DNA of 64,000 nucleotides from an uncultured Armatimonadia bacterium. Lineage in GTDB: Bacteria; Armatimonadota; Zipacnadia; CAVVLO01. The stretch spans positions 864,001 through 928,000 of the forward strand of contig CAVVLO010000002.1 in NCBI GenBank assembly GCA_963749155.1, in the 5' to 3' direction. The notes under the pieces are model-generated. The model ran no database searches. It was not told the origin of the DNA and saw nothing but the letters and a program-made list of their open reading frames with translations. The stretch's first letter is position 1, and every line of letters begins with the position of its first letter. Both the position numbers and the translations under genes were made by a program. Below are positions 1-64,000 of this stretch, piece after piece.

Positions 1-691
1 GCGCGCCAATAAGCAAGCGGAGCGAGAGTGGAGAATCAAGTTGATCCTCAAGCTGGAGGCTTACTGTCAGCGAATCGCCCTCAGGTGCAAGCGCGGCCTC
101 AAAATGCTTAACTTTGGCCAGCATCGCCTCGCCATAAAAAGCACAGGGCAGTTCTCCCCAGGGGGCGACTGGCGGTTTCCCAATCAGTTCGACAGGGCCA
201 AAGGCGCCGGGAGCAGCCTCTGGCAGATTCCAGCCTGGCGTAACTTCAGAGGCGCCCTGCCAGGTTTCATCGGTATTCACAACCAGGAAAGTGCCGTCCT
301 CCATTACAAATTCGAACTGGCCGAGGAAACCACCCGGAGGCGCGGCGTTGCGGGCCTCTGCCGCCAGACAATTCCGCCCCTGCTTCAGGTATGAGGTTAT
401 CTCGACCGACCGCGTCGTGAACCACCAGAAGCCCGAGTTCAGCACTTCCTGGCCATTTATATAGACGCTGAAGCCATCATCGCCCGACCCTTGATACCAG
501 GCGCGTTTTACAGGCTGTGGCAGGTCGACATAGGTGCGAAACCAGGCGTTGTGAGCGCCTGCATCCAGCCCAGCGGGCCATAGCCAGGCGGCTTCCCACT
601 CGCCAGGGGGCCAGGTCGGCTGGTCCGCGGCCAAGGCCAGTGTCAGACCGCAAACAATCAGCACCACCGTAACCAAGTGGATGAAAGTCAT
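1..691 (-). CDS. Secreted protein with a rhamnosidase-N/galactose-binding-like jelly-roll domain (3' end runs off the window)
   Basis: Not in the ORF track. Hand translation from ATG at 691 (ATGA overlap with the upstream stop): MTFIHLVTVVLIVCGLTLALAADQPTW...AWLW...AWFRTYVDL...SGDDGFSVYINGQEV...EITSYLKQGRNCLA...NTDETW. Signal peptide plus motifs typical of glycoside hydrolase accessory domains. Confidence 0.65.
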   Translation of the reverse strand, partial: MTFIHLVTVVLIVCGLTLALAADQPTWPPGEWEAAWLWPAGLDAGAHNAWFRTYVDLPQPVKRAWYQGSGDDGFSVYINGQEVLNSGFWWFTTRSVEITSYLKQGRNCLAAEARNAAPPGGFLGQFEFVMEDGTFLVVNTDETWQGASEVTPGWNLPEAAPGAFGPVELIGKPPVAPWGELPCAFYGEAMLAKVKHFEAALAPEGDSLTVSLQLEDQLDSPLSLRLLIGA

Positions 692-1710
692 TTGCCGCCT
701 CCGAAGACGCGCTTAATGCCTTCGAGCTTCATATACCCATCGCCCACAGTGGGCGCGACGAACCCGCCCTCGCCGAACTCGTTCCACGCATAGATAGTGA
801 AAGCCGGCTGGAGCGCGCCGTCCGGCAGCGGGAAACCCAAGTTGGACAGGCTGGCGAGCGCGGTTTTCATTTCTGACAGCGCCCCCTCCCATTGCTGGGC
901 GCTTGGCAGGCTGAAACACGCTCTCGGGTCGCCCCAGGGGCGCGGATTCCACCCCGCTGGCAGGTAGGGCACATAAGGCAGACTGGCGCTTGCGCTGTAG
1001 CCCTCCCAGGCCTGGCGGGCCAGCTCCAGGACGGGCTCCCAGGGATAGTCATCGGGCTTCTGCGGCAGGTCAGGCACGTCCATATAAGTGCACCAGAAGT
1101 CCACAATCGGCTCCGGATCGGCAGGGAAGTCGCGCGCCATCACCCCTGCGCCGATTAGCAACTCGCCCAGGCCCGCGTCCCGCGCGCGTTGCCGCAGCAG
1201 GTCGAGGTCGGCCTTCGCCGCGCCTTTGTCCATCCCGTGATGGGTCAGGAAGAGGTGGTAGCCGTGCACTTTGAGCACAGGCTTGCCGCCGATACGCAGA
1301 TAGCTGGGATGCTTCATTGCCTCCAGAAACACCTGGCAGGCAAGCTCCCACTCTTCGGCTGTCTCGACGCCGAAGGGGGGATGGTTGCAGAACTCGACGT
1401 AGAAGCGCGCGCGGCTCGCGAACGGGCTGGTCAGCATATATTTGAGCCCATCGTTGAGATGCAGCGCGCCGCCCTCGGTCATCACCTCGGGCTTGGGGTA
1501 GTACCAAAGCACAGGGAAGAAATCCACGCCATAGTCGCCCGCCGCCTGGAGTTCGGCGTCCACGGTGGCCTGGTCGTTGTACATCCCGAGGATTGGGATG
1601 CGTTCAGGATATTCAAGTCGCCAGTCGCGCCCGCGTGTATTCCACTTGTTGGGCAGCTCGCGCCACCAACCGGCGAAATAATCGACTCCTACCAGAGGCC
1701 TGTTTGCCAT
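688..1710 (-). CDS. Glycoside hydrolase family 99-like / WbsX-type TIM-barrel protein
   Basis: PILGMY, YGVDFF, HPSYLRIGGKPV, GWNPRPW and C-terminal IYAWNEFGEGGFVAP motifs. GGAGG RBS before ATG 1710. Confidence 0.7.
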   Translation of the reverse strand: MANRPLVGVDYFAGWWRELPNKWNTRGRDWRLEYPERIPILGMYNDQATVDAELQAAGDYGVDFFPVLWYYPKPEVMTEGGALHLNDGLKYMLTSPFASRARFYVEFCNHPPFGVETAEEWELACQVFLEAMKHPSYLRIGGKPVLKVHGYHLFLTHHGMDKGAAKADLDLLRQRARDAGLGELLIGAGVMARDFPADPEPIVDFWCTYMDVPDLPQKPDDYPWEPVLELARQAWEGYSASASLPYVPYLPAGWNPRPWGDPRACFSLPSAQQWEGALSEMKTALASLSNLGFPLPDGALQPAFTIYAWNEFGEGGFVAPTVGDGYMKLEGIKRVFGGGK

Positions 1711-1783
1711 TTTGCTTCCTCCCACCGATGTCCTGGGAAGAAGTTGCGCATCGAGGGGCGGACTCCTGCCGTCCAGAGGCCAG

Positions 1784-2275
1784 CTAGAGCAAGTCTCCGC
1801 TTATCCAGGTGTCGAAAAGGTCGGGGAGGAAGCCTGTCGCAAAGCCAAGACCGAGCAGAAACACCATCGCTATCAGCAGGACGACGGCGATGATAGTGAT
1901 TATATTGGCTGCAGGATAGCGGGTGACAGGCCCGCTTGTGGTCGGCGCCTCCTCCCAGGGGCTACTCCGCTGCGGGCGTGGCGGGCGCGGAGGCTCTGGC
2001 ACAGCCCCCTGCAGTTTCACCTGCCCCAGGCCATCCAGCCACATATAGAGCTGATCGCGGGGATTTACATAAGCCTGGTGGGCCATCCAGTTTCCAATTG
2101 GGGGACCTGATGAAGCCCTGGGACGAAGCAAGAGCGCCCAGTTTTCGCCCCGGTTCAATAAGGAATAGCCCAATCCAACATGATAGGACACCGCCTGGTT
2201 GAAATAGGCCAGATACTCGGCTGGTATGCCCCCCTCTGGGGGAGGAGGAGGCTGGATTAGCTGCGGGTTGCCCAT
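1784..2275 (-). CDS. Small single-TM membrane protein, array paralog 4
   Basis: GGAGG RBS. Shared motif FNQAVSYHVGLGYSLLNRGENWALL...MWLDGLGQVKLQG; Pro-rich linker; C-terminal TM helix. Confidence 0.7.
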   Translation of the reverse strand: MGNPQLIQPPPPPEGGIPAEYLAYFNQAVSYHVGLGYSLLNRGENWALLLRPRASSGPPIGNWMAHQAYVNPRDQLYMWLDGLGQVKLQGAVPEPPRPPRPQRSSPWEEAPTTSGPVTRYPAANIITIIAVVLLIAMVFLLGLGFATGFLPDLFDTWISGDLL

Positions 2276-2290
2276 CGCAAGAATTCCTCC

Positions 2291-2774
2291 TTAACTCGGT
2301 CGGTGGCTTGTGGGCCTTAAGGCAGTCCGAGGACCTTCAGGTGCCAGCCACCATATGACAGCGCCGACGTATGAGACTGTGAGCACAACCAGTAGACCCC
2401 AGACTACCGTCATCTCGGTCCGCTCTCTGGATGTCAGTTCCGCCCAACGGCGCCGTGGCCAGGGCACCGGGGCCTTCGGCACTGAACGACGCGTAGGTTG
2501 TCCTTCATCGAGCTTGACGGTGCCCTCCGCATCCAGCCAGATGAGCATCCTTCCTATAACGCTCGGGAATAGGAAACCTGGGATGACTAAGAAGGGGATG
2601 GCCAGAAACCAGCCTGAGGAACCTTTCCACCTGAGTTGCGCCCAGTCAGACCCGCGACTCTCGATGCAGATAACCTTGAGCCCGGTAATGCGCGATAGCG
2701 GCCTCGAGGGCCTCGTAGCTGCGAGTTGTGGGACGGCCACACTGAGAACAACGAGCTTCTGCGTTTTGGTCCAT
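2291..2774 (-). CDS. Small membrane protein with CxxC, array paralog 3 (+1 frameshift near 2670)
   Basis: GGAGG-ATG 2774 gives MDQNAEARCSQCGRP...LEAAIAHYRAQGY, which continues in the shifted frame as CIESRGSDWAQLRW...IWLDAEGTVKLDEG...TM. Span is 3n+1. Confidence 0.6.
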
Positions 2775-2792
2775 CGCGCGCCTCCTTCGAGA

Positions 2793-3290
2793 TTATCCGC
2801 CTTGAAACAGTTGCTCGAACCAGCCTTCGAGACTTGCCCGCTGGAAGAGCAGCCAGATAGCCCCAATTAATAGCAGGATGAGGATTACCAGGTTGGCTGT
2901 GATAACTGGAGGATCTCTGGGCAGTAACAACCGCTGATTCTCAGCAGCCTCGGGAGCCTGGGCAGCGGCCTCAACTGGTTCAGAATTTGCTGGAGGTACG
3001 GCAGGGGTGCGAGTGGGCGGCTTCAGATCGCCTTCGAGATAGACCTTGCCCGCATCATCTATCGCAACCAGCCCGTGGGGGCGTCGAAAGCGAAAAAGTC
3101 CAAAGCTTTCCGCATCATCGCGCGTTAACACGGCCCAGGTTGTGCCTCGCCGAGAGAGCTGCCAACCGAGGTCTTTGTAATGCCAAAGCGCCTCTTCGAG
3201 CTGTTTTGTCGGCTCATCGGCGCCTGACCGACTGCCCATCAGCGTCTGACCGCACTCGGGACAATGCGCATAATCGCCTTCGTAACTCAT
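2793..3290 (-). CDS. Small membrane protein with CPECG, array paralog 2
   Basis: GAGGAGG RBS, ATG 3290. MSYEGDYAHCPECG...LEEALWHYKDLGWQLSRRGTTWAVL...VAIDDAGKVYLEG...TM. Confidence 0.7.
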   Translation of the reverse strand: MSYEGDYAHCPECGQTLMGSRSGADEPTKQLEEALWHYKDLGWQLSRRGTTWAVLTRDDAESFGLFRFRRPHGLVAIDDAGKVYLEGDLKPPTRTPAVPPANSEPVEAAAQAPEAAENQRLLLPRDPPVITANLVILILLLIGAIWLLFQRASLEGWFEQLFQGG

Positions 3291-3291
3291 T

Positions 3292-3471
3292 CTAGTCCTC
3301 CTCTGACCGGGAGCTCGGGGGAGGCGGGTTCGGCGGCAAGCCTGGCTCCAGATCCAGCTCTTCGAGGGTGTCGAACTCCTCCCCGCACCAGGCGCAGTAA
3401 GTGGCGTCGGAAGGGTTCTCCTCCCCACAGAAGGGACAGAGCCTGGTCTGGTTGTCAGAGGAATCGCTCAC
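3292..3471 (-). CDS. 59-aa double zinc-ribbon protein (below the ORF-track cut-off)
   Basis: GGAG RBS, GTG 3471: MSDSSDNQTRLCPFCGEENPSDATYCAWCGEEFDTLEELDLEPGLPPNPPPPSSRSEED*. Fills the intergenic gap. Confidence 0.7.
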   Translation of the reverse strand: MSDSSDNQTRLCPFCGEENPSDATYCAWCGEEFDTLEELDLEPGLPPNPPPPSSRSEED

Positions 3472-3483
3472 TGACGTCTCCAG

Positions 3484-3768
3484 CTAAGGGCCGATCGGCG
3501 GCGGCACAGTGCCAGCAGGGGAGCTATAGATAAGCTGCCAGGCGACATAAAGCAACACCGGTGAGGCAAGCAAGGCAAGCAAAAGCAGGATGCCACAGGT
3601 TATAAGCCACCAGGGCACCTTCGAGCTGCGCGCCGGCTGCGGCCCATATTGCTCCACCATATACTGGCCGCACCGATTGCAGTAAGCAGAACCTGGGGGA
3701 TTAACATTCCCGCACCTTGGACAGCTTGCAGATCCTGACTGGGTCGGTGGGTCGGTTGGGTTGGTCAT
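3484..3768 (-). CDS. Zinc-ribbon (CPRCG-x-YCNRCG) membrane protein
   Basis: ATG 3768; double CxxC followed by one TM helix. Confidence 0.75.
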   Translation of the reverse strand: MTNPTDPPTQSGSASCPRCGNVNPPGSAYCNRCGQYMVEQYGPQPARSSKVPWWLITCGILLLLALLASPVLLYVAWQLIYSSPAGTVPPPIGP

Positions 3769-3788
3769 TTGAAACCCCCTGCAGCAGG

Positions 3789-4254
3789 CTACCTGGTAAT
3801 CAAGATCATTACAATTATAATTAACAAGGCCAGCAGTGGTCCTGCCAGTAATAAGGTCCAAAGGAATTTGGTAGTCTTGCTGGGCCCACTCCGCTTGGCC
3901 CACACAAGGCCCTGATCATCGGTGTAAAGTGAGATGGTCTGCTCTTCCTGAGTGCGATGGATGAGCCAGGCCATCTGGCTGTCGAAGAGCCACCATCCCA
4001 GTCCTGTATTGCCGTATTTGCGCAGGTGTGCCCAATCATCACCTTGGGCGACCAAGCCATAATTTTCTGAGAGAAATCTTTGGATTGCAGTATCCAGGCT
4101 TGTGCCAGCGAGTTCATCGGAGGGATCATGCTCAGGCTTATAGTCTTTGGCCATCGGGGCGCCGCCACAATACGGACAAGCCAGCTCGCCGAGCCGGCAA
4201 TGGGCGCTGGCACTCGCTGCAGACAAGTTCTGGTTTGGCCTGGGGCGTCTCCAA
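3789..4254 (-). CDS. Double zinc-ribbon membrane protein, array paralog 1 (+1 frameshift near 4195)
   Basis: GGAGGT RBS, TTG 4254: METPQAKPELVCSECQRPL joins RLGELACPYCGG...LDTAIQRFLSENYGLVAQGDDWAHLRK...LYTDDQGLVW...TM after removing one base. Confidence 0.6.
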
Positions 4255-4356
4255 AAGGCAACCTCCAGCGCACCAAGACTTACCTAGTGGCGCACTTATG
4301 AAGCCAACCGAAAGAGGAGCGTATTTTACTTTTCGCAGGCGAGAGTTTATCTCCTG

Positions 4357-6196
4357 CTACGGCGGGAAGGGAATCGCAGGTCTTTCCACTGCCCAGACCT
4401 TGCCCGTCTCATCGTAAGCGGCGTAATCGGGCAGCCGCAGCACGTTGCGAGGCTCGGGCAGGGGAGCCTGCATCACAGCGGGCAGGCTGTAGCCGACGTA
4501 ATAAGGCAGCAGGTCATCACAGGTCCAGGTGGTGTAGGGGATGAACCCGAGATCGCACATATAACGTGGGCCGGATTGTTCGATTAGCTGCTTTGCACGT
4601 GGATCGCCCTCGCGTCCCCACTCTCCAATCAGCATCGCCGCCGCCGTACAGTCATATCCATTGAAGGGATGGGCCTCTCCGCGCCAGAAAAAGGCCTCAT
4701 AAGGCGCCGACTTCGGGCAGTGCGAACTGACCCAGAGCTTCAAGATGGCGCGTTCTGAAGGCCTCCTCCCCCGTTATCTGCCAGGCGTAGCGCAGCGCCT
4801 TCACGGCCCTTAGCGCGGTGTCCGACCAGGGCGGGGTAAGCCAGCCAGGGGGAGTGCGCTCCAGCTCGCGCTGGCCCCACTCGCGCGCCAGCCTGACATA
4901 GTCGAAAGCCTCTGGGGCGATGCGTCGCAGATAATGGGCAGCTATCAGCAAGGCGTAAGAACGCTCTCCCCGGTAGCCACGTTCATAACTCGAGACCGCC
5001 GCGCCGAAAGCTTCGAGTGCCGCCTGTCGGATTTCTTCAGCATCGGGATGGCGATACTCGGCAAGCAGCCAGGCCGCGCCTGCAAGGCCTTCCACCGCTC
5101 CGTAGAAGCCGTTGCTTGTGCGCACTGGGAAGTATGGCGCCAGGCCAAAATGACCCGAGCGCGCCACACTCTCCGCCGCCTCGAAAACATATTCACAGTC
5201 GGCAGGATCAAGCTCGAGGAAGGGCGCCACGCTCACCTGGGCCTGGCTTGTGTCCCATTCCAGCACCAGCTTGGTGACCTGCTTGCCATCGCCTTCAAGA
5301 CGCAAGAGGGCTGGCTCGGGCTTGTAGGTCACCAGCAACATCGCGTTTTGAGAATCCCAGACACGCGGGTCTTCCCAGCCGGTCTTGTCTGAAGTGGCAA
5401 GTTTGGTCTCATGCTCCAGCAGCAACCAGCCGCCGGTGGTAGGAAGGGCTGTTTCCCCTTGGGGCACCGGCTGGCGGTCGCGCCCTCGGTGGAAGAAGTG
5501 ATAAGTCCCGGTTGGCTTAACTTCGAGCCGCAGCCTGGCGCCTTCGCCCGCTTCGCTCGCCGAGAACTCGAAGGTGGGAGGCTGGTCGTAGACGCTGCTC
5601 ACACTGCGAGCTGTAGCCTGACCGGCCGCGGTCTGGAAAGTGTAGCGCGTCTCCGCCTCATCTACTTCGGGCTGGCGTTCGACCGCGGGGAAGTTGAAAG
5701 GCAACCAGTCTGGGCCCTGCCTGGCAGCCGCCGTGAGCTGGGCAAAGGGACTGGAGTAATCCTGCAGCCAGAAGGCGCCAAGCGCCTCCCCGGTTGGTTT
5801 CAGGTAGAGCGACTGGCGACCATCCAGCACGAAGAAGTAGCGGCCGGAGCTTTTCGGGATGCGCGCTTTCAGCAGGCCGCGAGCCAGAGTGGCCACCGCC
5901 TCGACACGCGCGACAGGGCCAAATTCGGCTTCTTCCGCGAAGGAGACGATAACTCGCCCCTGGTCGTCGATGAAGTAGAGCCCCCCTCGCCCATCGGCCG
6001 CGCCAAAACGCTCCTGAGCGAAGGCGACAGCGTCCCAGCGAGGGCTGATGAGGGCCTGGAGATAATTGGCGGCCATCCAGTTGGCCTTCACCAGATCATA
6101 AGGCCCCTGATCGCGCGTGACACCAATTTGGTCGGCATCAACCAGGACGACTGGCGCCAGAAGGAGGGCTAGCAAGCAAAGCCAAAGCCAGCGCAT
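4357..6196 (-). CDS. Secreted ~612-aa protein with probable C-terminal (alpha/alpha)-barrel, six-hairpin glycosidase-like (+1 frameshift near 4710)
   Basis: Signal peptide; helical repeats such as RAVKALRYAWQITGEEAF. ORFs 4697..6196 and 4357..4743 join as LPE/SAPYEAFFWRG. Confidence 0.45.
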
Positions 6197-6213
6197 ATGA
6201 GCCTCCAGCAGGA

Positions 6214-6645
6214 TTAGAGATCCCTCAGAGCCTCGGCGCGCAGGTCGGCATAGGTCTCGGGGGGCGGGCCAGAGCGGCGGAATACCCGCGTCTTCACGTT
6301 GCCGCGTCGGCTATAGTCCAGACAGACTTCGAGCCACTGGGGCTTGAGCAGGTTGGAGAGAGTCTCGAAGACTAGCGCGCAAAGCTCTTCGTGATAGTGG
6401 TGGGCGTCGCGGAAGCTGTTGAGCCACAATTTGAGGCTCTTAAGCTCGACGATAAAGTCGCCCGGCTGATAGGTGATCAACACCTGTGCAAAGTCAGGAT
6501 AACCTGTCCGCGGACACAGGCAGGTGAACTCGGGCATTGTAATAGTGACCCAGGTGCCTGGGACGCCCGGAGGCGAAGGTACCGGTTCGAGGGTTGCGCT
6601 TGCAATTTCCTGCTGCCCCTTCAGCGGGGGCTGGGATTCGTCCAT
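6214..6645 (-). CDS. queF: NADPH-dependent preQ0 reductase, unimodular (type I) QueF
   Basis: EFTCLCPRTGYPDFA (catalytic Cys/Asp), QueF motif VELKSLKLW, HEE. Confidence 0.9.
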   Translation of the reverse strand: MDESQPPLKGQQEIASATLEPVPSPPGVPGTWVTITMPEFTCLCPRTGYPDFAQVLITYQPGDFIVELKSLKLWLNSFRDAHHYHEELCALVFETLSNLLKPQWLEVCLDYSRRGNVKTRVFRRSGPPPETYADLRAEALRDL

Positions 6646-6652
6646 TTCAACC

Positions 6653-7777
6653 TCAGAGACTTTGCGCGTGCGGCAGGATAATGGCTTTCACAGGCACTTC
6701 ATCGCGCGTTACCTGCAAGGCCTTGTTGACCTCGTGTAGCAGATAACGGTGAGTGACAATATCTTCGAAGGGGAACCGGCCCGAGGCGACCAAATCCACC
6801 GCCTGACGCAGGTGACTGGTGTCGCTGACCCAGACGCCCTGGATACGCGCATTTTTCTGGGCGACATCCTGGAAAAAGTTGATCGGCGTCTGGCCGACAT
6901 CGGTAGCGATACCTGGACAGGCGTAGACTCCGCCTCTGCCAATATAACGGAGGCCTTCATAGATAGCCTGTTTGGCGCCTGTCGTGTCGATAACCACATC
7001 CGCGCCGCGCCCATCGGAGACATCCATCACATAATCGTACCGTTCTTTGGCGCTGGTATTGGCGATCGTGAGCATCTCGGTGACGCCGAACTTGCGGGCA
7101 ACCTCCAGCTTCTGAGGGTGACGGCCTGTCGAGGTCATCACAACGTGAGAAGCCCCAGCAAGCGCAGCAAAAGCCGCGCAGTAGATGCCTACCGAACCTG
7201 GCCCTTCAACGACTACCACATCGCCTTCGCTCACGCCGACAAGTTGCATCGTGTGGGCCGCTGTGGCGCCCGAGCAACAGGCGGACACCATTGGCTCAAG
7301 CGGGGCGCCCTGGGGAAGTTTTACAATTCGGGTGCCCTTCATCAGGTAGATATATTGGGCATAACCGCCGCGCAGATAAGGCGACTCGCCGCAGCCAATG
7401 CTTATCCCATACACCTGGCGGTGGATACAGAGCGAAGGCTCTTTCTTGCGCGCGCAGTAATAACACTGACCACAGGTGATGCCCCGGTCACAGGCGACGA
7501 TATCGCCTGCCTGAAGGAAGGCGCCATCCACATCGGCCACTGGCCCACCCGCGGCAACGACTTCGCCTATGAACTCGTGGCCGAGGATAATAGGCAGAGG
7601 GACGCGGGCGTCCTTGCCTTTGGCTATCTCAACGTCCGAGCCACAGACCCCGGCGACCAAAATCTTGAGCAGCACCTCGCCCTGGTCAGGTTCGACCAGC
7701 TTGACATCGTGGAGCTCGAGATTGCGTGTAAAGGCGGTAAGCACCGCCGCTTTGCCATATGTGGCCTCAGCTACCAT
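6653..7777 (-). CDS. Zinc-dependent alcohol dehydrogenase (MDR family)
   Basis: GVCGSD, GHEFIG, structural Zn CGQCYYC...C, Rossmann GPGSVG. Confidence 0.9.
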   Translation of the reverse strand: MVAEATYGKAAVLTAFTRNLELHDVKLVEPDQGEVLLKILVAGVCGSDVEIAKGKDARVPLPIILGHEFIGEVVAAGGPVADVDGAFLQAGDIVACDRGITCGQCYYCARKKEPSLCIHRQVYGISIGCGESPYLRGGYAQYIYLMKGTRIVKLPQGAPLEPMVSACCSGATAAHTMQLVGVSEGDVVVVEGPGSVGIYCAAFAALAGASHVVMTSTGRHPQKLEVARKFGVTEMLTIANTSAKERYDYVMDVSDGRGADVVIDTTGAKQAIYEGLRYIGRGGVYACPGIATDVGQTPINFFQDVAQKNARIQGVWVSDTSHLRQAVDLVASGRFPFEDIVTHRYLLHEVNKALQVTRDEVPVKAIILPHAQSL

Positions 7778-7801
7778 TCTCTCCACTCCATCGAGGACAT
7801 C

Positions 7802-10800
7802 CTAGAGCGCCGCGTAACCGAAATCGGCAGGACTCTTATGATAGCCTATTCCGCCCCCCCATTCCAGCCAGCCTTCCCGGCCACCGCCATCATTCTCATT
7901 TACGATGAAGCTAAGGCCAAACTGCGCGCCGGATCGAAGCTCCAGCCAGTCGGCGACCGCAAGCACTCCCTCATAGACGGTAGAGGCCCCCTCGCGCGTG
8001 ATAGAGAGGCGGCTTGCCTCGACCAGCTTTGCGGCTTCCATCCCGCGAGGGGTCTGCCATATATACAGCAAGGGCCTGTCACCCTGGAGCGCGAAGCCAA
8101 CTTCCAGGTAGTTGTCCTCTTTTGCGGCGTAAGGCAGAGCGCGACTGAGTGCGAGCTGTATGGAATCGCCTCTCCAGAGTTCCGCTGCACTTGGACCTTC
8201 CGCCTGGACATCATCTTTTACTACAAACCGGAAGTGCAGCCCCTCATCGGCCCAGGCGAAACCAGCCTGTGCGGACAGATCGTCTGCGCTGCCAGCGGTT
8301 TGGCTAGTCAGCGAGGTGAAGTTGGCGGGGCCAAGTACAAGAGAGCAGTCAGGCTGGGCTGTAGCAAGTTTTGACACGGCGAGGCTCGCGAAGCGGACCG
8401 GCGCGGTCATTGTGCCTCGGCCGAACAGTGTAAGCTCCAGTTCTGCCTGAGCCTGGCCAGTTTGGGCAAAATCAGCCGGCATCGGTATGGTAACCAGTTT
8501 GCTTTCCTGACTGTGGAACTCGAGGGGGTAGGGCCCCTTGACTGTGCCGTCGGCAAAGCGCGCGGTCAGCAAGCCTTTGAGTTTCGGCTCTCTGGGGGTG
8601 AGCAATATGGCAAAAGCCGATGTGGTACCCGGAGAAGGTCGCAGTTCCAGGCTTATTGGTACCTGCACTGAGACCTGGCCACTGCTGCGTAGTCCACGAT
8701 TGACCTGGTCATAAAGCGTCGCCTTGACCTGATACTGCCCTGGTTCAAGGCTCTCCGGAAGCAGGCTGGAGCGAGATATCACTTTACGCTCCACAAGTTC
8801 GACCGGGAGGGCAGCGGCAGGAGACTCTTCCCACTCAGCATCGAAGGCAAGTGCCCCCCTCAACGTATGACGAACGGGATTCTCGAGCCGCGCCTGCAGC
8901 TGCACCTCCTGGCCGGGGGCTGCGATCTCTGGGACAACCTTAACTGTGAACCAGTCATCTCTGACTGAGGCTTCGATGTGGCGGCTTATGCTGCTGACGA
9001 AGATGGGAGAGGGGCCAATTGTCAAGTTTGCCGTGCCGCTGACCCCTCGAATTGGAAGCAGGTTGCCAAACAGATCCCACGCCCTGAAGGCGTTACTACC
9101 AAGCTTGAGCGCGATAGAGGCCTCCCCCTCGCCATCGCGCCAACAAACGAAGGTCGTCTGGTCGCCGGTCTTGAACTCGAGTACGTAGTTGCCATCGTCA
9201 GTTGTCTCCAGCCGCCGGACGAATCGCGGCGCCCCCCCGAGACGTTCTGTCATCGTTTTATAGGAGAGGAAGGCCGGCTTGGGCTCGAAAGGACGACGCA
9301 AGATGCCGAAGTTGTGCTCGTTATACTCGGGATCGAAGCCATCGTTGCGATAGTTGTACCAGAAGATTTTAGACGTAGTGCCGGAGGCAAGCGACAGCAG
9401 GTAGGTGCGCACTATCATCTGCGCCTGTTTCAGCTCGGTGCTGCCGTTGCCGCCCAGGTTGGTTGGCCAGCCGATCTCGGTGCTCCACATTGGCTCATCG
9501 GGGCAGCCCCATTCCAGCAGGCGCGCCTGCGCGTTTTGAAGCTGGCCCACGAGGTCGGTTTGCTCGGGAGTAGGTGGATACCGGTACGGGTGCACGGAAA
9601 CGAAATCGAAGTCTCCGATGGCGCCTTCATCGATGATAGTCTTGATGAACTCCAGATCAACCCCTGCGGTAGAGAACGCCATCACGCGCGCTTCGGGGTC
9701 CGCCTCCTTTATGGCCTTGTAGGCCAGTTCGAGCACGCGGGCGTAGAAATTCCTCGGGCCCTTCCAGAAAGGCTGGATGTTGGGCTCGTTCCAGACCTCC
9801 CAGTACTTGATGCGGTCCTTGTAGCGCGAGACCACCTGGCGACAATATTCGGCAAAGGCCTTGGCGCCAGTCTCCGTATAGGGTGGGGCGATAGCGTCAT
9901 TCCAGTAGTCAAGCAAGCCGAAGAGCTGGATGCCGTGCGAATAGGCAGCTTCGACATCCGGGTCGAACCTGGACCAGTCCCAGACATCAGGGGCGCGCTG
10001 GATAGAGCTCCAGGAGAACTCCTCCCTTGACCACTTTATGCCTGCCTGCTGGGCAAGTTTTGCCGCAGTGTCCAGTTCGTCGAAGCCATACCGGCTGAAG
10101 TAGATACCCATCCCCCAGGGAGCGTCATCCACAAAAGTCGTCTCTTCGGGCTTCGAGGTTACAGCGATGCTGGCGGTGCCTTCTTTCGCCCAGCCCTCTC
10201 CCTTGACCAGGAACTTGCAGTACCAGACTCCATATCTGGGCGCCTTGAAGGTCGCCCTGATTTCTTTGGTGCTGCCAGCAGGCAGCGAGAGCTTGCCACT
10301 GCCCGATCGGGCAGCCACTCCGGCCGCATCGGTAAGGTTCCATTCGACTTCAACCGGCAGCGAGGCGGCAGTGGACAGGTTGGTAAGGCCAAGGCGGAAA
10401 ACCAGAAGCTCGTCCAGATCGAAAACAAGAGGCCATTTTAGCTTCTGTACTACGTCCAGGCGCACCAGTTCTGAGGGATCTGCCTCTGTTGTGATGCGCA
10501 AATCGGCGAAGTAGATGGTCGCGTTGCTGTCAGGGGCGTTACGGTCGATGATAAGCTCGCCCAGACTAAGCGGATAATGGACCTGCCCATCGTCCGGACC
10601 GCCAAAGTGGTGCCAGGAAGGCAGGTCAGCAAGACTCGTCTCGAGCCGCTGCCAGCCCTTCACAGCAGCAAGGTCCAGCAAGGTCTTCTGGAAGCACTGG
10701 CCTGAAGAGTCGCGCAGCCTCAGTACGATGGTATGAGGCGTGCCCCCGGTGTGGATCCAGAAGCTGACCTTCTCTGGCTGCCCTGGCCAGGAGGCGCCTC

Positions 10801-11053
10801 GCCAGGAAGCGCCGACATAACCAGGCTCCCCAGTGAAGTCACACTCGAGCTTCAGGCCCTTGGCGAGGGGCGTGCCGGCTGGTAGATCAACTGCGGCCGT
10901 GATTGAGCTAGCGCCCAGGCTGCCGCCAAGTTGGCTAAGACTCCAGCCCTCGGCCGCCTGGAAATCCGCCCCGGCCAGCTCGAGGGGCGCAGCCAGGGCT
11001 AACCCCGCAACAACGAATATGATTGTGAAAACTGCTGCCAGCAGTCTGTTCAT
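7802..11053 (-). CDS. Secreted multidomain clan-A glycoside hydrolase (GH39/GH5-like) with N-terminal CBM-like and C-terminal CBM9/DOMON-like domains
   Basis: Signal peptide; WEVWNEPN (acid/base), VSVHPY, MWSTEIGWP (nucleophile), FWYNYRN; C-terminal LWRGDSIQL...FIVNEND. Confidence 0.8.
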   Translation of the reverse strand: MNRLLAAVFTIIFVVAGLALAAPLELAGADFQAAEGWSLSQLGGSLGASSITAAVDLPAGTPLAKGLKLECDFTGEPGYVGASWRGASWPGQPEKVSFWIHTGGTPHTIVLRLRDSSGQCFQKTLLDLAAVKGWQRLETSLADLPSWHHFGGPDDGQVHYPLSLGELIIDRNAPDSNATIYFADLRITTEADPSELVRLDVVQKLKWPLVFDLDELLVFRLGLTNLSTAASLPVEVEWNLTDAAGVAARSGSGKLSLPAGSTKEIRATFKAPRYGVWYCKFLVKGEGWAKEGTASIAVTSKPEETTFVDDAPWGMGIYFSRYGFDELDTAAKLAQQAGIKWSREEFSWSSIQRAPDVWDWSRFDPDVEAAYSHGIQLFGLLDYWNDAIAPPYTETGAKAFAEYCRQVVSRYKDRIKYWEVWNEPNIQPFWKGPRNFYARVLELAYKAIKEADPEARVMAFSTAGVDLEFIKTIIDEGAIGDFDFVSVHPYRYPPTPEQTDLVGQLQNAQARLLEWGCPDEPMWSTEIGWPTNLGGNGSTELKQAQMIVRTYLLSLASGTTSKIFWYNYRNDGFDPEYNEHNFGILRRPFEPKPAFLSYKTMTERLGGAPRFVRRLETTDDGNYVLEFKTGDQTTFVCWRDGEGEASIALKLGSNAFRAWDLFGNLLPIRGVSGTANLTIGPSPIFVSSISRHIEASVRDDWFTVKVVPEIAAPGQEVQLQARLENPVRHTLRGALAFDAEWEESPAAALPVELVERKVISRSSLLPESLEPGQYQVKATLYDQVNRGLRSSGQVSVQVPISLELRPSPGTTSAFAILLTPREPKLKGLLTARFADGTVKGPYPLEFHSQESKLVTIPMPADFAQTGQAQAELELTLFGRGTMTAPVRFASLAVSKLATAQPDCSLVLGPANFTSLTSQTAGSADDLSAQAGFAWADEGLHFRFVVKDDVQAEGPSAAELWRGDSIQLALSRALPYAAKEDNYLEVGFALQGDRPLLYIWQTPRGMEAAKLVEASRLSITREGASTVYEGVLAVADWLELRSGAQFGLSFIVNENDGGGREGWLEWGGGIGYHKSPADFGYAAL

Positions 11054-11081
11054 TTTTTCCTCCCTGGGCCTTCAGCCCCGG

Positions 11082-12518
11082 TCACAGCTTCCGCCGGTGA
11101 CGCAAATAAGTCTCGTTCATCCCAAGCTGCTCGCACTGGCCAAGGAAATAATCGTGTAACCGCTGTGCAACTTCGGGATACTGGTCTATCAGGTCATGCT
11201 GCTGGCCGGGATCCTCATCCAGCTTGAAGAGCATCGGTTTGGGGACTCTGCCCTGAGGCACCATCGCAGAGCGCTCTACATGGTCTATAGCATGTTGCAG
11301 CGCCGCAAACAGAGGCGCGTCAGGACTGCCGTAATGGATGAGCGACCAGCCCCCGCTTGTTATGGTCGTTGGCCTGCCCGCATTGGAATCATAAGAGAGG
11401 GCGGGCGAGCTTATCGTGCCCTCGCGTATGGAGTCGCATCGGCCCGCCATCATTGGCACCAGCGACTGGCCCTGGAAGGTCTCTGGCAAACGCGCGCCGG
11501 CCAGTTCGAGCAGGGTGCGGCTGACATCTGGCGGCTGGACGAGGCCACTCAGCCTGGCCGCGTGATGCTGCCCTGGCAGGCGGATCATCAAAGGGATATG
11601 GGCTATTTCTTCCCATAACGGGCAATTGGCAAAATGGCCATCCCAGATATAACCTTTGCCTTGCAGGTTGTGTTCTCCGTGGCAGAAGCCATGATCAGTA
11701 GTCACGATGATGGCCGTGTCGTCCAGGAGCCCAAGGGCCTCCACGCGCTGCATCAGATGGCCAATCCAGGCGTCCACCAGGCTGACCTCGCCTGCATAAA
11801 GCGCGCGTATATGCCTCATCTCGGCGGGAGTATAAAAGTCCGCATCGGTATAGCGCGGGTAGACTATATTGTCGCCGGTGTACGAGCCTTCGGGCTCATA
11901 CATACGCAGATAACTGTCCGGCGGATCCCAGGGCTCATGGGGATCAAAGGTATCTACATAAAGGAAGAAAGGCCCCTCGTCCTTGTTCTCCTCGAGCCAT
12001 TCGCCGGCTTTGCGCATGGACTGAGCACAGAAATGGTCTCTCTCCCCCTGCCTGTGCGCGTTGTTGCGCATAAACTGAGGCGGGATTATATCGGGCTGGC
12101 GGAGTTTCTCGCCTGGCGCAGGCAGCTTCGGGTGGCGCGGAAAGGTGCGCCAGCGGTCGTTCTCCTGCCCGCGTATCCACTCGAATCCGCTGAAGCCTCG
12201 ATCATAACCGGTGGCGTTCTGCAGCAGATGGGGCGTGTCACAGATGAGCATCGTCGTATAGTCGGCCTGCCCCAGGACTTCTGACAGGACAGGATACTGC
12301 CTGGGTAGTGGCCCCCAATCAAGCTCGGTAAAAGTAAACCTGCCGGTCACGAGATCGCACCGATTAGGGATGGTCGGGAACGAAGCCGTATAGGCGTTCT
12401 CGAACAGGAAACTCTCAGTAGAAAACTTGTCCAGGTTGGGCGTGTGAATCCACTCGTTGCCGTAACAACCGAGATGGTCACGCCGGAGCGTATCGGACAC
12501 AACCAGGATGATATTCAA
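11082..12518 (-). CDS. Sulfatase / alkaline-phosphatase superfamily hydrolase with Thr at the nucleophile position
   Basis: NIILVVSDTLRRDHLGCYG, TPNLD, SFPTIPNRCDLVTGR, DPHEPW, TDHG, HIPLMI. TTG start 12518 after a GGGGGGA RBS. Confidence 0.85.
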   Translation of the reverse strand: MNIILVVSDTLRRDHLGCYGNEWIHTPNLDKFSTESFLFENAYTASFPTIPNRCDLVTGRFTFTELDWGPLPRQYPVLSEVLGQADYTTMLICDTPHLLQNATGYDRGFSGFEWIRGQENDRWRTFPRHPKLPAPGEKLRQPDIIPPQFMRNNAHRQGERDHFCAQSMRKAGEWLEENKDEGPFFLYVDTFDPHEPWDPPDSYLRMYEPEGSYTGDNIVYPRYTDADFYTPAEMRHIRALYAGEVSLVDAWIGHLMQRVEALGLLDDTAIIVTTDHGFCHGEHNLQGKGYIWDGHFANCPLWEEIAHIPLMIRLPGQHHAARLSGLVQPPDVSRTLLELAGARLPETFQGQSLVPMMAGRCDSIREGTISSPALSYDSNAGRPTTITSGGWSLIHYGSPDAPLFAALQHAIDHVERSAMVPQGRVPKPMLFKLDEDPGQQHDLIDQYPEVAQRLHDYFLGQCEQLGMNETYLRHRRKL

Positions 12519-12653
12519 ACCGATTTCCCCCCTGGATACTGGGGGAGGGCGCGCAGAATCGCGTCCTAGTGCTTCAACCTGGTTGTGCGAAGTAGAGTGT
12601 GGATGTTGCTGCGTTCTGGGCCAGGGCGCGCTCCCCCTTTCCAAAGTTCGGTA

Positions 12654-12710
12654 AACATACTGGAATCCTTCCTTATGTGTCAATTTTTTTTCTTATATTT
12701 TTCTTAAGTA
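12654..12710 (-). promoter_or_regulatory. Sigma70-type promoter for the sulfatase operon
   Basis: TTGACA-N18-TATGTT preceded by an A-rich UP-like tract. Confidence 0.65.
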
Positions 12711-12729
12711 GTTAGGTGATTTGTTGCAG

Positions 12730-12761
12730 AAAAAAGGGGCCTTCCCGTAGGAAAGCCCCTT
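12730..12761 (-). terminator. Rho-independent terminator after the DUF4139 gene
   Basis: AAGGGGCTTTCC-TACG-GGAAGGCCCC followed by TTTTTT on the minus strand. Confidence 0.85.
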
Positions 12762-12814
12762 GTGACGCCGGTGAAGCTAGTCTCGATTTAAGAAACGCCC
12801 CGGTCAAGTGCGCT

Positions 12815-14233
12815 TCAGGTTCCTGCTGGCCGCTCTCCAACCTCGACTGTATAAGTCAGAGTAGCCTCGCCATCAGCGGGCACATCCACGATCCACTCCT
12901 GGTAATCGGCGCCCTTCTTGCTGCCTTCCTGAGACTGCTTCTGGATTCGCCAGTCGCCCCAGAAGCGCTCGCGGACGGTAACCTTGATGGCTTCGGCCTT
13001 GTGGTTCTTCAATACGAACTTCCCATCGAACTGCTGCAGATTGCCTGGATAATCGCGCCGGGCCATCAGTGTCTTCACCGAAGTCACATCGAAGGCCTCG
13101 CCTACTGTCAACCAGATGGTCTCGTTCTTGGGCGTGTGCTGGATACGGTCCTCGCCGATGAGCTGGCTCGAACCGGAGCTGTCCTTTTTGTAAAGCTTGA
13201 CTATACCGGCAGGCAAAGGCATCCCAAGCCCATTGGCCTCGGCGTTGTCGAACTTCAGCTTTACTTTCACCTTGTCGGGCTGCTCGGGATTGGTGCTGTA
13301 GCCGACATTGCTCTCGCAAAGGAAAACTTTATCCAACCCGAAACTCGGGGCGTCCAGCAAGGCCACCTGTTTGATCTCACGGTCGCTCACGGTGGTCGGG
13401 CGTTGGAGTGAGTAGAGGTGATACTCGAAGAAGCTCTCCTCTTCGAAGCCGCCCATACCTGCCGGCGCTGCCATTGCGAGATCAAGCGATCTGGCGTTGC
13501 GGTACATCTGACGCTCGGGTTGGGCGCGGTTGATGGTACCTGCCACCAGCTTGAGTGTGGCGTTCTTGTAAGTCGCGCCACTGTTGTTGGTAAGTGTGAC
13601 CCAGCCGTTGAGGCTGCCCTGAGTATCGGTCTCGTTGATAAGCAACACATAGTCCGCGCGCCAGGAGATCCCGCCGGTACAGTAGGTGATCTCGACCTGA
13701 CGCGATCCTTCTACCCGGCTGTCCAGCAGCCATTCCAGTGTCGGCTTGATGCGCAAGCCTTCGGAAAGAGCCGGCAGTTCTACTGTACCCGGCGCGTTGA
13801 TCACTATCTTGCCGCCTATATTCATCACACCAGGCCGGTCGCCGTTGATAGAGAGCAAGGTGCCGTTGTCGACGCGCACCAGCTTGCCTGCCTCATCGTA
13901 GACCTTGAGGGCAATCTCCTTGCCCAGGTATTTCTCCAGCAGCTTGCCAGGGCTGACGAGGTCATACTGGAAGTTCTGCTCCAGCACGTTGAGGGCAGTC
14001 CAGTCGGCGACATCGGTCAGCTTGACACTGCTGGCCTCTACCAGAGCGGCCACATCGGAGAACTCCAGCATACTGACACCCTTCGCCAGAGTCACTGTGC
14101 GAACATCCTTCACGACGCCGAGATTATCGTTGTAGACAGTGATGGCTACCGAGTCGGCTTTGGGCGCGTCCTGAGCCAGCGCCATCGCTGCCAGCACCAG
14201 CAACGCAAGGAGCATAATCGAAATTCTTTTCAT
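12815..14233 (-). CDS. Secreted DUF4139-domain protein
   Basis: Signal peptide; VAITVYNDNLGVVKD, LEQNFQYDL, ISWRADY, GWVTLTNNSG, FEYHLYSL, LGMPLPAG, HTPKNE. Confidence 0.8.
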   Translation of the reverse strand: MKRISIMLLALLVLAAMALAQDAPKADSVAITVYNDNLGVVKDVRTVTLAKGVSMLEFSDVAALVEASSVKLTDVADWTALNVLEQNFQYDLVSPGKLLEKYLGKEIALKVYDEAGKLVRVDNGTLLSINGDRPGVMNIGGKIVINAPGTVELPALSEGLRIKPTLEWLLDSRVEGSRQVEITYCTGGISWRADYVLLINETDTQGSLNGWVTLTNNSGATYKNATLKLVAGTINRAQPERQMYRNARSLDLAMAAPAGMGGFEEESFFEYHLYSLQRPTTVSDREIKQVALLDAPSFGLDKVFLCESNVGYSTNPEQPDKVKVKLKFDNAEANGLGMPLPAGIVKLYKKDSSGSSQLIGEDRIQHTPKNETIWLTVGEAFDVTSVKTLMARRDYPGNLQQFDGKFVLKNHKAEAIKVTVRERFWGDWRIQKQSQEGSKKGADYQEWIVDVPADGEATLTYTVEVGERPAGT

Positions 14234-14298
14234 ACCAGCACCTCCAGAGAGTCTGTTGCTTCTATTGTACAGTCAAAAGACGTTGTCGGCCTTGCCCG

Positions 14299-16437
14299 CT
14301 AGTCTACTTCGGGCAAAATCTTGTAGGCCATATCGTCGCTGACTACGATTACCTGCTGACCAAGCGCCAGGTATGGAGCCAGTTCGGGTTCGGCAGCAAG
14401 CAGGTCGAAATACTTCTCGCTGCCCCAGACAAGGTCGGTAACAGGCTGAGCCTTGTACAGCGAGTCAGTCCAGATTCCCTTTATCAGATAGAAAGTCCGG
14501 TCGCCGACCTGCTTCACGCCTTCGGTGGGAGATTCATTTAGCACACTCTGCTGCTTGGCCTGGTCGACATCTTTGCCAAGGGCCACGGCTCCTGCCCCAC
14601 TGCGGGTTTCGAGCGCCGTGCCAGCGCCAGCCATACCGTAACTGTCTACAGCTCCAGGCGAAGGGGGCACTGCTCCGATGAAGAGGCTCTCTTCACTTTC
14701 GCGCACCAGCATAGAGGTGTAAGGGGTTACGATGCCGTAGCGCTCAGCCAGTTTGATTATCTCGTCGCGCAGTTCGGCGGTATCACCCTCGAGTCGCAAC
14801 TGATCCATCAGATAACCAATCCGCCGGGCAGCCCACAGGCGTGGCAGAGACTTCTCTTCCCGGGCGTCAGCGGTAAAGGTCACTTTGGCGGAATGCCTGT
14901 AAGCCTCTTCTCCGCGCTTTCCAGTCAGCACGAGGGTTGCTTCTCCTGGCTGGCGATAACGCCCGACCACCACAACCTGGTCGCCCCAGAAAAGGTCACC
15001 TACCTCGGGAGGATAGACCTGGAAGACTTCAGCGCCTTCGAAGGTCAGCTCCACCTCGGTCATTGCGGGACGCGCAAGCTTCATCCACAGCGAACTGATC
15101 GCCTGTTCGACCTCTTCGTTCTCGGTCACATAAGTGGTGCGACCGCCATTTTCACTGGTCAGCTTGTCCAGTAGATGTGTATTGACATCATAGCCGACGC
15201 CGAATACGAACAACCTGGCCTTGCTGACCTTGTTAACCTTGTTGAAATTGGCGACGATAGTATCCTCATCCGTCTCGCCAGCCGTTGGCATACCATCGGT
15301 CAGGCACAGCACGAAACAGGGCCTGCCGGCCTGGCGATCAAAACTGGAAGAAGCCATCCCAAGCGCCTCGTCGAGGTTGGTCGAACCGACTGCTTCCAGC
15401 CCGGCGACGAAATCAAGCGCCCGTTTACGCGTCTGCTGGCTAACCTCCCGCAGCTTGCCAAACAAGGCCTCTGCCTCGCCCGAGAAACGCACCAGATTGA
15501 AGCGGTCTTGCTCTCCCAGGGAGTTGAGGCACTGGGTCAGCGCCGCCTGGGCCTGTTCAATCTTGGTGCCGCTCATACTGCCCGAGGTGTCCAGCACGAA
15601 AACGACATCCTTGGGCAAGGCAGCTTCGGTCTCGGCAAGACCGGGCGAGATAAGCGCAAGGAAGAAGCCCGGCTCCTTCGGCGCGCGATAGGTAAGCAAG
15701 GAAGCAGCTACCTCATCCTGCTTGACCGAATAGTAAAGGACGAAATCCTGATCGGGCAGAACGTCTTTTGCCTCCCAGGAGGCGGTTGCGCGTTTGTGAC
15801 CAGCTCGGGTCACTTCTACCTTGTGGGTCGGACTCCAGATAGAAGCCAGCGAGCGCGGATCTTCGAGGCTTACCGTGACCGAGCAGTCCGCAAGAGGCAC
15901 TGGAGAGTGCTTCTCGGTGGCCAGCGGGTAGTGCAACCTGAAGGTGCCCGCGTCATAATCCAGCACCTGGGAATACTTGAGCTGGACGCGCTTCTCGCCC
16001 TTCGCGGGGATGGGGTAGATACGCGCTCTGAAAGCACCCTGGTTCACGTATTCAAGCAGGCCGGGGTCGCGCAGCTTGCGCACGATGTCGAGATAGATTT
16101 CTCTGGCTTTATCAGCATCGAGTACCTCGGAGGTTAGCTTCTTGCCATCCTGCCAGAGGGCGAACTCGCTGACGACCGCCCCTTTGGGGATTGGGAAGAC
16201 ATAGGTAGCCTCCAGGTCGAAGGAGTTGGGATTGCGGAAGACCTGGTCTATCGAGAACTCCGCGACACCACCAGCTACGTTGATCTCGACCCGGTGGTAT
16301 TCTATCGGCAGCGACAGGACTGGCCTGACAGGGACAATTGGCATCACGTCGGGGAAGTCGGGGATCAGGATACCGTCGGCCAGTACCGAGCCAGCAAGAG
16401 CAAGTATCAGAGCAAGCACTAGAAGAGCCTGTTTCAT
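14299..16437 (-). CDS. Secreted VIT + von Willebrand A domain protein (inter-alpha-trypsin-inhibitor-like)
   Basis: Signal peptide; VIT domain (QVFRNP...EATYVFPIP...DPGLLEY); MIDAS DTSGSM...T...LTDG; RLWAARRI, IVTPYTSMLV. Confidence 0.88.
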   Translation of the reverse strand: MKQALLVLALILALAGSVLADGILIPDFPDVMPIVPVRPVLSLPIEYHRVEINVAGGVAEFSIDQVFRNPNSFDLEATYVFPIPKGAVVSEFALWQDGKKLTSEVLDADKAREIYLDIVRKLRDPGLLEYVNQGAFRARIYPIPAKGEKRVQLKYSQVLDYDAGTFRLHYPLATEKHSPVPLADCSVTVSLEDPRSLASIWSPTHKVEVTRAGHKRATASWEAKDVLPDQDFVLYYSVKQDEVAASLLTYRAPKEPGFFLALISPGLAETEAALPKDVVFVLDTSGSMSGTKIEQAQAALTQCLNSLGEQDRFNLVRFSGEAEALFGKLREVSQQTRKRALDFVAGLEAVGSTNLDEALGMASSSFDRQAGRPCFVLCLTDGMPTAGETDEDTIVANFNKVNKVSKARLFVFGVGYDVNTHLLDKLTSENGGRTTYVTENEEVEQAISSLWMKLARPAMTEVELTFEGAEVFQVYPPEVGDLFWGDQVVVVGRYRQPGEATLVLTGKRGEEAYRHSAKVTFTADAREEKSLPRLWAARRIGYLMDQLRLEGDTAELRDEIIKLAERYGIVTPYTSMLVRESEESLFIGAVPPSPGAVDSYGMAGAGTALETRSGAGAVALGKDVDQAKQQSVLNESPTEGVKQVGDRTFYLIKGIWTDSLYKAQPVTDLVWGSEKYFDLLAAEPELAPYLALGQQVIVVSDDMAYKILPEVD

Positions 16438-16465
16438 AAAGCCCACCTCCATTTGAAGTCACTGG

Positions 16466-16494
16466 TGGGACTGACCCTGACATAAAAAAGTTCC
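16466..16494 (-). promoter_or_regulatory. RpoE-type ECF promoter upstream of the VIT-VWA gene
   Basis: GGAACTT-N16-GTCCCA. Confidence 0.7.
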
Positions 16495-16513
16495 CGCACG
16501 AAGCGAGCCAGGG

Positions 16514-17932
16514 CTAGCGAGAGGCTTCCGAAAGCTGCGCCAGCACGTCACTGGGCGTTGCGTTGACCCAGGTGGCGTCCAGTAGAAGATTGAAGAGGGG
16601 CTGTGGGGCAGGCCCTGAAAGCAGGTTGGCCACAAGCGAGGCCGGCGCGTTTTCAGAATGGACGGTCACCAAACCCTCGGCCGCGGGAACATGCCACAGG
16701 CCCATCCGCTGAGCCAGGACAGTGCCGCCTGCCTGCAATCCCAGAGTGAAGCTGACTCCGCCTTGAGTGACAGGTAGAGTGACCGAGGCGGTGGGACGCA
16801 AAGCCGCCGGGCCAAAAGGCGCTCTGCCTTCCCATAGTATCTGGAAGGCCCCGGTGTGTTCGAGCAAGACCAGGCGCACGATGCCTGATTGCAGTCCAAG
16901 TGACTGCAGATCGGCGAAGGCTGTCAGTCGGGCTCCGCCCTGGCGAAGCACCACGGCATACCCAAGTGGATTGCTGCCAACCGGTGCGGGCAGTGTTCCA
17001 GCGCCTTCTGCCATACCCGTAGCAGTGGCCTGGTCAGCACCCAGCTCTAGCTCGAAAGCACCAGGCGCACCGCCATCAGGCCCTGGGCCGCCTGCAACAG
17101 CACCTGATTTCATCGCCATCATATCGTTTTCGGGCAAGCCACCCCCACGACCTGGCATCCCGGCTGCGCTGAAAGTATTTTCGCTGGCGGCCAGCGCCTC
17201 TCCCTCGTTAAGCGGCCTGAGCTTGAACTCGCTCGCTCGCACTGGCCTTCTGGCCTCTTCCATCTGAGGAGCAGCAGGCTGAATCGCCATCCTGTCATGC
17301 CCGGCCGGGGTGCCTGTTGGCGCTCCGCCAGGTTGGGGCCCTGGCGTGTAAGGCTGCATCGGGGGGGGTGAAGGCGGATAAGGTCCTCCCCCCATACCTG
17401 GGGGAACGGAAGTCATATTGCCACTCGGCGCTGGCATCATATTACCGGGCGCCATGGAAGGCGGAGCTTGATTTAGCTTTTGACCTGGCATACCAGGCGC
17501 AGCTGCATCAGCAGGTGCTCGCATCCCTTCATCAATCGCAGAAGGCGCCGGCACTGACAAGCTGCCTGAGGCGATTGGCGGGGGAGCTTCAGCGCTCTTC
17601 ATACCGCCCATCTGGCTCATCAAAGCGTAACTGCCCACCACGAGGACCAGCATCGCAGCTACCCCAAGCTGCCAGCCAACTCGGTAAATCCAGGGCTTCG
17701 GCCTGGCTAGTTGTACCTGGGCGATTACTCGCTCGGAAAGCCCTGCCGGGACCGCCAGCGAAGGCGTGTCAGCAATAGACTCGCGCAGCGCATCCAGTTC
17801 GGCATAAAGCTGCGCGCAAGCTGGGCACTCGGTGAGGTGGCCTTCGACCTCGGAGCGAAGCTGAGCATCAAGCTCACCATCGCGAAAAGCCGTATAAAGT
17901 TCTCTGAGCTGGTTACAGTTCATAATTTTCAC
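16514..17932 (-). CDS. Zinc-finger (ZAS/zf-HC2) anti-sigma factor with TM and Pro/Gly/Met-rich extracytoplasmic region
   Basis: C...RDGEL...HLTECPAC; TM; overlaps the sigma stop codon (GTGA). Confidence 0.85.
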   Translation of the reverse strand: MKIMNCNQLRELYTAFRDGELDAQLRSEVEGHLTECPACAQLYAELDALRESIADTPSLAVPAGLSERVIAQVQLARPKPWIYRVGWQLGVAAMLVLVVGSYALMSQMGGMKSAEAPPPIASGSLSVPAPSAIDEGMRAPADAAAPGMPGQKLNQAPPSMAPGNMMPAPSGNMTSVPPGMGGGPYPPSPPPMQPYTPGPQPGGAPTGTPAGHDRMAIQPAAPQMEEARRPVRASEFKLRPLNEGEALAASENTFSAAGMPGRGGGLPENDMMAMKSGAVAGGPGPDGGAPGAFELELGADQATATGMAEGAGTLPAPVGSNPLGYAVVLRQGGARLTAFADLQSLGLQSGIVRLVLLEHTGAFQILWEGRAPFGPAALRPTASVTLPVTQGGVSFTLGLQAGGTVLAQRMGLWHVPAAEGLVTVHSENAPASLVANLLSGPAPQPLFNLLLDATWVNATPSDVLAQLSEASR

Positions 17933-18546
17933 GCCCGTCCCGGTTCGACGGACTCACAGCTTGGACCGACCAGCGGTCCGAAAAGTTCCCTCTGGGCAGT
18001 CAGCTCTTCTCTCAGTGCGAGCCGCGCCCGGTTGAGGCGTGATTTCACAGTGCCTTCCTTGGCCCCAAGCAGTTGGGCTAGCTCCTCATAAGCAAGCCCT
18101 TCAAGGTCGCGCAGGAGGAGCACTTCTCTAAACTCGGGGGCAAGCCGAGTGATTGCCTCAAGCACGACCTGGCTGCGCTCATGGCGGAGAGTAGCTTCTT
18201 CAGGGGTGTCGCCTGACGCTGGCAGCAGCTCCCAGGGGGCTGGGCCCTCCTCATCAGCAGGCATAAGTGGATGCCGCGAGGACTTCAATACTTCGTCCTT
18301 GCAGACATTGGTCGCTATCGAGAGCAACCAGGTGGTGAAGGCCGAATCTCCCCGAAATCGTTTGATTGCCTTGAGAGCCCTGAGGAAGGTCTCTTGCGTG
18401 GCATCGGAGGCCAGATCCGGATTACCGAGGTAGCGCGCGCAATAGCCATAGACCCGAGGCAGATGCGCCCTGACCAATTCGTCGAAGGCGGCGGTATCAC
18501 CCCGTCGCGCGCGCTCCAGCGTCAACTTGGTCAGCTCAGGGCTCAT
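17929..18546 (-). CDS. ECF RNA polymerase sigma factor
   Basis: GDTAAFDELV, ATQETFLRA, FRGDSAFTTWL, LRDLEGLAYEELA, GTVKSRLNRAR. Confidence 0.95.
   Translation of the reverse strand: MSPELTKLTLERARRGDTAAFDELVRAHLPRVYGYCARYLGNPDLASDATQETFLRALKAIKRFRGDSAFTTWLLSIATNVCKDEVLKSSRHPLMPADEEGPAPWELLPASGDTPEEATLRHERSQVVLEAITRLAPEFREVLLLRDLEGLAYEELAQLLGAKEGTVKSRLNRARLALREELTAQRELFGPLVGPSCESVEPGRA
17961..17989 (-). promoter_or_regulatory. RpoE-type ECF promoter inside the 3' end of the sigma gene, facing the anti-sigma gene
   Basis: GGAACTT-N16-GTCCAA, same architecture as 16466..16494. Confidence 0.7.
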
Positions 18547-20407
18547 CCGGCGCTTCGGCAGCCTCCAGTTTGCCGTCGCGGTAGATCAAGTGGTTGGCCA
18601 GAGTGTCGTCCACATAGACCGCGATATCGGCTTCTCCGAGCCACGAGATGTCCTGGCTGAAAGAGGTGCCTGGATTGTGATAACTCTGATAAGGCACATG
18701 AAGGCCGTCGGCATCGAAAACTTCGACCCTCACACTATGCATACCTACATGGCCGGCCGGGAGTCCCACATTGACAGTTGCGGTGACGGCCTCTTTATCC
18801 GAGGTTGTCCCAGAAGGGCTGCGACCTGTGGAAATAAACAAATCGACTGGAGCACCGGTTTTCGCCCGCATCTTGGGCGCGGGGATCTGTGCCATCACAA
18901 GGCCTGCGCCAACCTCATCTTTGGAGGGAGCGCGCACCACTCGACCAGGCTTCAGCCCAGCGCGCTCAAGCATTGAAGAGGCGTCTTCTTCCTCTTTCAA
19001 AGACACGTCAGGCACCTGGGTAAGCTCAGGTCCGGCGCTTACGGTAAGCTGGACTATCTTCCTGCCCGCCTTTACCCGCGCGCCTGCTGGCGGGTCGGTG
19101 CTGAGCACCGTGTTGGGAGGTTGCTCTTCATCGAAGCTGGTTGCGGCAAGGGTTGAATCCAGTTTGGCGGCCTTCAAGAGTTGCCCTGCCGTCTCAGCGT
19201 CCAGTCCGACCAGCTGCGGGACGTCAACCTCGGGCGGAGAACTCAGCTCATACCACTTGATAGCTACGAGCCCAATGACCAGCGCAAGCAATACCATTAT
19301 CCCAGCCGCACAGCCAAACTGCATCACTGGATTGGTTGGGCGCGAAGGCCGATGGGCGTCTTCGACCTCAGGTTCAGGCTTAAGGGAAAGCGCATCTGGT
19401 GGCAGTGTCTCATCCTGACGAGCGGTAGATATAACCCCCTGGCGCACTCTGCGCCGGTCTCCCACCTGCTCGGTTGGACGCGGTGGAGTGGCACTGTCGC
19501 GAGGGGCTGGCTCTACTTTCGGTAATTTGGAAGTGTCTTCATCACGTTGGACGGGCGTGGCTCCTGCGTCCGCCAGGGGAACCCCTTCGCCGGCCAGGGC
19601 GTCCAGAGCTCGCAAAGCCTCGTCAACCGAGGCATAACGTTGCTCGGGGTCCATCACCAGGCACCGGCGCAGCACTTCTTCCATCCCTGCGGAAAGAGGT
19701 ATCCCTTTTGCCGAGGGGGGCTCAATTGGGTGCGCCTTCAGCTTTACTGCGACCTCGGTGACAGTTTCGCCCACTACAGGAGGCACTCCGGTCAGCATCA
19801 GGTAGAGCAAGGCGCCGAAGCCATAGAGGTCACTGGCCACAGTTGCAAAAGGTTTAACCAGCAATTCGGGGGCGGAGAAAGAGCGTCCCTCATCGGCCAG
19901 CGCGCGTTTGGCCTCTGGATACAGGGCCACGGCGTTGGCAGCGCCCGCCCAGAGCAGCTTGGGATGCAGGTTGTCATCGAGCCAGATGGTTTCGGGCCGC
20001 AGGTCGCCGTGCAGGATGTCGGCCTCATGAAGCGCGCGGAGCGCCCGAGCCAGTCCCCGCGCAACAGTCAGCGCCTGCCGTTCTTTAAGCCGGCCCCCTG
20101 GAGCGTTCTCTAGAACCTTGCTCAGATTCCATCGAGGCAGCTCTTCGGTCACCACTACGAAATTGTCATCCAGCCGGCGGGCCATCTGCAACTTGGGCAG
20201 TGATATATGCTGTACGGTCGAAGCGAGCCTTACAGCTTCCAGCAGACCTGAAGCCAGCGCCTTGTCCTGTGCCCAACGACTGCGCAGCACATGAATAGTG
20301 CAAGGTCGGCGAAACAGCAAATCTGTGCCACTGTAGGTGCTCATCAGCACGTCCTGCAGCAACAATTCGCTGGTCTCGAAGCGTTTTTTTAGCGCGTCGT
20401 TACCCAT
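18536..20407 (-). CDS. PknB-like Ser/Thr (pseudo)kinase with TM and two PASTA domains
   Basis: Kinase fold (HGDLRPET, SAPE, SDLYGFG, LTGVPP), TM, PASTA repeats (VDVPQLVG, QVPDVS). Catalytic motifs are degenerate. Confidence 0.85.
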   Translation of the reverse strand: MGNDALKKRFETSELLLQDVLMSTYSGTDLLFRRPCTIHVLRSRWAQDKALASGLLEAVRLASTVQHISLPKLQMARRLDDNFVVVTEELPRWNLSKVLENAPGGRLKERQALTVARGLARALRALHEADILHGDLRPETIWLDDNLHPKLLWAGAANAVALYPEAKRALADEGRSFSAPELLVKPFATVASDLYGFGALLYLMLTGVPPVVGETVTEVAVKLKAHPIEPPSAKGIPLSAGMEEVLRRCLVMDPEQRYASVDEALRALDALAGEGVPLADAGATPVQRDEDTSKLPKVEPAPRDSATPPRPTEQVGDRRRVRQGVISTARQDETLPPDALSLKPEPEVEDAHRPSRPTNPVMQFGCAAGIMVLLALVIGLVAIKWYELSSPPEVDVPQLVGLDAETAGQLLKAAKLDSTLAATSFDEEQPPNTVLSTDPPAGARVKAGRKIVQLTVSAGPELTQVPDVSLKEEEDASSMLERAGLKPGRVVRAPSKDEVGAGLVMAQIPAPKMRAKTGAPVDLFISTGRSPSGTTSDKEAVTATVNVGLPAGHVGMHSVRVEVFDADGLHVPYQSYHNPGTSFSQDISWLGEADIAVYVDDTLANHLIYRDGKLEAAEAPDEP

Positions 20408-20416
20408 CTCTGGCCC

Positions 20417-21514
20417 TCACTCGGGCAGATATCGATCGAGTACCTTTTCCAGCAGGACTGGGTCGGCACCGATACGAACCTCCGACTGGCCCAGGCCAGT
20501 TGGGAGGACTAACTTCAACTCACTTCCAAGGCGCTTCTTATCCTTCGCCATCTTGCCTAGTATTGCCTGCCTGGATAGCCCAGTTACCTCGGTGGGAAGG
20601 CGCAGCTTTCTGAGCAAGGCAGCCAGCCTGTCAGCGAGTCCTGCAGGGCCTGTCCCTTCCAGTTCGGCATAAGTCGAAGCCATAAGCATACCGAGGCCGA
20701 CCGCCTCGCCATGCAGCAGGCCAGAATAATCAAGCGCTGCTTCCAGCCCATGAGCAAAAGTATGACCAAAATTGAGCAACTGGCGCACACCGAAGTCTCG
20801 TTCGTCTTCCGCAACAACGCGAGCCTTGATGGCAATTGAACGATAGACCAGTTCTTCCAGCAACTCCGATTCACCCGCAAGAGCCGCCTCGGTCTGGTTT
20901 TCTAGCAGTTCGAAAAGAGAGAAATCTTCAATCAGGCCGTATTTCACGACTTCTGCCAGCCCATTGGAGAGCTGCCGCGCAGGTAAAGTAGCCAGGGTTG
21001 AGGTATCGGCTACCACCAGCCTGGGTTGGGCAAAAACGCCGACAAGGTTTTTGCCGCCAGCATGGTCGATTGCCACCTTGCCCCCTACGCTGGCATCAAC
21101 CTGAGCAAGCAAGGTAGTTGGACACTGCACGAAGTCGACGCCACGCATCAGGGTAGCGGCTACAAATCCCCCCAGATCGCCGACAACACCGCCCCCCAGA
21201 TTAACTATAAGACTGCCCCGATCCAGTCCAGCCGAGAGAAAAACCTCCAGGGCGCGGCCATATTCGGCCAGGGTCTTGTGTTCTTCTCCGGGGAGCAGTA
21301 AATGGACAGCGATAGGTACGCCAATTGACGCCAGGCTGGCCTTTGTTGGTTCTCCCCAGTGAGACCAGATGTGGCGATCAGATAAAACTCCAATAGCCGA
21401 ATAATTGCCAAGCCTGGATATCTCCTCTGCAAGTTGCAGAAGCGCGCCAGGCCCTGTCAACACCTCGTAGGAGGCGGACTCAACCGAAACGGAAATCCGG
21501 CGGAGTTCACTCAT
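20417..21514 (-). CDS. aroB: 3-dehydroquinate synthase
   Basis: GGGVVGDLGGF, PTTLLAQVDASVGGK, LNFGHTFAH, HGEAV. Confidence 0.96.
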   Translation of the reverse strand: MSELRRISVSVESASYEVLTGPGALLQLAEEISRLGNYSAIGVLSDRHIWSHWGEPTKASLASIGVPIAVHLLLPGEEHKTLAEYGRALEVFLSAGLDRGSLIVNLGGGVVGDLGGFVAATLMRGVDFVQCPTTLLAQVDASVGGKVAIDHAGGKNLVGVFAQPRLVVADTSTLATLPARQLSNGLAEVVKYGLIEDFSLFELLENQTEAALAGESELLEELVYRSIAIKARVVAEDERDFGVRQLLNFGHTFAHGLEAALDYSGLLHGEAVGLGMLMASTYAELEGTGPAGLADRLAALLRKLRLPTEVTGLSRQAILGKMAKDKKRLGSELKLVLPTGLGQSEVRIGADPVLLEKVLDRYLPE

Positions 21515-22040
21515 CGGCAATCCAACCTCTTAATCGTAGCTCCTCAACCAGGCGTTGAGAGGTCTGTTTCGGCGCAGATGCGTCGGTAGCGAGAGTAACA
21601 TCAAGCCCTTCATACAGGGGCGCTCGCTCGGTCAGCAGCTTCCGCACCTGCTCAGCTCTGTCCTCAGCCTCGAGCAAAGGACGCTTGCTATCTCGCCCCG
21701 TCCGGTCCAAAATTGTTTGCTCCGAAGCAAGCAACCCTACAGTCAGGCCTGTCCGGCTCATCACCTGGCGGTTCTCTTCGCTGAGGACAAGTCCGCCCCC
21801 ACAAGCGACAACCTGACCCGACTGCCTGGCGACTTCCAGCAGGGCTTCAGTTTCCAAGGCGCGGAAATAAGGCTCGCCGCGTTCTTCAAACAGAGAAGCA
21901 ATCGTATGCCCAGTCTTGTGTTCGATGACCGAATCAAGGTCTACCAGAGGCCAATCAAGCTGTCGAGCAAGTATACGGCCGATAGTGCTCTTGCCGGTAC
22001 CCATAAAACCGCACAGGTAGATATTGCCTCGGGGCGTCAT
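21507..22040 (-). CDS. aroK: Shikimate kinase
   Basis: GFMGTGKST, GEPYFRALE, CGGG, RPLL. Start at MTPRGN. Confidence 0.95.
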   Translation of the reverse strand: MTPRGNIYLCGFMGTGKSTIGRILARQLDWPLVDLDSVIEHKTGHTIASLFEERGEPYFRALETEALLEVARQSGQVVACGGGLVLSEENRQVMSRTGLTVGLLASEQTILDRTGRDSKRPLLEAEDRAEQVRKLLTERAPLYEGLDVTLATDASAPKQTSQRLVEELRLRGWIADE

Positions 22041-22041
22041 C

Positions 22042-23229
22042 TCAGAACCAGTCCAGTCTGGCGCAGGCAGCCAGATACGCCTCGTGCCGCTCTCGTATTT
22101 CGGACAGGGAATCTCCCCCGTATTTTTCGAGTAAGGCATCCGCGAGCACAAGCGCCATCATTGCCTCGGCTACGACTGCGGCTGCCGGCACGGCGCATAC
22201 ATCGGACCGCTCTGAATGGGCTGCCGATGTCTCTTTGGTGCGCAAGTCGACCGAGGGAAGGGGTTTCATCAAAGTGGGGATAGCCTTCATAGTGCAACGC
22301 GCGACGACAGGCTGCCCATTGGAAAGGCCCGCTTCCAGCCCCCCGGCGTTATTACTGGCTCGGGTGATCCGCCAACCTTCACCGACTGATTCAAGTCCAA
22401 TCGGATCGTGAGCCTCGCTGCCTGGGAGACCACCAAAATCGATGCCAGCGCCGATTTCGACAGCCTTGGTGGCTTGCACACTCATCAAAGCGCCTGCGAG
22501 CCTGCCGTCAAGGCGCCCTTCCCAACTTGCATATGAGCCAAGGCCAGGCGGCACGCCCAAGGCGGCCACGACAAACTGCCCGCCCAGGCTGTCTCCGCCC
22601 TCTTTGGCCGCGTCAATGGCCTTTTCCATCTCGAGAGTCTTCTCCGGGGAAGGACAGCGAGTTGAGCCTGTTTCAGCCAGCTCGAAGAGAGTGCCCAGAT
22701 CTTCCTCGCAAAAAGTGGCTTCGACTGGGCCAATCCTGGTGACGAAACTCCCGATGCTGATACCAAACTCGGCTAGCAGAGCCTTGGCAAGCGCTCCAGC
22801 AGCAACTCGGCCTGCAGTCTCGCGCGCGCTGGTGCGCTCAAGGACATCGCGAAGATCGTCGAAATGGCATTTGAGAGCGCCAGCCAAATCACCGTGACCA
22901 GGTCTCGGTACAGTGAAAGCGCGACTGGCTTCCCCCTCTGGATTGGCCTCAGGCCCGACTACCTCGCGCCAGTTCTCATAATCTCGGTTCTTGATGAACA
23001 ACACGACAGGAGTGCCAAGGGTACGTTCACCACGAAGCCCAGCAAGCACCTCTGCCGTGTCCTGCTCCAAAGCCATCCGACCGCCACGCCCATATCCTTG
23101 CTGACGCCTGGCAAGCTGAGCCTCGAGGAAGTTCTTGCTGATATGAAGCCCGGCAGGCAGTCCCTCGACCAGGCAGGTGATACCCGGCCCGTGCGATTCT
23201 CCGGCAGTCGTCATCTTCAGACGAGACAT
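22042..23229 (-). CDS. aroC: Chorismate synthase
   Basis: TAGESHG, PRPGHGD, ERTSARETA, NNAGGLEAG, ERSDVC. Confidence 0.97.
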   Translation of the reverse strand: MSRLKMTTAGESHGPGITCLVEGLPAGLHISKNFLEAQLARRQQGYGRGGRMALEQDTAEVLAGLRGERTLGTPVVLFIKNRDYENWREVVGPEANPEGEASRAFTVPRPGHGDLAGALKCHFDDLRDVLERTSARETAGRVAAGALAKALLAEFGISIGSFVTRIGPVEATFCEEDLGTLFELAETGSTRCPSPEKTLEMEKAIDAAKEGGDSLGGQFVVAALGVPPGLGSYASWEGRLDGRLAGALMSVQATKAVEIGAGIDFGGLPGSEAHDPIGLESVGEGWRITRASNNAGGLEAGLSNGQPVVARCTMKAIPTLMKPLPSVDLRTKETSAAHSERSDVCAVPAAAVVAEAMMALVLADALLEKYGGDSLSEIRERHEAYLAACARLDWF

Positions 23230-23240
23230 CAGACTCTCCC

Positions 23241-23275
23241 AAAAGAAGCGGCACCACCTTGCAAGGTGGCGCCGC
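23241..23275 (-). terminator. Terminator-like hairpin between pilQ and aroC
   Basis: GCGGCGCCACCTT-GC-AAGGTGGTGCCGC followed by TTCTTTT. Confidence 0.7.
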
Positions 23276-23308
23276 GTCGCTCACTAGTTCAACAAGGGTT
23301 GCTGCAAT

Positions 23309-24976
23309 CTACTGCATCAAGGCCTCGCGGTACTTCTCGGTCGTCTCGTCCCGCAGGATCTCCGGGGTCAGGAAGATCAGCAGCTCCGTGTCCACGAATT
23401 CGGTCGTCTTCGAGGTGAACAGCCGCCCGATCAAAGGCAGATCGCTCAGGATAGGCGTCTTGCGGATCGACTCCTGCTTGTTCTGCGTGATCAGCCCGCC
23501 CAGTACGATCGTCTCGCCGTCCTTCACTCTCATATAGCTGCTTACGCTACGCGAGGCGATGATCGGCTGCGTCTGCCCGTCCGGGCCTGTCGCCGTTCCT
23601 ACCACTTCTTCGATGTCCGGCTCCACGTACACCGTAATCGAGTCGTCCCCGTTGATCCGCGGCAGCACATACAGATAAGTCGAAACGTCGGTTGTCTCCA
23701 GTTCGTAGTCCACCTGGCGCTGACCGAACTCGTTGTACGTCACGCTCGCGGTCCAGTAGGGATATTCCGTCGTGAAGTCCACTTCTGCCTCGAAGTTGTT
23801 GATGGTCGCGACTCGCGGAGCGTTGATTACTCGCCCGCGTCCCTGCGACTTCAGCGCCGCCAGCGTTGCCCGGAAGTTCCCCTTCGCATACTTTACCGAA
23901 GTGTTCTGGCTGCCTGGCGCGCCCAGGATGGATACGTCCAGCTCTCCGCCATTGAAGAAACGCCAGTCGATACCGAAAGACTCCGTGTCGCTGGTGCTCA
24001 CCTCGAGGAACTCCGCCGTGATAAGTACCTGCTTGGGCGGGATGTCCATCAGTTTCACCAGCTCGCGGAACTGGTCGATCCCTTCCCGCGTCCCGCTGAT
24101 GATTACCGCGTTTTCGATGTCATAGGCCATTGGCGCCGAGACTCCAGCCGGCAAAAGGTCGGTCATACCGTACCCGCCGCCGCCCATTCCGCCACCGCTC
24201 TGGCCGAAGCCGCCGCTCTGCCGACCGCCAGTGCCCTGGTAGTTGCCCCCGCTCTGGCCGCTCCGACCGCTCTGGCCACTGCTGCTGCGGCCGCCAAACT
24301 GGCCATATACGCCCACGGTCCCGCCGCCGCTGCTGTCCCCGCCGTAGACGTTGCCCCCGCCTTTGCTCTCGCCGCGGCGACTCGCCAGGAACTGGTGGCT
24401 GAAGGTCTCCCCGCCCGCCATATAAGCCAGCAAGTCCCGACAGTCAATGTAGCTCAGCCGCAGCTTCTCCGTCACGATCTCCGCCGAGGGAGGCGCGCTG
24501 ATCCCCATCGGATAAGCCGACGGCTCAGGCACGTTCGCCCCGGTGCCGAACAGCAGGCCCATCAGGTCCTGCCCGGCTGGCACATAGGCCGGCGACACAT
24601 CGCTGCTGGCCGCGGCAATTGCCTCGCGCACAGGCATATCCGCCGCTACCGGCTCGGCCGGCTTCAGCCCTACGATGTAGGCGTCGGCTTCTTTGGTCCA
24701 ACTGAATCCTGTCTGCGCCAGGATTAGCTCAAGGGCCCGCTCCAGCGGCACGTCGTACAGGCTTACCGTTACCCGCCCGGCGACTCCGTCCTGGATTACG
24801 ATCTGCTGCCCGCTTTCCTGGGCCATCAGCAGCAATACTTCCTGCAGGTCCGCGTCTTTCATGTCCACTGACACGTTCCCGCCGGCTGCCATTACGATTA
24901 CGCTTGCCAGCAGAAGGCCTGCTATCACAAGCCCAGTTACCCTGGCTCCAAACTGCCGCTTCCCTCTCAGGCTCAT
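23309..24976 (-). CDS. pilQ: Secretin (PilQ/GspD family) with STN domain and Gly/Ser/Gln-rich loop
   Basis: Signal peptide, STN, DIPPKQVLITAEFLE, NAPRVATINN, DGETIVLGGLI, PILSDLPLIGRLF, ELLIFLTP. Confidence 0.9.
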   Translation of the reverse strand: MSLRGKRQFGARVTGLVIAGLLLASVIVMAAGGNVSVDMKDADLQEVLLLMAQESGQQIVIQDGVAGRVTVSLYDVPLERALELILAQTGFSWTKEADAYIVGLKPAEPVAADMPVREAIAAASSDVSPAYVPAGQDLMGLLFGTGANVPEPSAYPMGISAPPSAEIVTEKLRLSYIDCRDLLAYMAGGETFSHQFLASRRGESKGGGNVYGGDSSGGGTVGVYGQFGGRSSSGQSGRSGQSGGNYQGTGGRQSGGFGQSGGGMGGGGYGMTDLLPAGVSAPMAYDIENAVIISGTREGIDQFRELVKLMDIPPKQVLITAEFLEVSTSDTESFGIDWRFFNGGELDVSILGAPGSQNTSVKYAKGNFRATLAALKSQGRGRVINAPRVATINNFEAEVDFTTEYPYWTASVTYNEFGQRQVDYELETTDVSTYLYVLPRINGDDSITVYVEPDIEEVVGTATGPDGQTQPIIASRSVSSYMRVKDGETIVLGGLITQNKQESIRKTPILSDLPLIGRLFTSKTTEFVDTELLIFLTPEILRDETTEKYREALMQ

Positions 24977-25027
24977 CTTCAGTCTCCTTCTCCGATCTGC
25001 CTTGCGTCAGTCAGGCAGCAGGGCTGC

Positions 25028-25729
25028 CTACCAGCTGCTCGAGCTGCTGTTGCTGTTGCGGTTAGAGTTGCTGTTGCGATTGTTGTTGTCGTCATTGTTG
25101 TTGCGGTTGTTGCTGTTGCTGTTGTTGCTGTTGTTGTTGCCGTAGCTGCCACCGCCGCCGCCACCCGCGTAGTCCATCATGCGAGTCTCGATGACGTCCC
25201 CGCCGAACATGTAGGCGATGTCGATTGCATCCGCAAAGTATACTGGCACTTTCTCGGTGACGTAGTTCTCGGTCTGGTATTCCTCAAGGAAGCCAACACC
25301 CGTCGCGCCAAGCGTGGGGAGCGGCTCCTTGGGACTAATCATTATCGGGCGCGCTATCTGCTGATCCTGAGGCACGCTCATAGCGATTACCTCGCGCAGG
25401 CTGGCAGCGGCAAGAGAGGACTCTTTCGGCTTGTAGATGCTGAAGATGCCCCCCTCGAGGGTGTATTGCAACCCAAGCTGATTCAGCACCTGCTCAATGG
25501 CAACACGCGCAGGCACGTCTATCAATACCAACGAGCCTATGCGCCCTCGGACCTCGGGTGCGAGCACATAGTTAAGATCAGCGGATTTGGCGATCATCTC
25601 AATTACATCGCGTACATCCGCATCCTTCACGTTCAGGCTAACCAGGGTGTTCTCGTCGGCGCTAGCTACCAGGCCGAAAGCGAGGGTTGCCACCAAAGCC
25701 AACAAGATGAACAGTCCGGTTACTCTCAC
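25028..25729 (-). CDS. Stand-alone secretin N-terminal (STN) domain protein with Asn/Ser-rich tail
   Basis: GAGGTG RBS, GTG 25729; signal peptide; VSLNVKDADVRDVIEMIA...; no beta-barrel. Confidence 0.75.
   Translation of the reverse strand: MRVTGLFILLALVATLAFGLVASADENTLVSLNVKDADVRDVIEMIAKSADLNYVLAPEVRGRIGSLVLIDVPARVAIEQVLNQLGLQYTLEGGIFSIYKPKESSLAAASLREVIAMSVPQDQQIARPIMISPKEPLPTLGATGVGFLEEYQTENYVTEKVPVYFADAIDIAYMFGGDVIETRMMDYAGGGGGGSYGNNNSNNSNSNNRNNNDDNNNRNSNSNRNSNSSSSSW
25032..25165. repeat. Degenerate (AAC/AGC)n trinucleotide tract encoding GGGGGGSYGNNNSNNSNSNNRNNN...SSSSS
   Basis: Run of TGT/TGC units on the plus strand. Confidence 0.8.
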
Positions 25730-25782
25730 TGGAGTCACCTCTTTCCGCCGCCAGGCGGAAATATGATTGCAGCTCACTTTGC

Positions 25783-26676
25783 TTATCTGATACCGGGCAT
25801 GTTGCCCATTCCCGGCATTGGGAAACCGCCAGCCATACCAGGAGCGCCTGCTCCGGGCATCATTGTGGGACCGGGCATCATCCCGCCGCCCATCATTGGC
25901 ATACTGAAGCCACCCATCCCTGTGCCGCCCGTACCAGCCGACCGACGCAAGGACTGCCATTCTTCAAGGCTCATAATGGGGATGCGCCTTATTTCTTTGG
26001 TCTTCATATCACGCAGAGTCGCCTGGCTTGGCGTGATAGCGATAAGCTCTTCATTATCGATTATATCACCGGGTCTCAGCACCAGGGATTCAGTACTACC
26101 ATCGGCTGCGACACGCTCGAGGATGGCGTAATCTTTGCCACCCCAGATAAGACCAGCGACACGCGCATTAGGCGCGGCGCCCTGCTCAGGCAGGGAAGGC
26201 CTGATTGTACCCGCATAACGCTGCGGAGAGTCCATGCGATGGCTCATATACCACAAGGTCGGATCTATCTTGGGCACTCTGGTCATCGCGAAAGGAGCGA
26301 ACGGATCGCGCCTGGAAGGCTCAATTGGGTCGACACTCGGTCCACCCATAGCCGGCGGGCCGGCTGAAGGGCCTGCGCCACCTGCGGCCGGGGCTGCGCC
26401 AGGCATCGGCATACCGCCGGGCATTGAAGCACCACCTGGCATCATTCCGCCAGGAGCAGCTCCAGGCGCCATGCCGGGCCCCATTGGTGGAATGCTGGGC
26501 GCGCCGCCGGGACCAGTGCCACCAGGCGCTCCACCTGGTGCGACCGCAACTGGCCCACCAGATGAGGAAGCCGTTTCATCCCCCTTATTGCAGCCCGTCA
26601 CAAAAAGGACCGTCATTAGGAGAACGGCTAACATCAAGCCTGTCAGTGCAAATTGTCTGTTCTGCTGCTCTGTCAT
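25783..26676 (-). CDS. PilP-like lipoprotein with Met/Pro/Gly-rich regions
   Basis: Lipobox VTGC; RRDPFAPF; RVAGLIW...AILE...LRPGDII beta domain; located between pilO-like and pilQ. Confidence 0.65.
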   Translation of the reverse strand: MTEQQNRQFALTGLMLAVLLMTVLFVTGCNKGDETASSSGGPVAVAPGGAPGGTGPGGAPSIPPMGPGMAPGAAPGGMMPGGASMPGGMPMPGAAPAAGGAGPSAGPPAMGGPSVDPIEPSRRDPFAPFAMTRVPKIDPTLWYMSHRMDSPQRYAGTIRPSLPEQGAAPNARVAGLIWGGKDYAILERVAADGSTESLVLRPGDIIDNEELIAITPSQATLRDMKTKEIRRIPIMSLEEWQSLRRSAGTGGTGMGGFSMPMMGGGMMPGPTMMPGAGAPGMAGGFPMPGMGNMPGIR

Positions 26677-26757
26677 CGAGCCTGCCTCCCGGGGGCCTGA
26701 ACCAGGCCTTGCCAGCGCATCACGAAAACCACGGGCTCGTGGCGATAGTCCTTAAGG

Positions 26758-27830
26758 CTACTCGTCATCTCCACCACTGCTAGCTGCGCCAGGCGTTGGA
26801 CCGGGCATTGGCCCTGCCGCACCAGGCATTGGGCCAGCTGGGGTGCCTGGCGTACCTGGCATCAACGAAGGCACTCCACCCGATATAGACAAGCCTGCGC
26901 CAGGTGCTACTCCCGGAGCTCCAGGGGCGCCACCTGCAGCTGGGGCACCGCCGCCAGCCGAGGTACCCTCGACGAGATAGTAGATAGTGGCTTCAGGCAC
27001 AGTCACAGTTACGCGGCTTGTCTTCCGCGGCAACTCGGTGTAACCAGCAAGAAGCCCCATTATTTTGTCCATATCCGCGCCTTCCGCAGATATCGATATC
27101 CGGTCAAAGGTAATGAGACGATCGAACTTGTCAGCGGCTGAGGCAAAGGTCCTCATCGCATCGCGGTAGACGCCATGCACGGTGAGCACATTGCCTACTA
27201 TGGAGACGGAATTGGCGCCGCCTGCTGCTGCACCGCCCATACCGGGCATCCCCATACCGCCAGGCATCGGACTCGCGTACCAGGCATCGGACTTGCCATA
27301 CCGGGCATTGGACCTGCCATACCAGGCATCGCCATACCGCCACCGCCGCCGCTGCTGCCTCCACTGCGCATCTTGATTTCGACAAGCTCGCTGGCAAGGG
27401 TAGCCGGGGCCATATTCACAGGCCCACGGCCAGTGACTCCACCCAAGGTAACGGAGGTTGGGAAAGTCACAAGCGCGGTGTCCTTCAGACGTGACTGCCA
27501 GTTATCGAAAGCATTAGGCAGTCCATACATGGACTCATACCGAAGGCCCAGTGCTGCGATCTGAGGCTCGCTGGCGCTGATAGGGGGGAACTTTGCTGCC
27601 CTCAATTTAATGAACTCGCGTTGAACCACCGTTAGTTTGGCCTGGGCCTCCTCACGCTGGCTCTCATAATAGGGCAGCTGCGCGATGGCCTCTTTATATT
27701 CCTCGACCTCGGCAGTTGCATCGGCAATCTGCAGCTGAAGCGGCTGGTTATATTTGGTGTGCCAAAAATAACCAAGTACGCCAAGCACTATAATGCCGAG
27801 TATAGCTACGTAGATTGCTTTGAATCGCAT
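26758..27830 (-). CDS. PilO-like protein (-1 frameshift near 27278)
   Basis: N-terminal TM plus coiled coil; C-terminal LTVHGVYRDAMRTF...FDRLITFDRISI. The two ORFs join in the MPG(T)ASPMPG repeat. Confidence 0.6.
27235..27340. repeat. ~21-bp imperfect tandem repeat encoding (M-A-[S/G]-P-M-P-G)n
   Basis: CAGGCATCGGACT(C/T)GC units seen about four times. Confidence 0.7.
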
Positions 27831-27906
27831 AGACTACGCCTCGCTTCTGACGGGTCTCTCAATCAACTTCCTGGATCGAACCTGGGAAGCATAAAAAAGG
27901 CTCCCG

Positions 27907-28693
27907 TTACTCTTCCAGATCAACGTCATCTTTAGAACTGCCGCCACCTGCGGGGGCTGAGGGCGCTGGTGCAGCTCCTCCGCCACCTGGGGGCGTGGGC
28001 ATAACTGGGCCCATACCGCCAGGACCAGGACCAGCCATTCCGGGACCGGCCATTCCAGGAGCCGCCGCACCAGGGGCCGCCGCCGCGGCCGCGCCAGGGG
28101 CTGCCGGCTTCCTCAAGGGTTCTTTCAGTGCAGCCGTAAACCTGAACGCAATGGTTTCCAGCTCGCCATTTACCATTGCATTGTTGAGCATATCGCCGGT
28201 TTCTACAATCGCCGCGTTAGATGAACCTGCGAGCGTGGTGTTGGTCACCGCAGGACACCTGATGAAATTGAAATAGAACCGGGCCATATGCCTTACGCTC
28301 TTGGCGTAACCGTCGATACTTATCTGGGTGCCATCGCAGTCCAGACGCTTGACGACGGCATCCGAGGACACATAAGGGAATATGCGCTCTATGGCCTCTT
28401 GCCATTTCCGGTTGTAATCCATGAGGTCATTGGCGTAAGTGACCCGAACCTCATAAGGCTGGATTTGGCCCTTGACTCGCTCAAGTTCGGCCTTGGCGGC
28501 ATCGGCCTCGGCCTTGGCGCCAGCGAGCGATGCAAGCTCAGTCTTCCTTGGCAGCCAAAGCGCTGTTGCCCTGCTTCATCAGCAGGCCGAAGATGGCCAG
28601 TTCGACGATAATCAGGACCAGGAAAACGAGCAAGAAGGTTTTGATCTTCTTGCGTTCCCTAATGTAGTCGGGCAGGAGATCTAACCTGATCAA
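27907..28693 (-). CDS. pilN: PilN-like protein (+1 frameshift near 28545)
   Basis: TTG 28693 gives MIRLDLLPDY (PilN INLLP motif), TM, coiled coil; joins MDYNRKW...ISIDGYAKS. Confidence 0.7.
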
Positions 28694-28741
28694 GCTTCTT
28701 TCACCTCGGCCGCCCGCAGCACAGGCAGAGTGCAGCGCTTA

Positions 28742-30067
28742 TCAATATAGGTCACGAACAGCAAGCCCCGTTGCAACGGCGAGCAGGGGCGACAGCTTCC
28801 TGGCTTGCTCGGGGTCAACTTTCGGCCCCAGCTTCATTCCAGCAGTCACATCGGCGATTACGACAGGAAGCCCGAGCTGGCCCTGAACATAGAGCGCCAG
28901 ATTGCGCAAGCCGGTCATTCCGCCTGTAAGGAATACTTTTACGACCTCATGGTCGGGATTCCTGCTTTGATAAAATTCGAGTGAGCGTTCTAGTTCTGCG
29001 ACCAGGTCACTAATGATGGGAGTAATGACCTCGCCAAGAGCCGCCATGGTTTCATCTTGAGGAACATCCCAGCCTGGCGCTTCAGCGACAGGTGCAGGCT
29101 CAGGCGCCGGAGCAGGGGCTTCAGGCTCGGGGGCCTTCGGCTCCAGTCCTTGTACTCCGCCACCGGGCAGACTAAAGTCATCTTCCTCTGGCAGATCGAA
29201 CTGAGGGCCATCAACAGTATCCTGGTAAGCAGCCGGACCGGTTGCAGGCGCCCCAGGGGCAGTGTAGTCGCCCATCGCACTGAAGCCTATCCCGCCACCT
29301 TCGCCCGATTCGTCTTCTATGAGAACGATACCGAAGTCACACTTGATGCGCTCGGCTTCTTCACGATCGATGGTGAACTCGTTGGTAATGGCCCGGTTGA
29401 TATTGTCAGAGCCTATATTGAGGCCGCGGACAAAGGTCAATCCACCATTACTGAAGACTGAAAGCGTGGTGCCCGAGAAGCCCATATCCACGACCGCAAT
29501 GGTCTTGCCACTGCCATCGCCCCATTGACCGCCTTCCTGGGTAAGCATAACGGCGCGGCCAGCAGCGGTAGGCGGTACCTCAATGCCTACAGTTGTGAGC
29601 TTGGCTTTCTTGACCACGGTAAGCTCGGCCTCGATTGCCTCTTTTTGCGCCGCAGCCAGGACGACTTTCATCGTGGGCTGGTCTTCGCCACCCGGAACGG
29701 CCTGGAAGTCAGTTTCTACTTCATCAGCCGGGAACGGTACGTGGCGTTCGAGATCCATCTTCATCGTAGTAGCCAGATCTTTGGCAGTCATGCGCTCCAT
29801 ATCAATGACGCGCGTAACCGCAGCAGCCTGGCCGCTGATGGAGACGATCGTGTTGCGGTTGGAGAAAGGAGCCGAAGAAAGCAGATCCGCAATGGCGCCG
29901 GCAAGTGCATCGGCGTCAGTGATGAGTCCACCTTCCATTGCGCCAGTAGGCACGGGAAGGGCAGCTGCCGCAGCTAGCTCTAACCCTTCTCTGCCTGCGT
30001 GGATCTCCACGGCTTTGATATAGCTAGTTCCGAGATCAAGACCCAGTGCGGTAGCAGCCTTTGCCAT
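28742..30067 (-). CDS. pilM: Type IV pilus assembly protein PilM (actin-like) with an acidic Pro-rich insertion
   Basis: LGLDLGTSYIKAVE, VDMG, LERSLEFY, VFLTGG, AVATGLA. Confidence 0.93.
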   Translation of the reverse strand: MAKAATALGLDLGTSYIKAVEIHAGREGLELAAAAALPVPTGAMEGGLITDADALAGAIADLLSSAPFSNRNTIVSISGQAAAVTRVIDMERMTAKDLATTMKMDLERHVPFPADEVETDFQAVPGGEDQPTMKVVLAAAQKEAIEAELTVVKKAKLTTVGIEVPPTAAGRAVMLTQEGGQWGDGSGKTIAVVDMGFSGTTLSVFSNGGLTFVRGLNIGSDNINRAITNEFTIDREEAERIKCDFGIVLIEDESGEGGGIGFSAMGDYTAPGAPATGPAAYQDTVDGPQFDLPEEDDFSLPGGGVQGLEPKAPEPEAPAPAPEPAPVAEAPGWDVPQDETMAALGEVITPIISDLVAELERSLEFYQSRNPDHEVVKVFLTGGMTGLRNLALYVQGQLGLPVVIADVTAGMKLGPKVDPEQARKLSPLLAVATGLAVRDLY

Positions 30068-30209
30068 TTGCCAAAAGCCCCCCGTGCAGAATCTGGCCGG
30101 ATGGCCTCGATTGCGCTAAAAGGCAGTTCGATGTACCGGACCTAACTCCCGCCAATGCAGCAAAAGATGGAGCCAGGCTTGCCGCTACAAGCGGCACTCC
30201 CTCGCCGGG

Positions 30210-30238
30210 AGTATACGACACGATATGCCCAGTGTCAA
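30210..30238 (-). promoter_or_regulatory. Sigma70 promoter for pilMNOPQ
   Basis: TTGACA-N17-TATACT, about 135 nt upstream of pilM. Confidence 0.8.
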
Positions 30239-30263
30239 GCAAAGACAAGCCTGGTGCGGGTTC

Positions 30264-33200
30264 TTAGTCCTCCTGGATCATTGTCTCATAGTCAGGCATG
30301 ACGGAGGTGAAGTAAACATCCATCCCTCCGTACTCGCCCGGTGCGGCGTCGCTGACTCGGGCACTGGTCCAGAACACCCAATACTTCGTCCCGATTCCAG
30401 AGTCTCCTCCCCCATTGTCATAAGGAAAATCTTCTGAAGTTACATTGAAGTCTCCCTCATGCACGAGGTGGTGCATTGGAACCTGGGCGGGTCTGCTCCA
30501 GGCGACGTCGTCAGCTGTGCCAACCCCTAGCTTGTACATCAACTGGGAGGTACGCTCGAAGCCGAGTTGCTCCCAGAACAACGCGAACTGGTCGGCGGAA
30601 TAACTCGAAACCAGGACTGGATTATTATCATCCCGGACCGAGGTCGTCGCTCTGTAAGTGAAGGGCGAATAGGCGATGCTGAGCCAGGCGTCAAAAACTC
30701 CAAGCACTGGACCCGAGATAGGCCTGCCAAATTGCAGCCGGCCATTTACCGGGTCGATGGTGGCTTGCATACCTGCCAGCAGCGGATTGGTTAGCGTTAC
30801 CCTGAATACGCCGCTGGTTGGCTCATAAGAACCTATCGCCGGTATCCAGGTCAGCTCTTCTTCGTGCTGTACCCCTCCTGCAATGTAATCCAGGAAGATC
30901 CGGGGGTCGTCCCCAGTACGCACATTCAGGAAGTTATCGGTGGCCAACCAGTCGAGATGGCGCGTCCAGAAGACTCGCCGGCTCGTATCCACGCCAAGCA
31001 GCTCGCGAGGATTATTACCGGCTACGCCAGTAGTGCCGATGCGGGCAAAGGGCAAACGCCCGTAGTTGAGCGCCGCGTTGCTGATCTGGTTGAACACGAA
31101 GCGAGACAGATAGACATCTTCGTTCCCGAAGTTGGAGTTATACCCCGTGTAGGCGAGATAAACATACTCGCGCCCACCACTGTCGGTAAAGAAGAAGCCG
31201 GAAGGGCTCCTTGGTGTAGCTGAGGCTGGCCGCGCGCGGCCGGATGACCGGCGTTGCCAGGCCAACCAGCGGACTGGACCAGCTATCGGTAGAGTTAAGG
31301 GCAGCCATCCCGATAGGCATTGGATTCGCTTGCACAGTAGCAGCGCCCGCATTCACCATCAGACCGACAAGCTTGGGGGTGCCTCCGACATAGGAAGTGG
31401 CGCCAAGCAGATGCAGGCCTGGGATCTGGGGCACTCCGGCAGGCGCAGTTACATCTCGCAGGGCAAGCTGGGTGCTTGTTGCCCCCTGGAAGGTCAGCTG
31501 CACCGCGGCAGCGCCTTCCTGGGAGACCCAGAGTTCCTGCATCATAGCTGCGGGATCTGTGCTCGAGGCACTGCGCTGCAAGTAGGTATAGACCGTCCCA
31601 CCCAGCTCCACGATGTTGGAGCAAGGCAACAGGCCGGCTGGCCCTGCTATAGCAGCCGGGGCCGCGAAGTTCCAGTGGCGGTAATTGGGATCTATGCCTC
31701 CCACAAACGGCAAGCCTTGCTTCCACCAGACTTGTCCAGCCATGTCGGCATAAGTAATCGCAAGCCGGCTCGAGACATTGGCGGCATCCGGCACGAAGGT
31801 GGCGCGTGGCCGGTAGGCGTTCGACACCCAGCTTCCCAGGTCGCCCGAGAGCGGAGTCTCAGTGATGGTCGTCTTCAGGTTTACCTGAGCCTGCAGAGGC
31901 TCGGCGCCAGCCGTGCTCGAAAGCTGCAGGATACCCGAATAGGTCCCAGCCGGCTGGCCGGTGGGCACTGGATCGGGCAAGTTCAGTCCAAGCCTGAGAG
32001 GCACAGGATTCACCTTGCCGGCAAGCCTGCCCACATATTGGGTCACAAGCGGCGTACTGGTAAAGGGATCCCAGTGCAGGTTCGTGCCAAATATCGGCGC
32101 GAATTCTGTCTGGCCGGACTCCGGCGTACCGATGCGACGCAGCAAAGCGCTCGCGGCGATATTAAGTTCGGAGCCAGCGCCAAGCACCTCAATCGGCACG
32201 TTACCGGCGTTCAACACTCGCAGGTATTCGTCCTGGGAGAAGCGGTAGGGCCCATAAGGCGCAGTCGCATCGACCCCTGGCGAAACGAGGCCAAGGTCGA
32301 TGGTGTTTTGATCGGTATCCGCCGAGAAGACCTGCGGTACAGAGACGCGCAGGTTGACCAGGTCATAGTCTTCACCCAGAGCGACATTCTGCTGTCCATA
32401 AAGCGGAGCCCCACAGATGGGACATTCACCAGGATGCTCCGAGGCGTCTACTTTTTCGCCGCAGAAGGGACAGATCATAAAGTCGCCCGAGACTGTGAAG
32501 TCGTTATCGCCAACGCTCGACAGGCCATCTCCAAGCACGTCCGAGAAGGCGCGCAGGCTGCCCCAATAAGCGGCCGGGACTCCTTCAGAGGCCAGAAGCT
32601 GTGATATGGCTGAAGAACCGGCTGTATAATTCAGGCCATAGGCATCGCCGCTGGGCGGCTGGAAGTTGGGCACTCCAATGCTTACCCTGATACTCATTGC
32701 GCCCCGGTTCTCGACCCTCGGCAGGTTCGGGTTGGTGGCACTTGCACCCTGGGTTGGATCCATCGGATTATCAGCATAAGTCGCATCAGCCTCAACTCGG
32801 CTGTTGCCCCAACCACTCCAGACAGTCCACACCTCGGGCGAGACGGTAACATCCTGCCTGGTGAGCGGCACGGGCTGTTCCCAGTTGCCGGCATTACCAG
32901 GATACGGCCAGGGGATCTCGGACGTAGCCAGTGACTTGGCCAGGCTATACTTGACTTCAGTCACATTGGAATTGCCGCCATCGCTCCAGGTATCAAAGGT
33001 GAAGCGGGTGGAAATATCCTCGGCATCGGTGCCAGTCCGCACTTCCAGACGCAAACTGTCGATAGCAATTGTGACGCCAGCCAACTGGTTGAAACGCGAA
33101 CGGCCCGCGTCATAATCTCCGTCATCTTCGAAGCAAAGCAAATCATACTGGGTGGCTGTATCAAAGCTGATAGTCCAGTGGCGGGTATGCATATCGATAC

Positions 33201-35257
33201 TTCCGCTGGCATCAGGCTGTACCCAAAGGCGCACATGGGCATTGCCCGGGCCATCCAGTTTCACCGGCATCGTGAAATAGGAAGCTTCCCGGTTTTCGAG
33301 CCGGATCCACTTGAGCTCGCTGCGCGCGCCCGGCCGCACTCCAGTGTCGTCCTGCGAGAAGGTCGTGATATCCACAAAGGGATCGGCATTTACGCGCGTA
33401 TTGGGATTGCGCAGGTCGAAGAGTTCGCTTATCTGCTCTACTGGCCTGTCGTTGGCACCGGGATTACCGTTTGGCTCGTCATAGTAATAACCAGGTGTAT
33501 CTACGCTACTGACAAAGAAGTCTGTCTTCAGCTCCGGCCAGTAGTCCCACCAGAACACGGTATCATTCGGGTCGGCGAAGGGATACATATACTCTGACTT
33601 CACATACCCAACATGGCCCTCAGTGCCAGCCCTTCGGAAAGCAGAACCTGCCTGCGGTGGCATCACAGTCGGGTCGGTCGGGTAGATGAAAGGCCCTGCG
33701 CCAGTTACGTTGATATAGTCATCTTCAGGCCTGGCTGCGCCTTGCGGTGGGGCCAGGAACCGCTGACCAGGCCGAGTGATGATATCTCCGCCTCCAGGCA
33801 GTGTCTTGCTGAAAGGCGCAAGCGTGGCGCCTGGCACTCCCCCAACAGGGGGTATCTGCGCGCCTGGCTGGTTGGTGTAGAAGACATAAAAATCTCCACC
33901 TGTCGGCCAGAGAGTAGCCGCCGCGCCGCGGTCACGCACCATAAAACTGACTTCATTTACATAGATGTTTGCCGAAGCGCCCATTGGCGCGTTAAGGTCC
34001 AGGTTGACCGTTACCCCGGGTATCAGATTGAGATTGGCGTAGGAAAGGCCTCCTGGATCGAAAAACATATCCATCCACATATAGCCATCAGAACCCAGTG
34101 GCTGTGTAGACAAAAATATCCGGGAAGAAAGGTGGTAGACCCGGAATCAGCATGGTGAGAGTGACATTATAGACAACCGGCTCCCAGGCCTGCGTGTCAG
34201 GGCCAGAGAACCAGGCGGGCAATTCGCCATTCAGGTCTGCAGGCGACAGATTCGCGAAACCAGGATCTGCCGGGTCAACCAGCTCGGTGTAAAGGGCCAG
34301 GTCAGGTTCCCACAAGGCGCCTGTGGTGTTGTCAACACGCACCGATACGAACTGGTCATTGTCATAAGTAGCGCCAGCGTGGGTGTCGGTTTCCCATATG
34401 CTTCCGATACCGGCATATTCATAGCCAAGACCATGTGGGCCAGTGCCACCTGGCGTTGGATACAGCAACACATAGGCATTTTCGTGTTCGTCGCCTGCCG
34501 GCGCATCCAGGAAACGCACAAACCAGGGCATTGCCTGATGGGTCACAGGATGCTCCGGACTAGTAGGAGTGATTACATTATTAGTGTTTACAAGCGACAT
34601 CAGGACATTGGCGTCAGCCGTGGCAGTGAGATGCCTGCGAGGCGGGGTCGAGGTCGGCACCATCCCGGGTTGGACCAGTTCAAGGCGTACGCGCGGGTTG
34701 CCCCCTGTAAACTGCCCCCAGATATCGGAGGGATAGAGTTGCTCGTTCTGCAGCCCGTCTCCGGCTGCATCAAAGTCACCAATTGACAGGAAGAAAGGAT
34801 CGCCCGGATGCAGTGGATGCCAGGGCAGCAAGTTGTCGCCGGAGATATTGTAAGCAGTGAAAGTCCACTGGTCTCCATCGGAGGCGAAGACATTGAGCAT
34901 TACCGAAAGCCCATTGCCCACGAGCGGCGTGCCGAGGGCTTCTGTATCGATAACCGGACCAGAAGCCAGGCGCAGAGTCGCGTTGCCGCCATTAACTTCA
35001 ACCTCGTAATCATCTGGCACGAGGCTCTTGGCATCTACGACGCGTAGATACTCGAGGCCTCCAAGGCTCGTGTTGCCGGGGTCGGGCACCGGATAACTAA
35101 GGCGAGGCCTGGAATTGCCTCTCCAGATGGTCCCATTACGGTCCTGACCCAAATCTACTCTCAGATAGGGATCAGCCCCGACCAATGTGGCCAGGCTTGT
35201 CAGCAGGGCCACCAGTATTATCAGTCTTGCACCAAGGCGCTGTATCACTGCTCTCAC
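30264..35257 (-). CDS. Giant (~1,660 aa) secreted pilus-associated protein with an internal zinc ribbon; split by +1 frameshifts near 34114 and 31200
   Basis: ORFs 34088..35257, 31138..34113 and 30264..31352 fuse after removing one T (T5 run) and one C. Signal peptide; beta-rich; CPFCG...CPICG. Confidence 0.6.
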
Positions 35258-35320
35258 TCCCTCAGCCGAAACAAACTCGACTCGAGCCGGACCGGCCTTC
35301 AGGCCGCTCCGTGGGCAACA

Positions 35321-38300
35321 CTATCTGCGTATGACGCAGGCAGGCTGCTCGATGGGGTAGGTCTTGGCGTCTTCCGCCAACAAGTTCGGATCAGGCATAA
35401 CTTCCAGGATGACCTTTGCCGGCGCGGCCGGCCCAGTCAACTCGAGCACTTCGCTTGAGCGCATATTCCAGCCTGTTGGGTTGTAGCAGTGGTTCACAAT
35501 CAGGTAGTTATTGCTGTCAAGCTGCTCGGCCCATATGGGCTTGAAGGCCTTCCACGGAGCGCCCGGCCCAGGACCGATATTGTCGACACCTGGATCGGCA
35601 TAATAATCGGCTGCCGTGTAAGACCAGATAAGCTGGTTGGTGATGGCGTCTACCACGAAGACACCCTGAATAAGGTCTTCGAAGTCGGCATCGTTGTTTA
35701 CATACTGGGCTGGGGTAGGCGCGCCGCCGGTCCAGTTGTTTATGTCGCGCTCGTACATCGAGCCGACCAGGATAAGCCGGCCGTCTCGCTGGATGCGCAC
35801 CATCTGGATATGGCCCATCCGGGTCGCGAAGAACATCGGTATAGGTATGGGATGTCCGCTGCCTCCGGCCATGGTAAAAGCTGTACCTGCCGTATATTCG
35901 GCAGCTCCATAAGGCGGTGTGGCCATCATCAGGGGAATCAAAGAAGCTGGATCAAGATTCAATACCCGGTTGATACGGCATACCCGCCCATCATTCTCGA
36001 CCCCTGCCAGCACCTGAAGACTAAGCTGGCTAACCCAGCCGGAACCGGCCATCAGATAATTCACAGTTGTAGGCTTGTTGATGGTCACGGTCGAATACCG
36101 GGCCGCGAAGGGCCGGTCTACTCCAGGCATCAAAGCCCAGGTAGACGAGAGGACGAACGTCGGCGAAGTGATATCTGGCCTGCTTTCGTAGTGGACGGTG
36201 GCAAGCAGCCGGTGGTTGCCCTGATCGGCCACCACGGTAATAAGCAAGTAATCGTCCACAAGCCCATCGCCATTGAAGTCTACAGGCAGCTCTTCCCGGT
36301 CCACGTTAACCGGATCTCTCACATCGAGGATGTCCGAGTTGAAACGCCCAGCATTGTCTACCGGCCAGATGAGCTGACCGCCGCGATCAAACTCGACCAC
36401 GCGGTTGTTGCCCGTATCAGCCACCAGCAAGTTGCCTGTATGGAGGAGCTTCATAGCCTGAGGGCGATTGAAGCTGCGCTCGGCATTGGCGTCCATATAG
36501 CCTGCCGGAGCAACCTCTCGCGTGCCTACGGCTTCCCAGGTGACCTTGCCATTGCCCGCCAGTTCGACGATGCGGTTGTTGTCCGCTATCAAGGTCTCTG
36601 CGCTATACAGACCAACCAGGAAACCACTGTCATAGGTCGCGCCATCGTGCATCTCGGCGGTTGTATAAAGCCCACCCGAGCCAGGTGAAGCAGCGGCGCT
36701 GAAGACCGCCGTCACGCCGGGAGCGCCCATAAGGTTCTCGAAGTAGTTGCGGAAGTTCGCCCTCGGCCAGACATACGGGCGCACGCTGTCCTCGCTCGGA
36801 TCCCATTCCAGAGAAAGCAGCCGGCCGTCATCAGGCACCCCATCGAGGTTGAGATCCTCGCCAGTTGGCGCGGTACCCGTGTGGATGAGGAAGTTGGTCG
36901 CCGAAAGCGAGCCGCGGGTTGGCCCCACATCATAAGGCAGGAAGTGCATCTCCTGATGGGTGGTGCCACCCAGGTCATCGTAAGTAACGAGGACCTTGCG
37001 CCCCTCATAAGGATCGGCGCCCGCATTCAGCTCGATTTTGCCGGTATCTCCATCAACATTCGCGATAACAGCGCTGATATCCACAAGCCCGGTCGGGGTG
37101 TAGACCTCGAGGGTAGTGGCCACACCCGTATCGATTGGATATCGATGGGTCTGTAGCACATAGGGAGTATAAATCCAGCGCGCCAGGTCGGTCTTGGAGC
37201 GCACGACCTCTACACCATCCACCTCAACGATAAGCTCGCGGTTGTAGATGGAGCCGCACCTGCAATCTATCAGATCACCGGTCGCAAGCTCCTTCAACCC
37301 GATGATATTGCCAGCGGCCTTGGCATCGAAGAGGATGACCCCGTTTTCGTAATCCACGACATACTGATCGCCGCGGACGACGAAGGGATTCCCCGGCTCG
37401 AGTGGATCGGGTATCAGGCACTCGACAGTGGAAAGCTCGCTGACACCGACATTCGAGAACTTTATGGCTAGCGGCGCATCGAGTTGAAGCGCGGCGATGC
37501 CGGGCCATTCGAGGCCGGGCAGGCCCCCGCTGACATCCCACCAGTGAGCCTGCATGATGGGCGTCCTGTCGAGCCAGGCCATATTGCCGTCGAGATACCA
37601 GGACTGCAATTCATCACTAGGTTGCAGGCCCATCGATTCGGGATTGAAGGACCAGACAGGCTTGCCTGTCTCCGAATCAAGCCAGCGCCCGTTGGAAATC
37701 GACTCAGGCTGACCTGCGGTTACCGCAGGGCTGGTTGGCGCGAGGGTGCCCAGGGTGGTGACGATGGCATCGCCGCTGCCCATCTGGCGCACCCCGGTAA
37801 AGCTTTCGGTATGCGAGCCACCGCTGCCATAAGTTATATCCCAGTCGCCGCCACTGGCGCCTTCGACCACCACTATACCTGTCAGCGGATCGAAAGTATT
37901 ACTTGCGCGAACTTTTACAGTCTGCGTGCCAACGGTATCAGCGTCGATATCCCGGGTTGTGTCAATCGGCGCCTGCGTAAGCGTAACATGCCTTACAGCG
38001 CCTCCCTGCAGATAATCAAGCTGGACTACCTGCTGGTCATCGGGCGTATCAGGCGTGCGATATATCGTCCGATAGATAGCCGAACAACCGGCAGGCACCG
38101 TCACATCCACACTGCCAGGCCCTGTTACGACAACGCTTAGCCCGTTCGCTTCAACCTTTACAGGCTCGACATGGACATCGCCCAGGCCGCTTGGATCGGC
38201 ATCGAAGCCGAACTCGATTGGCTGGTTGGAGACCCGGTAGATGCCACCGGCGCCATCGGTCCACTTTTCGGGCGTATGAATCCAGTGCATCTCGTTATCT

Positions 38301-40432
38301 ATGGTTGTTCCGGAGCTGGTCGTATAATCAAACCGCACTCTGTGGCCCTGATAGGTGCCGGATATTAGCAAATGGTTGGTCTGGGCCGGGTCGGGAATAT
38401 AGTCCACGCCATCAACCAGCGCTACCCAGTTGCCAGGGGTCATCTCGACTTCTACCGAAGTGGTAGTGTTGCCCTGGCCGCCTTGCCATTCATACACTCG
38501 ATACGCCCAGGCCTTCGTCCAGCCATTGGGATTATCAAAGGTGGGATAATCGTCAAGGTCGATTTCTTCACCTGGATCGATCTGGTAGGTCGTCCCCCCA
38601 TAAGCCGTCAGGGTCAAGGTATCGGTCATTGCGTTGTTGACTTCGCGCCGAACAGCGGCAACGCTCGGAGCAGGGGGCTTGCGCCAGTCGGCTACGGCAT
38701 CAGCCGTGTTGGTAAGAGGCCCGACGTGAGAACGCTTTGCGCTGCCGTCTCCATAGGTGGCAGAAGGATCGGGATACTCCCAGACCAGATCGCCAGTAGC
38801 CAGCTCATAAGCACGGAAGCCCGTTACCTGGGCTGTGGTGAGGGAATCCTCATATTCACAGGCCACGTAGACCACATTGCTGTGTAACACAGGGCTCGAG
38901 ATGGCAACCGGGGTTGGCTCCGAGCCTGGGTTGTCGCCAATAATCTCATCCCAAAGCAACTGGGGCGCATTGAGCGGGTTGGGCCTGGCCAGATAAGCCC
39001 CGATATAGCCTTCCTGTGCCCCTGGGTCTTGCGTGGTGAACACGACAACATCCAGGTTGGGCGTAACTGGTGGCGGGGCAGCCGGATCTTCAACCGTGCC
39101 TACGGCGGGCGAATTATAAAGAGCTACGCCCGGCATTGTGTCAGTCCAGAGGGCATCGGCCGGCGAGCCGGTGACATAATCGGCTACGCCATCATCCGCA
39201 TAACCGTCGTTGTCCAGATCGCCCTTGGGAGCAGCATCAAAGGCTCCCACCAGGGAGTTGCCCACCACATAATCAGGTTCATCGCGCATCATATACACGA
39301 CGCCCTTGTATTCGGTTGGCGTCGACCGCGATGGGCCAGCAAGTGGAGCATACCAGCGCAGCGAAAGAGGCAAGGTCAGATCTTCGATGCTGCTGGCATA
39401 ATGGCGCGGCACAGCGCCCTGCTGGGTCCATTTGCCACTCAGGTTGCAGGAGTTGTAAAGCAGCTTGATGTCGCCGACTGTGCTGTCCGGTGGGGCTGTA
39501 AGGCCTATCTCCATCCAGCTGCTGACATCGCAGAAGACATCGCAGCCAGACATTATTACATTGCCACTGCCATAAGCGCCGCGCACCAGAGTGGCATCTC
39601 CGCCAATCTGCACGACCTGGTGCATCTCCTGCGGGTCATAATCGGTGACCCAGTCGGTGCCCCAGGTGGTATCTCCCATATTGGCTATCTCATAGGTAGA
39701 CAGCTCGAAGGGCGTGGTCAACATAGCGTCGGAAGGGTCCACCGCATATTTCCAGTAGACACCTGGCATACTGGCGCCGCCATCATCGAAGAACTGCAGA
39801 CGCGTGATAAAGCGAGAGGAGTCCTCCACAAAAGTGCCTGACGTATTGTTGTAGCCGATACGCGCGCCGTGGCAGTTGTCAATCCACAAGGTCGCGCCCG
39901 CATCTACGATCTGCTTCAGATACCGCAGGTCGTTGTCGCTGAACACGACCGGATGGTGAGTTGTAATCAGTACCAGGTCGAAGTTGCCAAGTTGGGTAAC
40001 AGTAGAGGCGTTAAGCGGTACTTCCCAATACTGAGGCATCTCCTTGCTTATAAGTCCGCCGGGCGCAGCAAAGGTCCAGGGCTTGTAGAGGCCTGTCATA
40101 CCCCAATAGCCAGCTTGGGAAGCAGGTGTACCGGCGCCTCCTCCTGCGTGACCTCCGTCAAGCCACCAGTCCCAAATCTGTTGCGTGACCAGAATTGGCG
40201 CCAGGGGATTGTCAAAATCCCAGTTGGCTGGCAGGAAGTTGGACCTGCGCATCGCCAGTATGATATTCGGATCAGGGTTCTCCCAGTTGGTCGACTGGAT
40301 AAGCAACTGGCAGACCTTGAACGTATGCTTCTTCTGAGTTGGATAGTTGAAGATTTGCGCCAGGGCGCCGGTAGCGAAGCTAGCCAGCAATCCCATCAAG
40401 ATAAGCGTAATCAGCACGCGCGACTTCTTCAT
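35321..40432 (-). CDS. Giant (1,703 aa) secreted protein with PQQ-like/NHL beta-propeller segments; candidate PilY1-like adhesin
   Basis: Signal peptide; N-terminal DUF4159/GATase-like alpha/beta segment; LRW...STP...GVVY and SSPVLHSNVVYV blades; NHL motifs LIADNNRIVE, LVADTGNNRVVEFD, VADQGNHRL; DxDxDG motifs. Confidence 0.7.
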   Translation of the reverse strand: MKKSRVLITLILMGLLASFATGALAQIFNYPTQKKHTFKVCQLLIQSTNWENPDPNIILAMRRSNFLPANWDFDNPLAPILVTQQIWDWWLDGGHAGGGAGTPASQAGYWGMTGLYKPWTFAAPGGLISKEMPQYWEVPLNASTVTQLGNFDLVLITTHHPVVFSDNDLRYLKQIVDAGATLWIDNCHGARIGYNNTSGTFVEDSSRFITRLQFFDDGGASMPGVYWKYAVDPSDAMLTTPFELSTYEIANMGDTTWGTDWVTDYDPQEMHQVVQIGGDATLVRGAYGSGNVIMSGCDVFCDVSSWMEIGLTAPPDSTVGDIKLLYNSCNLSGKWTQQGAVPRHYASSIEDLTLPLSLRWYAPLAGPSRSTPTEYKGVVYMMRDEPDYVVGNSLVGAFDAAPKGDLDNDGYADDGVADYVTGSPADALWTDTMPGVALYNSPAVGTVEDPAAPPPVTPNLDVVVFTTQDPGAQEGYIGAYLARPNPLNAPQLLWDEIIGDNPGSEPTPVAISSPVLHSNVVYVACEYEDSLTTAQVTGFRAYELATGDLVWEYPDPSATYGDGSAKRSHVGPLTNTADAVADWRKPPAPSVAAVRREVNNAMTDTLTLTAYGGTTYQIDPGEEIDLDDYPTFDNPNGWTKAWAYRVYEWQGGQGNTTTSVEVEMTPGNWVALVDGVDYIPDPAQTNHLLISGTYQGHRVRFDYTTSSGTTIDNEMHWIHTPEKWTDGAGGIYRVSNQPIEFGFDADPSGLGDVHVEPVKVEANGLSVVVTGPGSVDVTVPAGCSAIYRTIYRTPDTPDDQQVVQLDYLQGGAVRHVTLTQAPIDTTRDIDADTVGTQTVKVRASNTFDPLTGIVVVEGASGGDWDITYGSGGSHTESFTGVRQMGSGDAIVTTLGTLAPTSPAVTAGQPESISNGRWLDSETGKPVWSFNPESMGLQPSDELQSWYLDGNMAWLDRTPIMQAHWWDVSGGLPGLEWPGIAALQLDAPLAIKFSNVGVSELSTVECLIPDPLEPGNPFVVRGDQYVVDYENGVILFDAKAAGNIIGLKELATGDLIDCRCGSIYNRELIVEVDGVEVVRSKTDLARWIYTPYVLQTHRYPIDTGVATTLEVYTPTGLVDISAVIANVDGDTGKIELNAGADPYEGRKVLVTYDDLGGTTHQEMHFLPYDVGPTRGSLSATNFLIHTGTAPTGEDLNLDGVPDDGRLLSLEWDPSEDSVRPYVWPRANFRNYFENLMGAPGVTAVFSAAASPGSGGLYTTAEMHDGATYDSGFLVGLYSAETLIADNNRIVELAGNGKVTWEAVGTREVAPAGYMDANAERSFNRPQAMKLLHTGNLLVADTGNNRVVEFDRGGQLIWPVDNAGRFNSDILDVRDPVNVDREELPVDFNGDGLVDDYLLITVVADQGNHRLLATVHYESRPDITSPTFVLSSTWALMPGVDRPFAARYSTVTINKPTTVNYLMAGSGWVSQLSLQVLAGVENDGRVCRINRVLNLDPASLIPLMMATPPYGAAEYTAGTAFTMAGGSGHPIPIPMFFATRMGHIQMVRIQRDGRLILVGSMYERDINNWTGGAPTPAQYVNNDADFEDLIQGVFVVDAITNQLIWSYTAADYYADPGVDNIGPGPGAPWKAFKPIWAEQLDSNNYLIVNHCYNPTGWNMRSSEVLELTGPAAPAKVILEVMPDPNLLAEDAKTYPIEQPACVIRR

Positions 40433-40530
40433 TGGCTTTTCCCCCTGGACCCCACGGGTCAAGGTACAGACGAAGTTCAAGTCCTTCGAGCCTGGCTCGA
40501 AAGCAGCGTCCAGCTAAACTCTGCCAGGAG

Positions 40531-43227
40531 CTATTGCTCCTCGCTCATTATCAGCATGGGCGCGCAAGGCAGCGCCGGTAGCCTGGGCAAGTTCTCTTCG
40601 GCCAGGTCCAGTGTGCCATTAAGGTTATTCCACCTGTTCATCCTCAACGAGTCATCGAAGGCATAGTCAACCGAGCGCCAGGTACCGGTTCCCGAGCGGT
40701 AATAGGACCACTTGTTGGCCCAGTCCTGGACCAGGCTCATTGGGGCCGTGTAGTTTTGCGATATGGCGCCGTTGATGCGCACCCCATAGTTGTAGCGCAG
40801 GAAGCGCTGGGTCAGGCTGTTGCGATCTTCGCCCGCGTCCATTACACCGTTGTAGTTCAGGTCGAACCAGGTGTAAGTCAGGTCGGCAAGGCGCTCGTCC
40901 CACCATTCGCCCGGCACGATTGCAAAAGTGCCCTCTTCGGCGTAGATAAGCGCGCTGATAGTCAGGATAAGACCAGGCCCGGCAGGCGCCATCGTGCCAC
41001 CGCTTGCCGCCAGTCGCTCCAGCTTCCAGTTGGCATGGTAGTAGTTGAAGCTGCTGGTATCCGCAAGCCGCACCTGGTAGCGCGCGCCTGCTGTGTTATC
41101 GAAGTAATCCTGGTCGGCGCCGGCTGCGGTGTCCGCCGGGAAGGAACGCAGCTCCCAGGCGGGATACACGGCATTCGACTGCCAGGGCGCAGGGCCTGGC
41201 GGATTGGGCAGCGGGGGGTCGTTGAAGACATAATTGGTAATGCCCCCGCCCAGATCGAAGTCATACAGAGTATTGGCGGTCGTTGCGCCTGTCAGCAGAT
41301 TGGTAGACTGCACTCCAAGTGCCACTCCCCCGGTGAAGCTGCCGGTAGGCAACGGGGTGGACTCGCTGAATTCGGCGCAGTGAAGCATCGTGAAATACAG
41401 GTCGCTGCCGGCTGGGACATCCCCGGCGAGCGAGCGGCCGTTGAGCCAGTTGACCAGTATCCCAGCACCGGGCTTAACCCGGTAATGGCGCGGATCCATA
41501 GGCGCAAGCTGCTCGCGCTTTATGAGCACGGTCTCCGGCGCCGCTTCGGCCATTGCCGAGGGATCTACCAGTACATGCTGGCGCGCCAGTAGCGCGCAAG
41601 CCGAGTTCTCATAATCATAGAGGTCGATGCCTGGATCCACATCAGAGGGCCTCAGCAAGCTGCCCTTGATGATAATCGAGCCATCAGACACGACCGTCAG
41701 GCTTCTGGGCTGGGCCAAAGTGGACTCGCCAAGCAATCCCCAGACTTTTACGTTGCCCTGAGCGTAGATGACCCCGTTTTCAGGATAAGGATAAGCCAGC
41801 CAGCCGCTCCGCTCTTCGGCGCTGCGGTTTTCGTCGTAATCGCTTCTCTTGACCCAGATATCATCGGGAGTAATGTACAGCTCTACCGAGGGCGCCTTGG
41901 CGATATCTACCAGCTCATAATTGCGCTGGCTCCAGCGGCCCGGCTCGTTGAGGGCCAAAGGCATTTTCGGTTTGCCTGCCGAATCGCGTGGCTGGGTGGT
42001 ATCCACGAGATCAGTGCCGTTGTTTATCAGGTAAGGCGCGCTGGTCTGGATATCGTCCGCCAGATTGCCAGGTGTACCGTTGTCATCGAAATACCACTTG
42101 CCCGCATCTCCGCCACCCGAGGTAGCCTGGGTATAAAGCTCATCAGCCCTGAGGCCTTCCAGCGCGAGCGCCATATACCGGCTGACATTGCCACTGCGCG
42201 CGGAATTGGTTCCCAGGCTGGGCGGTTCGACATAATCAACCGACCGCTCGGGATTCACTGTCGCATTGTTGGTCGCAAGCGAATCGAGATAGGTGCCGTC
42301 GCCGAAAGTGTCAGGCATAACGTCGAAGGTAGGCGCAATACTTGGTACCGCCGGCACAAAGCCGCCCCCATCAACGCTGACATCGACCGAGGTGTTGGCA
42401 TCGGCATTTATGATATTTCCCGCGACCAGAAAATCGTCGCCGCGCAGAATATCGGGATCTCCACTATCGGAGAACAGGCTGAGCCGGTTGACGCCGTGCC
42501 AGAGCAGGTCGGTATTGATCCGGATTGGGCCCTGCCAGGCGCTGGCGACATCTTCCGTGGCGCCGTCGTAAGCGCCATTCTGATTGTAGTCAATCCAGGG
42601 ATTAAGCCCGAACTCGGCCGCAGCCCCGCTCCGGTCCTTATTGGTAATAAAGAGCATATAGTCGGTAAGCAGGATCGGCTTGTAGGCGACCACTCTGCGG
42701 AAAACCGAAGGGTCGTCGTCCACGCGGCCTATACAGGTTATCTTGATGAAGCGCGATAGCTCGGCGCGCCTTTGCCGCTCGAGGGCGGAAAGGCCAGCAG
42801 GCTCTGCCAGTTGCCCATGAGGCCAGTATTCGACCTTGAGCAAGTAGTGGCCACGCCCAAATTCGGGGTTATCGGGGCTGTACGGATCGGGATAACGCGT
42901 GAAGCCCTGAGCGGCCCAACCGCGCAAGTCCTCGATCTCGTCATAATAGCCCGCGAAGAGTGGACTCGCCGGATCTGGCGCTGGCTCTGGCCGCCAATCG
43001 GCGCCGCGTGGACTGGTGGTGAGCATCCTGTCCGCGTAGCGCAGTCCCGCTTCAGCGAGGTTTTGGGCGACCAGCCCTGACTCGGTCCTCGTCGTCGTCT
43101 GCATGTTGAAGGCGACCGTCGCGACGAAAGCCGCGGCGATGAGCGCCAGCATCAACATCAGTATGACGGCGAGTAGCAGCGCCTGGCCACTCTCTTCCGA
43201 CTTGCTTGTCAACCTGTTTGCTTTCAT
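40531..43227 (-). CDS. Very large PilX-like minor pilin (898 aa) with probable beta-solenoid (ComZ/DUF4900-like)
   Basis: EESG|QALLLAVIL (no Glu5)...AQNLAEAGLRYA; GVIYAQGNVKVWG...LTVVSDGSIIIKG...INGAISQN. Confidence 0.75.
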   Translation of the reverse strand: MKANRLTSKSEESGQALLLAVILMLMLALIAAAFVATVAFNMQTTTRTESGLVAQNLAEAGLRYADRMLTTSPRGADWRPEPAPDPASPLFAGYYDEIEDLRGWAAQGFTRYPDPYSPDNPEFGRGHYLLKVEYWPHGQLAEPAGLSALERQRRAELSRFIKITCIGRVDDDPSVFRRVVAYKPILLTDYMLFITNKDRSGAAAEFGLNPWIDYNQNGAYDGATEDVASAWQGPIRINTDLLWHGVNRLSLFSDSGDPDILRGDDFLVAGNIINADANTSVDVSVDGGGFVPAVPSIAPTFDVMPDTFGDGTYLDSLATNNATVNPERSVDYVEPPSLGTNSARSGNVSRYMALALEGLRADELYTQATSGGGDAGKWYFDDNGTPGNLADDIQTSAPYLINNGTDLVDTTQPRDSAGKPKMPLALNEPGRWSQRNYELVDIAKAPSVELYITPDDIWVKRSDYDENRSAEERSGWLAYPYPENGVIYAQGNVKVWGLLGESTLAQPRSLTVVSDGSIIIKGSLLRPSDVDPGIDLYDYENSACALLARQHVLVDPSAMAEAAPETVLIKREQLAPMDPRHYRVKPGAGILVNWLNGRSLAGDVPAGSDLYFTMLHCAEFSESTPLPTGSFTGGVALGVQSTNLLTGATTANTLYDFDLGGGITNYVFNDPPLPNPPGPAPWQSNAVYPAWELRSFPADTAAGADQDYFDNTAGARYQVRLADTSSFNYYHANWKLERLAASGGTMAPAGPGLILTISALIYAEEGTFAIVPGEWWDERLADLTYTWFDLNYNGVMDAGEDRNSLTQRFLRYNYGVRINGAISQNYTAPMSLVQDWANKWSYYRSGTGTWRSVDYAFDDSLRMNRWNNLNGTLDLAEENLPRLPALPCAPMLIMSEEQ

Positions 43228-43266
43228 ACTTGTGTACTCCTCACTGGAGGCTCCAGGAGAGTCCTG

Positions 43267-44871
43267 TCAGCGCAGCTTGCTGCCGACCTCGAACCGGTCG
43301 TGCAATACAACGACCTCAGGTCGCTTTATTCTAGCCCCGCCGACCGCGCAAGTAACAGTGACATCAATCAAACGCTGCGTCTTGTAGCTGATTACGACGA
43401 CATCGTTCCTGATTTGCCGGTTCGGGTTGGCAATTGACGTATCTCTATAGAAGTTGTCCCTGTAAGCGAATTGCACCTGGATGGTGCTGCCAAGCGGAGG
43501 CGCCCAGGCGAAAGCCAGCGTGCCGGTTATGTAATCAATTGTATAAACATGATCGGTCCGCATAGGCGACATAGGCAACTGCTCGACGCTGGAATACGAT
43601 ATCCAGTCTCCAGTCGGCATCAGCAAGCGCACCTGCTCGCTGCCGGCTACCACAAGCGAGCCGAAAGGCCGGTCCAGCGTGAACTGGGTCGTCCCCATTC
43701 CGAACATGTTGCCATCGCCCAGGAAGGTGTTCTGCCAGGGCACTGCGCATTTCACTACGCCCTGCTTGCTGTCCCAGGTAAAGTGTACCGGGCGCGTTAC
43801 ATCCCAGTAGAAATTGGTCGCTGGATCGGCTGGATACGAGTCAAAAATCAGCACTGAGTAATCATTGTCCGCGGGATTCCAGCGATATATCTGGATATGC
43901 GGATCGTCGAACTTCTCCTGGCCGCCCAGATCAGAGAACCAGGCAATCGGCCAATAGCCGGGGCCGATATACCGGTCGCCGAGGTTGGGCGTGTTGTCTT
44001 CGTACCAGTCGGCATACTTGGTGCGATAGTCCGCCCCGCCGTTGCCTGCCGCCACCCGTTCGCGATTTATCTGCACGGGCCGGAAACTGCAACCAGGCAC
44101 TACGTACCTGTCACCAGCGGCGCGCAACTCTTCGGTCTGGGGCCACATCGCCGGAGTACCGACTGGATCCTGCAGGTAGGCCGCGGTGTCGGTCTTCTGC
44201 TTCTCCATCAACGAGTTGGAGAGGTTTATCCAATAGTCTCTTTCGGCCGGGAAATCGAGGTAGAACCACGGATCCATCCAGTTGGGGATGTTAGGATTAG
44301 CCTCGATAGTCCCGTTGCTGTCGAAATCGGCAAAAGGCTGGAAATGCGTTTTGCGGAGCTGCACCAGGGTATAGAGCCGCTGGATGTCCGGCACCCCGCC
44401 ATCGCCGGTATACGTCCATTCTTCTCCCAGGTCCGGATTGCTGTATGCGGTTGGCCACTCGGCCTGGGCCAGCGCCGGCTGAGTCGGGTGCGGGTAATAA
44501 CGCAGCGGCGAGGTCCAATAGCGAGTGACATAGCTATCGGGCCTGAGCGGCTGAGCCAGCGCTCCATTTTCCGTCACTGGCATATAGAGATCTATCAGCC
44601 AGGGCGTGTCGGGATAGGTGCGGGCATAAAGCGCTGTAGTAAGCGCGCTTGAGAAATCCTCGAGTGCGAGCTGAGCATTGGACTGCGCCGCCACGCTTGC
44701 GCGCGAGGTGCGCAGCCAGTTTATGCCCTCCACCATAGGCTTGAAGAGCAGCACGAACAGGATCGTCAAGAGTGCGATGACGACCAGCAGCTCGACCAGT
44801 GTAAAACCTCTGGTTGCTCCAGGCGCGCTACGACCCGCGGCCAATCTGGTGCTCATCCCTCGCTTAGCCAT
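43267..44871 (-). CDS. Large PilW/GspJ-like minor pilin (534 aa)
   Basis: RG|FTLVELLVVIALL class III signal; position between PilV-like and PilX-like genes. Confidence 0.75.
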   Translation of the reverse strand: MAKRGMSTRLAAGRSAPGATRGFTLVELLVVIALLTILFVLLFKPMVEGINWLRTSRASVAAQSNAQLALEDFSSALTTALYARTYPDTPWLIDLYMPVTENGALAQPLRPDSYVTRYWTSPLRYYPHPTQPALAQAEWPTAYSNPDLGEEWTYTGDGGVPDIQRLYTLVQLRKTHFQPFADFDSNGTIEANPNIPNWMDPWFYLDFPAERDYWINLSNSLMEKQKTDTAAYLQDPVGTPAMWPQTEELRAAGDRYVVPGCSFRPVQINRERVAAGNGGADYRTKYADWYEDNTPNLGDRYIGPGYWPIAWFSDLGGQEKFDDPHIQIYRWNPADNDYSVLIFDSYPADPATNFYWDVTRPVHFTWDSKQGVVKCAVPWQNTFLGDGNMFGMGTTQFTLDRPFGSLVVAGSEQVRLLMPTGDWISYSSVEQLPMSPMRTDHVYTIDYITGTLAFAWAPPLGSTIQVQFAYRDNFYRDTSIANPNRQIRNDVVVISYKTQRLIDVTVTCAVGGARIKRPEVVVLHDRFEVGSKLR

Positions 44872-44886
44872 CTCTTGCTCCCTCGC

Positions 44887-45600
44887 TTAAGGCAATACAT
44901 AGTCGCGCAAGTCGCCCCACTCAAGCGGGGGATTGCTGCGATGATTCTCGCCGGCCGTATAATCAGGTGTTTTCAGCATCCTGACCGACCCATCGAGGAA
45001 CAAAACCAGGTCTCTGGTGCCAGCGGGAGTGTCATACGCCCCCGCATGAAGTTCGCACCAGGTGACCACCGTATTGTCAATTGGAAAACGACTTGCCAGT
45101 TCTCTGGCGCGCTCGGGATCCTCGGCCATAACCGGGATGTCCGGCGCATCAGGCTGGTACTTCCATTCCTCAACACCTGCAGCCAGCCCGTTGGCATCCT
45201 GCAGCATATAGCTGACATAATCCATCGGGACATCGCTGTCATTATGCTGCCTGTCTTCGGGGCAATGCAGATATTGCTTGCCCTTCAGATAACCCATCCG
45301 GTTTTCCGTGCCGGCGCCAGCAAGCGTGGTGTCGAAGGCAAACAGCGCCCACAGTCCAAGCCCGCCTGCCAGCGGATCTCCAGCGTTTATGGTCGGATCG
45401 AAGGGAGGAAAGCCCCCCTCATCCAGCGTGTACATCCGCATCGAGATAGCAATGGCCTGCATATTGCCCATACAGGTCATCCCTCGAGCGCGAGCATTGC
45501 CCCCTTTCGTGAAAACGAAAAGGATTGCCGACAGGATAGCGATGATCGCTATCACCGTAAGCAGCTCGATTATCGTGAAACCTTTACGCTTGTTGCTCAT
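44887..45600 (-). CDS. Type IV pilin-like protein (DUF1559-like, H-x-DG C-terminal motif)
   Basis: KG|FTIIELLTVIAIIAIL, ARARGMTCMGNM, LHCPED, WCELH...LFLDGSV. Alternative GTG start at 45609. Confidence 0.8.
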   Translation of the reverse strand: MSNKRKGFTIIELLTVIAIIAILSAILFVFTKGGNARARGMTCMGNMQAIAISMRMYTLDEGGFPPFDPTINAGDPLAGGLGLWALFAFDTTLAGAGTENRMGYLKGKQYLHCPEDRQHNDSDVPMDYVSYMLQDANGLAAGVEEWKYQPDAPDIPVMAEDPERARELASRFPIDNTVVTWCELHAGAYDTPAGTRDLVLFLDGSVRMLKTPDYTAGENHRSNPPLEWGDLRDYVLP

Positions 45601-45617
45601 ATAGCTCACATCCTGCC

Positions 45618-47165
45618 TTACAGGGCCTCAGGCTCGAGTAGAGTGTCGAGCTGGATGTAGCGGGTCATATCGCGGTCGTGCCAGATAGCCTTCACGCCCA
45701 GCGACAGACCGGTCACCGACAGCAAATCGCCTGCGCCGATTGGCCCGCCTCCCGCGTTCACGATCGTTGCGGTATAGGGAGCAGGACCAGGCGAGATGGT
45801 AAGCTGGCGTGTTTCGACAATCGACGCCGTGCTGGCGTTGTTGTCGTCATCCCACATAAAGCTGACCAGCACGACTTTGCCCGCCTCGCTTCCCGAAAAC
45901 TCCAGGCTAGCGTCAGGGGCGATTGCAGCGAATATATATTCGTTGCCCAGCGGCGCTGCCGCGGTCGTATTGAAGTACTGGGCCTGGGCTCGCTGAGCGA
46001 GCACCGCCCACTCTTCCATCCCGCGGTAGAAGACGCGTATTGGCCGATTGGCCAGCGTGTCCGAGAACAAGACCACGCCGTTCTCGTAATCCACCGAATC
46101 GGGGGTATGCAGCAGGCCATCGTCCAGCGTAACGCCCAGGACGGTAGTCGCCATACCTGGCAGGTCGCCATCGTCCAGGAAAGTTATGTCGGTGCGCATC
46201 TCGCCGTAAACGTCCAGCACGTCGAACTCGCTGAGGATGTGCCAGTCGCGCACGCTGTACGAATAACGCACGAACTGGCCCTGGTCCTCGCCATAGAATC
46301 TCAGCACGCCGCCATCGTCATCCAGGCTGAACTCGGAGTTGGCGGCTGGATTGCCACCTACCTCGGTGAACTGCCTGCTGATGCGGATCGAACTGTCCAC
46401 GATGAACTCAAAGTCCGGAAGGCCTGCCACCGGCAGCATTGTGTCATCGTCATTGGCCGCCAGGGTGAAGGTGCCAGTGTAGGGCACATAAGCCGCGGCA
46501 GCACTGTCATAGTAGATGCAGTTCAGTTCCATATTCCGATCGTAAGGCACTCGGTCGAATCTGGCATAACCGGCACGCTGCCAGTTGACGCTGCCATCGC
46601 CCTGCTCGGCGGTCGTCACATAAAAATGTTGGTAGTCGTGTTCGTCGTCGCGCAAATCGTAGAAGGCATTGTTGACCCGGGTATAAGGCGCCCAGCACTC
46701 GACTGCAGCCCCTACCTCGGCCGGACCAAACAGGTTGTGCGCGACGGAGACAGTAGTGCCGAGAACAGGCGATGGGATTCGGAGCCCCTCGCCTACGACT
46801 TCTCGTACCTCTGTCATATTAGGCCCGAAGCCATCAGGGTCTATATCGGCCAACTTCAACCAGTCAGGCTGGATCTCCCAACCGTTTACCGTCGGGCCAA
46901 GAGCGTTGCCGTCTTCATCCACCACCGGCATATTGGCGGTGGTGTTCTGGATGCCCAGCGGGGCGCGCTCGGGCGCAGCCTCCAGTTGCTGGAGCAACCT
47001 GTCGGCCAGCCTGGTGGCGACGTTACGATTCTGGCCGCTCTGGACCAGGTTCAATCCCATCGGGAATACGCGGAATAACGCGTAGAGCCCAAATACCAGG
47101 ATGAACACTGCCACCAGGACTTCGACCAGGGTCATACCTTTCTGGTTTATCGCCCTATTTCTCAT
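45618..47165 (-). CDS. Large PilV/GspI-like minor pilin (515 aa)
   Basis: KG|MTLVEVLVAVFILVFG; C-terminal VKAIW...QLDT strand. Confidence 0.75.
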   Translation of the reverse strand: MRNRAINQKGMTLVEVLVAVFILVFGLYALFRVFPMGLNLVQSGQNRNVATRLADRLLQQLEAAPERAPLGIQNTTANMPVVDEDGNALGPTVNGWEIQPDWLKLADIDPDGFGPNMTEVREVVGEGLRIPSPVLGTTVSVAHNLFGPAEVGAAVECWAPYTRVNNAFYDLRDDEHDYQHFYVTTAEQGDGSVNWQRAGYARFDRVPYDRNMELNCIYYDSAAAAYVPYTGTFTLAANDDDTMLPVAGLPDFEFIVDSSIRISRQFTEVGGNPAANSEFSLDDDGGVLRFYGEDQGQFVRYSYSVRDWHILSEFDVLDVYGEMRTDITFLDDGDLPGMATTVLGVTLDDGLLHTPDSVDYENGVVLFSDTLANRPIRVFYRGMEEWAVLAQRAQAQYFNTTAAAPLGNEYIFAAIAPDASLEFSGSEAGKVVLVSFMWDDDNNASTASIVETRQLTISPGPAPYTATIVNAGGGPIGAGDLLSVTGLSLGVKAIWHDRDMTRYIQLDTLLEPEAL

Positions 47166-47224
47166 AGGGACTCACCGCTCCTCACACCTGTGCGTTGCCG
47201 AGATTCGGACCGCCCTCAGCCCTT

Positions 47225-47896
47225 CTATTCGGGCTGATCTTCCCAGTTGTAACTGGAAAGCACGAGCTTCTTGGCCGTGCCATCTACGAAGACGACAATG
47301 TCGAAAGCCCGGGCCTGATCGTTATCCGCGCTGGAGCTAAAGCCCGCCTGGCGCCACATCATTGGGAAGTCGACAGTGTCGGCTTCAACAGAGCGATGCC
47401 ACGGGCACCGGGTGATGATGGTGTGCTCCGGAGCGTTGCGGAAAGCCCTGGAGTAGTTCTGGGTTGGGAACATAACCGCTGGTCCCCCTAGCGCCTTGTA
47501 GCGCGCTGGCGGGGGCCAGGGCACATCGGCTTCGGTCTTGGGATCGCCTGCTGGCGTGTAGCCGTAGCAGTTCCAGAAGTACCCGTAGCTGATGTCGGTC
47601 TGTTGCGCCGCCTGCAGCTTGGACATTGGATCATTCGGGCAGAACAGCGCTGCCGCATCCTGCAGATAGTCAGGTCTGAGTGCCATTATTGACTGCGGAT
47701 AAGCCCGATGATCGCGTCGATACAGTACCGTCGCCTGTGCAATGGCGTGCAAGTTGCTGATGCAACTGCCTTGCCTGGCCCGCTCTCTGGCGCTGGCGAA
47801 TACCGGGAACAGTATCGCCGCCAAAATCGCGATGATGGCGATGACCGTCAACACCTCGATGAGCGTGAAACCACTCTTCTCACGCCGTGGAAGCAT
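47225..47896 (-). CDS. Type IV pilin-like protein (DUF1559-like)
   Basis: SG|FTLIEVLTVIAIIAILAAILFPVFASARERARQGSCISNL; FCPND; RCPWH...VFVDGTAK. Confidence 0.85.
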   Translation of the reverse strand: MLPRREKSGFTLIEVLTVIAIIAILAAILFPVFASARERARQGSCISNLHAIAQATVLYRRDHRAYPQSIMALRPDYLQDAAALFCPNDPMSKLQAAQQTDISYGYFWNCYGYTPAGDPKTEADVPWPPPARYKALGGPAVMFPTQNYSRAFRNAPEHTIITRCPWHRSVEADTVDFPMMWRQAGFSSSADNDQARAFDIVVFVDGTAKKLVLSSYNWEDQPE

Positions 47897-48014
47897 AGCC
47901 CATTCCTCCATTTGGAGGCTTTAGCGCCTCCGGCTGTTCAAGTTATACCCCGCAGTCCTGGCCGGGAAACTCGCACAAGACTCAAAAAATCGCAAAAAAT
48001 GGGAAATAGCCTGT

Positions 48015-48878
48015 TTATTCTAGTCCGTAGAGCTGCATAAAGACTTTCGTTATCTCATCGCCCAGGAATACCATCATAATGCCCGCCCCAGCCAGGAAGG
48101 GGCCAAAGGGGATTATACTGTCCCTTTTCATTTTTCCGGTTGACATCAAAAGTACCGACAGCACCGCTCCAACCAGCACTGCAAGCAGGCTCATTGCCAT
48201 CAAAGCCCAGGTAGCTCCAACTCGCGCGCCAAGCGCCAGCATCAACTTTACATCGCCAAAGCCTAGCGCGTCCTTTTTGAAGACCTTTGTGGCCAGGATA
48301 CCAAGCAGCCAGAAGCTGACGGCCGCAAGCACCGCTCCCCCAAGCGCGCTGATGGGCAGTTGGAATTCCGCCCCGCCCGTCTGGATTGTGATGAGCTGAG
48401 TCACTTTTTCAGGAGCGGTGAACCAAAGGCCAATTTCTCTTGCGAAAGCGGCAAGCCCCGCCACGATGGTGAACTCGTCGGGCAGCAAATAAGTATTGAG
48501 GTCCGCTACGAACGCCCCAAGCAGCGCGGTGCAGAAGATGATATCCATAATAGTTGGAAAGGTCGGGGTCCAGTCTCCCGACGCCAGGAAAACCCCCACG
48601 AAGAGCGCCGAAGTGGCCAGCTCCACGATAGCGTACTGGGCGCTTACCTTCTCGCCGCAATAGCGACATTTGCCCCTGAGGAAGAGCCAGGACAGGACCG
48701 GCACCATATCTTGGCCACGCAATCGGGTGTTGCATTTGGGGCAGTGAGAGGGTGGATTGACTACTGACTCCTCATTGGGCAACCGATAGATGCAGACGTT
48801 GAGGAAACTGCCTACTACCAGGCCAACCACACCCAGGAAAGCCGCGGCGACCAGGCGATAGAATTCAAGATCGTCCAA
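48015..48878 (-). CDS. pilD: Prepilin peptidase / N-methyltransferase
   Basis: GSFLNVCIYRLP, SHCPKC, GKCRYC, LGFGDVKL, IPFGPFLA. TTG start after a GGGGGAG RBS. Confidence 0.96.
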   Translation of the reverse strand: MDDLEFYRLVAAAFLGVVGLVVGSFLNVCIYRLPNEESVVNPPSHCPKCNTRLRGQDMVPVLSWLFLRGKCRYCGEKVSAQYAIVELATSALFVGVFLASGDWTPTFPTIMDIIFCTALLGAFVADLNTYLLPDEFTIVAGLAAFAREIGLWFTAPEKVTQLITIQTGGAEFQLPISALGGAVLAAVSFWLLGILATKVFKKDALGFGDVKLMLALGARVGATWALMAMSLLAVLVGAVLSVLLMSTGKMKRDSIIPFGPFLAGAGIMMVFLGDEITKVFMQLYGLE

Positions 48879-48902
48879 TTGCGTTACTCCCCCCGGAACC
48901 AA

Positions 48903-48928
48903 AAGCGCTTTCCGGCTGGAAAGCGCTT
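48903..48928 (-). terminator. Perfect hairpin between pilC and pilD (weak terminator or RNA stabiliser)
   Basis: AAGCGCTTTCC-N4-GGAAAGCGCTT, followed by a short T run. Confidence 0.5.
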
Positions 48929-48957
48929 CGGTTCGTCTTCAGACTGCCCGAGGCGGA

Positions 48958-50190
48958 CTAGCTGCCGCCGGACAGGTTACCTATGATAGATATCAGTGGC
49001 ATAAACATCGCGATAACGATGAAGCCTACGATACCACCCAGAAGTACGATCATTACAGGCTCGATAGTGGCCGCCAGCGACTCAAGCGCGGCGTCTACCT
49101 CCGCCTCGTAGAACTCGGCGATCTTCTCGAGCATCGCATCCAGAGCGCCAGTCTCCTCACCGATAGCAATCATATGGATGACCATCGGCGGGAACATCTT
49201 GCTGGCTTCGAGCGGACCGGCAATCGGCTCGCCCTCCCGGACACCCGCCCTGGCGTCCATAATCGCATTTTCGAAGATGACATTCTGCACGGCGCCCGCC
49301 GTAGTCTCCATTGCCTGGAGTATCTGAACGCCCGATTCGATCAGGGTCGAAAGGGTGCGCGCGAAACGAGACAGCGCCAGTTGCTGGTTGATCTTCCCAA
49401 AGACGGGCATCTTGAGCTTGAACAGGTCGAAATACTTGCGCCCGAATTTGGTGCGGATGAGATGCATAAAGCCAATGCCGACGATCACTGCGATGGCGAT
49501 GGCGAAATACCACTTGCCCAGGATGAAGTCCGAGGTGGCTTTCAATATCTTGGTTGGAGTCGGCATCTGGTCTTCGCCGACCTCAAGGTCCGTGAACAAC
49601 TGCATAAACTTCGGGAAGATGAAGGTCATAAGGCCGATAACGATACCTGCCGCAACGAACAAAACGACCATTGGGTAGGTCATCGCGCTCTTGACCTTGC
49701 GCCGGAGTTCCATCGAGCTTTCCAGGAAGTCAGCCAGGCGAGCCATGGTCTCGTCCAGCACGCCACCTATCTCACCAGCACGTATCAGACCGATGAAAAG
49801 GGTGGAGAAGACGCGTGGATATTTGCCCATCGAGCGCGACAGCGTGGCGCCGCCCTCAATCTCTTCCCGCACGTCTGCAATTATGGCTTTCAGGTTGGGG
49901 TTTCTGGTCTGGCTCTCGAGGACGGTAAGGCACCGGACCAGCGAGACACCAGCGTTTATCATCGTAGAGAACTGCCGGCAGAAGATGGAAAGGTCCCTCA
50001 GGCCAACCCGGCGGAACATCGAGCCTTTGGCCTTGGACTGGATCATCTTGCCTTTGGTCTCTTTGATTTGCTGGATCTTGATACCAGTCTGGGCTAACCT
50101 GGTTACCAGCTCTTCACGAGTTTCGGCCTCGGCTGACCCCTGGATCTTGCGACCAGTGTCGTCTGTTGCCGTATAGCTGAATACGGGCAT
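48958..50190 (-). CDS. pilC: Type IV pilus inner-membrane platform protein
   Basis: FCRQFSTMINAGV, AGEIGGVLD, KSAMTYP, GEETGALD, IEP. Confidence 0.96.
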   Translation of the reverse strand: MPVFSYTATDDTGRKIQGSAEAETREELVTRLAQTGIKIQQIKETKGKMIQSKAKGSMFRRVGLRDLSIFCRQFSTMINAGVSLVRCLTVLESQTRNPNLKAIIADVREEIEGGATLSRSMGKYPRVFSTLFIGLIRAGEIGGVLDETMARLADFLESSMELRRKVKSAMTYPMVVLFVAAGIVIGLMTFIFPKFMQLFTDLEVGEDQMPTPTKILKATSDFILGKWYFAIAIAVIVGIGFMHLIRTKFGRKYFDLFKLKMPVFGKINQQLALSRFARTLSTLIESGVQILQAMETTAGAVQNVIFENAIMDARAGVREGEPIAGPLEASKMFPPMVIHMIAIGEETGALDAMLEKIAEFYEAEVDAALESLAATIEPVMIVLLGGIVGFIVIAMFMPLISIIGNLSGGS

Positions 50191-50244
50191 AATAGCCTCC
50201 TCCGCGCCGCCCAGGAATTAGCTGGGTCTGGCGGCGCTTCCTCA

Positions 50245-51384
50245 CTAGGCAATAAGCTTCTTGAGCTCTTCCGGATTCATCGCCCGGTTGAGGGCATCTT
50301 CGTAGCTTATCTCGCCCGACTGATAGAGGTCGCGCAATGACTGGTCCATCGAGACCATTCCGGCCTCGCTGCTGGTCTGCAAAATTGATGGGATCTGGTG
50401 TACTTTTGATTCCCGGATAAGGTTGCGGATGGCCGCCGTGGCCACCATAACTTCTGTAGCGACAATCCGGCCAGGGGCGCCTACGCGCTTCATTAGCTGC
50501 TGCGAAAGCACAGCGGCCAGGTTGTTGGCGAGCTGGACGCGCACCTGCTCCTGCTGACCAGGCGGGAAAACGTCGATGATACGGTCGATTGTCTCCGAGC
50601 AGTTGTTGGTGTGCAAGGTGGCCAGCACAAGGTGGCCAGTCTCAGCCGCGGTGATAGCCAGTTTGATTGTATCCAGGTCGCGCATCTCACCGACCAGGAT
50701 GACGTCGGGGTCTTCGCGCAAGGCTGATCTCAGTGCCGCATCGAAGCCGCGTGTGTCCTGCCCAAGCTCGCGCTGGTTGACTACGCTCATCCGGTGGGTG
50801 TGGAGATACTCGATTGGGTCCTCGATGGTGATGATATGGCACGACCGCTCGATGTTGACCTGGTTCACGACAGCCGCCAGAGTCGTTGACTTGCCGCTTC
50901 CCGTCGGGCCTGTAACCAAAACCAGGCCACGTGGCTTGCGGGAGAGATCCTTGAGGACAGATGGCAGCTTGAGCTCTTCGATAGTCGGGATCCGGCTCGG
51001 GATGAGTCGGAAAGCGACTGCAACGGAGCCCTTGTCCCGGTATACATTGACGCGGAATCTTGCCGAGTTCTTCAACGAATAGGACAGGTCGAGTTCCAGC
51101 GTACTCTCGAAGCGATGGATATGCTCATCGGTCAGGATATCGTAGATGAGCCTTTGGGTGTCTTCCGGCTCGAGCCGCTCGAAGTTGAGTGGTCTAAGGT
51201 CGCCGTCGACGCGTAGGACAGGTGGTACTCCAACGCAAAGATGAAGGTCGGAAGCATTGCGCTCGACTACTTGCAACAGCAACTCGTCGAGGCTGACGTC
51301 AGCCACTGACATACGCTGGACTTGCTGCCTTTGCAGCCGGGGGACGCCTTGTCCGCCCGTGTTACCTGAGCCGATGCCTGCCAT
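50245..51384 (-). CDS. pilT: Pilus retraction ATPase
   Basis: GPTGSGKSTT, TIEDPIE, LREDPDVILVGEMRD, TLHT, AIRNLIRE. Confidence 0.97.
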   Translation of the reverse strand: MAGIGSGNTGGQGVPRLQRQQVQRMSVADVSLDELLLQVVERNASDLHLCVGVPPVLRVDGDLRPLNFERLEPEDTQRLIYDILTDEHIHRFESTLELDLSYSLKNSARFRVNVYRDKGSVAVAFRLIPSRIPTIEELKLPSVLKDLSRKPRGLVLVTGPTGSGKSTTLAAVVNQVNIERSCHIITIEDPIEYLHTHRMSVVNQRELGQDTRGFDAALRSALREDPDVILVGEMRDLDTIKLAITAAETGHLVLATLHTNNCSETIDRIIDVFPPGQQEQVRVQLANNLAAVLSQQLMKRVGAPGRIVATEVMVATAAIRNLIRESKVHQIPSILQTSSEAGMVSMDQSLRDLYQSGEISYEDALNRAMNPEELKKLIA

Positions 51385-51452
51385 CTATGCCTTTGCTCCT
51401 TTATCCCTCTTGCCGAGGAGTAAGCTTTTCAATATTTATCTGACTCGTGGTC

Positions 51453-53198
51453 TTAGGCGTACTGACCAGCTGTTGCGACGCGGCGGACTACCTCTTCTGC
51501 CGTTGTCCAGCCCATAATGACCTTGGTCAGGCCATCTTCGCGCAGCAGTGTCATACCATTGGCCCGCGCGGCTTCACGGACGTCACCAAGCGGAGCGCCA
51601 CGGGCGACCAACTCGGCGATCTCCTCGTTCATCTCCATAAGCTCGAAGATGCCTAGACGTCCCTTATACCCAGTATACCGGCATTGCTCACAGCCTACAC
51701 CGTGGTAGAAGGTTGTCTCGCCATGTACCGCGGGATCGTACTGCAGGCCGATAAGCGCCTCATCATGCGGCTCATAGGGCTCTTTGCAGTTGGAGCAGAT
51801 ACGCCGGCCAAGACGCTGAGCCAGTACGCCGATAACCGAAGCGGCGCAAAGGAAGGGCTCAACGCCCATATCAATCAGACGCGTCATAGAGCTTGGCGCA
51901 TCGTTCGTGTGCAGGGTGGAAAGCACCAAGTGACCAGTAAGTGAAGCGTGGATGGCGATGTCCGCCGTTTCCAGGTCTCGAATCTCACCTACCATCATGA
52001 TGTCAGGGTCCTGACGCAGGAAGCTTCTAAGAGCGGTAGCGAAGGTCAGACCAGCCTTTACGTTCACGGCTACCTGGGCGATGCCTGGCAACTGATACTC
52101 GACCGGGTCCTCGATGGTCATTATGTTGACTTCGGTCGTGTTCAGCTTGTTCAGTACCGAATACTGAGTTGTCGTTTTACCGTGACCCGTAGGACCGGTA
52201 GAAAGCACAATGCCGTTTGGCTGATTGGTAAGCCGTTCCAGCCTGGCCAGGGTGTCGGGCAGGAAGCCCAGGCGATCGAGGCCTACCATCGTGTTCGACT
52301 GGTCAAGGATACGCATAACTATCTTCTCGCCCATCGTAGTCGGGACGGAAGAGACGCGGATGTCGTAGGGCTTGCCTTCAGACACGACGTGGATACGGCC
52401 GTCCTGCGGGACGCGGCGCTCAGCGATGTCCATGTCGGACATAATCTTCAGACGCGAGATCAGCGGCGCGTGAACATGCTTGGGCAGGATGACTTCCTCG
52501 TGGAGGATACCGTCTACGCGGTACCTGACGCGCACATTGCGGCGCTGAGGCTCGACGTGGATGTCAGAGGCCTCCTGTGTGACCGCGTTGCGGATCATCA
52601 GGTTGGTGAGTTTGATGATAGGCGCCTGGGCTGCTACGTCAACGTCGCTGCCCTTTACCGACTCGGCGAGCTCGCTGACTGACCGGCCTTCGGCTTCATC
52701 AACCAGCGTCGAGCGTCGCCCCACATCACTGACGATAGAGTCGATCTCACTGGCCGAGGTTTGTCCGTAGACATTTTGGATGATGGCGTCGATGCTGCCT
52801 TCAAGAGCCAGGGCTGGCTCTATCCGGAGCTGGGTCGCCTGGTTGATGGCGTCGACTGCTTCGATGTCGGTTGGATCGACCATCGCGACGAGAAGCGTCC
52901 CATCTTCGTTGCGCCTTACGGGCACGGCTTTATATTTCTCGGCCATATCCCTGGGCATTACGTTGAGGGCCGACTCGTCAGGCTGCGTGGCGTTGAAGTC
53001 AACGTATGAGACGTTGAGCTGCTCGGCCTTTGCTGCCAGCACGTCTGGCGCCGCGACACCGGCCACATCGACCGCAAGTTGCTCCAGTGACATATTGGTG
53101 TCTCTGGAAGCATTGCGTATCTCGATGGCCTGATCTTCGCTGATGCTGCCTTTCTCAATGAGAATCTGAACGATGTCTTTTCTGCGCTGCAGCCGCAT
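51453..53198 (-). CDS. pilB: Pilus extension ATPase
   Basis: ASDIHVEP, DIAERRVPQDG, GPTGHGKTTT, LRQDPD, CxxC...GCxxC. Start at MRLQRR. Confidence 0.96.
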   Translation of the reverse strand: MRLQRRKDIVQILIEKGSISEDQAIEIRNASRDTNMSLEQLAVDVAGVAAPDVLAAKAEQLNVSYVDFNATQPDESALNVMPRDMAEKYKAVPVRRNEDGTLLVAMVDPTDIEAVDAINQATQLRIEPALALEGSIDAIIQNVYGQTSASEIDSIVSDVGRRSTLVDEAEGRSVSELAESVKGSDVDVAAQAPIIKLTNLMIRNAVTQEASDIHVEPQRRNVRVRYRVDGILHEEVILPKHVHAPLISRLKIMSDMDIAERRVPQDGRIHVVSEGKPYDIRVSSVPTTMGEKIVMRILDQSNTMVGLDRLGFLPDTLARLERLTNQPNGIVLSTGPTGHGKTTTQYSVLNKLNTTEVNIMTIEDPVEYQLPGIAQVAVNVKAGLTFATALRSFLRQDPDIMMVGEIRDLETADIAIHASLTGHLVLSTLHTNDAPSSMTRLIDMGVEPFLCAASVIGVLAQRLGRRICSNCKEPYEPHDEALIGLQYDPAVHGETTFYHGVGCEQCRYTGYKGRLGIFELMEMNEEIAELVARGAPLGDVREAARANGMTLLREDGLTKVIMGWTTAEEVVRRVATAGQYA

Positions 53199-53318
53199 AC
53201 TCCCACTCTCCCACGGGGTGTGCCGGTGGCTACCAGCAGGAATCAAACACCCGCAATATACCCCGGATACGAGTGTACCCGGCGTCTCTCAACCAGTGCC
53301 AGCTTACTGAGCCACTTC

Positions 53319-53327
53319 ATTATACCA
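53319..53327 (-). promoter_or_regulatory. Extended -10 promoter element upstream of pilB
   Basis: TGGTATAAT (TGnTATAAT) in the aroE-pilB intergenic region. Confidence 0.55.
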
Positions 53328-53399
53328 AAGCGCGCTGCCAATCGGCCACACTTGGTCAAGCCTCTATTCGCCAAAAGAAACTGACCTCCTGCAAGCTTT

Positions 53400-54275
53400 C
53401 TATATACTCTTGCTTCCTTCAGAAAGAGCCTGCAGCAACGCCTTGCGCATTACGTCCAAGGGGGCGCTCTGGCCAGTCCACAGCTCAAAGCTGCGCGCCC
53501 CTTGAAGCACTAGCATCTCGGTGCCATCCAGTGTCTTGCAGCCTTTCTCCCTGGCCACTTCGAGCAATCTGGTCTGACGTGGACTATAAATCGTATCGTA
53601 CACTAGCTGGCGCCTGTTGAGTACTGTCTCATCAAAAAGTAAAGGAACTTCTGCCTCGGGAGCCATCCCGTGAGAGGTCGCGTTGACCAGCAACTCTGCC
53701 TCGGCGATAGCTGTATCCACCCCTGGCGTGCCAAGCTCTACCGCAACAATCTGAGTGGCGCCGCCGATTCGTTCTGCTATTGTCTTTAATTTTATCGCGC
53801 GCTCATAGGTGCGATTGGCAATCACGACACTTGCGGCCTTTGCCTGCACCAGCGCGACCAGCAGGCTGCGCGCAACGCCTCCGGCCCCAAGCAGCACAGC
53901 CTTCTTGCCGAGTGGATCGAAGCCGACTTCCCCAAGACTCTCACGAAAGCCATATACATCAGTAGAATCCGCTTTGATCCGGCCCTGAATAAAACTTAAC
54001 GTGTTCGCAGCCCCGGCTACCCGTGCCTCTTCGCCCACCTCATCCGCAAGCCCAAGAGCGGCTTCCTTGTGGGGGATGGTCACGTTGAGCCCGCGAAATC
54101 CCAGCGCCATCGCTCCGCGTATTGCCTCGGCCAAACAGTCAGGAGCTACCGCGAAGGGCACATAAACCCAGTCCAGACCAAGCTTCGTGAAAGCCGCATT
54201 ATGCATCGCGGGCGAACAAGTATGGCCAATTGGATGGCCAACAACTCCCACCACTTGAGTTTTACCACTAATCAT
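53400..54275 (-). CDS. aroE: Shikimate dehydrogenase
   Basis: GHPIGHTCSPAMHN, NVTIPHK, AANT, GAGG, NRT, NATS. Confidence 0.95.
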   Translation of the reverse strand: MISGKTQVVGVVGHPIGHTCSPAMHNAAFTKLGLDWVYVPFAVAPDCLAEAIRGAMALGFRGLNVTIPHKEAALGLADEVGEEARVAGAANTLSFIQGRIKADSTDVYGFRESLGEVGFDPLGKKAVLLGAGGVARSLLVALVQAKAASVVIANRTYERAIKLKTIAERIGGATQIVAVELGTPGVDTAIAEAELLVNATSHGMAPEAEVPLLFDETVLNRRQLVYDTIYSPRQTRLLEVAREKGCKTLDGTEMLVLQGARSFELWTGQSAPLDVMRKALLQALSEGSKSI

Positions 54276-54845
54276 CCCTGGCGCCCTCCAGGTTTTTCTT
54301 CAGGCCACAAGGTCCACCAGTCGTCCTCGGAAAGCAAGCCCAGACGTCGCTCGATTTTTAAGACGCACCGTTCTATCAGGCGGTCGAATTTCGTGCCGAC
54401 AAATTCGCGGTTGCGGTTGATGGGCCTTAGCAAGACTGTATGCAGCCCTGCCCGGTTGCCGCCCCAGACATCGGTTAGCAACTGGTCCCCAATTGCGACG
54501 GCTTTTTCAGGAGCAACGTCAATTTTTGCACAAGCGCGCCTGAAGCCACGTCTCATTGGTTTTTTCGCTCTGGCGATGAACTCACATCCCAGTTCTCTCG
54601 CTACGGCTTCAACTCTATCAGGATTCTGCGCATTAGAGACCAGACATATTGTGAAACCTTGCTCACTGGCACTTATGCGCCCACTCGCGTACCGGTTCTG
54701 ACAGCTCCAGCGAACGCCATAAAGTCAGCGTATTGTCGAGGTCCAGCAGCAGCGCCTTATACCCAAGCCGGGCCAGCCGCTGGATATCAATCTCCACCAG
54801 AGTTCCGGCTACTTCATCAGGCGTCAGGTTGGCAAGCAGGTTCAT
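54272..54845 (-). CDS. yqeG: YqeG-family HAD IIIA phosphatase (+1 frameshift near 54672)
   Basis: DLDNTL; the shifted frame continues ICLVSN...AKKP...IGDQLLTDVWGGNRAG. Confidence 0.85.
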
Positions 54846-56067
54846 TGGTGCTCCTGGTCACGAGCAGTCCTGGTTCGAATCCGACTGCCAAATCGGTCGT
54901 AATAACTACCTCGGCCAGCGCCACGTTGGCGACGTCCAGCGCCTCGCCCTCGGCGCCAACCAGCCCCTGGATGCGGAAAGTCTGCTCCGGCCCTATGGCA
55001 GGAAGCAGTTGATACTCTCCCCCTGTCTCGAGCTTGTTGCGCACTTCGAGCAGGCAGGAATTCGGACCAAGCCGCTTCAGCACCTTGCCTACCAGCAGGC
55101 GCGACTGAGAATAACCTGTAGATTCGGGCGCCTGCAGGCTTGAAGCCCCTCGTCCTTCGAAAAAGGCTTCGGTGTAAGGCCTGTGACTTGGACGCTCCAG
55201 TTCAGCAGACAGGTCCGAAAAGTCGACCTCGCTCCTGGCCAGCCTGTCGAGAGCCTCTCGATAGGTCTTCGTCACCTGCGCTACATAGTGCAGGCTCTTG
55301 GCCCGGCCCTCCAGCTTGATGGCGGTTACTCCAGCCTCGGTCAGTTCGGGCAGTCGGGTCAGCAGATTAAGGTCGCGAGCGTTGAAAATATACGTGCCGG
55401 CTTCGTCCTCGACTACTGGATAGCTCTCATGCGGGCGCTTGGCCTCAATAACAGTATACTCATAACGGCAGGGCTGCGCGCAATCGCCCTGGTTGGCGCT
55501 ACGGCCTGTAAGAAATTCGCTGAACATACACCGTCCGCTGATGGCCATACACATCGCGCCGTGGACAAAGACCTCTAGCTCGACCCCTACCTCGTTGAAA
55601 GCCTGGATTTCTCCAAGGGATAATTCTCGCGCCAGCACGATACGCTTCACGCCCTGACCTTTCCAGAAGGCAGCCGCCAGCGGATTGGTCACATTGGCCT
55701 GGGTAGAGAGATGCAAAGCGAGGTCAGGCGCGACTTTCCTTGCCATCATCAGCGCGGCTGGGTCCGAGATGATTGCCGCATCGGCGCCTGAGGCTCGCAA
55801 CCAGACTTGCAGCCCCTCGCCTAGATCGGGCAGGTCACCAGGGAAACAGAAGGCGTTCAAGGTCACGTAGACGCGTTTCCCGCGCGAATGCACATAATCT
55901 ACGGCAGTGGCCAAGCCCTCAGGCGTGAAGTTGCCCGCCTGCGCGCGTAAGGACAGGCGCTCTAATCCGAGGTAAACTGCGTCTGCCCCGTAAGCGAGTG
56001 CGGCCTTCAATTTCTCGAAGTCGCCCGCGGGCGCGACCAGCTCGGGCAGCCTCACATCAATCCTCAT
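54817..56067 (-). CDS. U32-family protein (TrhP/YrrO-like tRNA hydroxylation protein)
   Basis: PELVAPAG, GADAVY, HLSTQAN, LAREL, HGAMCMAISGRC, ANQGDCAQPCR, KLEGR. Confidence 0.88.
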   Translation of the reverse strand: MRIDVRLPELVAPAGDFEKLKAALAYGADAVYLGLERLSLRAQAGNFTPEGLATAVDYVHSRGKRVYVTLNAFCFPGDLPDLGEGLQVWLRASGADAAIISDPAALMMARKVAPDLALHLSTQANVTNPLAAAFWKGQGVKRIVLARELSLGEIQAFNEVGVELEVFVHGAMCMAISGRCMFSEFLTGRSANQGDCAQPCRYEYTVIEAKRPHESYPVVEDEAGTYIFNARDLNLLTRLPELTEAGVTAIKLEGRAKSLHYVAQVTKTYREALDRLARSEVDFSDLSAELERPSHRPYTEAFFEGRGASSLQAPESTGYSQSRLLVGKVLKRLGPNSCLLEVRNKLETGGEYQLLPAIGPEQTFRIQGLVGAEGEALDVANVALAEVVITTDLAVGFEPGLLVTRSTNEPACQPDA

Positions 56068-57059
56068 TGCGAGCTTTTTTGGTTGCAGCGAGGTGTTCGG
56101 CTATAGCTGCGGCTGAAGTAATGGGTGCCGTTCTTGCGCGCAGTGAAAAAGAGATAATCCGTCCCTGCGGGCGCCAGGGCAGCGATAATTGAGGCTTTGC
56201 CCGGACTGCATATGGGTGAGGGCGGCAGGCCAGGATGCAGGTAAGTATTGTACGGCGACTCGACGCGCGTGTCCTTGTAGCTGAGCACCGTCTTGCGCTC
56301 TGGCAGCACATATTCGACCGTCGCGCACGACTCGAGAGGCATCTTCTTCTTCAGCCTGTTAAGGAAAACGTCTGCCACAACAGAGCGTTCCTCATCGGCT
56401 TTGGCTTCCGACTCGACCAGGCTGGCCAGAATTAGCACTTCGTGCAGTGGGCGCTTGCTCTTGGCAAGCAGCGGAGCGACTTCCGCATCCTTGAGGATGT
56501 CCTTCATCCGACCCAGCATCTTGGTGATGAGCTGCGCCTCATCGAGACCTGGCTCAATCAGATAGGTGTCGGGAAAGAGATAGCCTTCAAGCGTGTCGGC
56601 AGGGGGTGAAGCCAGCTCTTTGAACTGGGCGCGCCCTTTCGTTGCCAGATTAAGAAACCGGTCGGCCTTACCGAGTTGGACTTCCTCAAGTTTGGCTGCG
56701 ATTTTACGCAAGGTATAGCCCTCTGGTACGGTAAAGGGCAGAGCTTCCGTCTCGCCCTTGGTGAGCTTCTCGACAATTGCGCCCAGGCCCATCCCAGGCT
56801 TGAGGTTATATGCGCCGGCCTTCAGCTTGCCCATCGCATTCTTTAGCTTGGCATAACGTGTGAAGGCTCCACCGCTTCGGACAATCCCCTCTTTTTCAAG
56901 CAGCTCGCCTATCTGGGCTGCGCCAGCCCCACTCGGCACTAGCACCAGTTTCGCTGCGCCTTTGGGAGTGGGGAAATAACCAGGCAGCAAAGCGAGTATG
57001 AGTAGCAACACAACGCCCGCGGCGACAGCGCCCATAAGCCAGAACCGTTTAGCTTTCAT
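56057..57059 (-). CDS. mltG: Endolytic transglycosylase MltG (+1 frameshift near 56101 affecting the last residues)
   Basis: TVPEG, LEGYLFPDTY, LASLVESE, SPYNTY...GLPPSPI. Corrected end HYFSRSYAEHLAATKKARNED. Confidence 0.93.
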
Positions 57060-57489
57060 AATCGGCGTCCTCTCTCCGCTTGCGCCTGTCCAGCCAGGAC
57101 TGCAGTATCAGACTGGCCGCAAGTGCGTCCCGCTGGTGCTTGCGCTTCGAGCGCCGCATATCGGCCGAGAGCAAGGTCTGCTCGGCAAGCGCGGTGGTGA
57201 GCCGTTCATCTTCCAGTTCTACTGGCAAGCCTGTCATGGCAGTCAGTGAATCAGCCAGGGCTCTGGCAGCCTGGGCTGAGTCGCCTTCTTCACCAGAAAA
57301 GTGCAGGGGAAGGCCGACCACAATCAACTCGGCACGGTTGACTCTGGCGATTTCAACCAGCGCATCCAGGCCTGCCTCAGGTGGATCGGCCCCAACATAA
57401 CCGGAACGCGTGGGCATCAGTGCCGATTCATCGGACAAGGCCCACCCGTGGCGAGCCCTGCCGAAATCTACCGCCATCACGCGGCCCAT
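57049..57489 (-). CDS. ruvX: YqgF/RuvX pre-16S rRNA nuclease
   Basis: MAVDFG, VVGLP, DERLTT, DALAASLILQSWLD. Confidence 0.93.
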   Translation of the reverse strand: MGRVMAVDFGRARHGWALSDESALMPTRSGYVGADPPEAGLDALVEIARVNRAELIVVGLPLHFSGEEGDSAQAARALADSLTAMTGLPVELEDERLTTALAEQTLLSADMRRSKRKHQRDALAASLILQSWLDRRKRREDADYES

Positions 57490-60104
57490 TAGCCCTCCAG
57501 CGCCGCGGCGATATAAGCCCTGGCGGCTTCGAAGGCCTCATCCAGCTTGCCTTCGTCTTTGCCACCGGCCTGGGCGAAATCGGGCCTGCCGCCTCCTCCG
57601 CCTCCGCAAGCCTGGGCGGCGCGCTTGGCGATCTCGCCGGCCTTGAGTTTGCCAGTCAGGCCTGGGGTCACCCGCGCGATTAGGACGACTTTGCCAGGCT
57701 CGGGCACCCCAGCCAGCAGCAATACGCCTTCGCCAATCCGGTTGATTAACTGGTCGCTAAGGCTCCGCAGGCTTTCCGCATCGGCGCCCTCGGCTCGCCA
57801 GGCCAGCACTCTCACGCCAGCGATTTCCTGCACCTCGGTCATCGGGTCGGTGCTACCAGCCCCAAGCGCCTGCTGCTTGAGCTTGCGAATTTCTTTATCT
57901 TTGGCCTTAACCTGCTCGAAAAGGCGCTCCACCGCCTGGCCTGCGTTTTCGGTTGGAACGCCCAGACGCCCAGCGACCTCATGCAGCGCCTCGTCCCGCT
58001 GCTCGAAAAGCTGCAGGCTGTTGAGCCCTGTCGTGGCCTCGATGCGGCGCAGGTTGGAACCAATGCCTGTCTCGCTCACGATTTTTATCAGGCCAATATC
58101 GCCAGTGCTGGCGACATGGCAGCCCCCACAAAGCTCAAGTGAAACGCCGGGCACTTCCACTACGCGCACTTTGGCGCCGTATTTTTCACCGAATAGCGCC
58201 ATCGCGCCCCGCTGTTCTGCTTCTTGCCGGTCTGTGACTTCCTTGGAGACAGGTGTATTTGCCAGCACGGCCTGGTTGGCCAGCCGTTCTATCGCGGCGA
58301 GTTCTTCCCGGGTCACCTGCTGGAAATGCGAGAAGTCGAACCGCAGCCGCTGTTCATCTTTATAGGCGCCCGCTTGCCTGGCATGCTCTCCCAGCACCTG
58401 GCGAAGCGCCGCGTGCAGCAAATGGGTTGCGGTATGGTTGCGCTCGATGGCTAGCCGGCGTTCGCGGTCCACCGTGGCTGTGACAGCATCGCCTTCGGCA
58501 ATCGCCCCTGTTTCTACTTTCACAGCGTGGAAAACCAGCTCCCCAGCGCGTTTCTGCGTATCAGTGACTTTCAATCTGGCCTGGGTGCCGGTTAGCCTCC
58601 CAGTATCGCCCACCTGGCCGCCAGATTCGGCGTAGAAGGGGGTCGTGTCCAGCACGACCTCGCCCTCCTGCCCCTCTGAAAGCTTCTCTACCTGCTCTCC
58701 CTCGGCGAACAGGGCAACCACTTTGGCTTCGGCGCAGGTTTCTTCATAGCCGATGAACTCGGTCTTACCGAGCTCGCGCGCCAGGGTCTCATAACGCGCC
58801 TGCAGGTCCAGGTCCTCGTGACCGACGAACCGGCTGCGGGTGCGTTGGGCTTCCATCTCGGCCTTGAAGCCTTCCTCGTCCACCTTGAAGCCGGCCTCTG
58901 CAGCCAGCTCGCGCGTCAGGTCGAGGGGGAAACCATTACTGTCATAAAGCTTGAAGGCCTCGGCGCCCGAGAGCGTCGTCTCCCCTTTGGTTTTCATTGC
59001 GTCCAGTGCCTTGTTAAGCAGCGCCAGGCCATCCTCGAGGGTCTCCTGGAAGCGCGCCTCTTCGCGCGCGATGACTTCGGTTATGGTCTCCTCGGCGCTG
59101 ACCAGCTCGGGATAACCGCCCTTCATCCCTTCTACGACCGCGGGCGCCAGCTTGTGGAGGAACGGCTCCTGGAGCCCCAAGGCCCGGCCGAACCGGTAGG
59201 CCCGCCTGATAAGCCGGCGTAGCAGATAGCCTCGTCCCTCGTTACTGGGCATAACGCCGTCATTGATGAGGAAGGTCGAAGCCCGGGCATGCTCTGCGAT
59301 GACACGTGTCGCGGTGGAAGTCTCCTTGTTGCCGTAAAGCTCTTCCACTTCCGCAAGTGAAGCCAGCCGCGTGATAAGTGGCTTGAAGACATCCAGCTCG
59401 AAGGGATTGTGCACCCCCTGCAGCAATATCCCAGCCCGCTCAAGGCCCATACCTGTATCTATGCCGGGTTTAGGCAGAAGGGTGCGTCCGCCTGCTCCGT
59501 CGTCGTTGTACATTTGAAAGACGACATTCCAGATTTCAAAATACCTGTCATTGTCGCCGCCAGGTTCGCCCTGGCCATATTCGGAGCCCATATCAACATA
59601 AAGCTCGGTGCAGGGGCCGCAAGGGGTGTTGGGCATCCCCAGCCCCCACCAGCTATCCTCGAGCCGAACGATGCGTTCCTGCGGCACCCCGACCCGTTTC
59701 TGCCATATCTCGGCGGCCTCATCATCAGTGGTATGAACGGATATCCAAAGCCGCTCTGGGTCGATACCGAAGCCCTGGGTGATGAACTCCCAGGCCCATT
59801 CGATGGCTTCCTGCTTGAAATAATCGCCGAAAGAAAAATTGCCCAGCATCTCAAAGAAGGAAAGATGCCTCGCTGTAACCCCTACATTCTCCAGGTCGTC
59901 CTGCCTAAGGCACTTCTGGCAAGTCGTGACGCGCGGATATTCAGGTTCGACCTCGCGCTTGAACCAGGGCACAAAAGGCTGCATCCCCGCAGTGGTCAGC
60001 AGGGTTGTAGGGTCTGAGGGTATTAGCGAGGCGCTTGGCAGTAGTTTGTGGCCTTTGCTCTCGAAGAAGCTGAGGTACTGCCTTCGGATCTCATCAATTC
60101 TCAC
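57489..60104 (-). CDS. alaS: Alanine-tRNA ligase
   Basis: TAGMQPF, FFEMLGNFSFGDYFK, NHTATHLL, ELCGG, GGGGGRPDFAQAGG. Confidence 0.98.
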   Translation of the reverse strand: MRIDEIRRQYLSFFESKGHKLLPSASLIPSDPTTLLTTAGMQPFVPWFKREVEPEYPRVTTCQKCLRQDDLENVGVTARHLSFFEMLGNFSFGDYFKQEAIEWAWEFITQGFGIDPERLWISVHTTDDEAAEIWQKRVGVPQERIVRLEDSWWGLGMPNTPCGPCTELYVDMGSEYGQGEPGGDNDRYFEIWNVVFQMYNDDGAGGRTLLPKPGIDTGMGLERAGILLQGVHNPFELDVFKPLITRLASLAEVEELYGNKETSTATRVIAEHARASTFLINDGVMPSNEGRGYLLRRLIRRAYRFGRALGLQEPFLHKLAPAVVEGMKGGYPELVSAEETITEVIAREEARFQETLEDGLALLNKALDAMKTKGETTLSGAEAFKLYDSNGFPLDLTRELAAEAGFKVDEEGFKAEMEAQRTRSRFVGHEDLDLQARYETLARELGKTEFIGYEETCAEAKVVALFAEGEQVEKLSEGQEGEVVLDTTPFYAESGGQVGDTGRLTGTQARLKVTDTQKRAGELVFHAVKVETGAIAEGDAVTATVDRERRLAIERNHTATHLLHAALRQVLGEHARQAGAYKDEQRLRFDFSHFQQVTREELAAIERLANQAVLANTPVSKEVTDRQEAEQRGAMALFGEKYGAKVRVVEVPGVSLELCGGCHVASTGDIGLIKIVSETGIGSNLRRIEATTGLNSLQLFEQRDEALHEVAGRLGVPTENAGQAVERLFEQVKAKDKEIRKLKQQALGAGSTDPMTEVQEIAGVRVLAWRAEGADAESLRSLSDQLINRIGEGVLLLAGVPEPGKVVLIARVTPGLTGKLKAGEIAKRAAQACGGGGGGRPDFAQAGGKDEGKLDEAFEAARAYIAAALEG

Positions 60105-61230
60105 TCGCTTGCTCCTTATCGGGGGAGGCGACTTCTGGGCATATCTCGGCCTCGTCTGCCTCTTTCTCCTGCTTGTAGAAACGCTCTATCGCAACCTTAA
60201 CCGAGGCCACAAGTGGCACTGCCAGCAATACCCCGATGAAACCAAAAGCCGCACCGCCTATCAACACTGCCAGTAGTGAAATCAGCGGGTGCAGACCGAC
60301 CTTCCGCCCGACTATTCTAGGCGCAATCAGATTATCGAAGATGACGTTGATTGCAATCAGCGTCAATACTGTCACTAGCACCGCGGTCAAGGCGTGATGC
60401 TCAGCCGTAAAATATGCCACCGTGCCTGCGACCAGACAGCTGATTGTGATGCCGATAGCAGGGATGAGCTGCGTGATGCCCATCAGCAGGCCACAGACCA
60501 GCGCATACTGGGTGCCATAGAAGCCCCCGATGACAGTTAGCGCGATGGTCGCCAGGATGGCCACCGAGAGCACGACTGTAAATTGGCCGCGTATATAGCG
60601 CCCGATTACGCCATCCACTTCGTGTGCGATGTCAACTACCCGCGGCCGCCAGCGTTTTGGCACCAGCTTCGCCAGGCCACCTTTGACCTTAACGAAATCC
60701 AGCAGCAAGTAGAAAGTGGCCAGCGTCGCCAGCAATACGCCCAGTACTATCGCGCCAACCGAGGCCACCACGGCGCTTGTAGTGTTGGACAGCCACTGGG
60801 GCAACCAGACATTCAGGTTCTCGGTCACTTTTAGTCGCGCGCTCTCGATGATAGGCGGGATCTCTTCACCACTGAAATAGCTCGTGTAGACCTCGGTGAA
60901 CCAGTCCTCGGCTACCTGATAATACTCGGCAAAGCTCTGCACGAGTTGCTGAGTCTCTTTTTGAGCCATCGGTACGATTACCAGGGGCAGGGCAACAAGT
61001 ACCATTATAAATACGAGTCCGAGCAGCAGCACGCCAACCGGACGCTTGATTCCATGGCGTTCCATGGCGCGCACAATCGGATCAAGCAGATATGCGAACG
61101 CAAAGCCTACCAGGATGGGCGCCAGATACATCCTCGCCCACCAAAGGCTCGCGCCAAGAAGCACGAGCAACACCGGACCCAAGACCGCGGCCAGCGTCCA
61201 GAGCAAAATGTTGCGGCCCGTTCTGTTCAT
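60094..61230 (-). CDS. AI-2E family (PerM) transporter
   Basis: AYLLDP, YIRGQ, PRIVGRKVGLHP, GFIGVLLAVP. Confidence 0.9.
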   Translation of the reverse strand: MNRTGRNILLWTLAAVLGPVLLVLLGASLWWARMYLAPILVGFAFAYLLDPIVRAMERHGIKRPVGVLLLGLVFIMVLVALPLVIVPMAQKETQQLVQSFAEYYQVAEDWFTEVYTSYFSGEEIPPIIESARLKVTENLNVWLPQWLSNTTSAVVASVGAIVLGVLLATLATFYLLLDFVKVKGGLAKLVPKRWRPRVVDIAHEVDGVIGRYIRGQFTVVLSVAILATIALTVIGGFYGTQYALVCGLLMGITQLIPAIGITISCLVAGTVAYFTAEHHALTAVLVTVLTLIAINVIFDNLIAPRIVGRKVGLHPLISLLAVLIGGAAFGFIGVLLAVPLVASVKVAIERFYKQEKEADEAEICPEVASPDKEQASEN

Positions 61231-61307
61231 CCCAGTCTGCCAATAGCCTGTCAGCGCGCCCAGGCCAGGTTAGTATGAGAGAAGCCCCCTGCCTTCGTCA
61301 AGGAAGG

Positions 61308-62802
61308 CTAACCTTTGGCCTCAGCCACTTTTTCGACCTCGGCCAGGATAATTTCGGGACTTCTCCTGCTTATATAATCTACCACGGCTTCGGGTGAAAG
61401 CACGACCTCATCCAGATAATCGGGGATTGCGACCGGCCAGCCGAGTTCACGATGCAGCAAGCTTCCAAGGGTCGCAGCCGGCGCTGGCTCTCCGTGAGTA
61501 ATAAAGGCGCCCTTTACTCCCTGAATGTGACGCGCCCAGTCCAGCAAAGCCGGTTGGTCGGCATGCGCGGATAGTGCCTCCACGGTTTCGATGCTGGCCT
61601 TGACCGGTATCTCGGTTCCGTAAATCTTTACCGTCTCCGCGCCTTCCACCAGTTTGCGTCCCAGTGTACCCTGGGCCTGGTATCCAACGAAAACCACAAT
61701 ATCCTTCGCGTGTTGCAGATGATGTTTCAGGTGGTGGATGATACGCCCCCCTGTGCACATCCCGCTGCCGGCGATTATTACCGCTGCGCCTGTAATATCA
61801 TTGAGTTGCTTTGACTCTTCGACGCTCTGGATCATCCGAAGCCCTGGGAAATCTAGCGGCATATCACGCTTCAGGATAAGCTCGAGCGCCTCTTTGTCAT
61901 AGCAATCGGTATGCCTGGCAAAAACCGCCGTTGCTTTCTGGGCCAGCGGGCTGTCAAGGTAGACGGGCATCCTGGGGATGCGCCCCTGCTCGATAAGAGT
62001 ATTCAAGGTATAAAGCAGATGCTGCGAACGACCCACCGCGAAAGCCGGAATAAGTACATGCCTGCCGTGGGCATGAGCCTCTAGGCAGCAGTTGCTCGAA
62101 ATAGGTTGTGAAATCAACACCGGCCGGATGCACCCGATCGCCATAGGTGCCCTCCATTACTACATAATCGGCCTGAGAGATATACTCCGGGTCGCGTATG
62201 ATAGGCCGGTCGCGTGAACCGAGGTCGCCGGAGAAAGCCAGCTTCAGTTGCTGCCCCTCGCACTCGAGCTCCAGCTCCAGCTCCGCCGCGCCCAGGATGT
62301 GCCCTGCATCTCGAAAGGTACAAGTGACCCCTGGCGCCACAGAGAAACGCTGGTTATATGGCTTGGGGTTGAACAAAGCCAGCGCCGGCGGCACCTGGTC
62401 CTGAGTGTAAAGCGGATCAGGCGCGGGTGTAGAGCGCTTGCCCTGGCGCCACTTCTTTAATTCATACTCGGCGTCTTCTTCCTGCAGCTTGGCGCTATCG
62501 AGTAACATTGGTTCCAGTAAATCAGCAGTTGCCGCGGTCGCAAAAATCGGCCCTTTGAAGCCTTCCTTGACGAAGTTGGGCACCATACCCGAGTGGTCGA
62601 GATGGGCGTGAGTGATTATCAGGGCGTCGACAGTGGAAGGTTCTACCGGCCAGTTAACCCGATTTTGTTCGCGAAGATGCCAGGCACCCTGAAAGAGGCC
62701 ACAGTCTACCAGCACGCGCGCGCCAGGGCAGTCGATCAGATACTTGGACCCTGTAACCGCCTGGCTGGCACCGAAGAACTTCAACTTCACCTGGTTGCTC
62801 AT
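61308..62802 (-). CDS. Metallo-beta-lactamase/beta-CASP RNase (+1 frameshift near 62084)
   Basis: VTGS, DCGLFQG, THAHLDHSG, AGHILG, FSGDLG, EGTYGDR | IPAFAVGRSQ, SGMCTGGRI, LSAHAD, HGE. Confidence 0.88.
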
Positions 62803-63380
62803 TAGCCGTCCACCCTTGGTGGTAAATACGCTATACCTAGTGCTACACGTTGCAGATACCTGTTCAGCAGTTCTTCCATCAATTTGGCTGGGTCGTCATT
62901 GAAGACAACCTCTGCGCCCGTATCTTTGTTGGTGATGCTGAGGACTGTGGCGATGTGGTCAGCGACCCCGCCCGTACCGGTGAGCGCCCCAATCAACTTG
63001 CCCTCGTCATAGGCGATCGCAAACTCGCCCAGGGTACCTGTCCGGCCCCCAATCAGAGTCACGATATCGCAGGTACGCACTATTTCTATCTCTCGCCCCA
63101 TCAAGCCGCTGCCGGTATAAATCAGCACGTCATAAGGCTCATAGGGTGAGTGATACCTGGTGATGTGCTCCGAGAGCGAAAGTCCGGGCGAGATGCCCAC
63201 CACCAGTGCTCCCAGCTCTTTCGCGCCCAGCACCGCCTCGTGTGGCAGGCCAGGACAGGCTCCAGTCACCAGCACACAATCGCGCAAGGCCACTTCTCTG
63301 CCCAGTTGTCGCGCTTTATTGCGGGTAGTTTCGGACAGCTCACCGCCAGCCGAACCCATTACTCCAACTTTTACCTTCAA
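62802..63380 (-). CDS. LOG/SLOG-family nucleotide-binding protein (TIGR00725-like)
   Basis: VGVMGS, LVTGAC, GRxxxIV, GGRTGTLGE. Confidence 0.8.
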   Translation of the reverse strand: MKVKVGVMGSAGGELSETTRNKARQLGREVALRDCVLVTGACPGLPHEAVLGAKELGALVVGISPGLSLSEHITRYHSPYEPYDVLIYTGSGLMGREIEIVRTCDIVTLIGGRTGTLGEFAIAYDEGKLIGALTGTGGVADHIATVLSITNKDTGAEVVFNDDPAKLMEELLNRYLQRVALGIAYLPPRVDG

Positions 63381-63409
63381 AAGAATCTTCTCCGAGACCA
63401 GCGATAAGA

Positions 63410-64000
63410 CTAACGACCCTGCCCGCCCAAAAAAGCTTTGAGTTTTTTCAGTGCGCTGCGCTGCAGGCGCGAAACATGCATCTGGCTACAATTGAGTCGT
63501 CTGGCCACATCCGCCTGGGAGAGGCCCTGGTAATAGCGGAAGATGACGACCTGGCGTTCTTTGTCTCCCAGCCTGAGTAGTGCCCGAGCAAAGAAATCTC
63601 GGTCGGCCATCACTTCAAGGGCTGGATCGTTTTCGCCAATCAGCTCCGTCAGGCTGATAGTCTCGTCATCCGAGCGTTCCAGTTCGAGTGAGCCAACCTT
63701 GTAGTAGTTGCCAAGTTCCATTGCTTCGAGCAATTCTTCCAGGCTTACCTCAAGGGCTTTGGCCAGTTCTTCAGGGCGGGGAGAACGCCCAGAGGCCTGC
63801 TCCAGCTCCTCGGCTACACGACGCATCCTGTAGCTGAGCTCCTGCAGCCTGCGCGGTACGCGGATGACCCAGGCCTTGTCGCGCAGATGGCGACGCAACT
63901 CGCCCAGGATGGTAGTCGTTGCGAAGGTCGAAAACTTCGCGCCAACAGAAGCATCAAAGCGCTCTATAGCGCCCAGCAGTCCGAGCATCCCAACCTGTTC
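63410..64000 (-). CDS. SigB/SigF/SigG-family sigma factor (5' end outside the window)
   Basis: EQVGMLGLLGAIERFD, FSTFATTTILGELRRHLRD, IRVPRRL, SQMHVSRL. Confidence 0.9.
   Translation of the reverse strand, partial: EQVGMLGLLGAIERFDASVGAKFSTFATTTILGELRRHLRDKAWVIRVPRRLQELSYRMRRVAEELEQASGRSPRPEELAKALEVSLEELLEAMELGNYYKVGSLELERSDDETISLTELIGENDPALEVMADRDFFARALLRLGDKERQVVIFRYYQGLSQADVARRLNCSQMHVSRLQRSALKKLKAFLGGQGR

Follow-up and report, generated by a model that had tools for sequence, protein, structure and literature searches.

Core minor pilins of type IV pili are usually small, and their known enlargements mainly concern the X/K subunit. The accessory pilin PilB of Streptococcus sanguinis is reportedly modular, carrying a C-terminal graft. 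As far as the available text of PMC7541494 describes the Myxococcus clusters, PilY1 fills the slot after PilX, and a hydrophobic helix without Glu5 is a stated feature of PilX. A W-R-E tail is the part that docks PilY1 on PilX (PMC13711793), and the accessible part of PMC13759059 describes distinct core sets for competence and motility in cyanobacteria.

The locus analyzed here lies in a window of 64,000 nucleotides (the whole stretch of DNA examined), in which all features given below are on the minus strand. It is a type IVa pilus cluster kept across Armatimonadota and includes PilV-, PilW- and PilX-like pilins (V, W and X) and two giant secreted proteins (G1 and G2). The gene set, PilT included, is complete on one strand when PilN, PilO and PilP are counted by position. 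Pfam and NCBIfam searches recovered the extension ATPase PilB (51453..53246; PF00437 and MshEN, with TIGR02538 at 629.6 bits, below the cut-off of 675.65), the retraction ATPase PilT (50245..51384; TIGR01420 at 497.7 bits, above the cut-off of 319.1), the platform protein PilC (48958..50190; PF00482 in two stretches), the prepilin peptidase PilD (48015..48902; PF06750 and PF01478), PilM (28742..30067; PF11104), and a 310-aa STN/N0-only protein followed by a 555-aa secretin (23309..25960; PF07660, PF21305 and PF00263). All Pfam matches of PilB, PilC, PilD, PilM and the secretin were above cut-off. The PilN-, PilO- and PilP-like genes (25783..28742) occupy the position after pilM, as in relatives, and gave no Pfam match. 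A one-base break interrupts the pilN-like gene at 28540, and the pilO-like gene is spread over two ORFs; tblastn of the relatives' PilN and PilO against the window returned no match and thereby did not confirm these breaks. Two further pilins are present: a 228-aa DUF1559-like protein (47225..47911; PF07963 and PF07596 above cut-off), whose position ahead of V is kept in relatives, and a 240-aa protein in the V/W interval (44887..45609; PF07963), whose location differs between them. A sigma-70-like promoter match of 11/12 in the G2/pilM interval (30210..30238) is a consensus match only, such sites numbering 9 against 9.1 in shuffled sequences.

The sizes and order in the original prediction (V 515, W 534, X 898 and G1 1,703 aa) agree with the ORFs, and no full characterized family in Pfam or NCBIfam accounts for any of the five proteins. 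V (45618..47165) has a class III signal with Glu5 (PF07963) and scored 36.7 bits against the PilV family TIGR02523, below the cut-off of 52.2 and over positions 1-61 of the 139-position model only. Its structural model resembles solved pilins and pseudopilins, GspI-like chains included, at residues ~35-63 and 478-515 (Z 5.0-6.6). The helix at the N-terminus and the strands at the C-terminus make up the pilin fold, and four tandem beta-sandwich copies are inserted between the two. Foldseek searches of PDB and BFVD with the V model as a whole gave uninformative TM-scores of 0.05-0.15. W (43267..44871) likewise has a class III signal with Glu5 (PF07963, TIGR02532). It matched no curated PilW/GspJ model (Pfam E<=0.01, NCBIfam E<=0.001), its TIGR02599 match was N-terminal only and below cut-off, and it owes the PilW label to gene position. 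The PilX/PilK-like pilin X (40531..43227) follows W; its hydrophobic N-terminal helix lacks Glu5 and begins G-Q-A-L-L-L, the GQ being kept in the family, and its sequence has a long insertion ahead of the last strand, as in ComZ. Pfam, NCBIfam and PDB sequence searches with X gave no match, ComZ included.

The short motif that had been noticed in four of these proteins is the core of a beta-sandwich of 55-75 residues. As first written, with four residues after the Asp, the pattern has no match in the proteins, the actual spacing being D-x3-G. The corrected strict pattern matched twice in the five proteins vs 0 times in the 3.23 million residues of the genome's other ORFs, and a looser pattern chosen after the fact matched 8 times in ~5,400 residues where ~0.4 were expected. 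Four of the nine examples quoted at the outset are well supported as module copies (both from V, YTIDYITG of W and YVVDYENG of G1; HHalign probability 92-97%), while the others proved weaker, unsupported or not separate: IDPVNG of G2 reached 90% with a phage-like profile and 43-70% with the pilin-derived one, FTWDSKQG of W (34-48%) and VDGDTG of G1 (29-35%) are weak, FDPLTG of G1 lacks statistical support, and YEPTSG of G2 was placed by alignment as a hairpin inside the IDPVNG copy. Three copies had been overlooked (V 150-222, V 392-441 and a weak one at G1 686-705). The module thus occurs four times in V, once clearly and once weakly in W, once clearly and two or three times in degenerate form in G1, once in G2 (twice in most relatives), and not in X.

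In V, copy 1 (46500..46718; aa 150-222) reached an HHalign probability of 80% with the phage-like profile and 84-95% to other V/W copies, in a part of the model with low pLDDT. The corresponding phage-like values were 96% for copy 2 (46251..46403; aa 255-305, FSLDDDGGVLRF), 92% for copy 3 (46017..46238; aa 310-383, SVDYENGVVLF) and 95% for copy 4 (45843..45992; aa 392-441), the last also aligning at 47-95% to the remaining strong V/W copies. The clear copy of W (43459..43659; aa 405-471, YTIDYITGTLAF) gave 97% with that profile and 69-95% to the four V copies; these five are mutually homologous at 47-95%. The weak W copy (43738..43899; aa 325-378, FTWDSKQGVVK) gave 34% with the V/W profile, 48% with the phage-like profile and 1-68% pairwise. 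An ESM Atlas search with W 385-475 yielded no usable match, and a PHROGs search of 15 V proteins found nothing in common.

Profiles built without G1 or G2 sequences located the module in the giants. The V/W-only profile matched G1 at residues 1017-1042 (94%) and the G2 copies at 94-96% and 43-70%, with X windows scoring 13 at most; the phage-like profile, drawn from 15 copies in five non-pilin proteins, singled out these places too, at 80-97%, and gave nothing in X. Among X windows, 0 of 57 (V/W-only) and 0 of 43 (phage-like) matched. These comparisons bear out the claim that four proteins share one homologous module which X lacks, and not the alternative of unrelated hairpins. Single-sequence HMM searches at 10 bits were sparse in the giants (9 of 92 G1 and 1 of 44 G2), reaching no more than 10 of 92 and 2 of 44 on iteration, and pattern scans of genome and metagenome contigs with single proteins found no relatives.

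Sequence comparisons bear out the proposed link to phage tail and baseplate proteins, and fold comparisons suggest it at middling Z; the module belongs to a family in which phage-tail-like proteins share. In protein P0139, the stretch that holds the module also matches DUF2460/TIGR02217/phrog_807 (PF09343 at 1.8e-22), and the baseplate-like P0087 and P0102 also tie it to phage-type families (reciprocal profile 80-97%). In the V model, residues 310-382 are similar to domains of phage tails, necks and nozzles and to TSP4 XD2/XD3 (Z 4.5-7.2). This copy 3 superposes on the small beta-sandwiches XD2/XD3 of CBA120 TSP4 (7rfv, 7rej), the insertion domain of the R4C distal tail protein (8gtc; TIGR02217/DUF2460 family), a domain of the YSD1 major tail protein (6xgr) and N-terminal domains of podophage tail-assembly proteins (8ck1, 9efk), over 57-70 residues at rmsd ~2-2.9 A and 9-22% sequence identity; all Z values are below 8, a range that according to the tool may reflect merely a common arrangement. 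The T9SS SprA domain 6h3i_A, a likeness also suggested originally, falls within these ranges and ranked 36th (Z 4.5; 63 residues at rmsd 2.1 A and 22% identity). Against PDB sequences the module profile had no direct match (best E = 1). According to the accessible text of PMC8825819, protein-protein assembly in TSP4 and T4 gp10 relies on XD2/XD3, and sugar binding is proposed for the phage Dit insertion domain in the available parts of PMC10276861 and PMC7296036. Phage XD domains act as trimers, which would be unlikely for single-copy tip pilins.

G1 (35321..40432, ATG at 40432) consists of a signal peptide, a DUF4159-like domain, a PQQ/BamB-type propeller interrupted by modules and an NHL-type propeller, and ends in a QPxxAxR-like motif. 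The family-conserved copy (37208..37480; aa 985-1075, YVVDYENGVILF) reached 94% with the V/W-only profile and 93% with the phage-like profile, and is a confidently modeled all-beta insert (block pLDDT 84-95). A degenerate copy with VDGDTGKIEL (36938..37180; aa 1085-1165) is also all-beta (block pLDDT 65-93) and is an internal repeat of aa 655-722, a similarity equally high in 1 of 1000 shuffles. Another degenerate copy (38285..38470; aa 655-716), overlooked at first, is the second-best place in G1, with 45% in single-sequence HHalign. A possible copy with FDPLTGIVVV (37793..37975; aa 820-880) lies outside the top windows and is without statistical support; its pattern is kept in P0208, a 62%-identical relative. 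Fold searches with a model of G1 625-1180, in which residues 625-875 are mostly below pLDDT 50, listed propellers only, and Foldseek against BFVD was uninformative (TM-scores 0.05-0.15). The idea of giants built as module arrays did not hold: both are mostly beta-propellers and other domains, with 1-4 modules each, placed within propeller blades or between them.

The weakness of several G1 copies and the propeller-only fold searches would fit a motif that is the generic hairpin-plus-strand of small beta-sandwiches, present in G1 and G2 by convergence or independent recruitment and with no shared role. The motif is indeed not special to the pilus system: stalk repeats of the CshA, Big_9, cadherin-like and Rib types contain its short core as well. 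These have the same Y-x-I-D-x-x-x-G-x-I-x-F core and subsequent V-x-Y strand, but reach just 5-16 bits per copy against the module profile, gain significance only through the sum of many repeats, and unlike the module are ~100-residue Ig-like units in long arrays. Unrelated proteins of the same genome with PGEWYLD-type hairpins also score 8-10 bits. This explanation nevertheless seems improbable to us: family-level profiles reach 90-95% at single fixed places while every remaining window in X, G1 and G2 is background, the reversed G1, G2 and X give no match, and the clear G1 copy sits in the confidently modeled insert.

G2 (30264..35257) had been described as a secreted protein of ~1,660 aa. 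That length is right once two breaks are bridged, in that reading with X at both gives 1,661 stop-free residues, but the assembly holds three ORFs of 389, 991 and 362 aa. In contigs of near-identical strains, one base is missing at 31202 in 3 of 4 runs and at 34098 in at least 1 of 4 runs; in two further runs the spanning piece holds a single gap somewhere along its length. The split probably reflects two assembly errors. A pseudogene is disfavored because relatives encode the protein in one unbroken ORF (1,330-2,529 aa) and further genes of the window are split in like manner. The C-terminal part is propeller-like with an inserted module, followed by a DxYY..P strand and a variable tail. Copy A (30669..30860; IDPVNGRLQF ... 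AWLSIAY) is the one quoted above, and the second copy B of 17 of 21 aligned G2 rows is missing from this G2. Among 11 G2 relatives we found Ig-like, Golvesin_C, NPCBM-associated and DUF11 domains, which are typical of adhesins.

Across the phylum, the V-W-X-G1 order with G1 directly after X was found in 31 of 40 chosen loci and throughout a further comparison, and the N-terminal half of G1 in 145 of 201 sampled genomes. The G2 C-terminus was absent from 29 of 29 genomes of G1-less lineages and present in 10 of 10 G1-bearing controls; three genomes of f29 have G1 without a G2 C-terminal match. G1 and G2 were jointly lost in several lineages, about four times, with V, W and X retained. A quick FastTree of 65 PilX rows (clade support 93) matched loss of the W modules to only one of these losses; long W is retained in three lineages without giants and V modules in all, and therefore the modules do not serve solely to hold the giants. 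Co-loss of W modules and giants was considered as support for docking and dropped, the seeming three lineages being one clade and the three other losses keeping long W.

We lean toward the view that Armatimonadota use these proteins as the priming/tip set of their main retractable pilus, which is of type IVa, with the giants as an optional accessory adhesin pair. By analogy with known pilus biology, PilD would mature V, W and X, which would form the core trimer starting the fiber; X, probably with an inserted domain like that of ComZ, would cap it, and the V and W modules would project as arms from the tip. Gene order and joint loss suggest that G1 and G2, presumably exported by Sec, may act jointly in a PilY1-like role. 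The modules would most likely be structural spacers and protein-contact surfaces, like XD and fiber-adaptor domains in phage tails. Rather than the undescribed scaffold type first proposed, the locus is a variant of a known machine, on whose pilus the giants may sit.

A somewhat unlikely arrangement would keep the modular pilin tip and place G1 and G2 outside it, as co-regulated surface or periplasmic proteins or extruded cargo, with modules as passive spacers or sugar-binding decorations. It would account for the repeated loss of the giants, their lack of a PilY1 domain or tail, the sugar binding proposed for the fold-matching Dit domain, and one lineage (G044, G167) in which the G2 C-terminus is on another contig or distant from G1. 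The size of the complex also favors it: V, W, X and G1 amount to ~392 kDa without counting G2, a mass that, with G2 on top, a standard secretin would have difficulty letting through. The position of G1 right after X, which is PilY1's slot in the Myxococcus clusters as described, and the domain family common to pilins and giants argue against it. A complex prediction with the W head as partner of the G1 module region and the G2 C-terminal part scored 0.00 with controls that did not fold, and speaks neither for nor against contact. Unlikely, too, is a branched tip of >500 kDa with phage-tail logic, in which one phage-type adaptor domain, copied into the core priming pilins and both giants, would let these dock mutually and replace the PilY1 tail-in-pocket; either assembly would have to take place beyond the outer membrane, or the secretin would have to be enlarged, perhaps with the extra STN/N0 protein's aid.

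We regard it as very improbable that the set primes a DNA-uptake (competence) pilus of the Thermus PilA1-3/ComZ kind, in which X would be the receptor for DNA and the giants would be accessory factors. The best pilin match of V is the Thermus competence pilin 6qvf (Z 6.6), X resembles ComZ (as available in PMC6561018) in its missing Glu5 and long insertion, and cyanobacteria keep separate core sets for competence and motility; yet the adhesin-type domains of the G2 relatives, the failure of a PDB sequence search to match X with ComZ, and the presence in this genome of another type IV filament locus, of normal size, speak against it.

Returning to the preferred priming/tip set, V and W of a whole phylum are enlarged by tandem copies of a domain whose family is otherwise known from phage tails, and a giant pair without a PilY1 docking tail comes in addition. 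If the giants assemble on the tip, this would be a second way of attaching adhesins to type IV pili, and how such mass crosses the secretin would be a real problem. The question is testable because the phylum includes cultured fimbriate members such as Fimbriimonas ginsengisoli (PMC4072686, as far as its available text describes it). The module definition offers an annotation handle for proteins now without a family, and the literature searched, subscription papers and supplements aside, contained no description of the locus or module.

Compared with the FimU-PilV-PilW-PilX-PilY1 complexes of Myxococcus xanthus (PMC7541494) and Kingella kingae (PMC13711793), as far as their accessible texts go, the gene order is the same (pilin-V-W-X-large secreted propeller protein), as are the class III signals, an X without Glu5 and the accompanying PilB, PilT, PilC, PilD, PilM and secretin. 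G1 and G2 have type I signal peptides (judged by eye at the N-termini) and follow X as PilY1 does. The differences are that V, W and X here are 500-900 aa with inserted domains, and that two giants, dispensable in several lineages, stand in place of one PilY1. A Pfam search of G1, the G2 pieces, 12 G1 relatives and 11 G2 relatives found PQQ_2, NHL and ACSF4-type propellers and no PilY1 propeller domain, and the G1 and G2 C-termini are without the W-R-E-hydrophobic tail. ComZ with PilA1-3 of Thermus thermophilus (PMC6561018) and cyanobacterial PilX with its beta-solenoid (PMC13759059) likewise have a pilin fold interrupted by a large insert before the last strands and an enlarged K/X-type cap; in the accessible accounts of those systems the X-type subunit alone is enlarged, whereas here V and W are enlarged too, with tandem beta-sandwich modules. 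Modular type IV pilins such as Streptococcus sanguinis PilB similarly display extra domains, but in Armatimonadota it is the core priming pilins that carry them, as tandem inserted copies of a domain common to their non-pilin neighbors.

The window is part of contig C2 in an assembly of seven contigs totalling 4.17 Mb. On its minus strand we found, in order, pilB, pilT, pilC, pilD, a 228-aa pilin, the PilV-like pilin (V), a 240-aa pilin, the PilW- and PilX-like pilins (W and X), two giant secreted proteins (G1 and G2), pilM, N-, O- and P-like genes, an STN/N0-only protein, and the secretin. The sequences agree with the original prediction on the lengths of V, W, X, and G1 (515, 534, 898, and 1,703 aa). 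By scanning GTDB genomes with a PilX pattern, we confirmed 92 relatives, 80 of which were kept. The taxa named among them were Armatimonadota or its sub-groups, WS1, Abditibacteriota, and Zipacnadia; some carried no taxon, and none had another phylum in its record name. GTDB places WS1, Abditibacteriota, and Zipacnadia within Armatimonadota. The 310-aa STN/N0-only protein (25028-25960, minus strand) is encoded upstream of the secretin (23309-24976, minus strand), and because a comparable pair was also present in two other loci (L036 and L071), it may represent a conserved accessory to the secretin and not a broken gene. A near-consensus sigma-70 promoter match lies immediately past the G2 stop (30210-30238, minus strand); this putative promoter could drive pilM-Q separately. 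Elsewhere in the window, downstream of aro genes (12815-20407, minus strand), are encoded a PASTA Ser/Thr kinase, an ECF sigma factor, a zf-HC2 anti-sigma factor, a VIT-vWA protein, and a DUF4139 protein.

The second giant had been described as a protein of about 1,660 aa; it is 1,661 residues long, with no stop, when translated with an X residue at both breaks, although in the window's assembly it is three ORFs. The base at 31202 was missing from near-identical strains in three of four runs, and that at 34098 in one of the four runs shown, two further runs having one gap each, at a place not listed, in spanning pieces. The split of G2 is likely an assembly error, because near-identical strains lack these bases, the joined reading is stop-free, and the G2 of one relative matches two of the window's frames. 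Three more minus-strand genes are split, namely a metallo-beta-lactamase/beta-CASP gene (61308-62802), a pilO-like gene (26758-27830), and a pilN-like gene (27907-28742), which suggests uncorrected one-base errors in the assembly; the base at 28540 (pilN) was missing from near-identical strains in three of four runs. Inside G2, at about 32400-32470 (minus strand), we also observed a rubredoxin-like CxxC...CxxC zinc knuckle with Pfam and NCBIfam matches below the cut-off.

Four of the five proteins had been proposed to share a short motif, the written pattern of which contained one x in excess. The corrected strict pattern matched once in W and once in G1, and 3.23 million residues of background contained no match; of the orthologues, 12 of 105 V, 43 of 110 W, 0 of 113 X, 5 of 91 G1, and 2 of 41 G2 proteins had it. 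The motif by itself is a poor definition of the module, and we therefore analyzed the module, a beta-sandwich of 55-75 residues, by profiles. When 55 V and 56 W sequences were aligned, four V segments and two W segments showed the same layout. The four V segments and W 405-471 matched one another in all ten pairs (mutual HHalign probability 47-95%), and W 325-378 matched the other segments at 1-68%. Homology of the module copies is shown at the sequence level.

In the AlphaFold2 model of V (15 sequences, mean pLDDT 63), the N-terminal helix and C-terminal strands jointly matched solved pilins and pseudopilins (Z 5.0-6.6), and the pilin fold is shown in this predicted structure to be split around an inserted region. 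Residues 310-382 of V matched the small beta-sandwiches of the HCIV-1 and P23-77 capsid proteins (Z 7.2 and 6.0), TSP4 XD2/XD3 (Z 5.2), the YSD1 tail protein and the R4C distal-tail chain (Z 5.0), SprA (Z 4.5), phage nozzle, neck, and tail proteins, and a Streptomyces injection-system baseplate, all with the caution that a Z under 8 may reflect merely a common arrangement.

A profile restricted to the V and W segments was moved along the family alignments of G1, G2, and X. It found one place in G1, 1017-1042, at 94% (4 of 110 windows), the remaining windows scoring at most 12.3, and two copies in G2, a C-terminal copy B at 94-96% and a copy A at 43-70%; no match was found in 57 windows of X. 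Copy B was occupied in 17 of 21 aligned rows and is absent from the window's genome. Used as an HMM on single sequences at 8 bits, the same profile hit 7 of 47 G1 proteins, 3 of 44 G2 proteins, and 4 of 15,281 background ORFs, with no hits to reversed sequences and 2 to 440 shuffled G2 sequences; iteration over single sequences gave no further spread. The best single-sequence places in the window's G1 were 1019-1044 (92%), 686-705 (45%), and 1126-1152 (29%), the latter two forming an internal repeat whose score was reached in 1 of 1000 shuffles. The G1 motif at 847, originally quoted as an example, was not singled out by single-sequence search; its pattern is kept in a 62%-identical relative. 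A model of G1 625-1180 (90 sequences, mean pLDDT 62, most of 625-875 unreliable) showed, between propeller blades, all-beta inserts modelled with confidence (about 965-1175), and fold searches with it returned propellers only.

Against 1.84 billion representatives, the V/W profile gave 310 matches at E<=0.001; the 150 listed comprised 132 V-family proteins, the window's V included, and 18 others, most of which were CshA, Big_9, cadherin-like, Rib, or similar repeats at 5-16 bits per copy. Five of the listed non-V proteins had fuller module copies, the best at 20-30 bits. In the archaeal protein P0139, DUF2460, TIGR02217, and phrog_807 matched the same residues as the module. P0087 and P0102 look baseplate-like by their C-terminal pattern and had only weak PHROG matches. 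The other two, P0119 and P0137, are unannotated 2,500-aa proteins with the best non-pilin module copies, and P0137 is mostly acidic and coiled-looking. A profile from 15 copies of these five proteins found V four times (80-96%), W (97% and 48%), G1 (93%), and G2 (copy A 90-93%, copy B 94%), and nothing in X; because its five source proteins had been retrieved by the V/W profile, its independence extends only to G1, G2, and X. By these sequence criteria, the module of V, W, G1, and G2 is a phage-tail-type domain. The resemblance to phage tail proteins noted in the original prediction holds, although the core motif is also generic, occurring in CshA, Big_9, cadherin-like, and Rib repeats.

When we examined the distribution of the giants, 35 of the 41 genomes in the class sample, the window's genome included, had a G1 match. 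In the phylum sample of 201 genomes, the W profile matched 198, often over the pilin N-terminus only, and the N-terminal half of G1 matched 145. For the latter, there was no match in any genome of families f16 (19 genomes), f21 (4), and f34 (7) or of genus g13 (3), and the 12 genomes of family f41 were all missing from the matches. Among 46 hand-picked genomes, the G2 C-terminus was not found in any of the 29 from lineages without a G1 match and was found in all 10 controls, the window's genome, and one of six f29 genomes, four of which have G1. G1 directly followed X in 31 of 40 loci hand-picked across families. Both W modules were missing in f16, f21, and f41. A quick PilX tree grouped these families as a single clade, and W stayed long in three further losses of the giants. 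Joint loss of the giants is shown; the pair formed by G1 and G2 thus behaves as optional, and the pilin modules are independent of it. In f16 and f41 loci lacking the giants (L051, L052, L058, L059, L060, L070, L163, and L164), the PilX-like protein is enlarged to 1,209-1,366 aa; L059 has two X genes in tandem, and PD40-repeat proteins lie downstream of X in f41.

Another type IV filament locus, whose pilins are of normal size, occurs in the same genome (G000; L165:5964-17912; contig C5, 572000-591900). It encodes PilB/GspE and PilC/GspF, a minimum of five small pilins, an ice-binding-like adhesive domain, a PilM-like protein, and a secretin; pilT was not found in the stretch read. Genome-wide, 36 ORFs match the prepilin pattern, mostly 200-240-aa DUF1559-like pilins in tandem clusters.

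A domain survey of 27 chosen proteins gave DUF4159, PQQ_2, and NHL in G1 relatives. G2 relatives outside the window's class had Golvesin_C and PQQ/ACSF4-type propellers, one also with NPCBM-associated and DUF11 domains, and those within the class mostly had no domain match. The last conserved motif of G1 resembles the strand that closes its NHL propeller. Extreme sizes in some lineages include frames of 5,132 and 3,611 aa with a G2 C-terminus, G1 of up to 2,517 aa, and V of up to 998 aa (G203:C267, G065:C1, L157, and L156).

Literature searches of article texts found no description of the locus or module. The retrieved portion of the Fimbriimonas genome paper names no pilus genes beyond generic pil genes and 79 PulG-like genes (PMC4072686), and that of PMC11696919 treats pili of Thermocrinis, not Armatimonadota. 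The tip set is a real, phylum-wide, unstudied T4aP variant with a shared phage-tail-type domain. PilC/PilY1 carries a W-R-E tail that docks it on PilX (PMC13711793), whereas neither this tail nor a PilY1 domain was found in the G1 and G2 proteins surveyed; the two giants are a putative accessory adhesin pair. By analogy with the Myxococcus system (PMC7541494), V, W, and X would most likely prime and cap the main retractable pilus, with V and W displaying arms of the small domain, and X would be enlarged in the manner of ComZ (PMC6561018) or cyanobacterial PilX (PMC13759059). The module may serve as spacer and contact surface, since its phage relatives XD2/XD3 bind partner proteins (PMC8825819); for Dit insertion domains, sugar binding has been proposed (PMC7296036 and PMC10276861).
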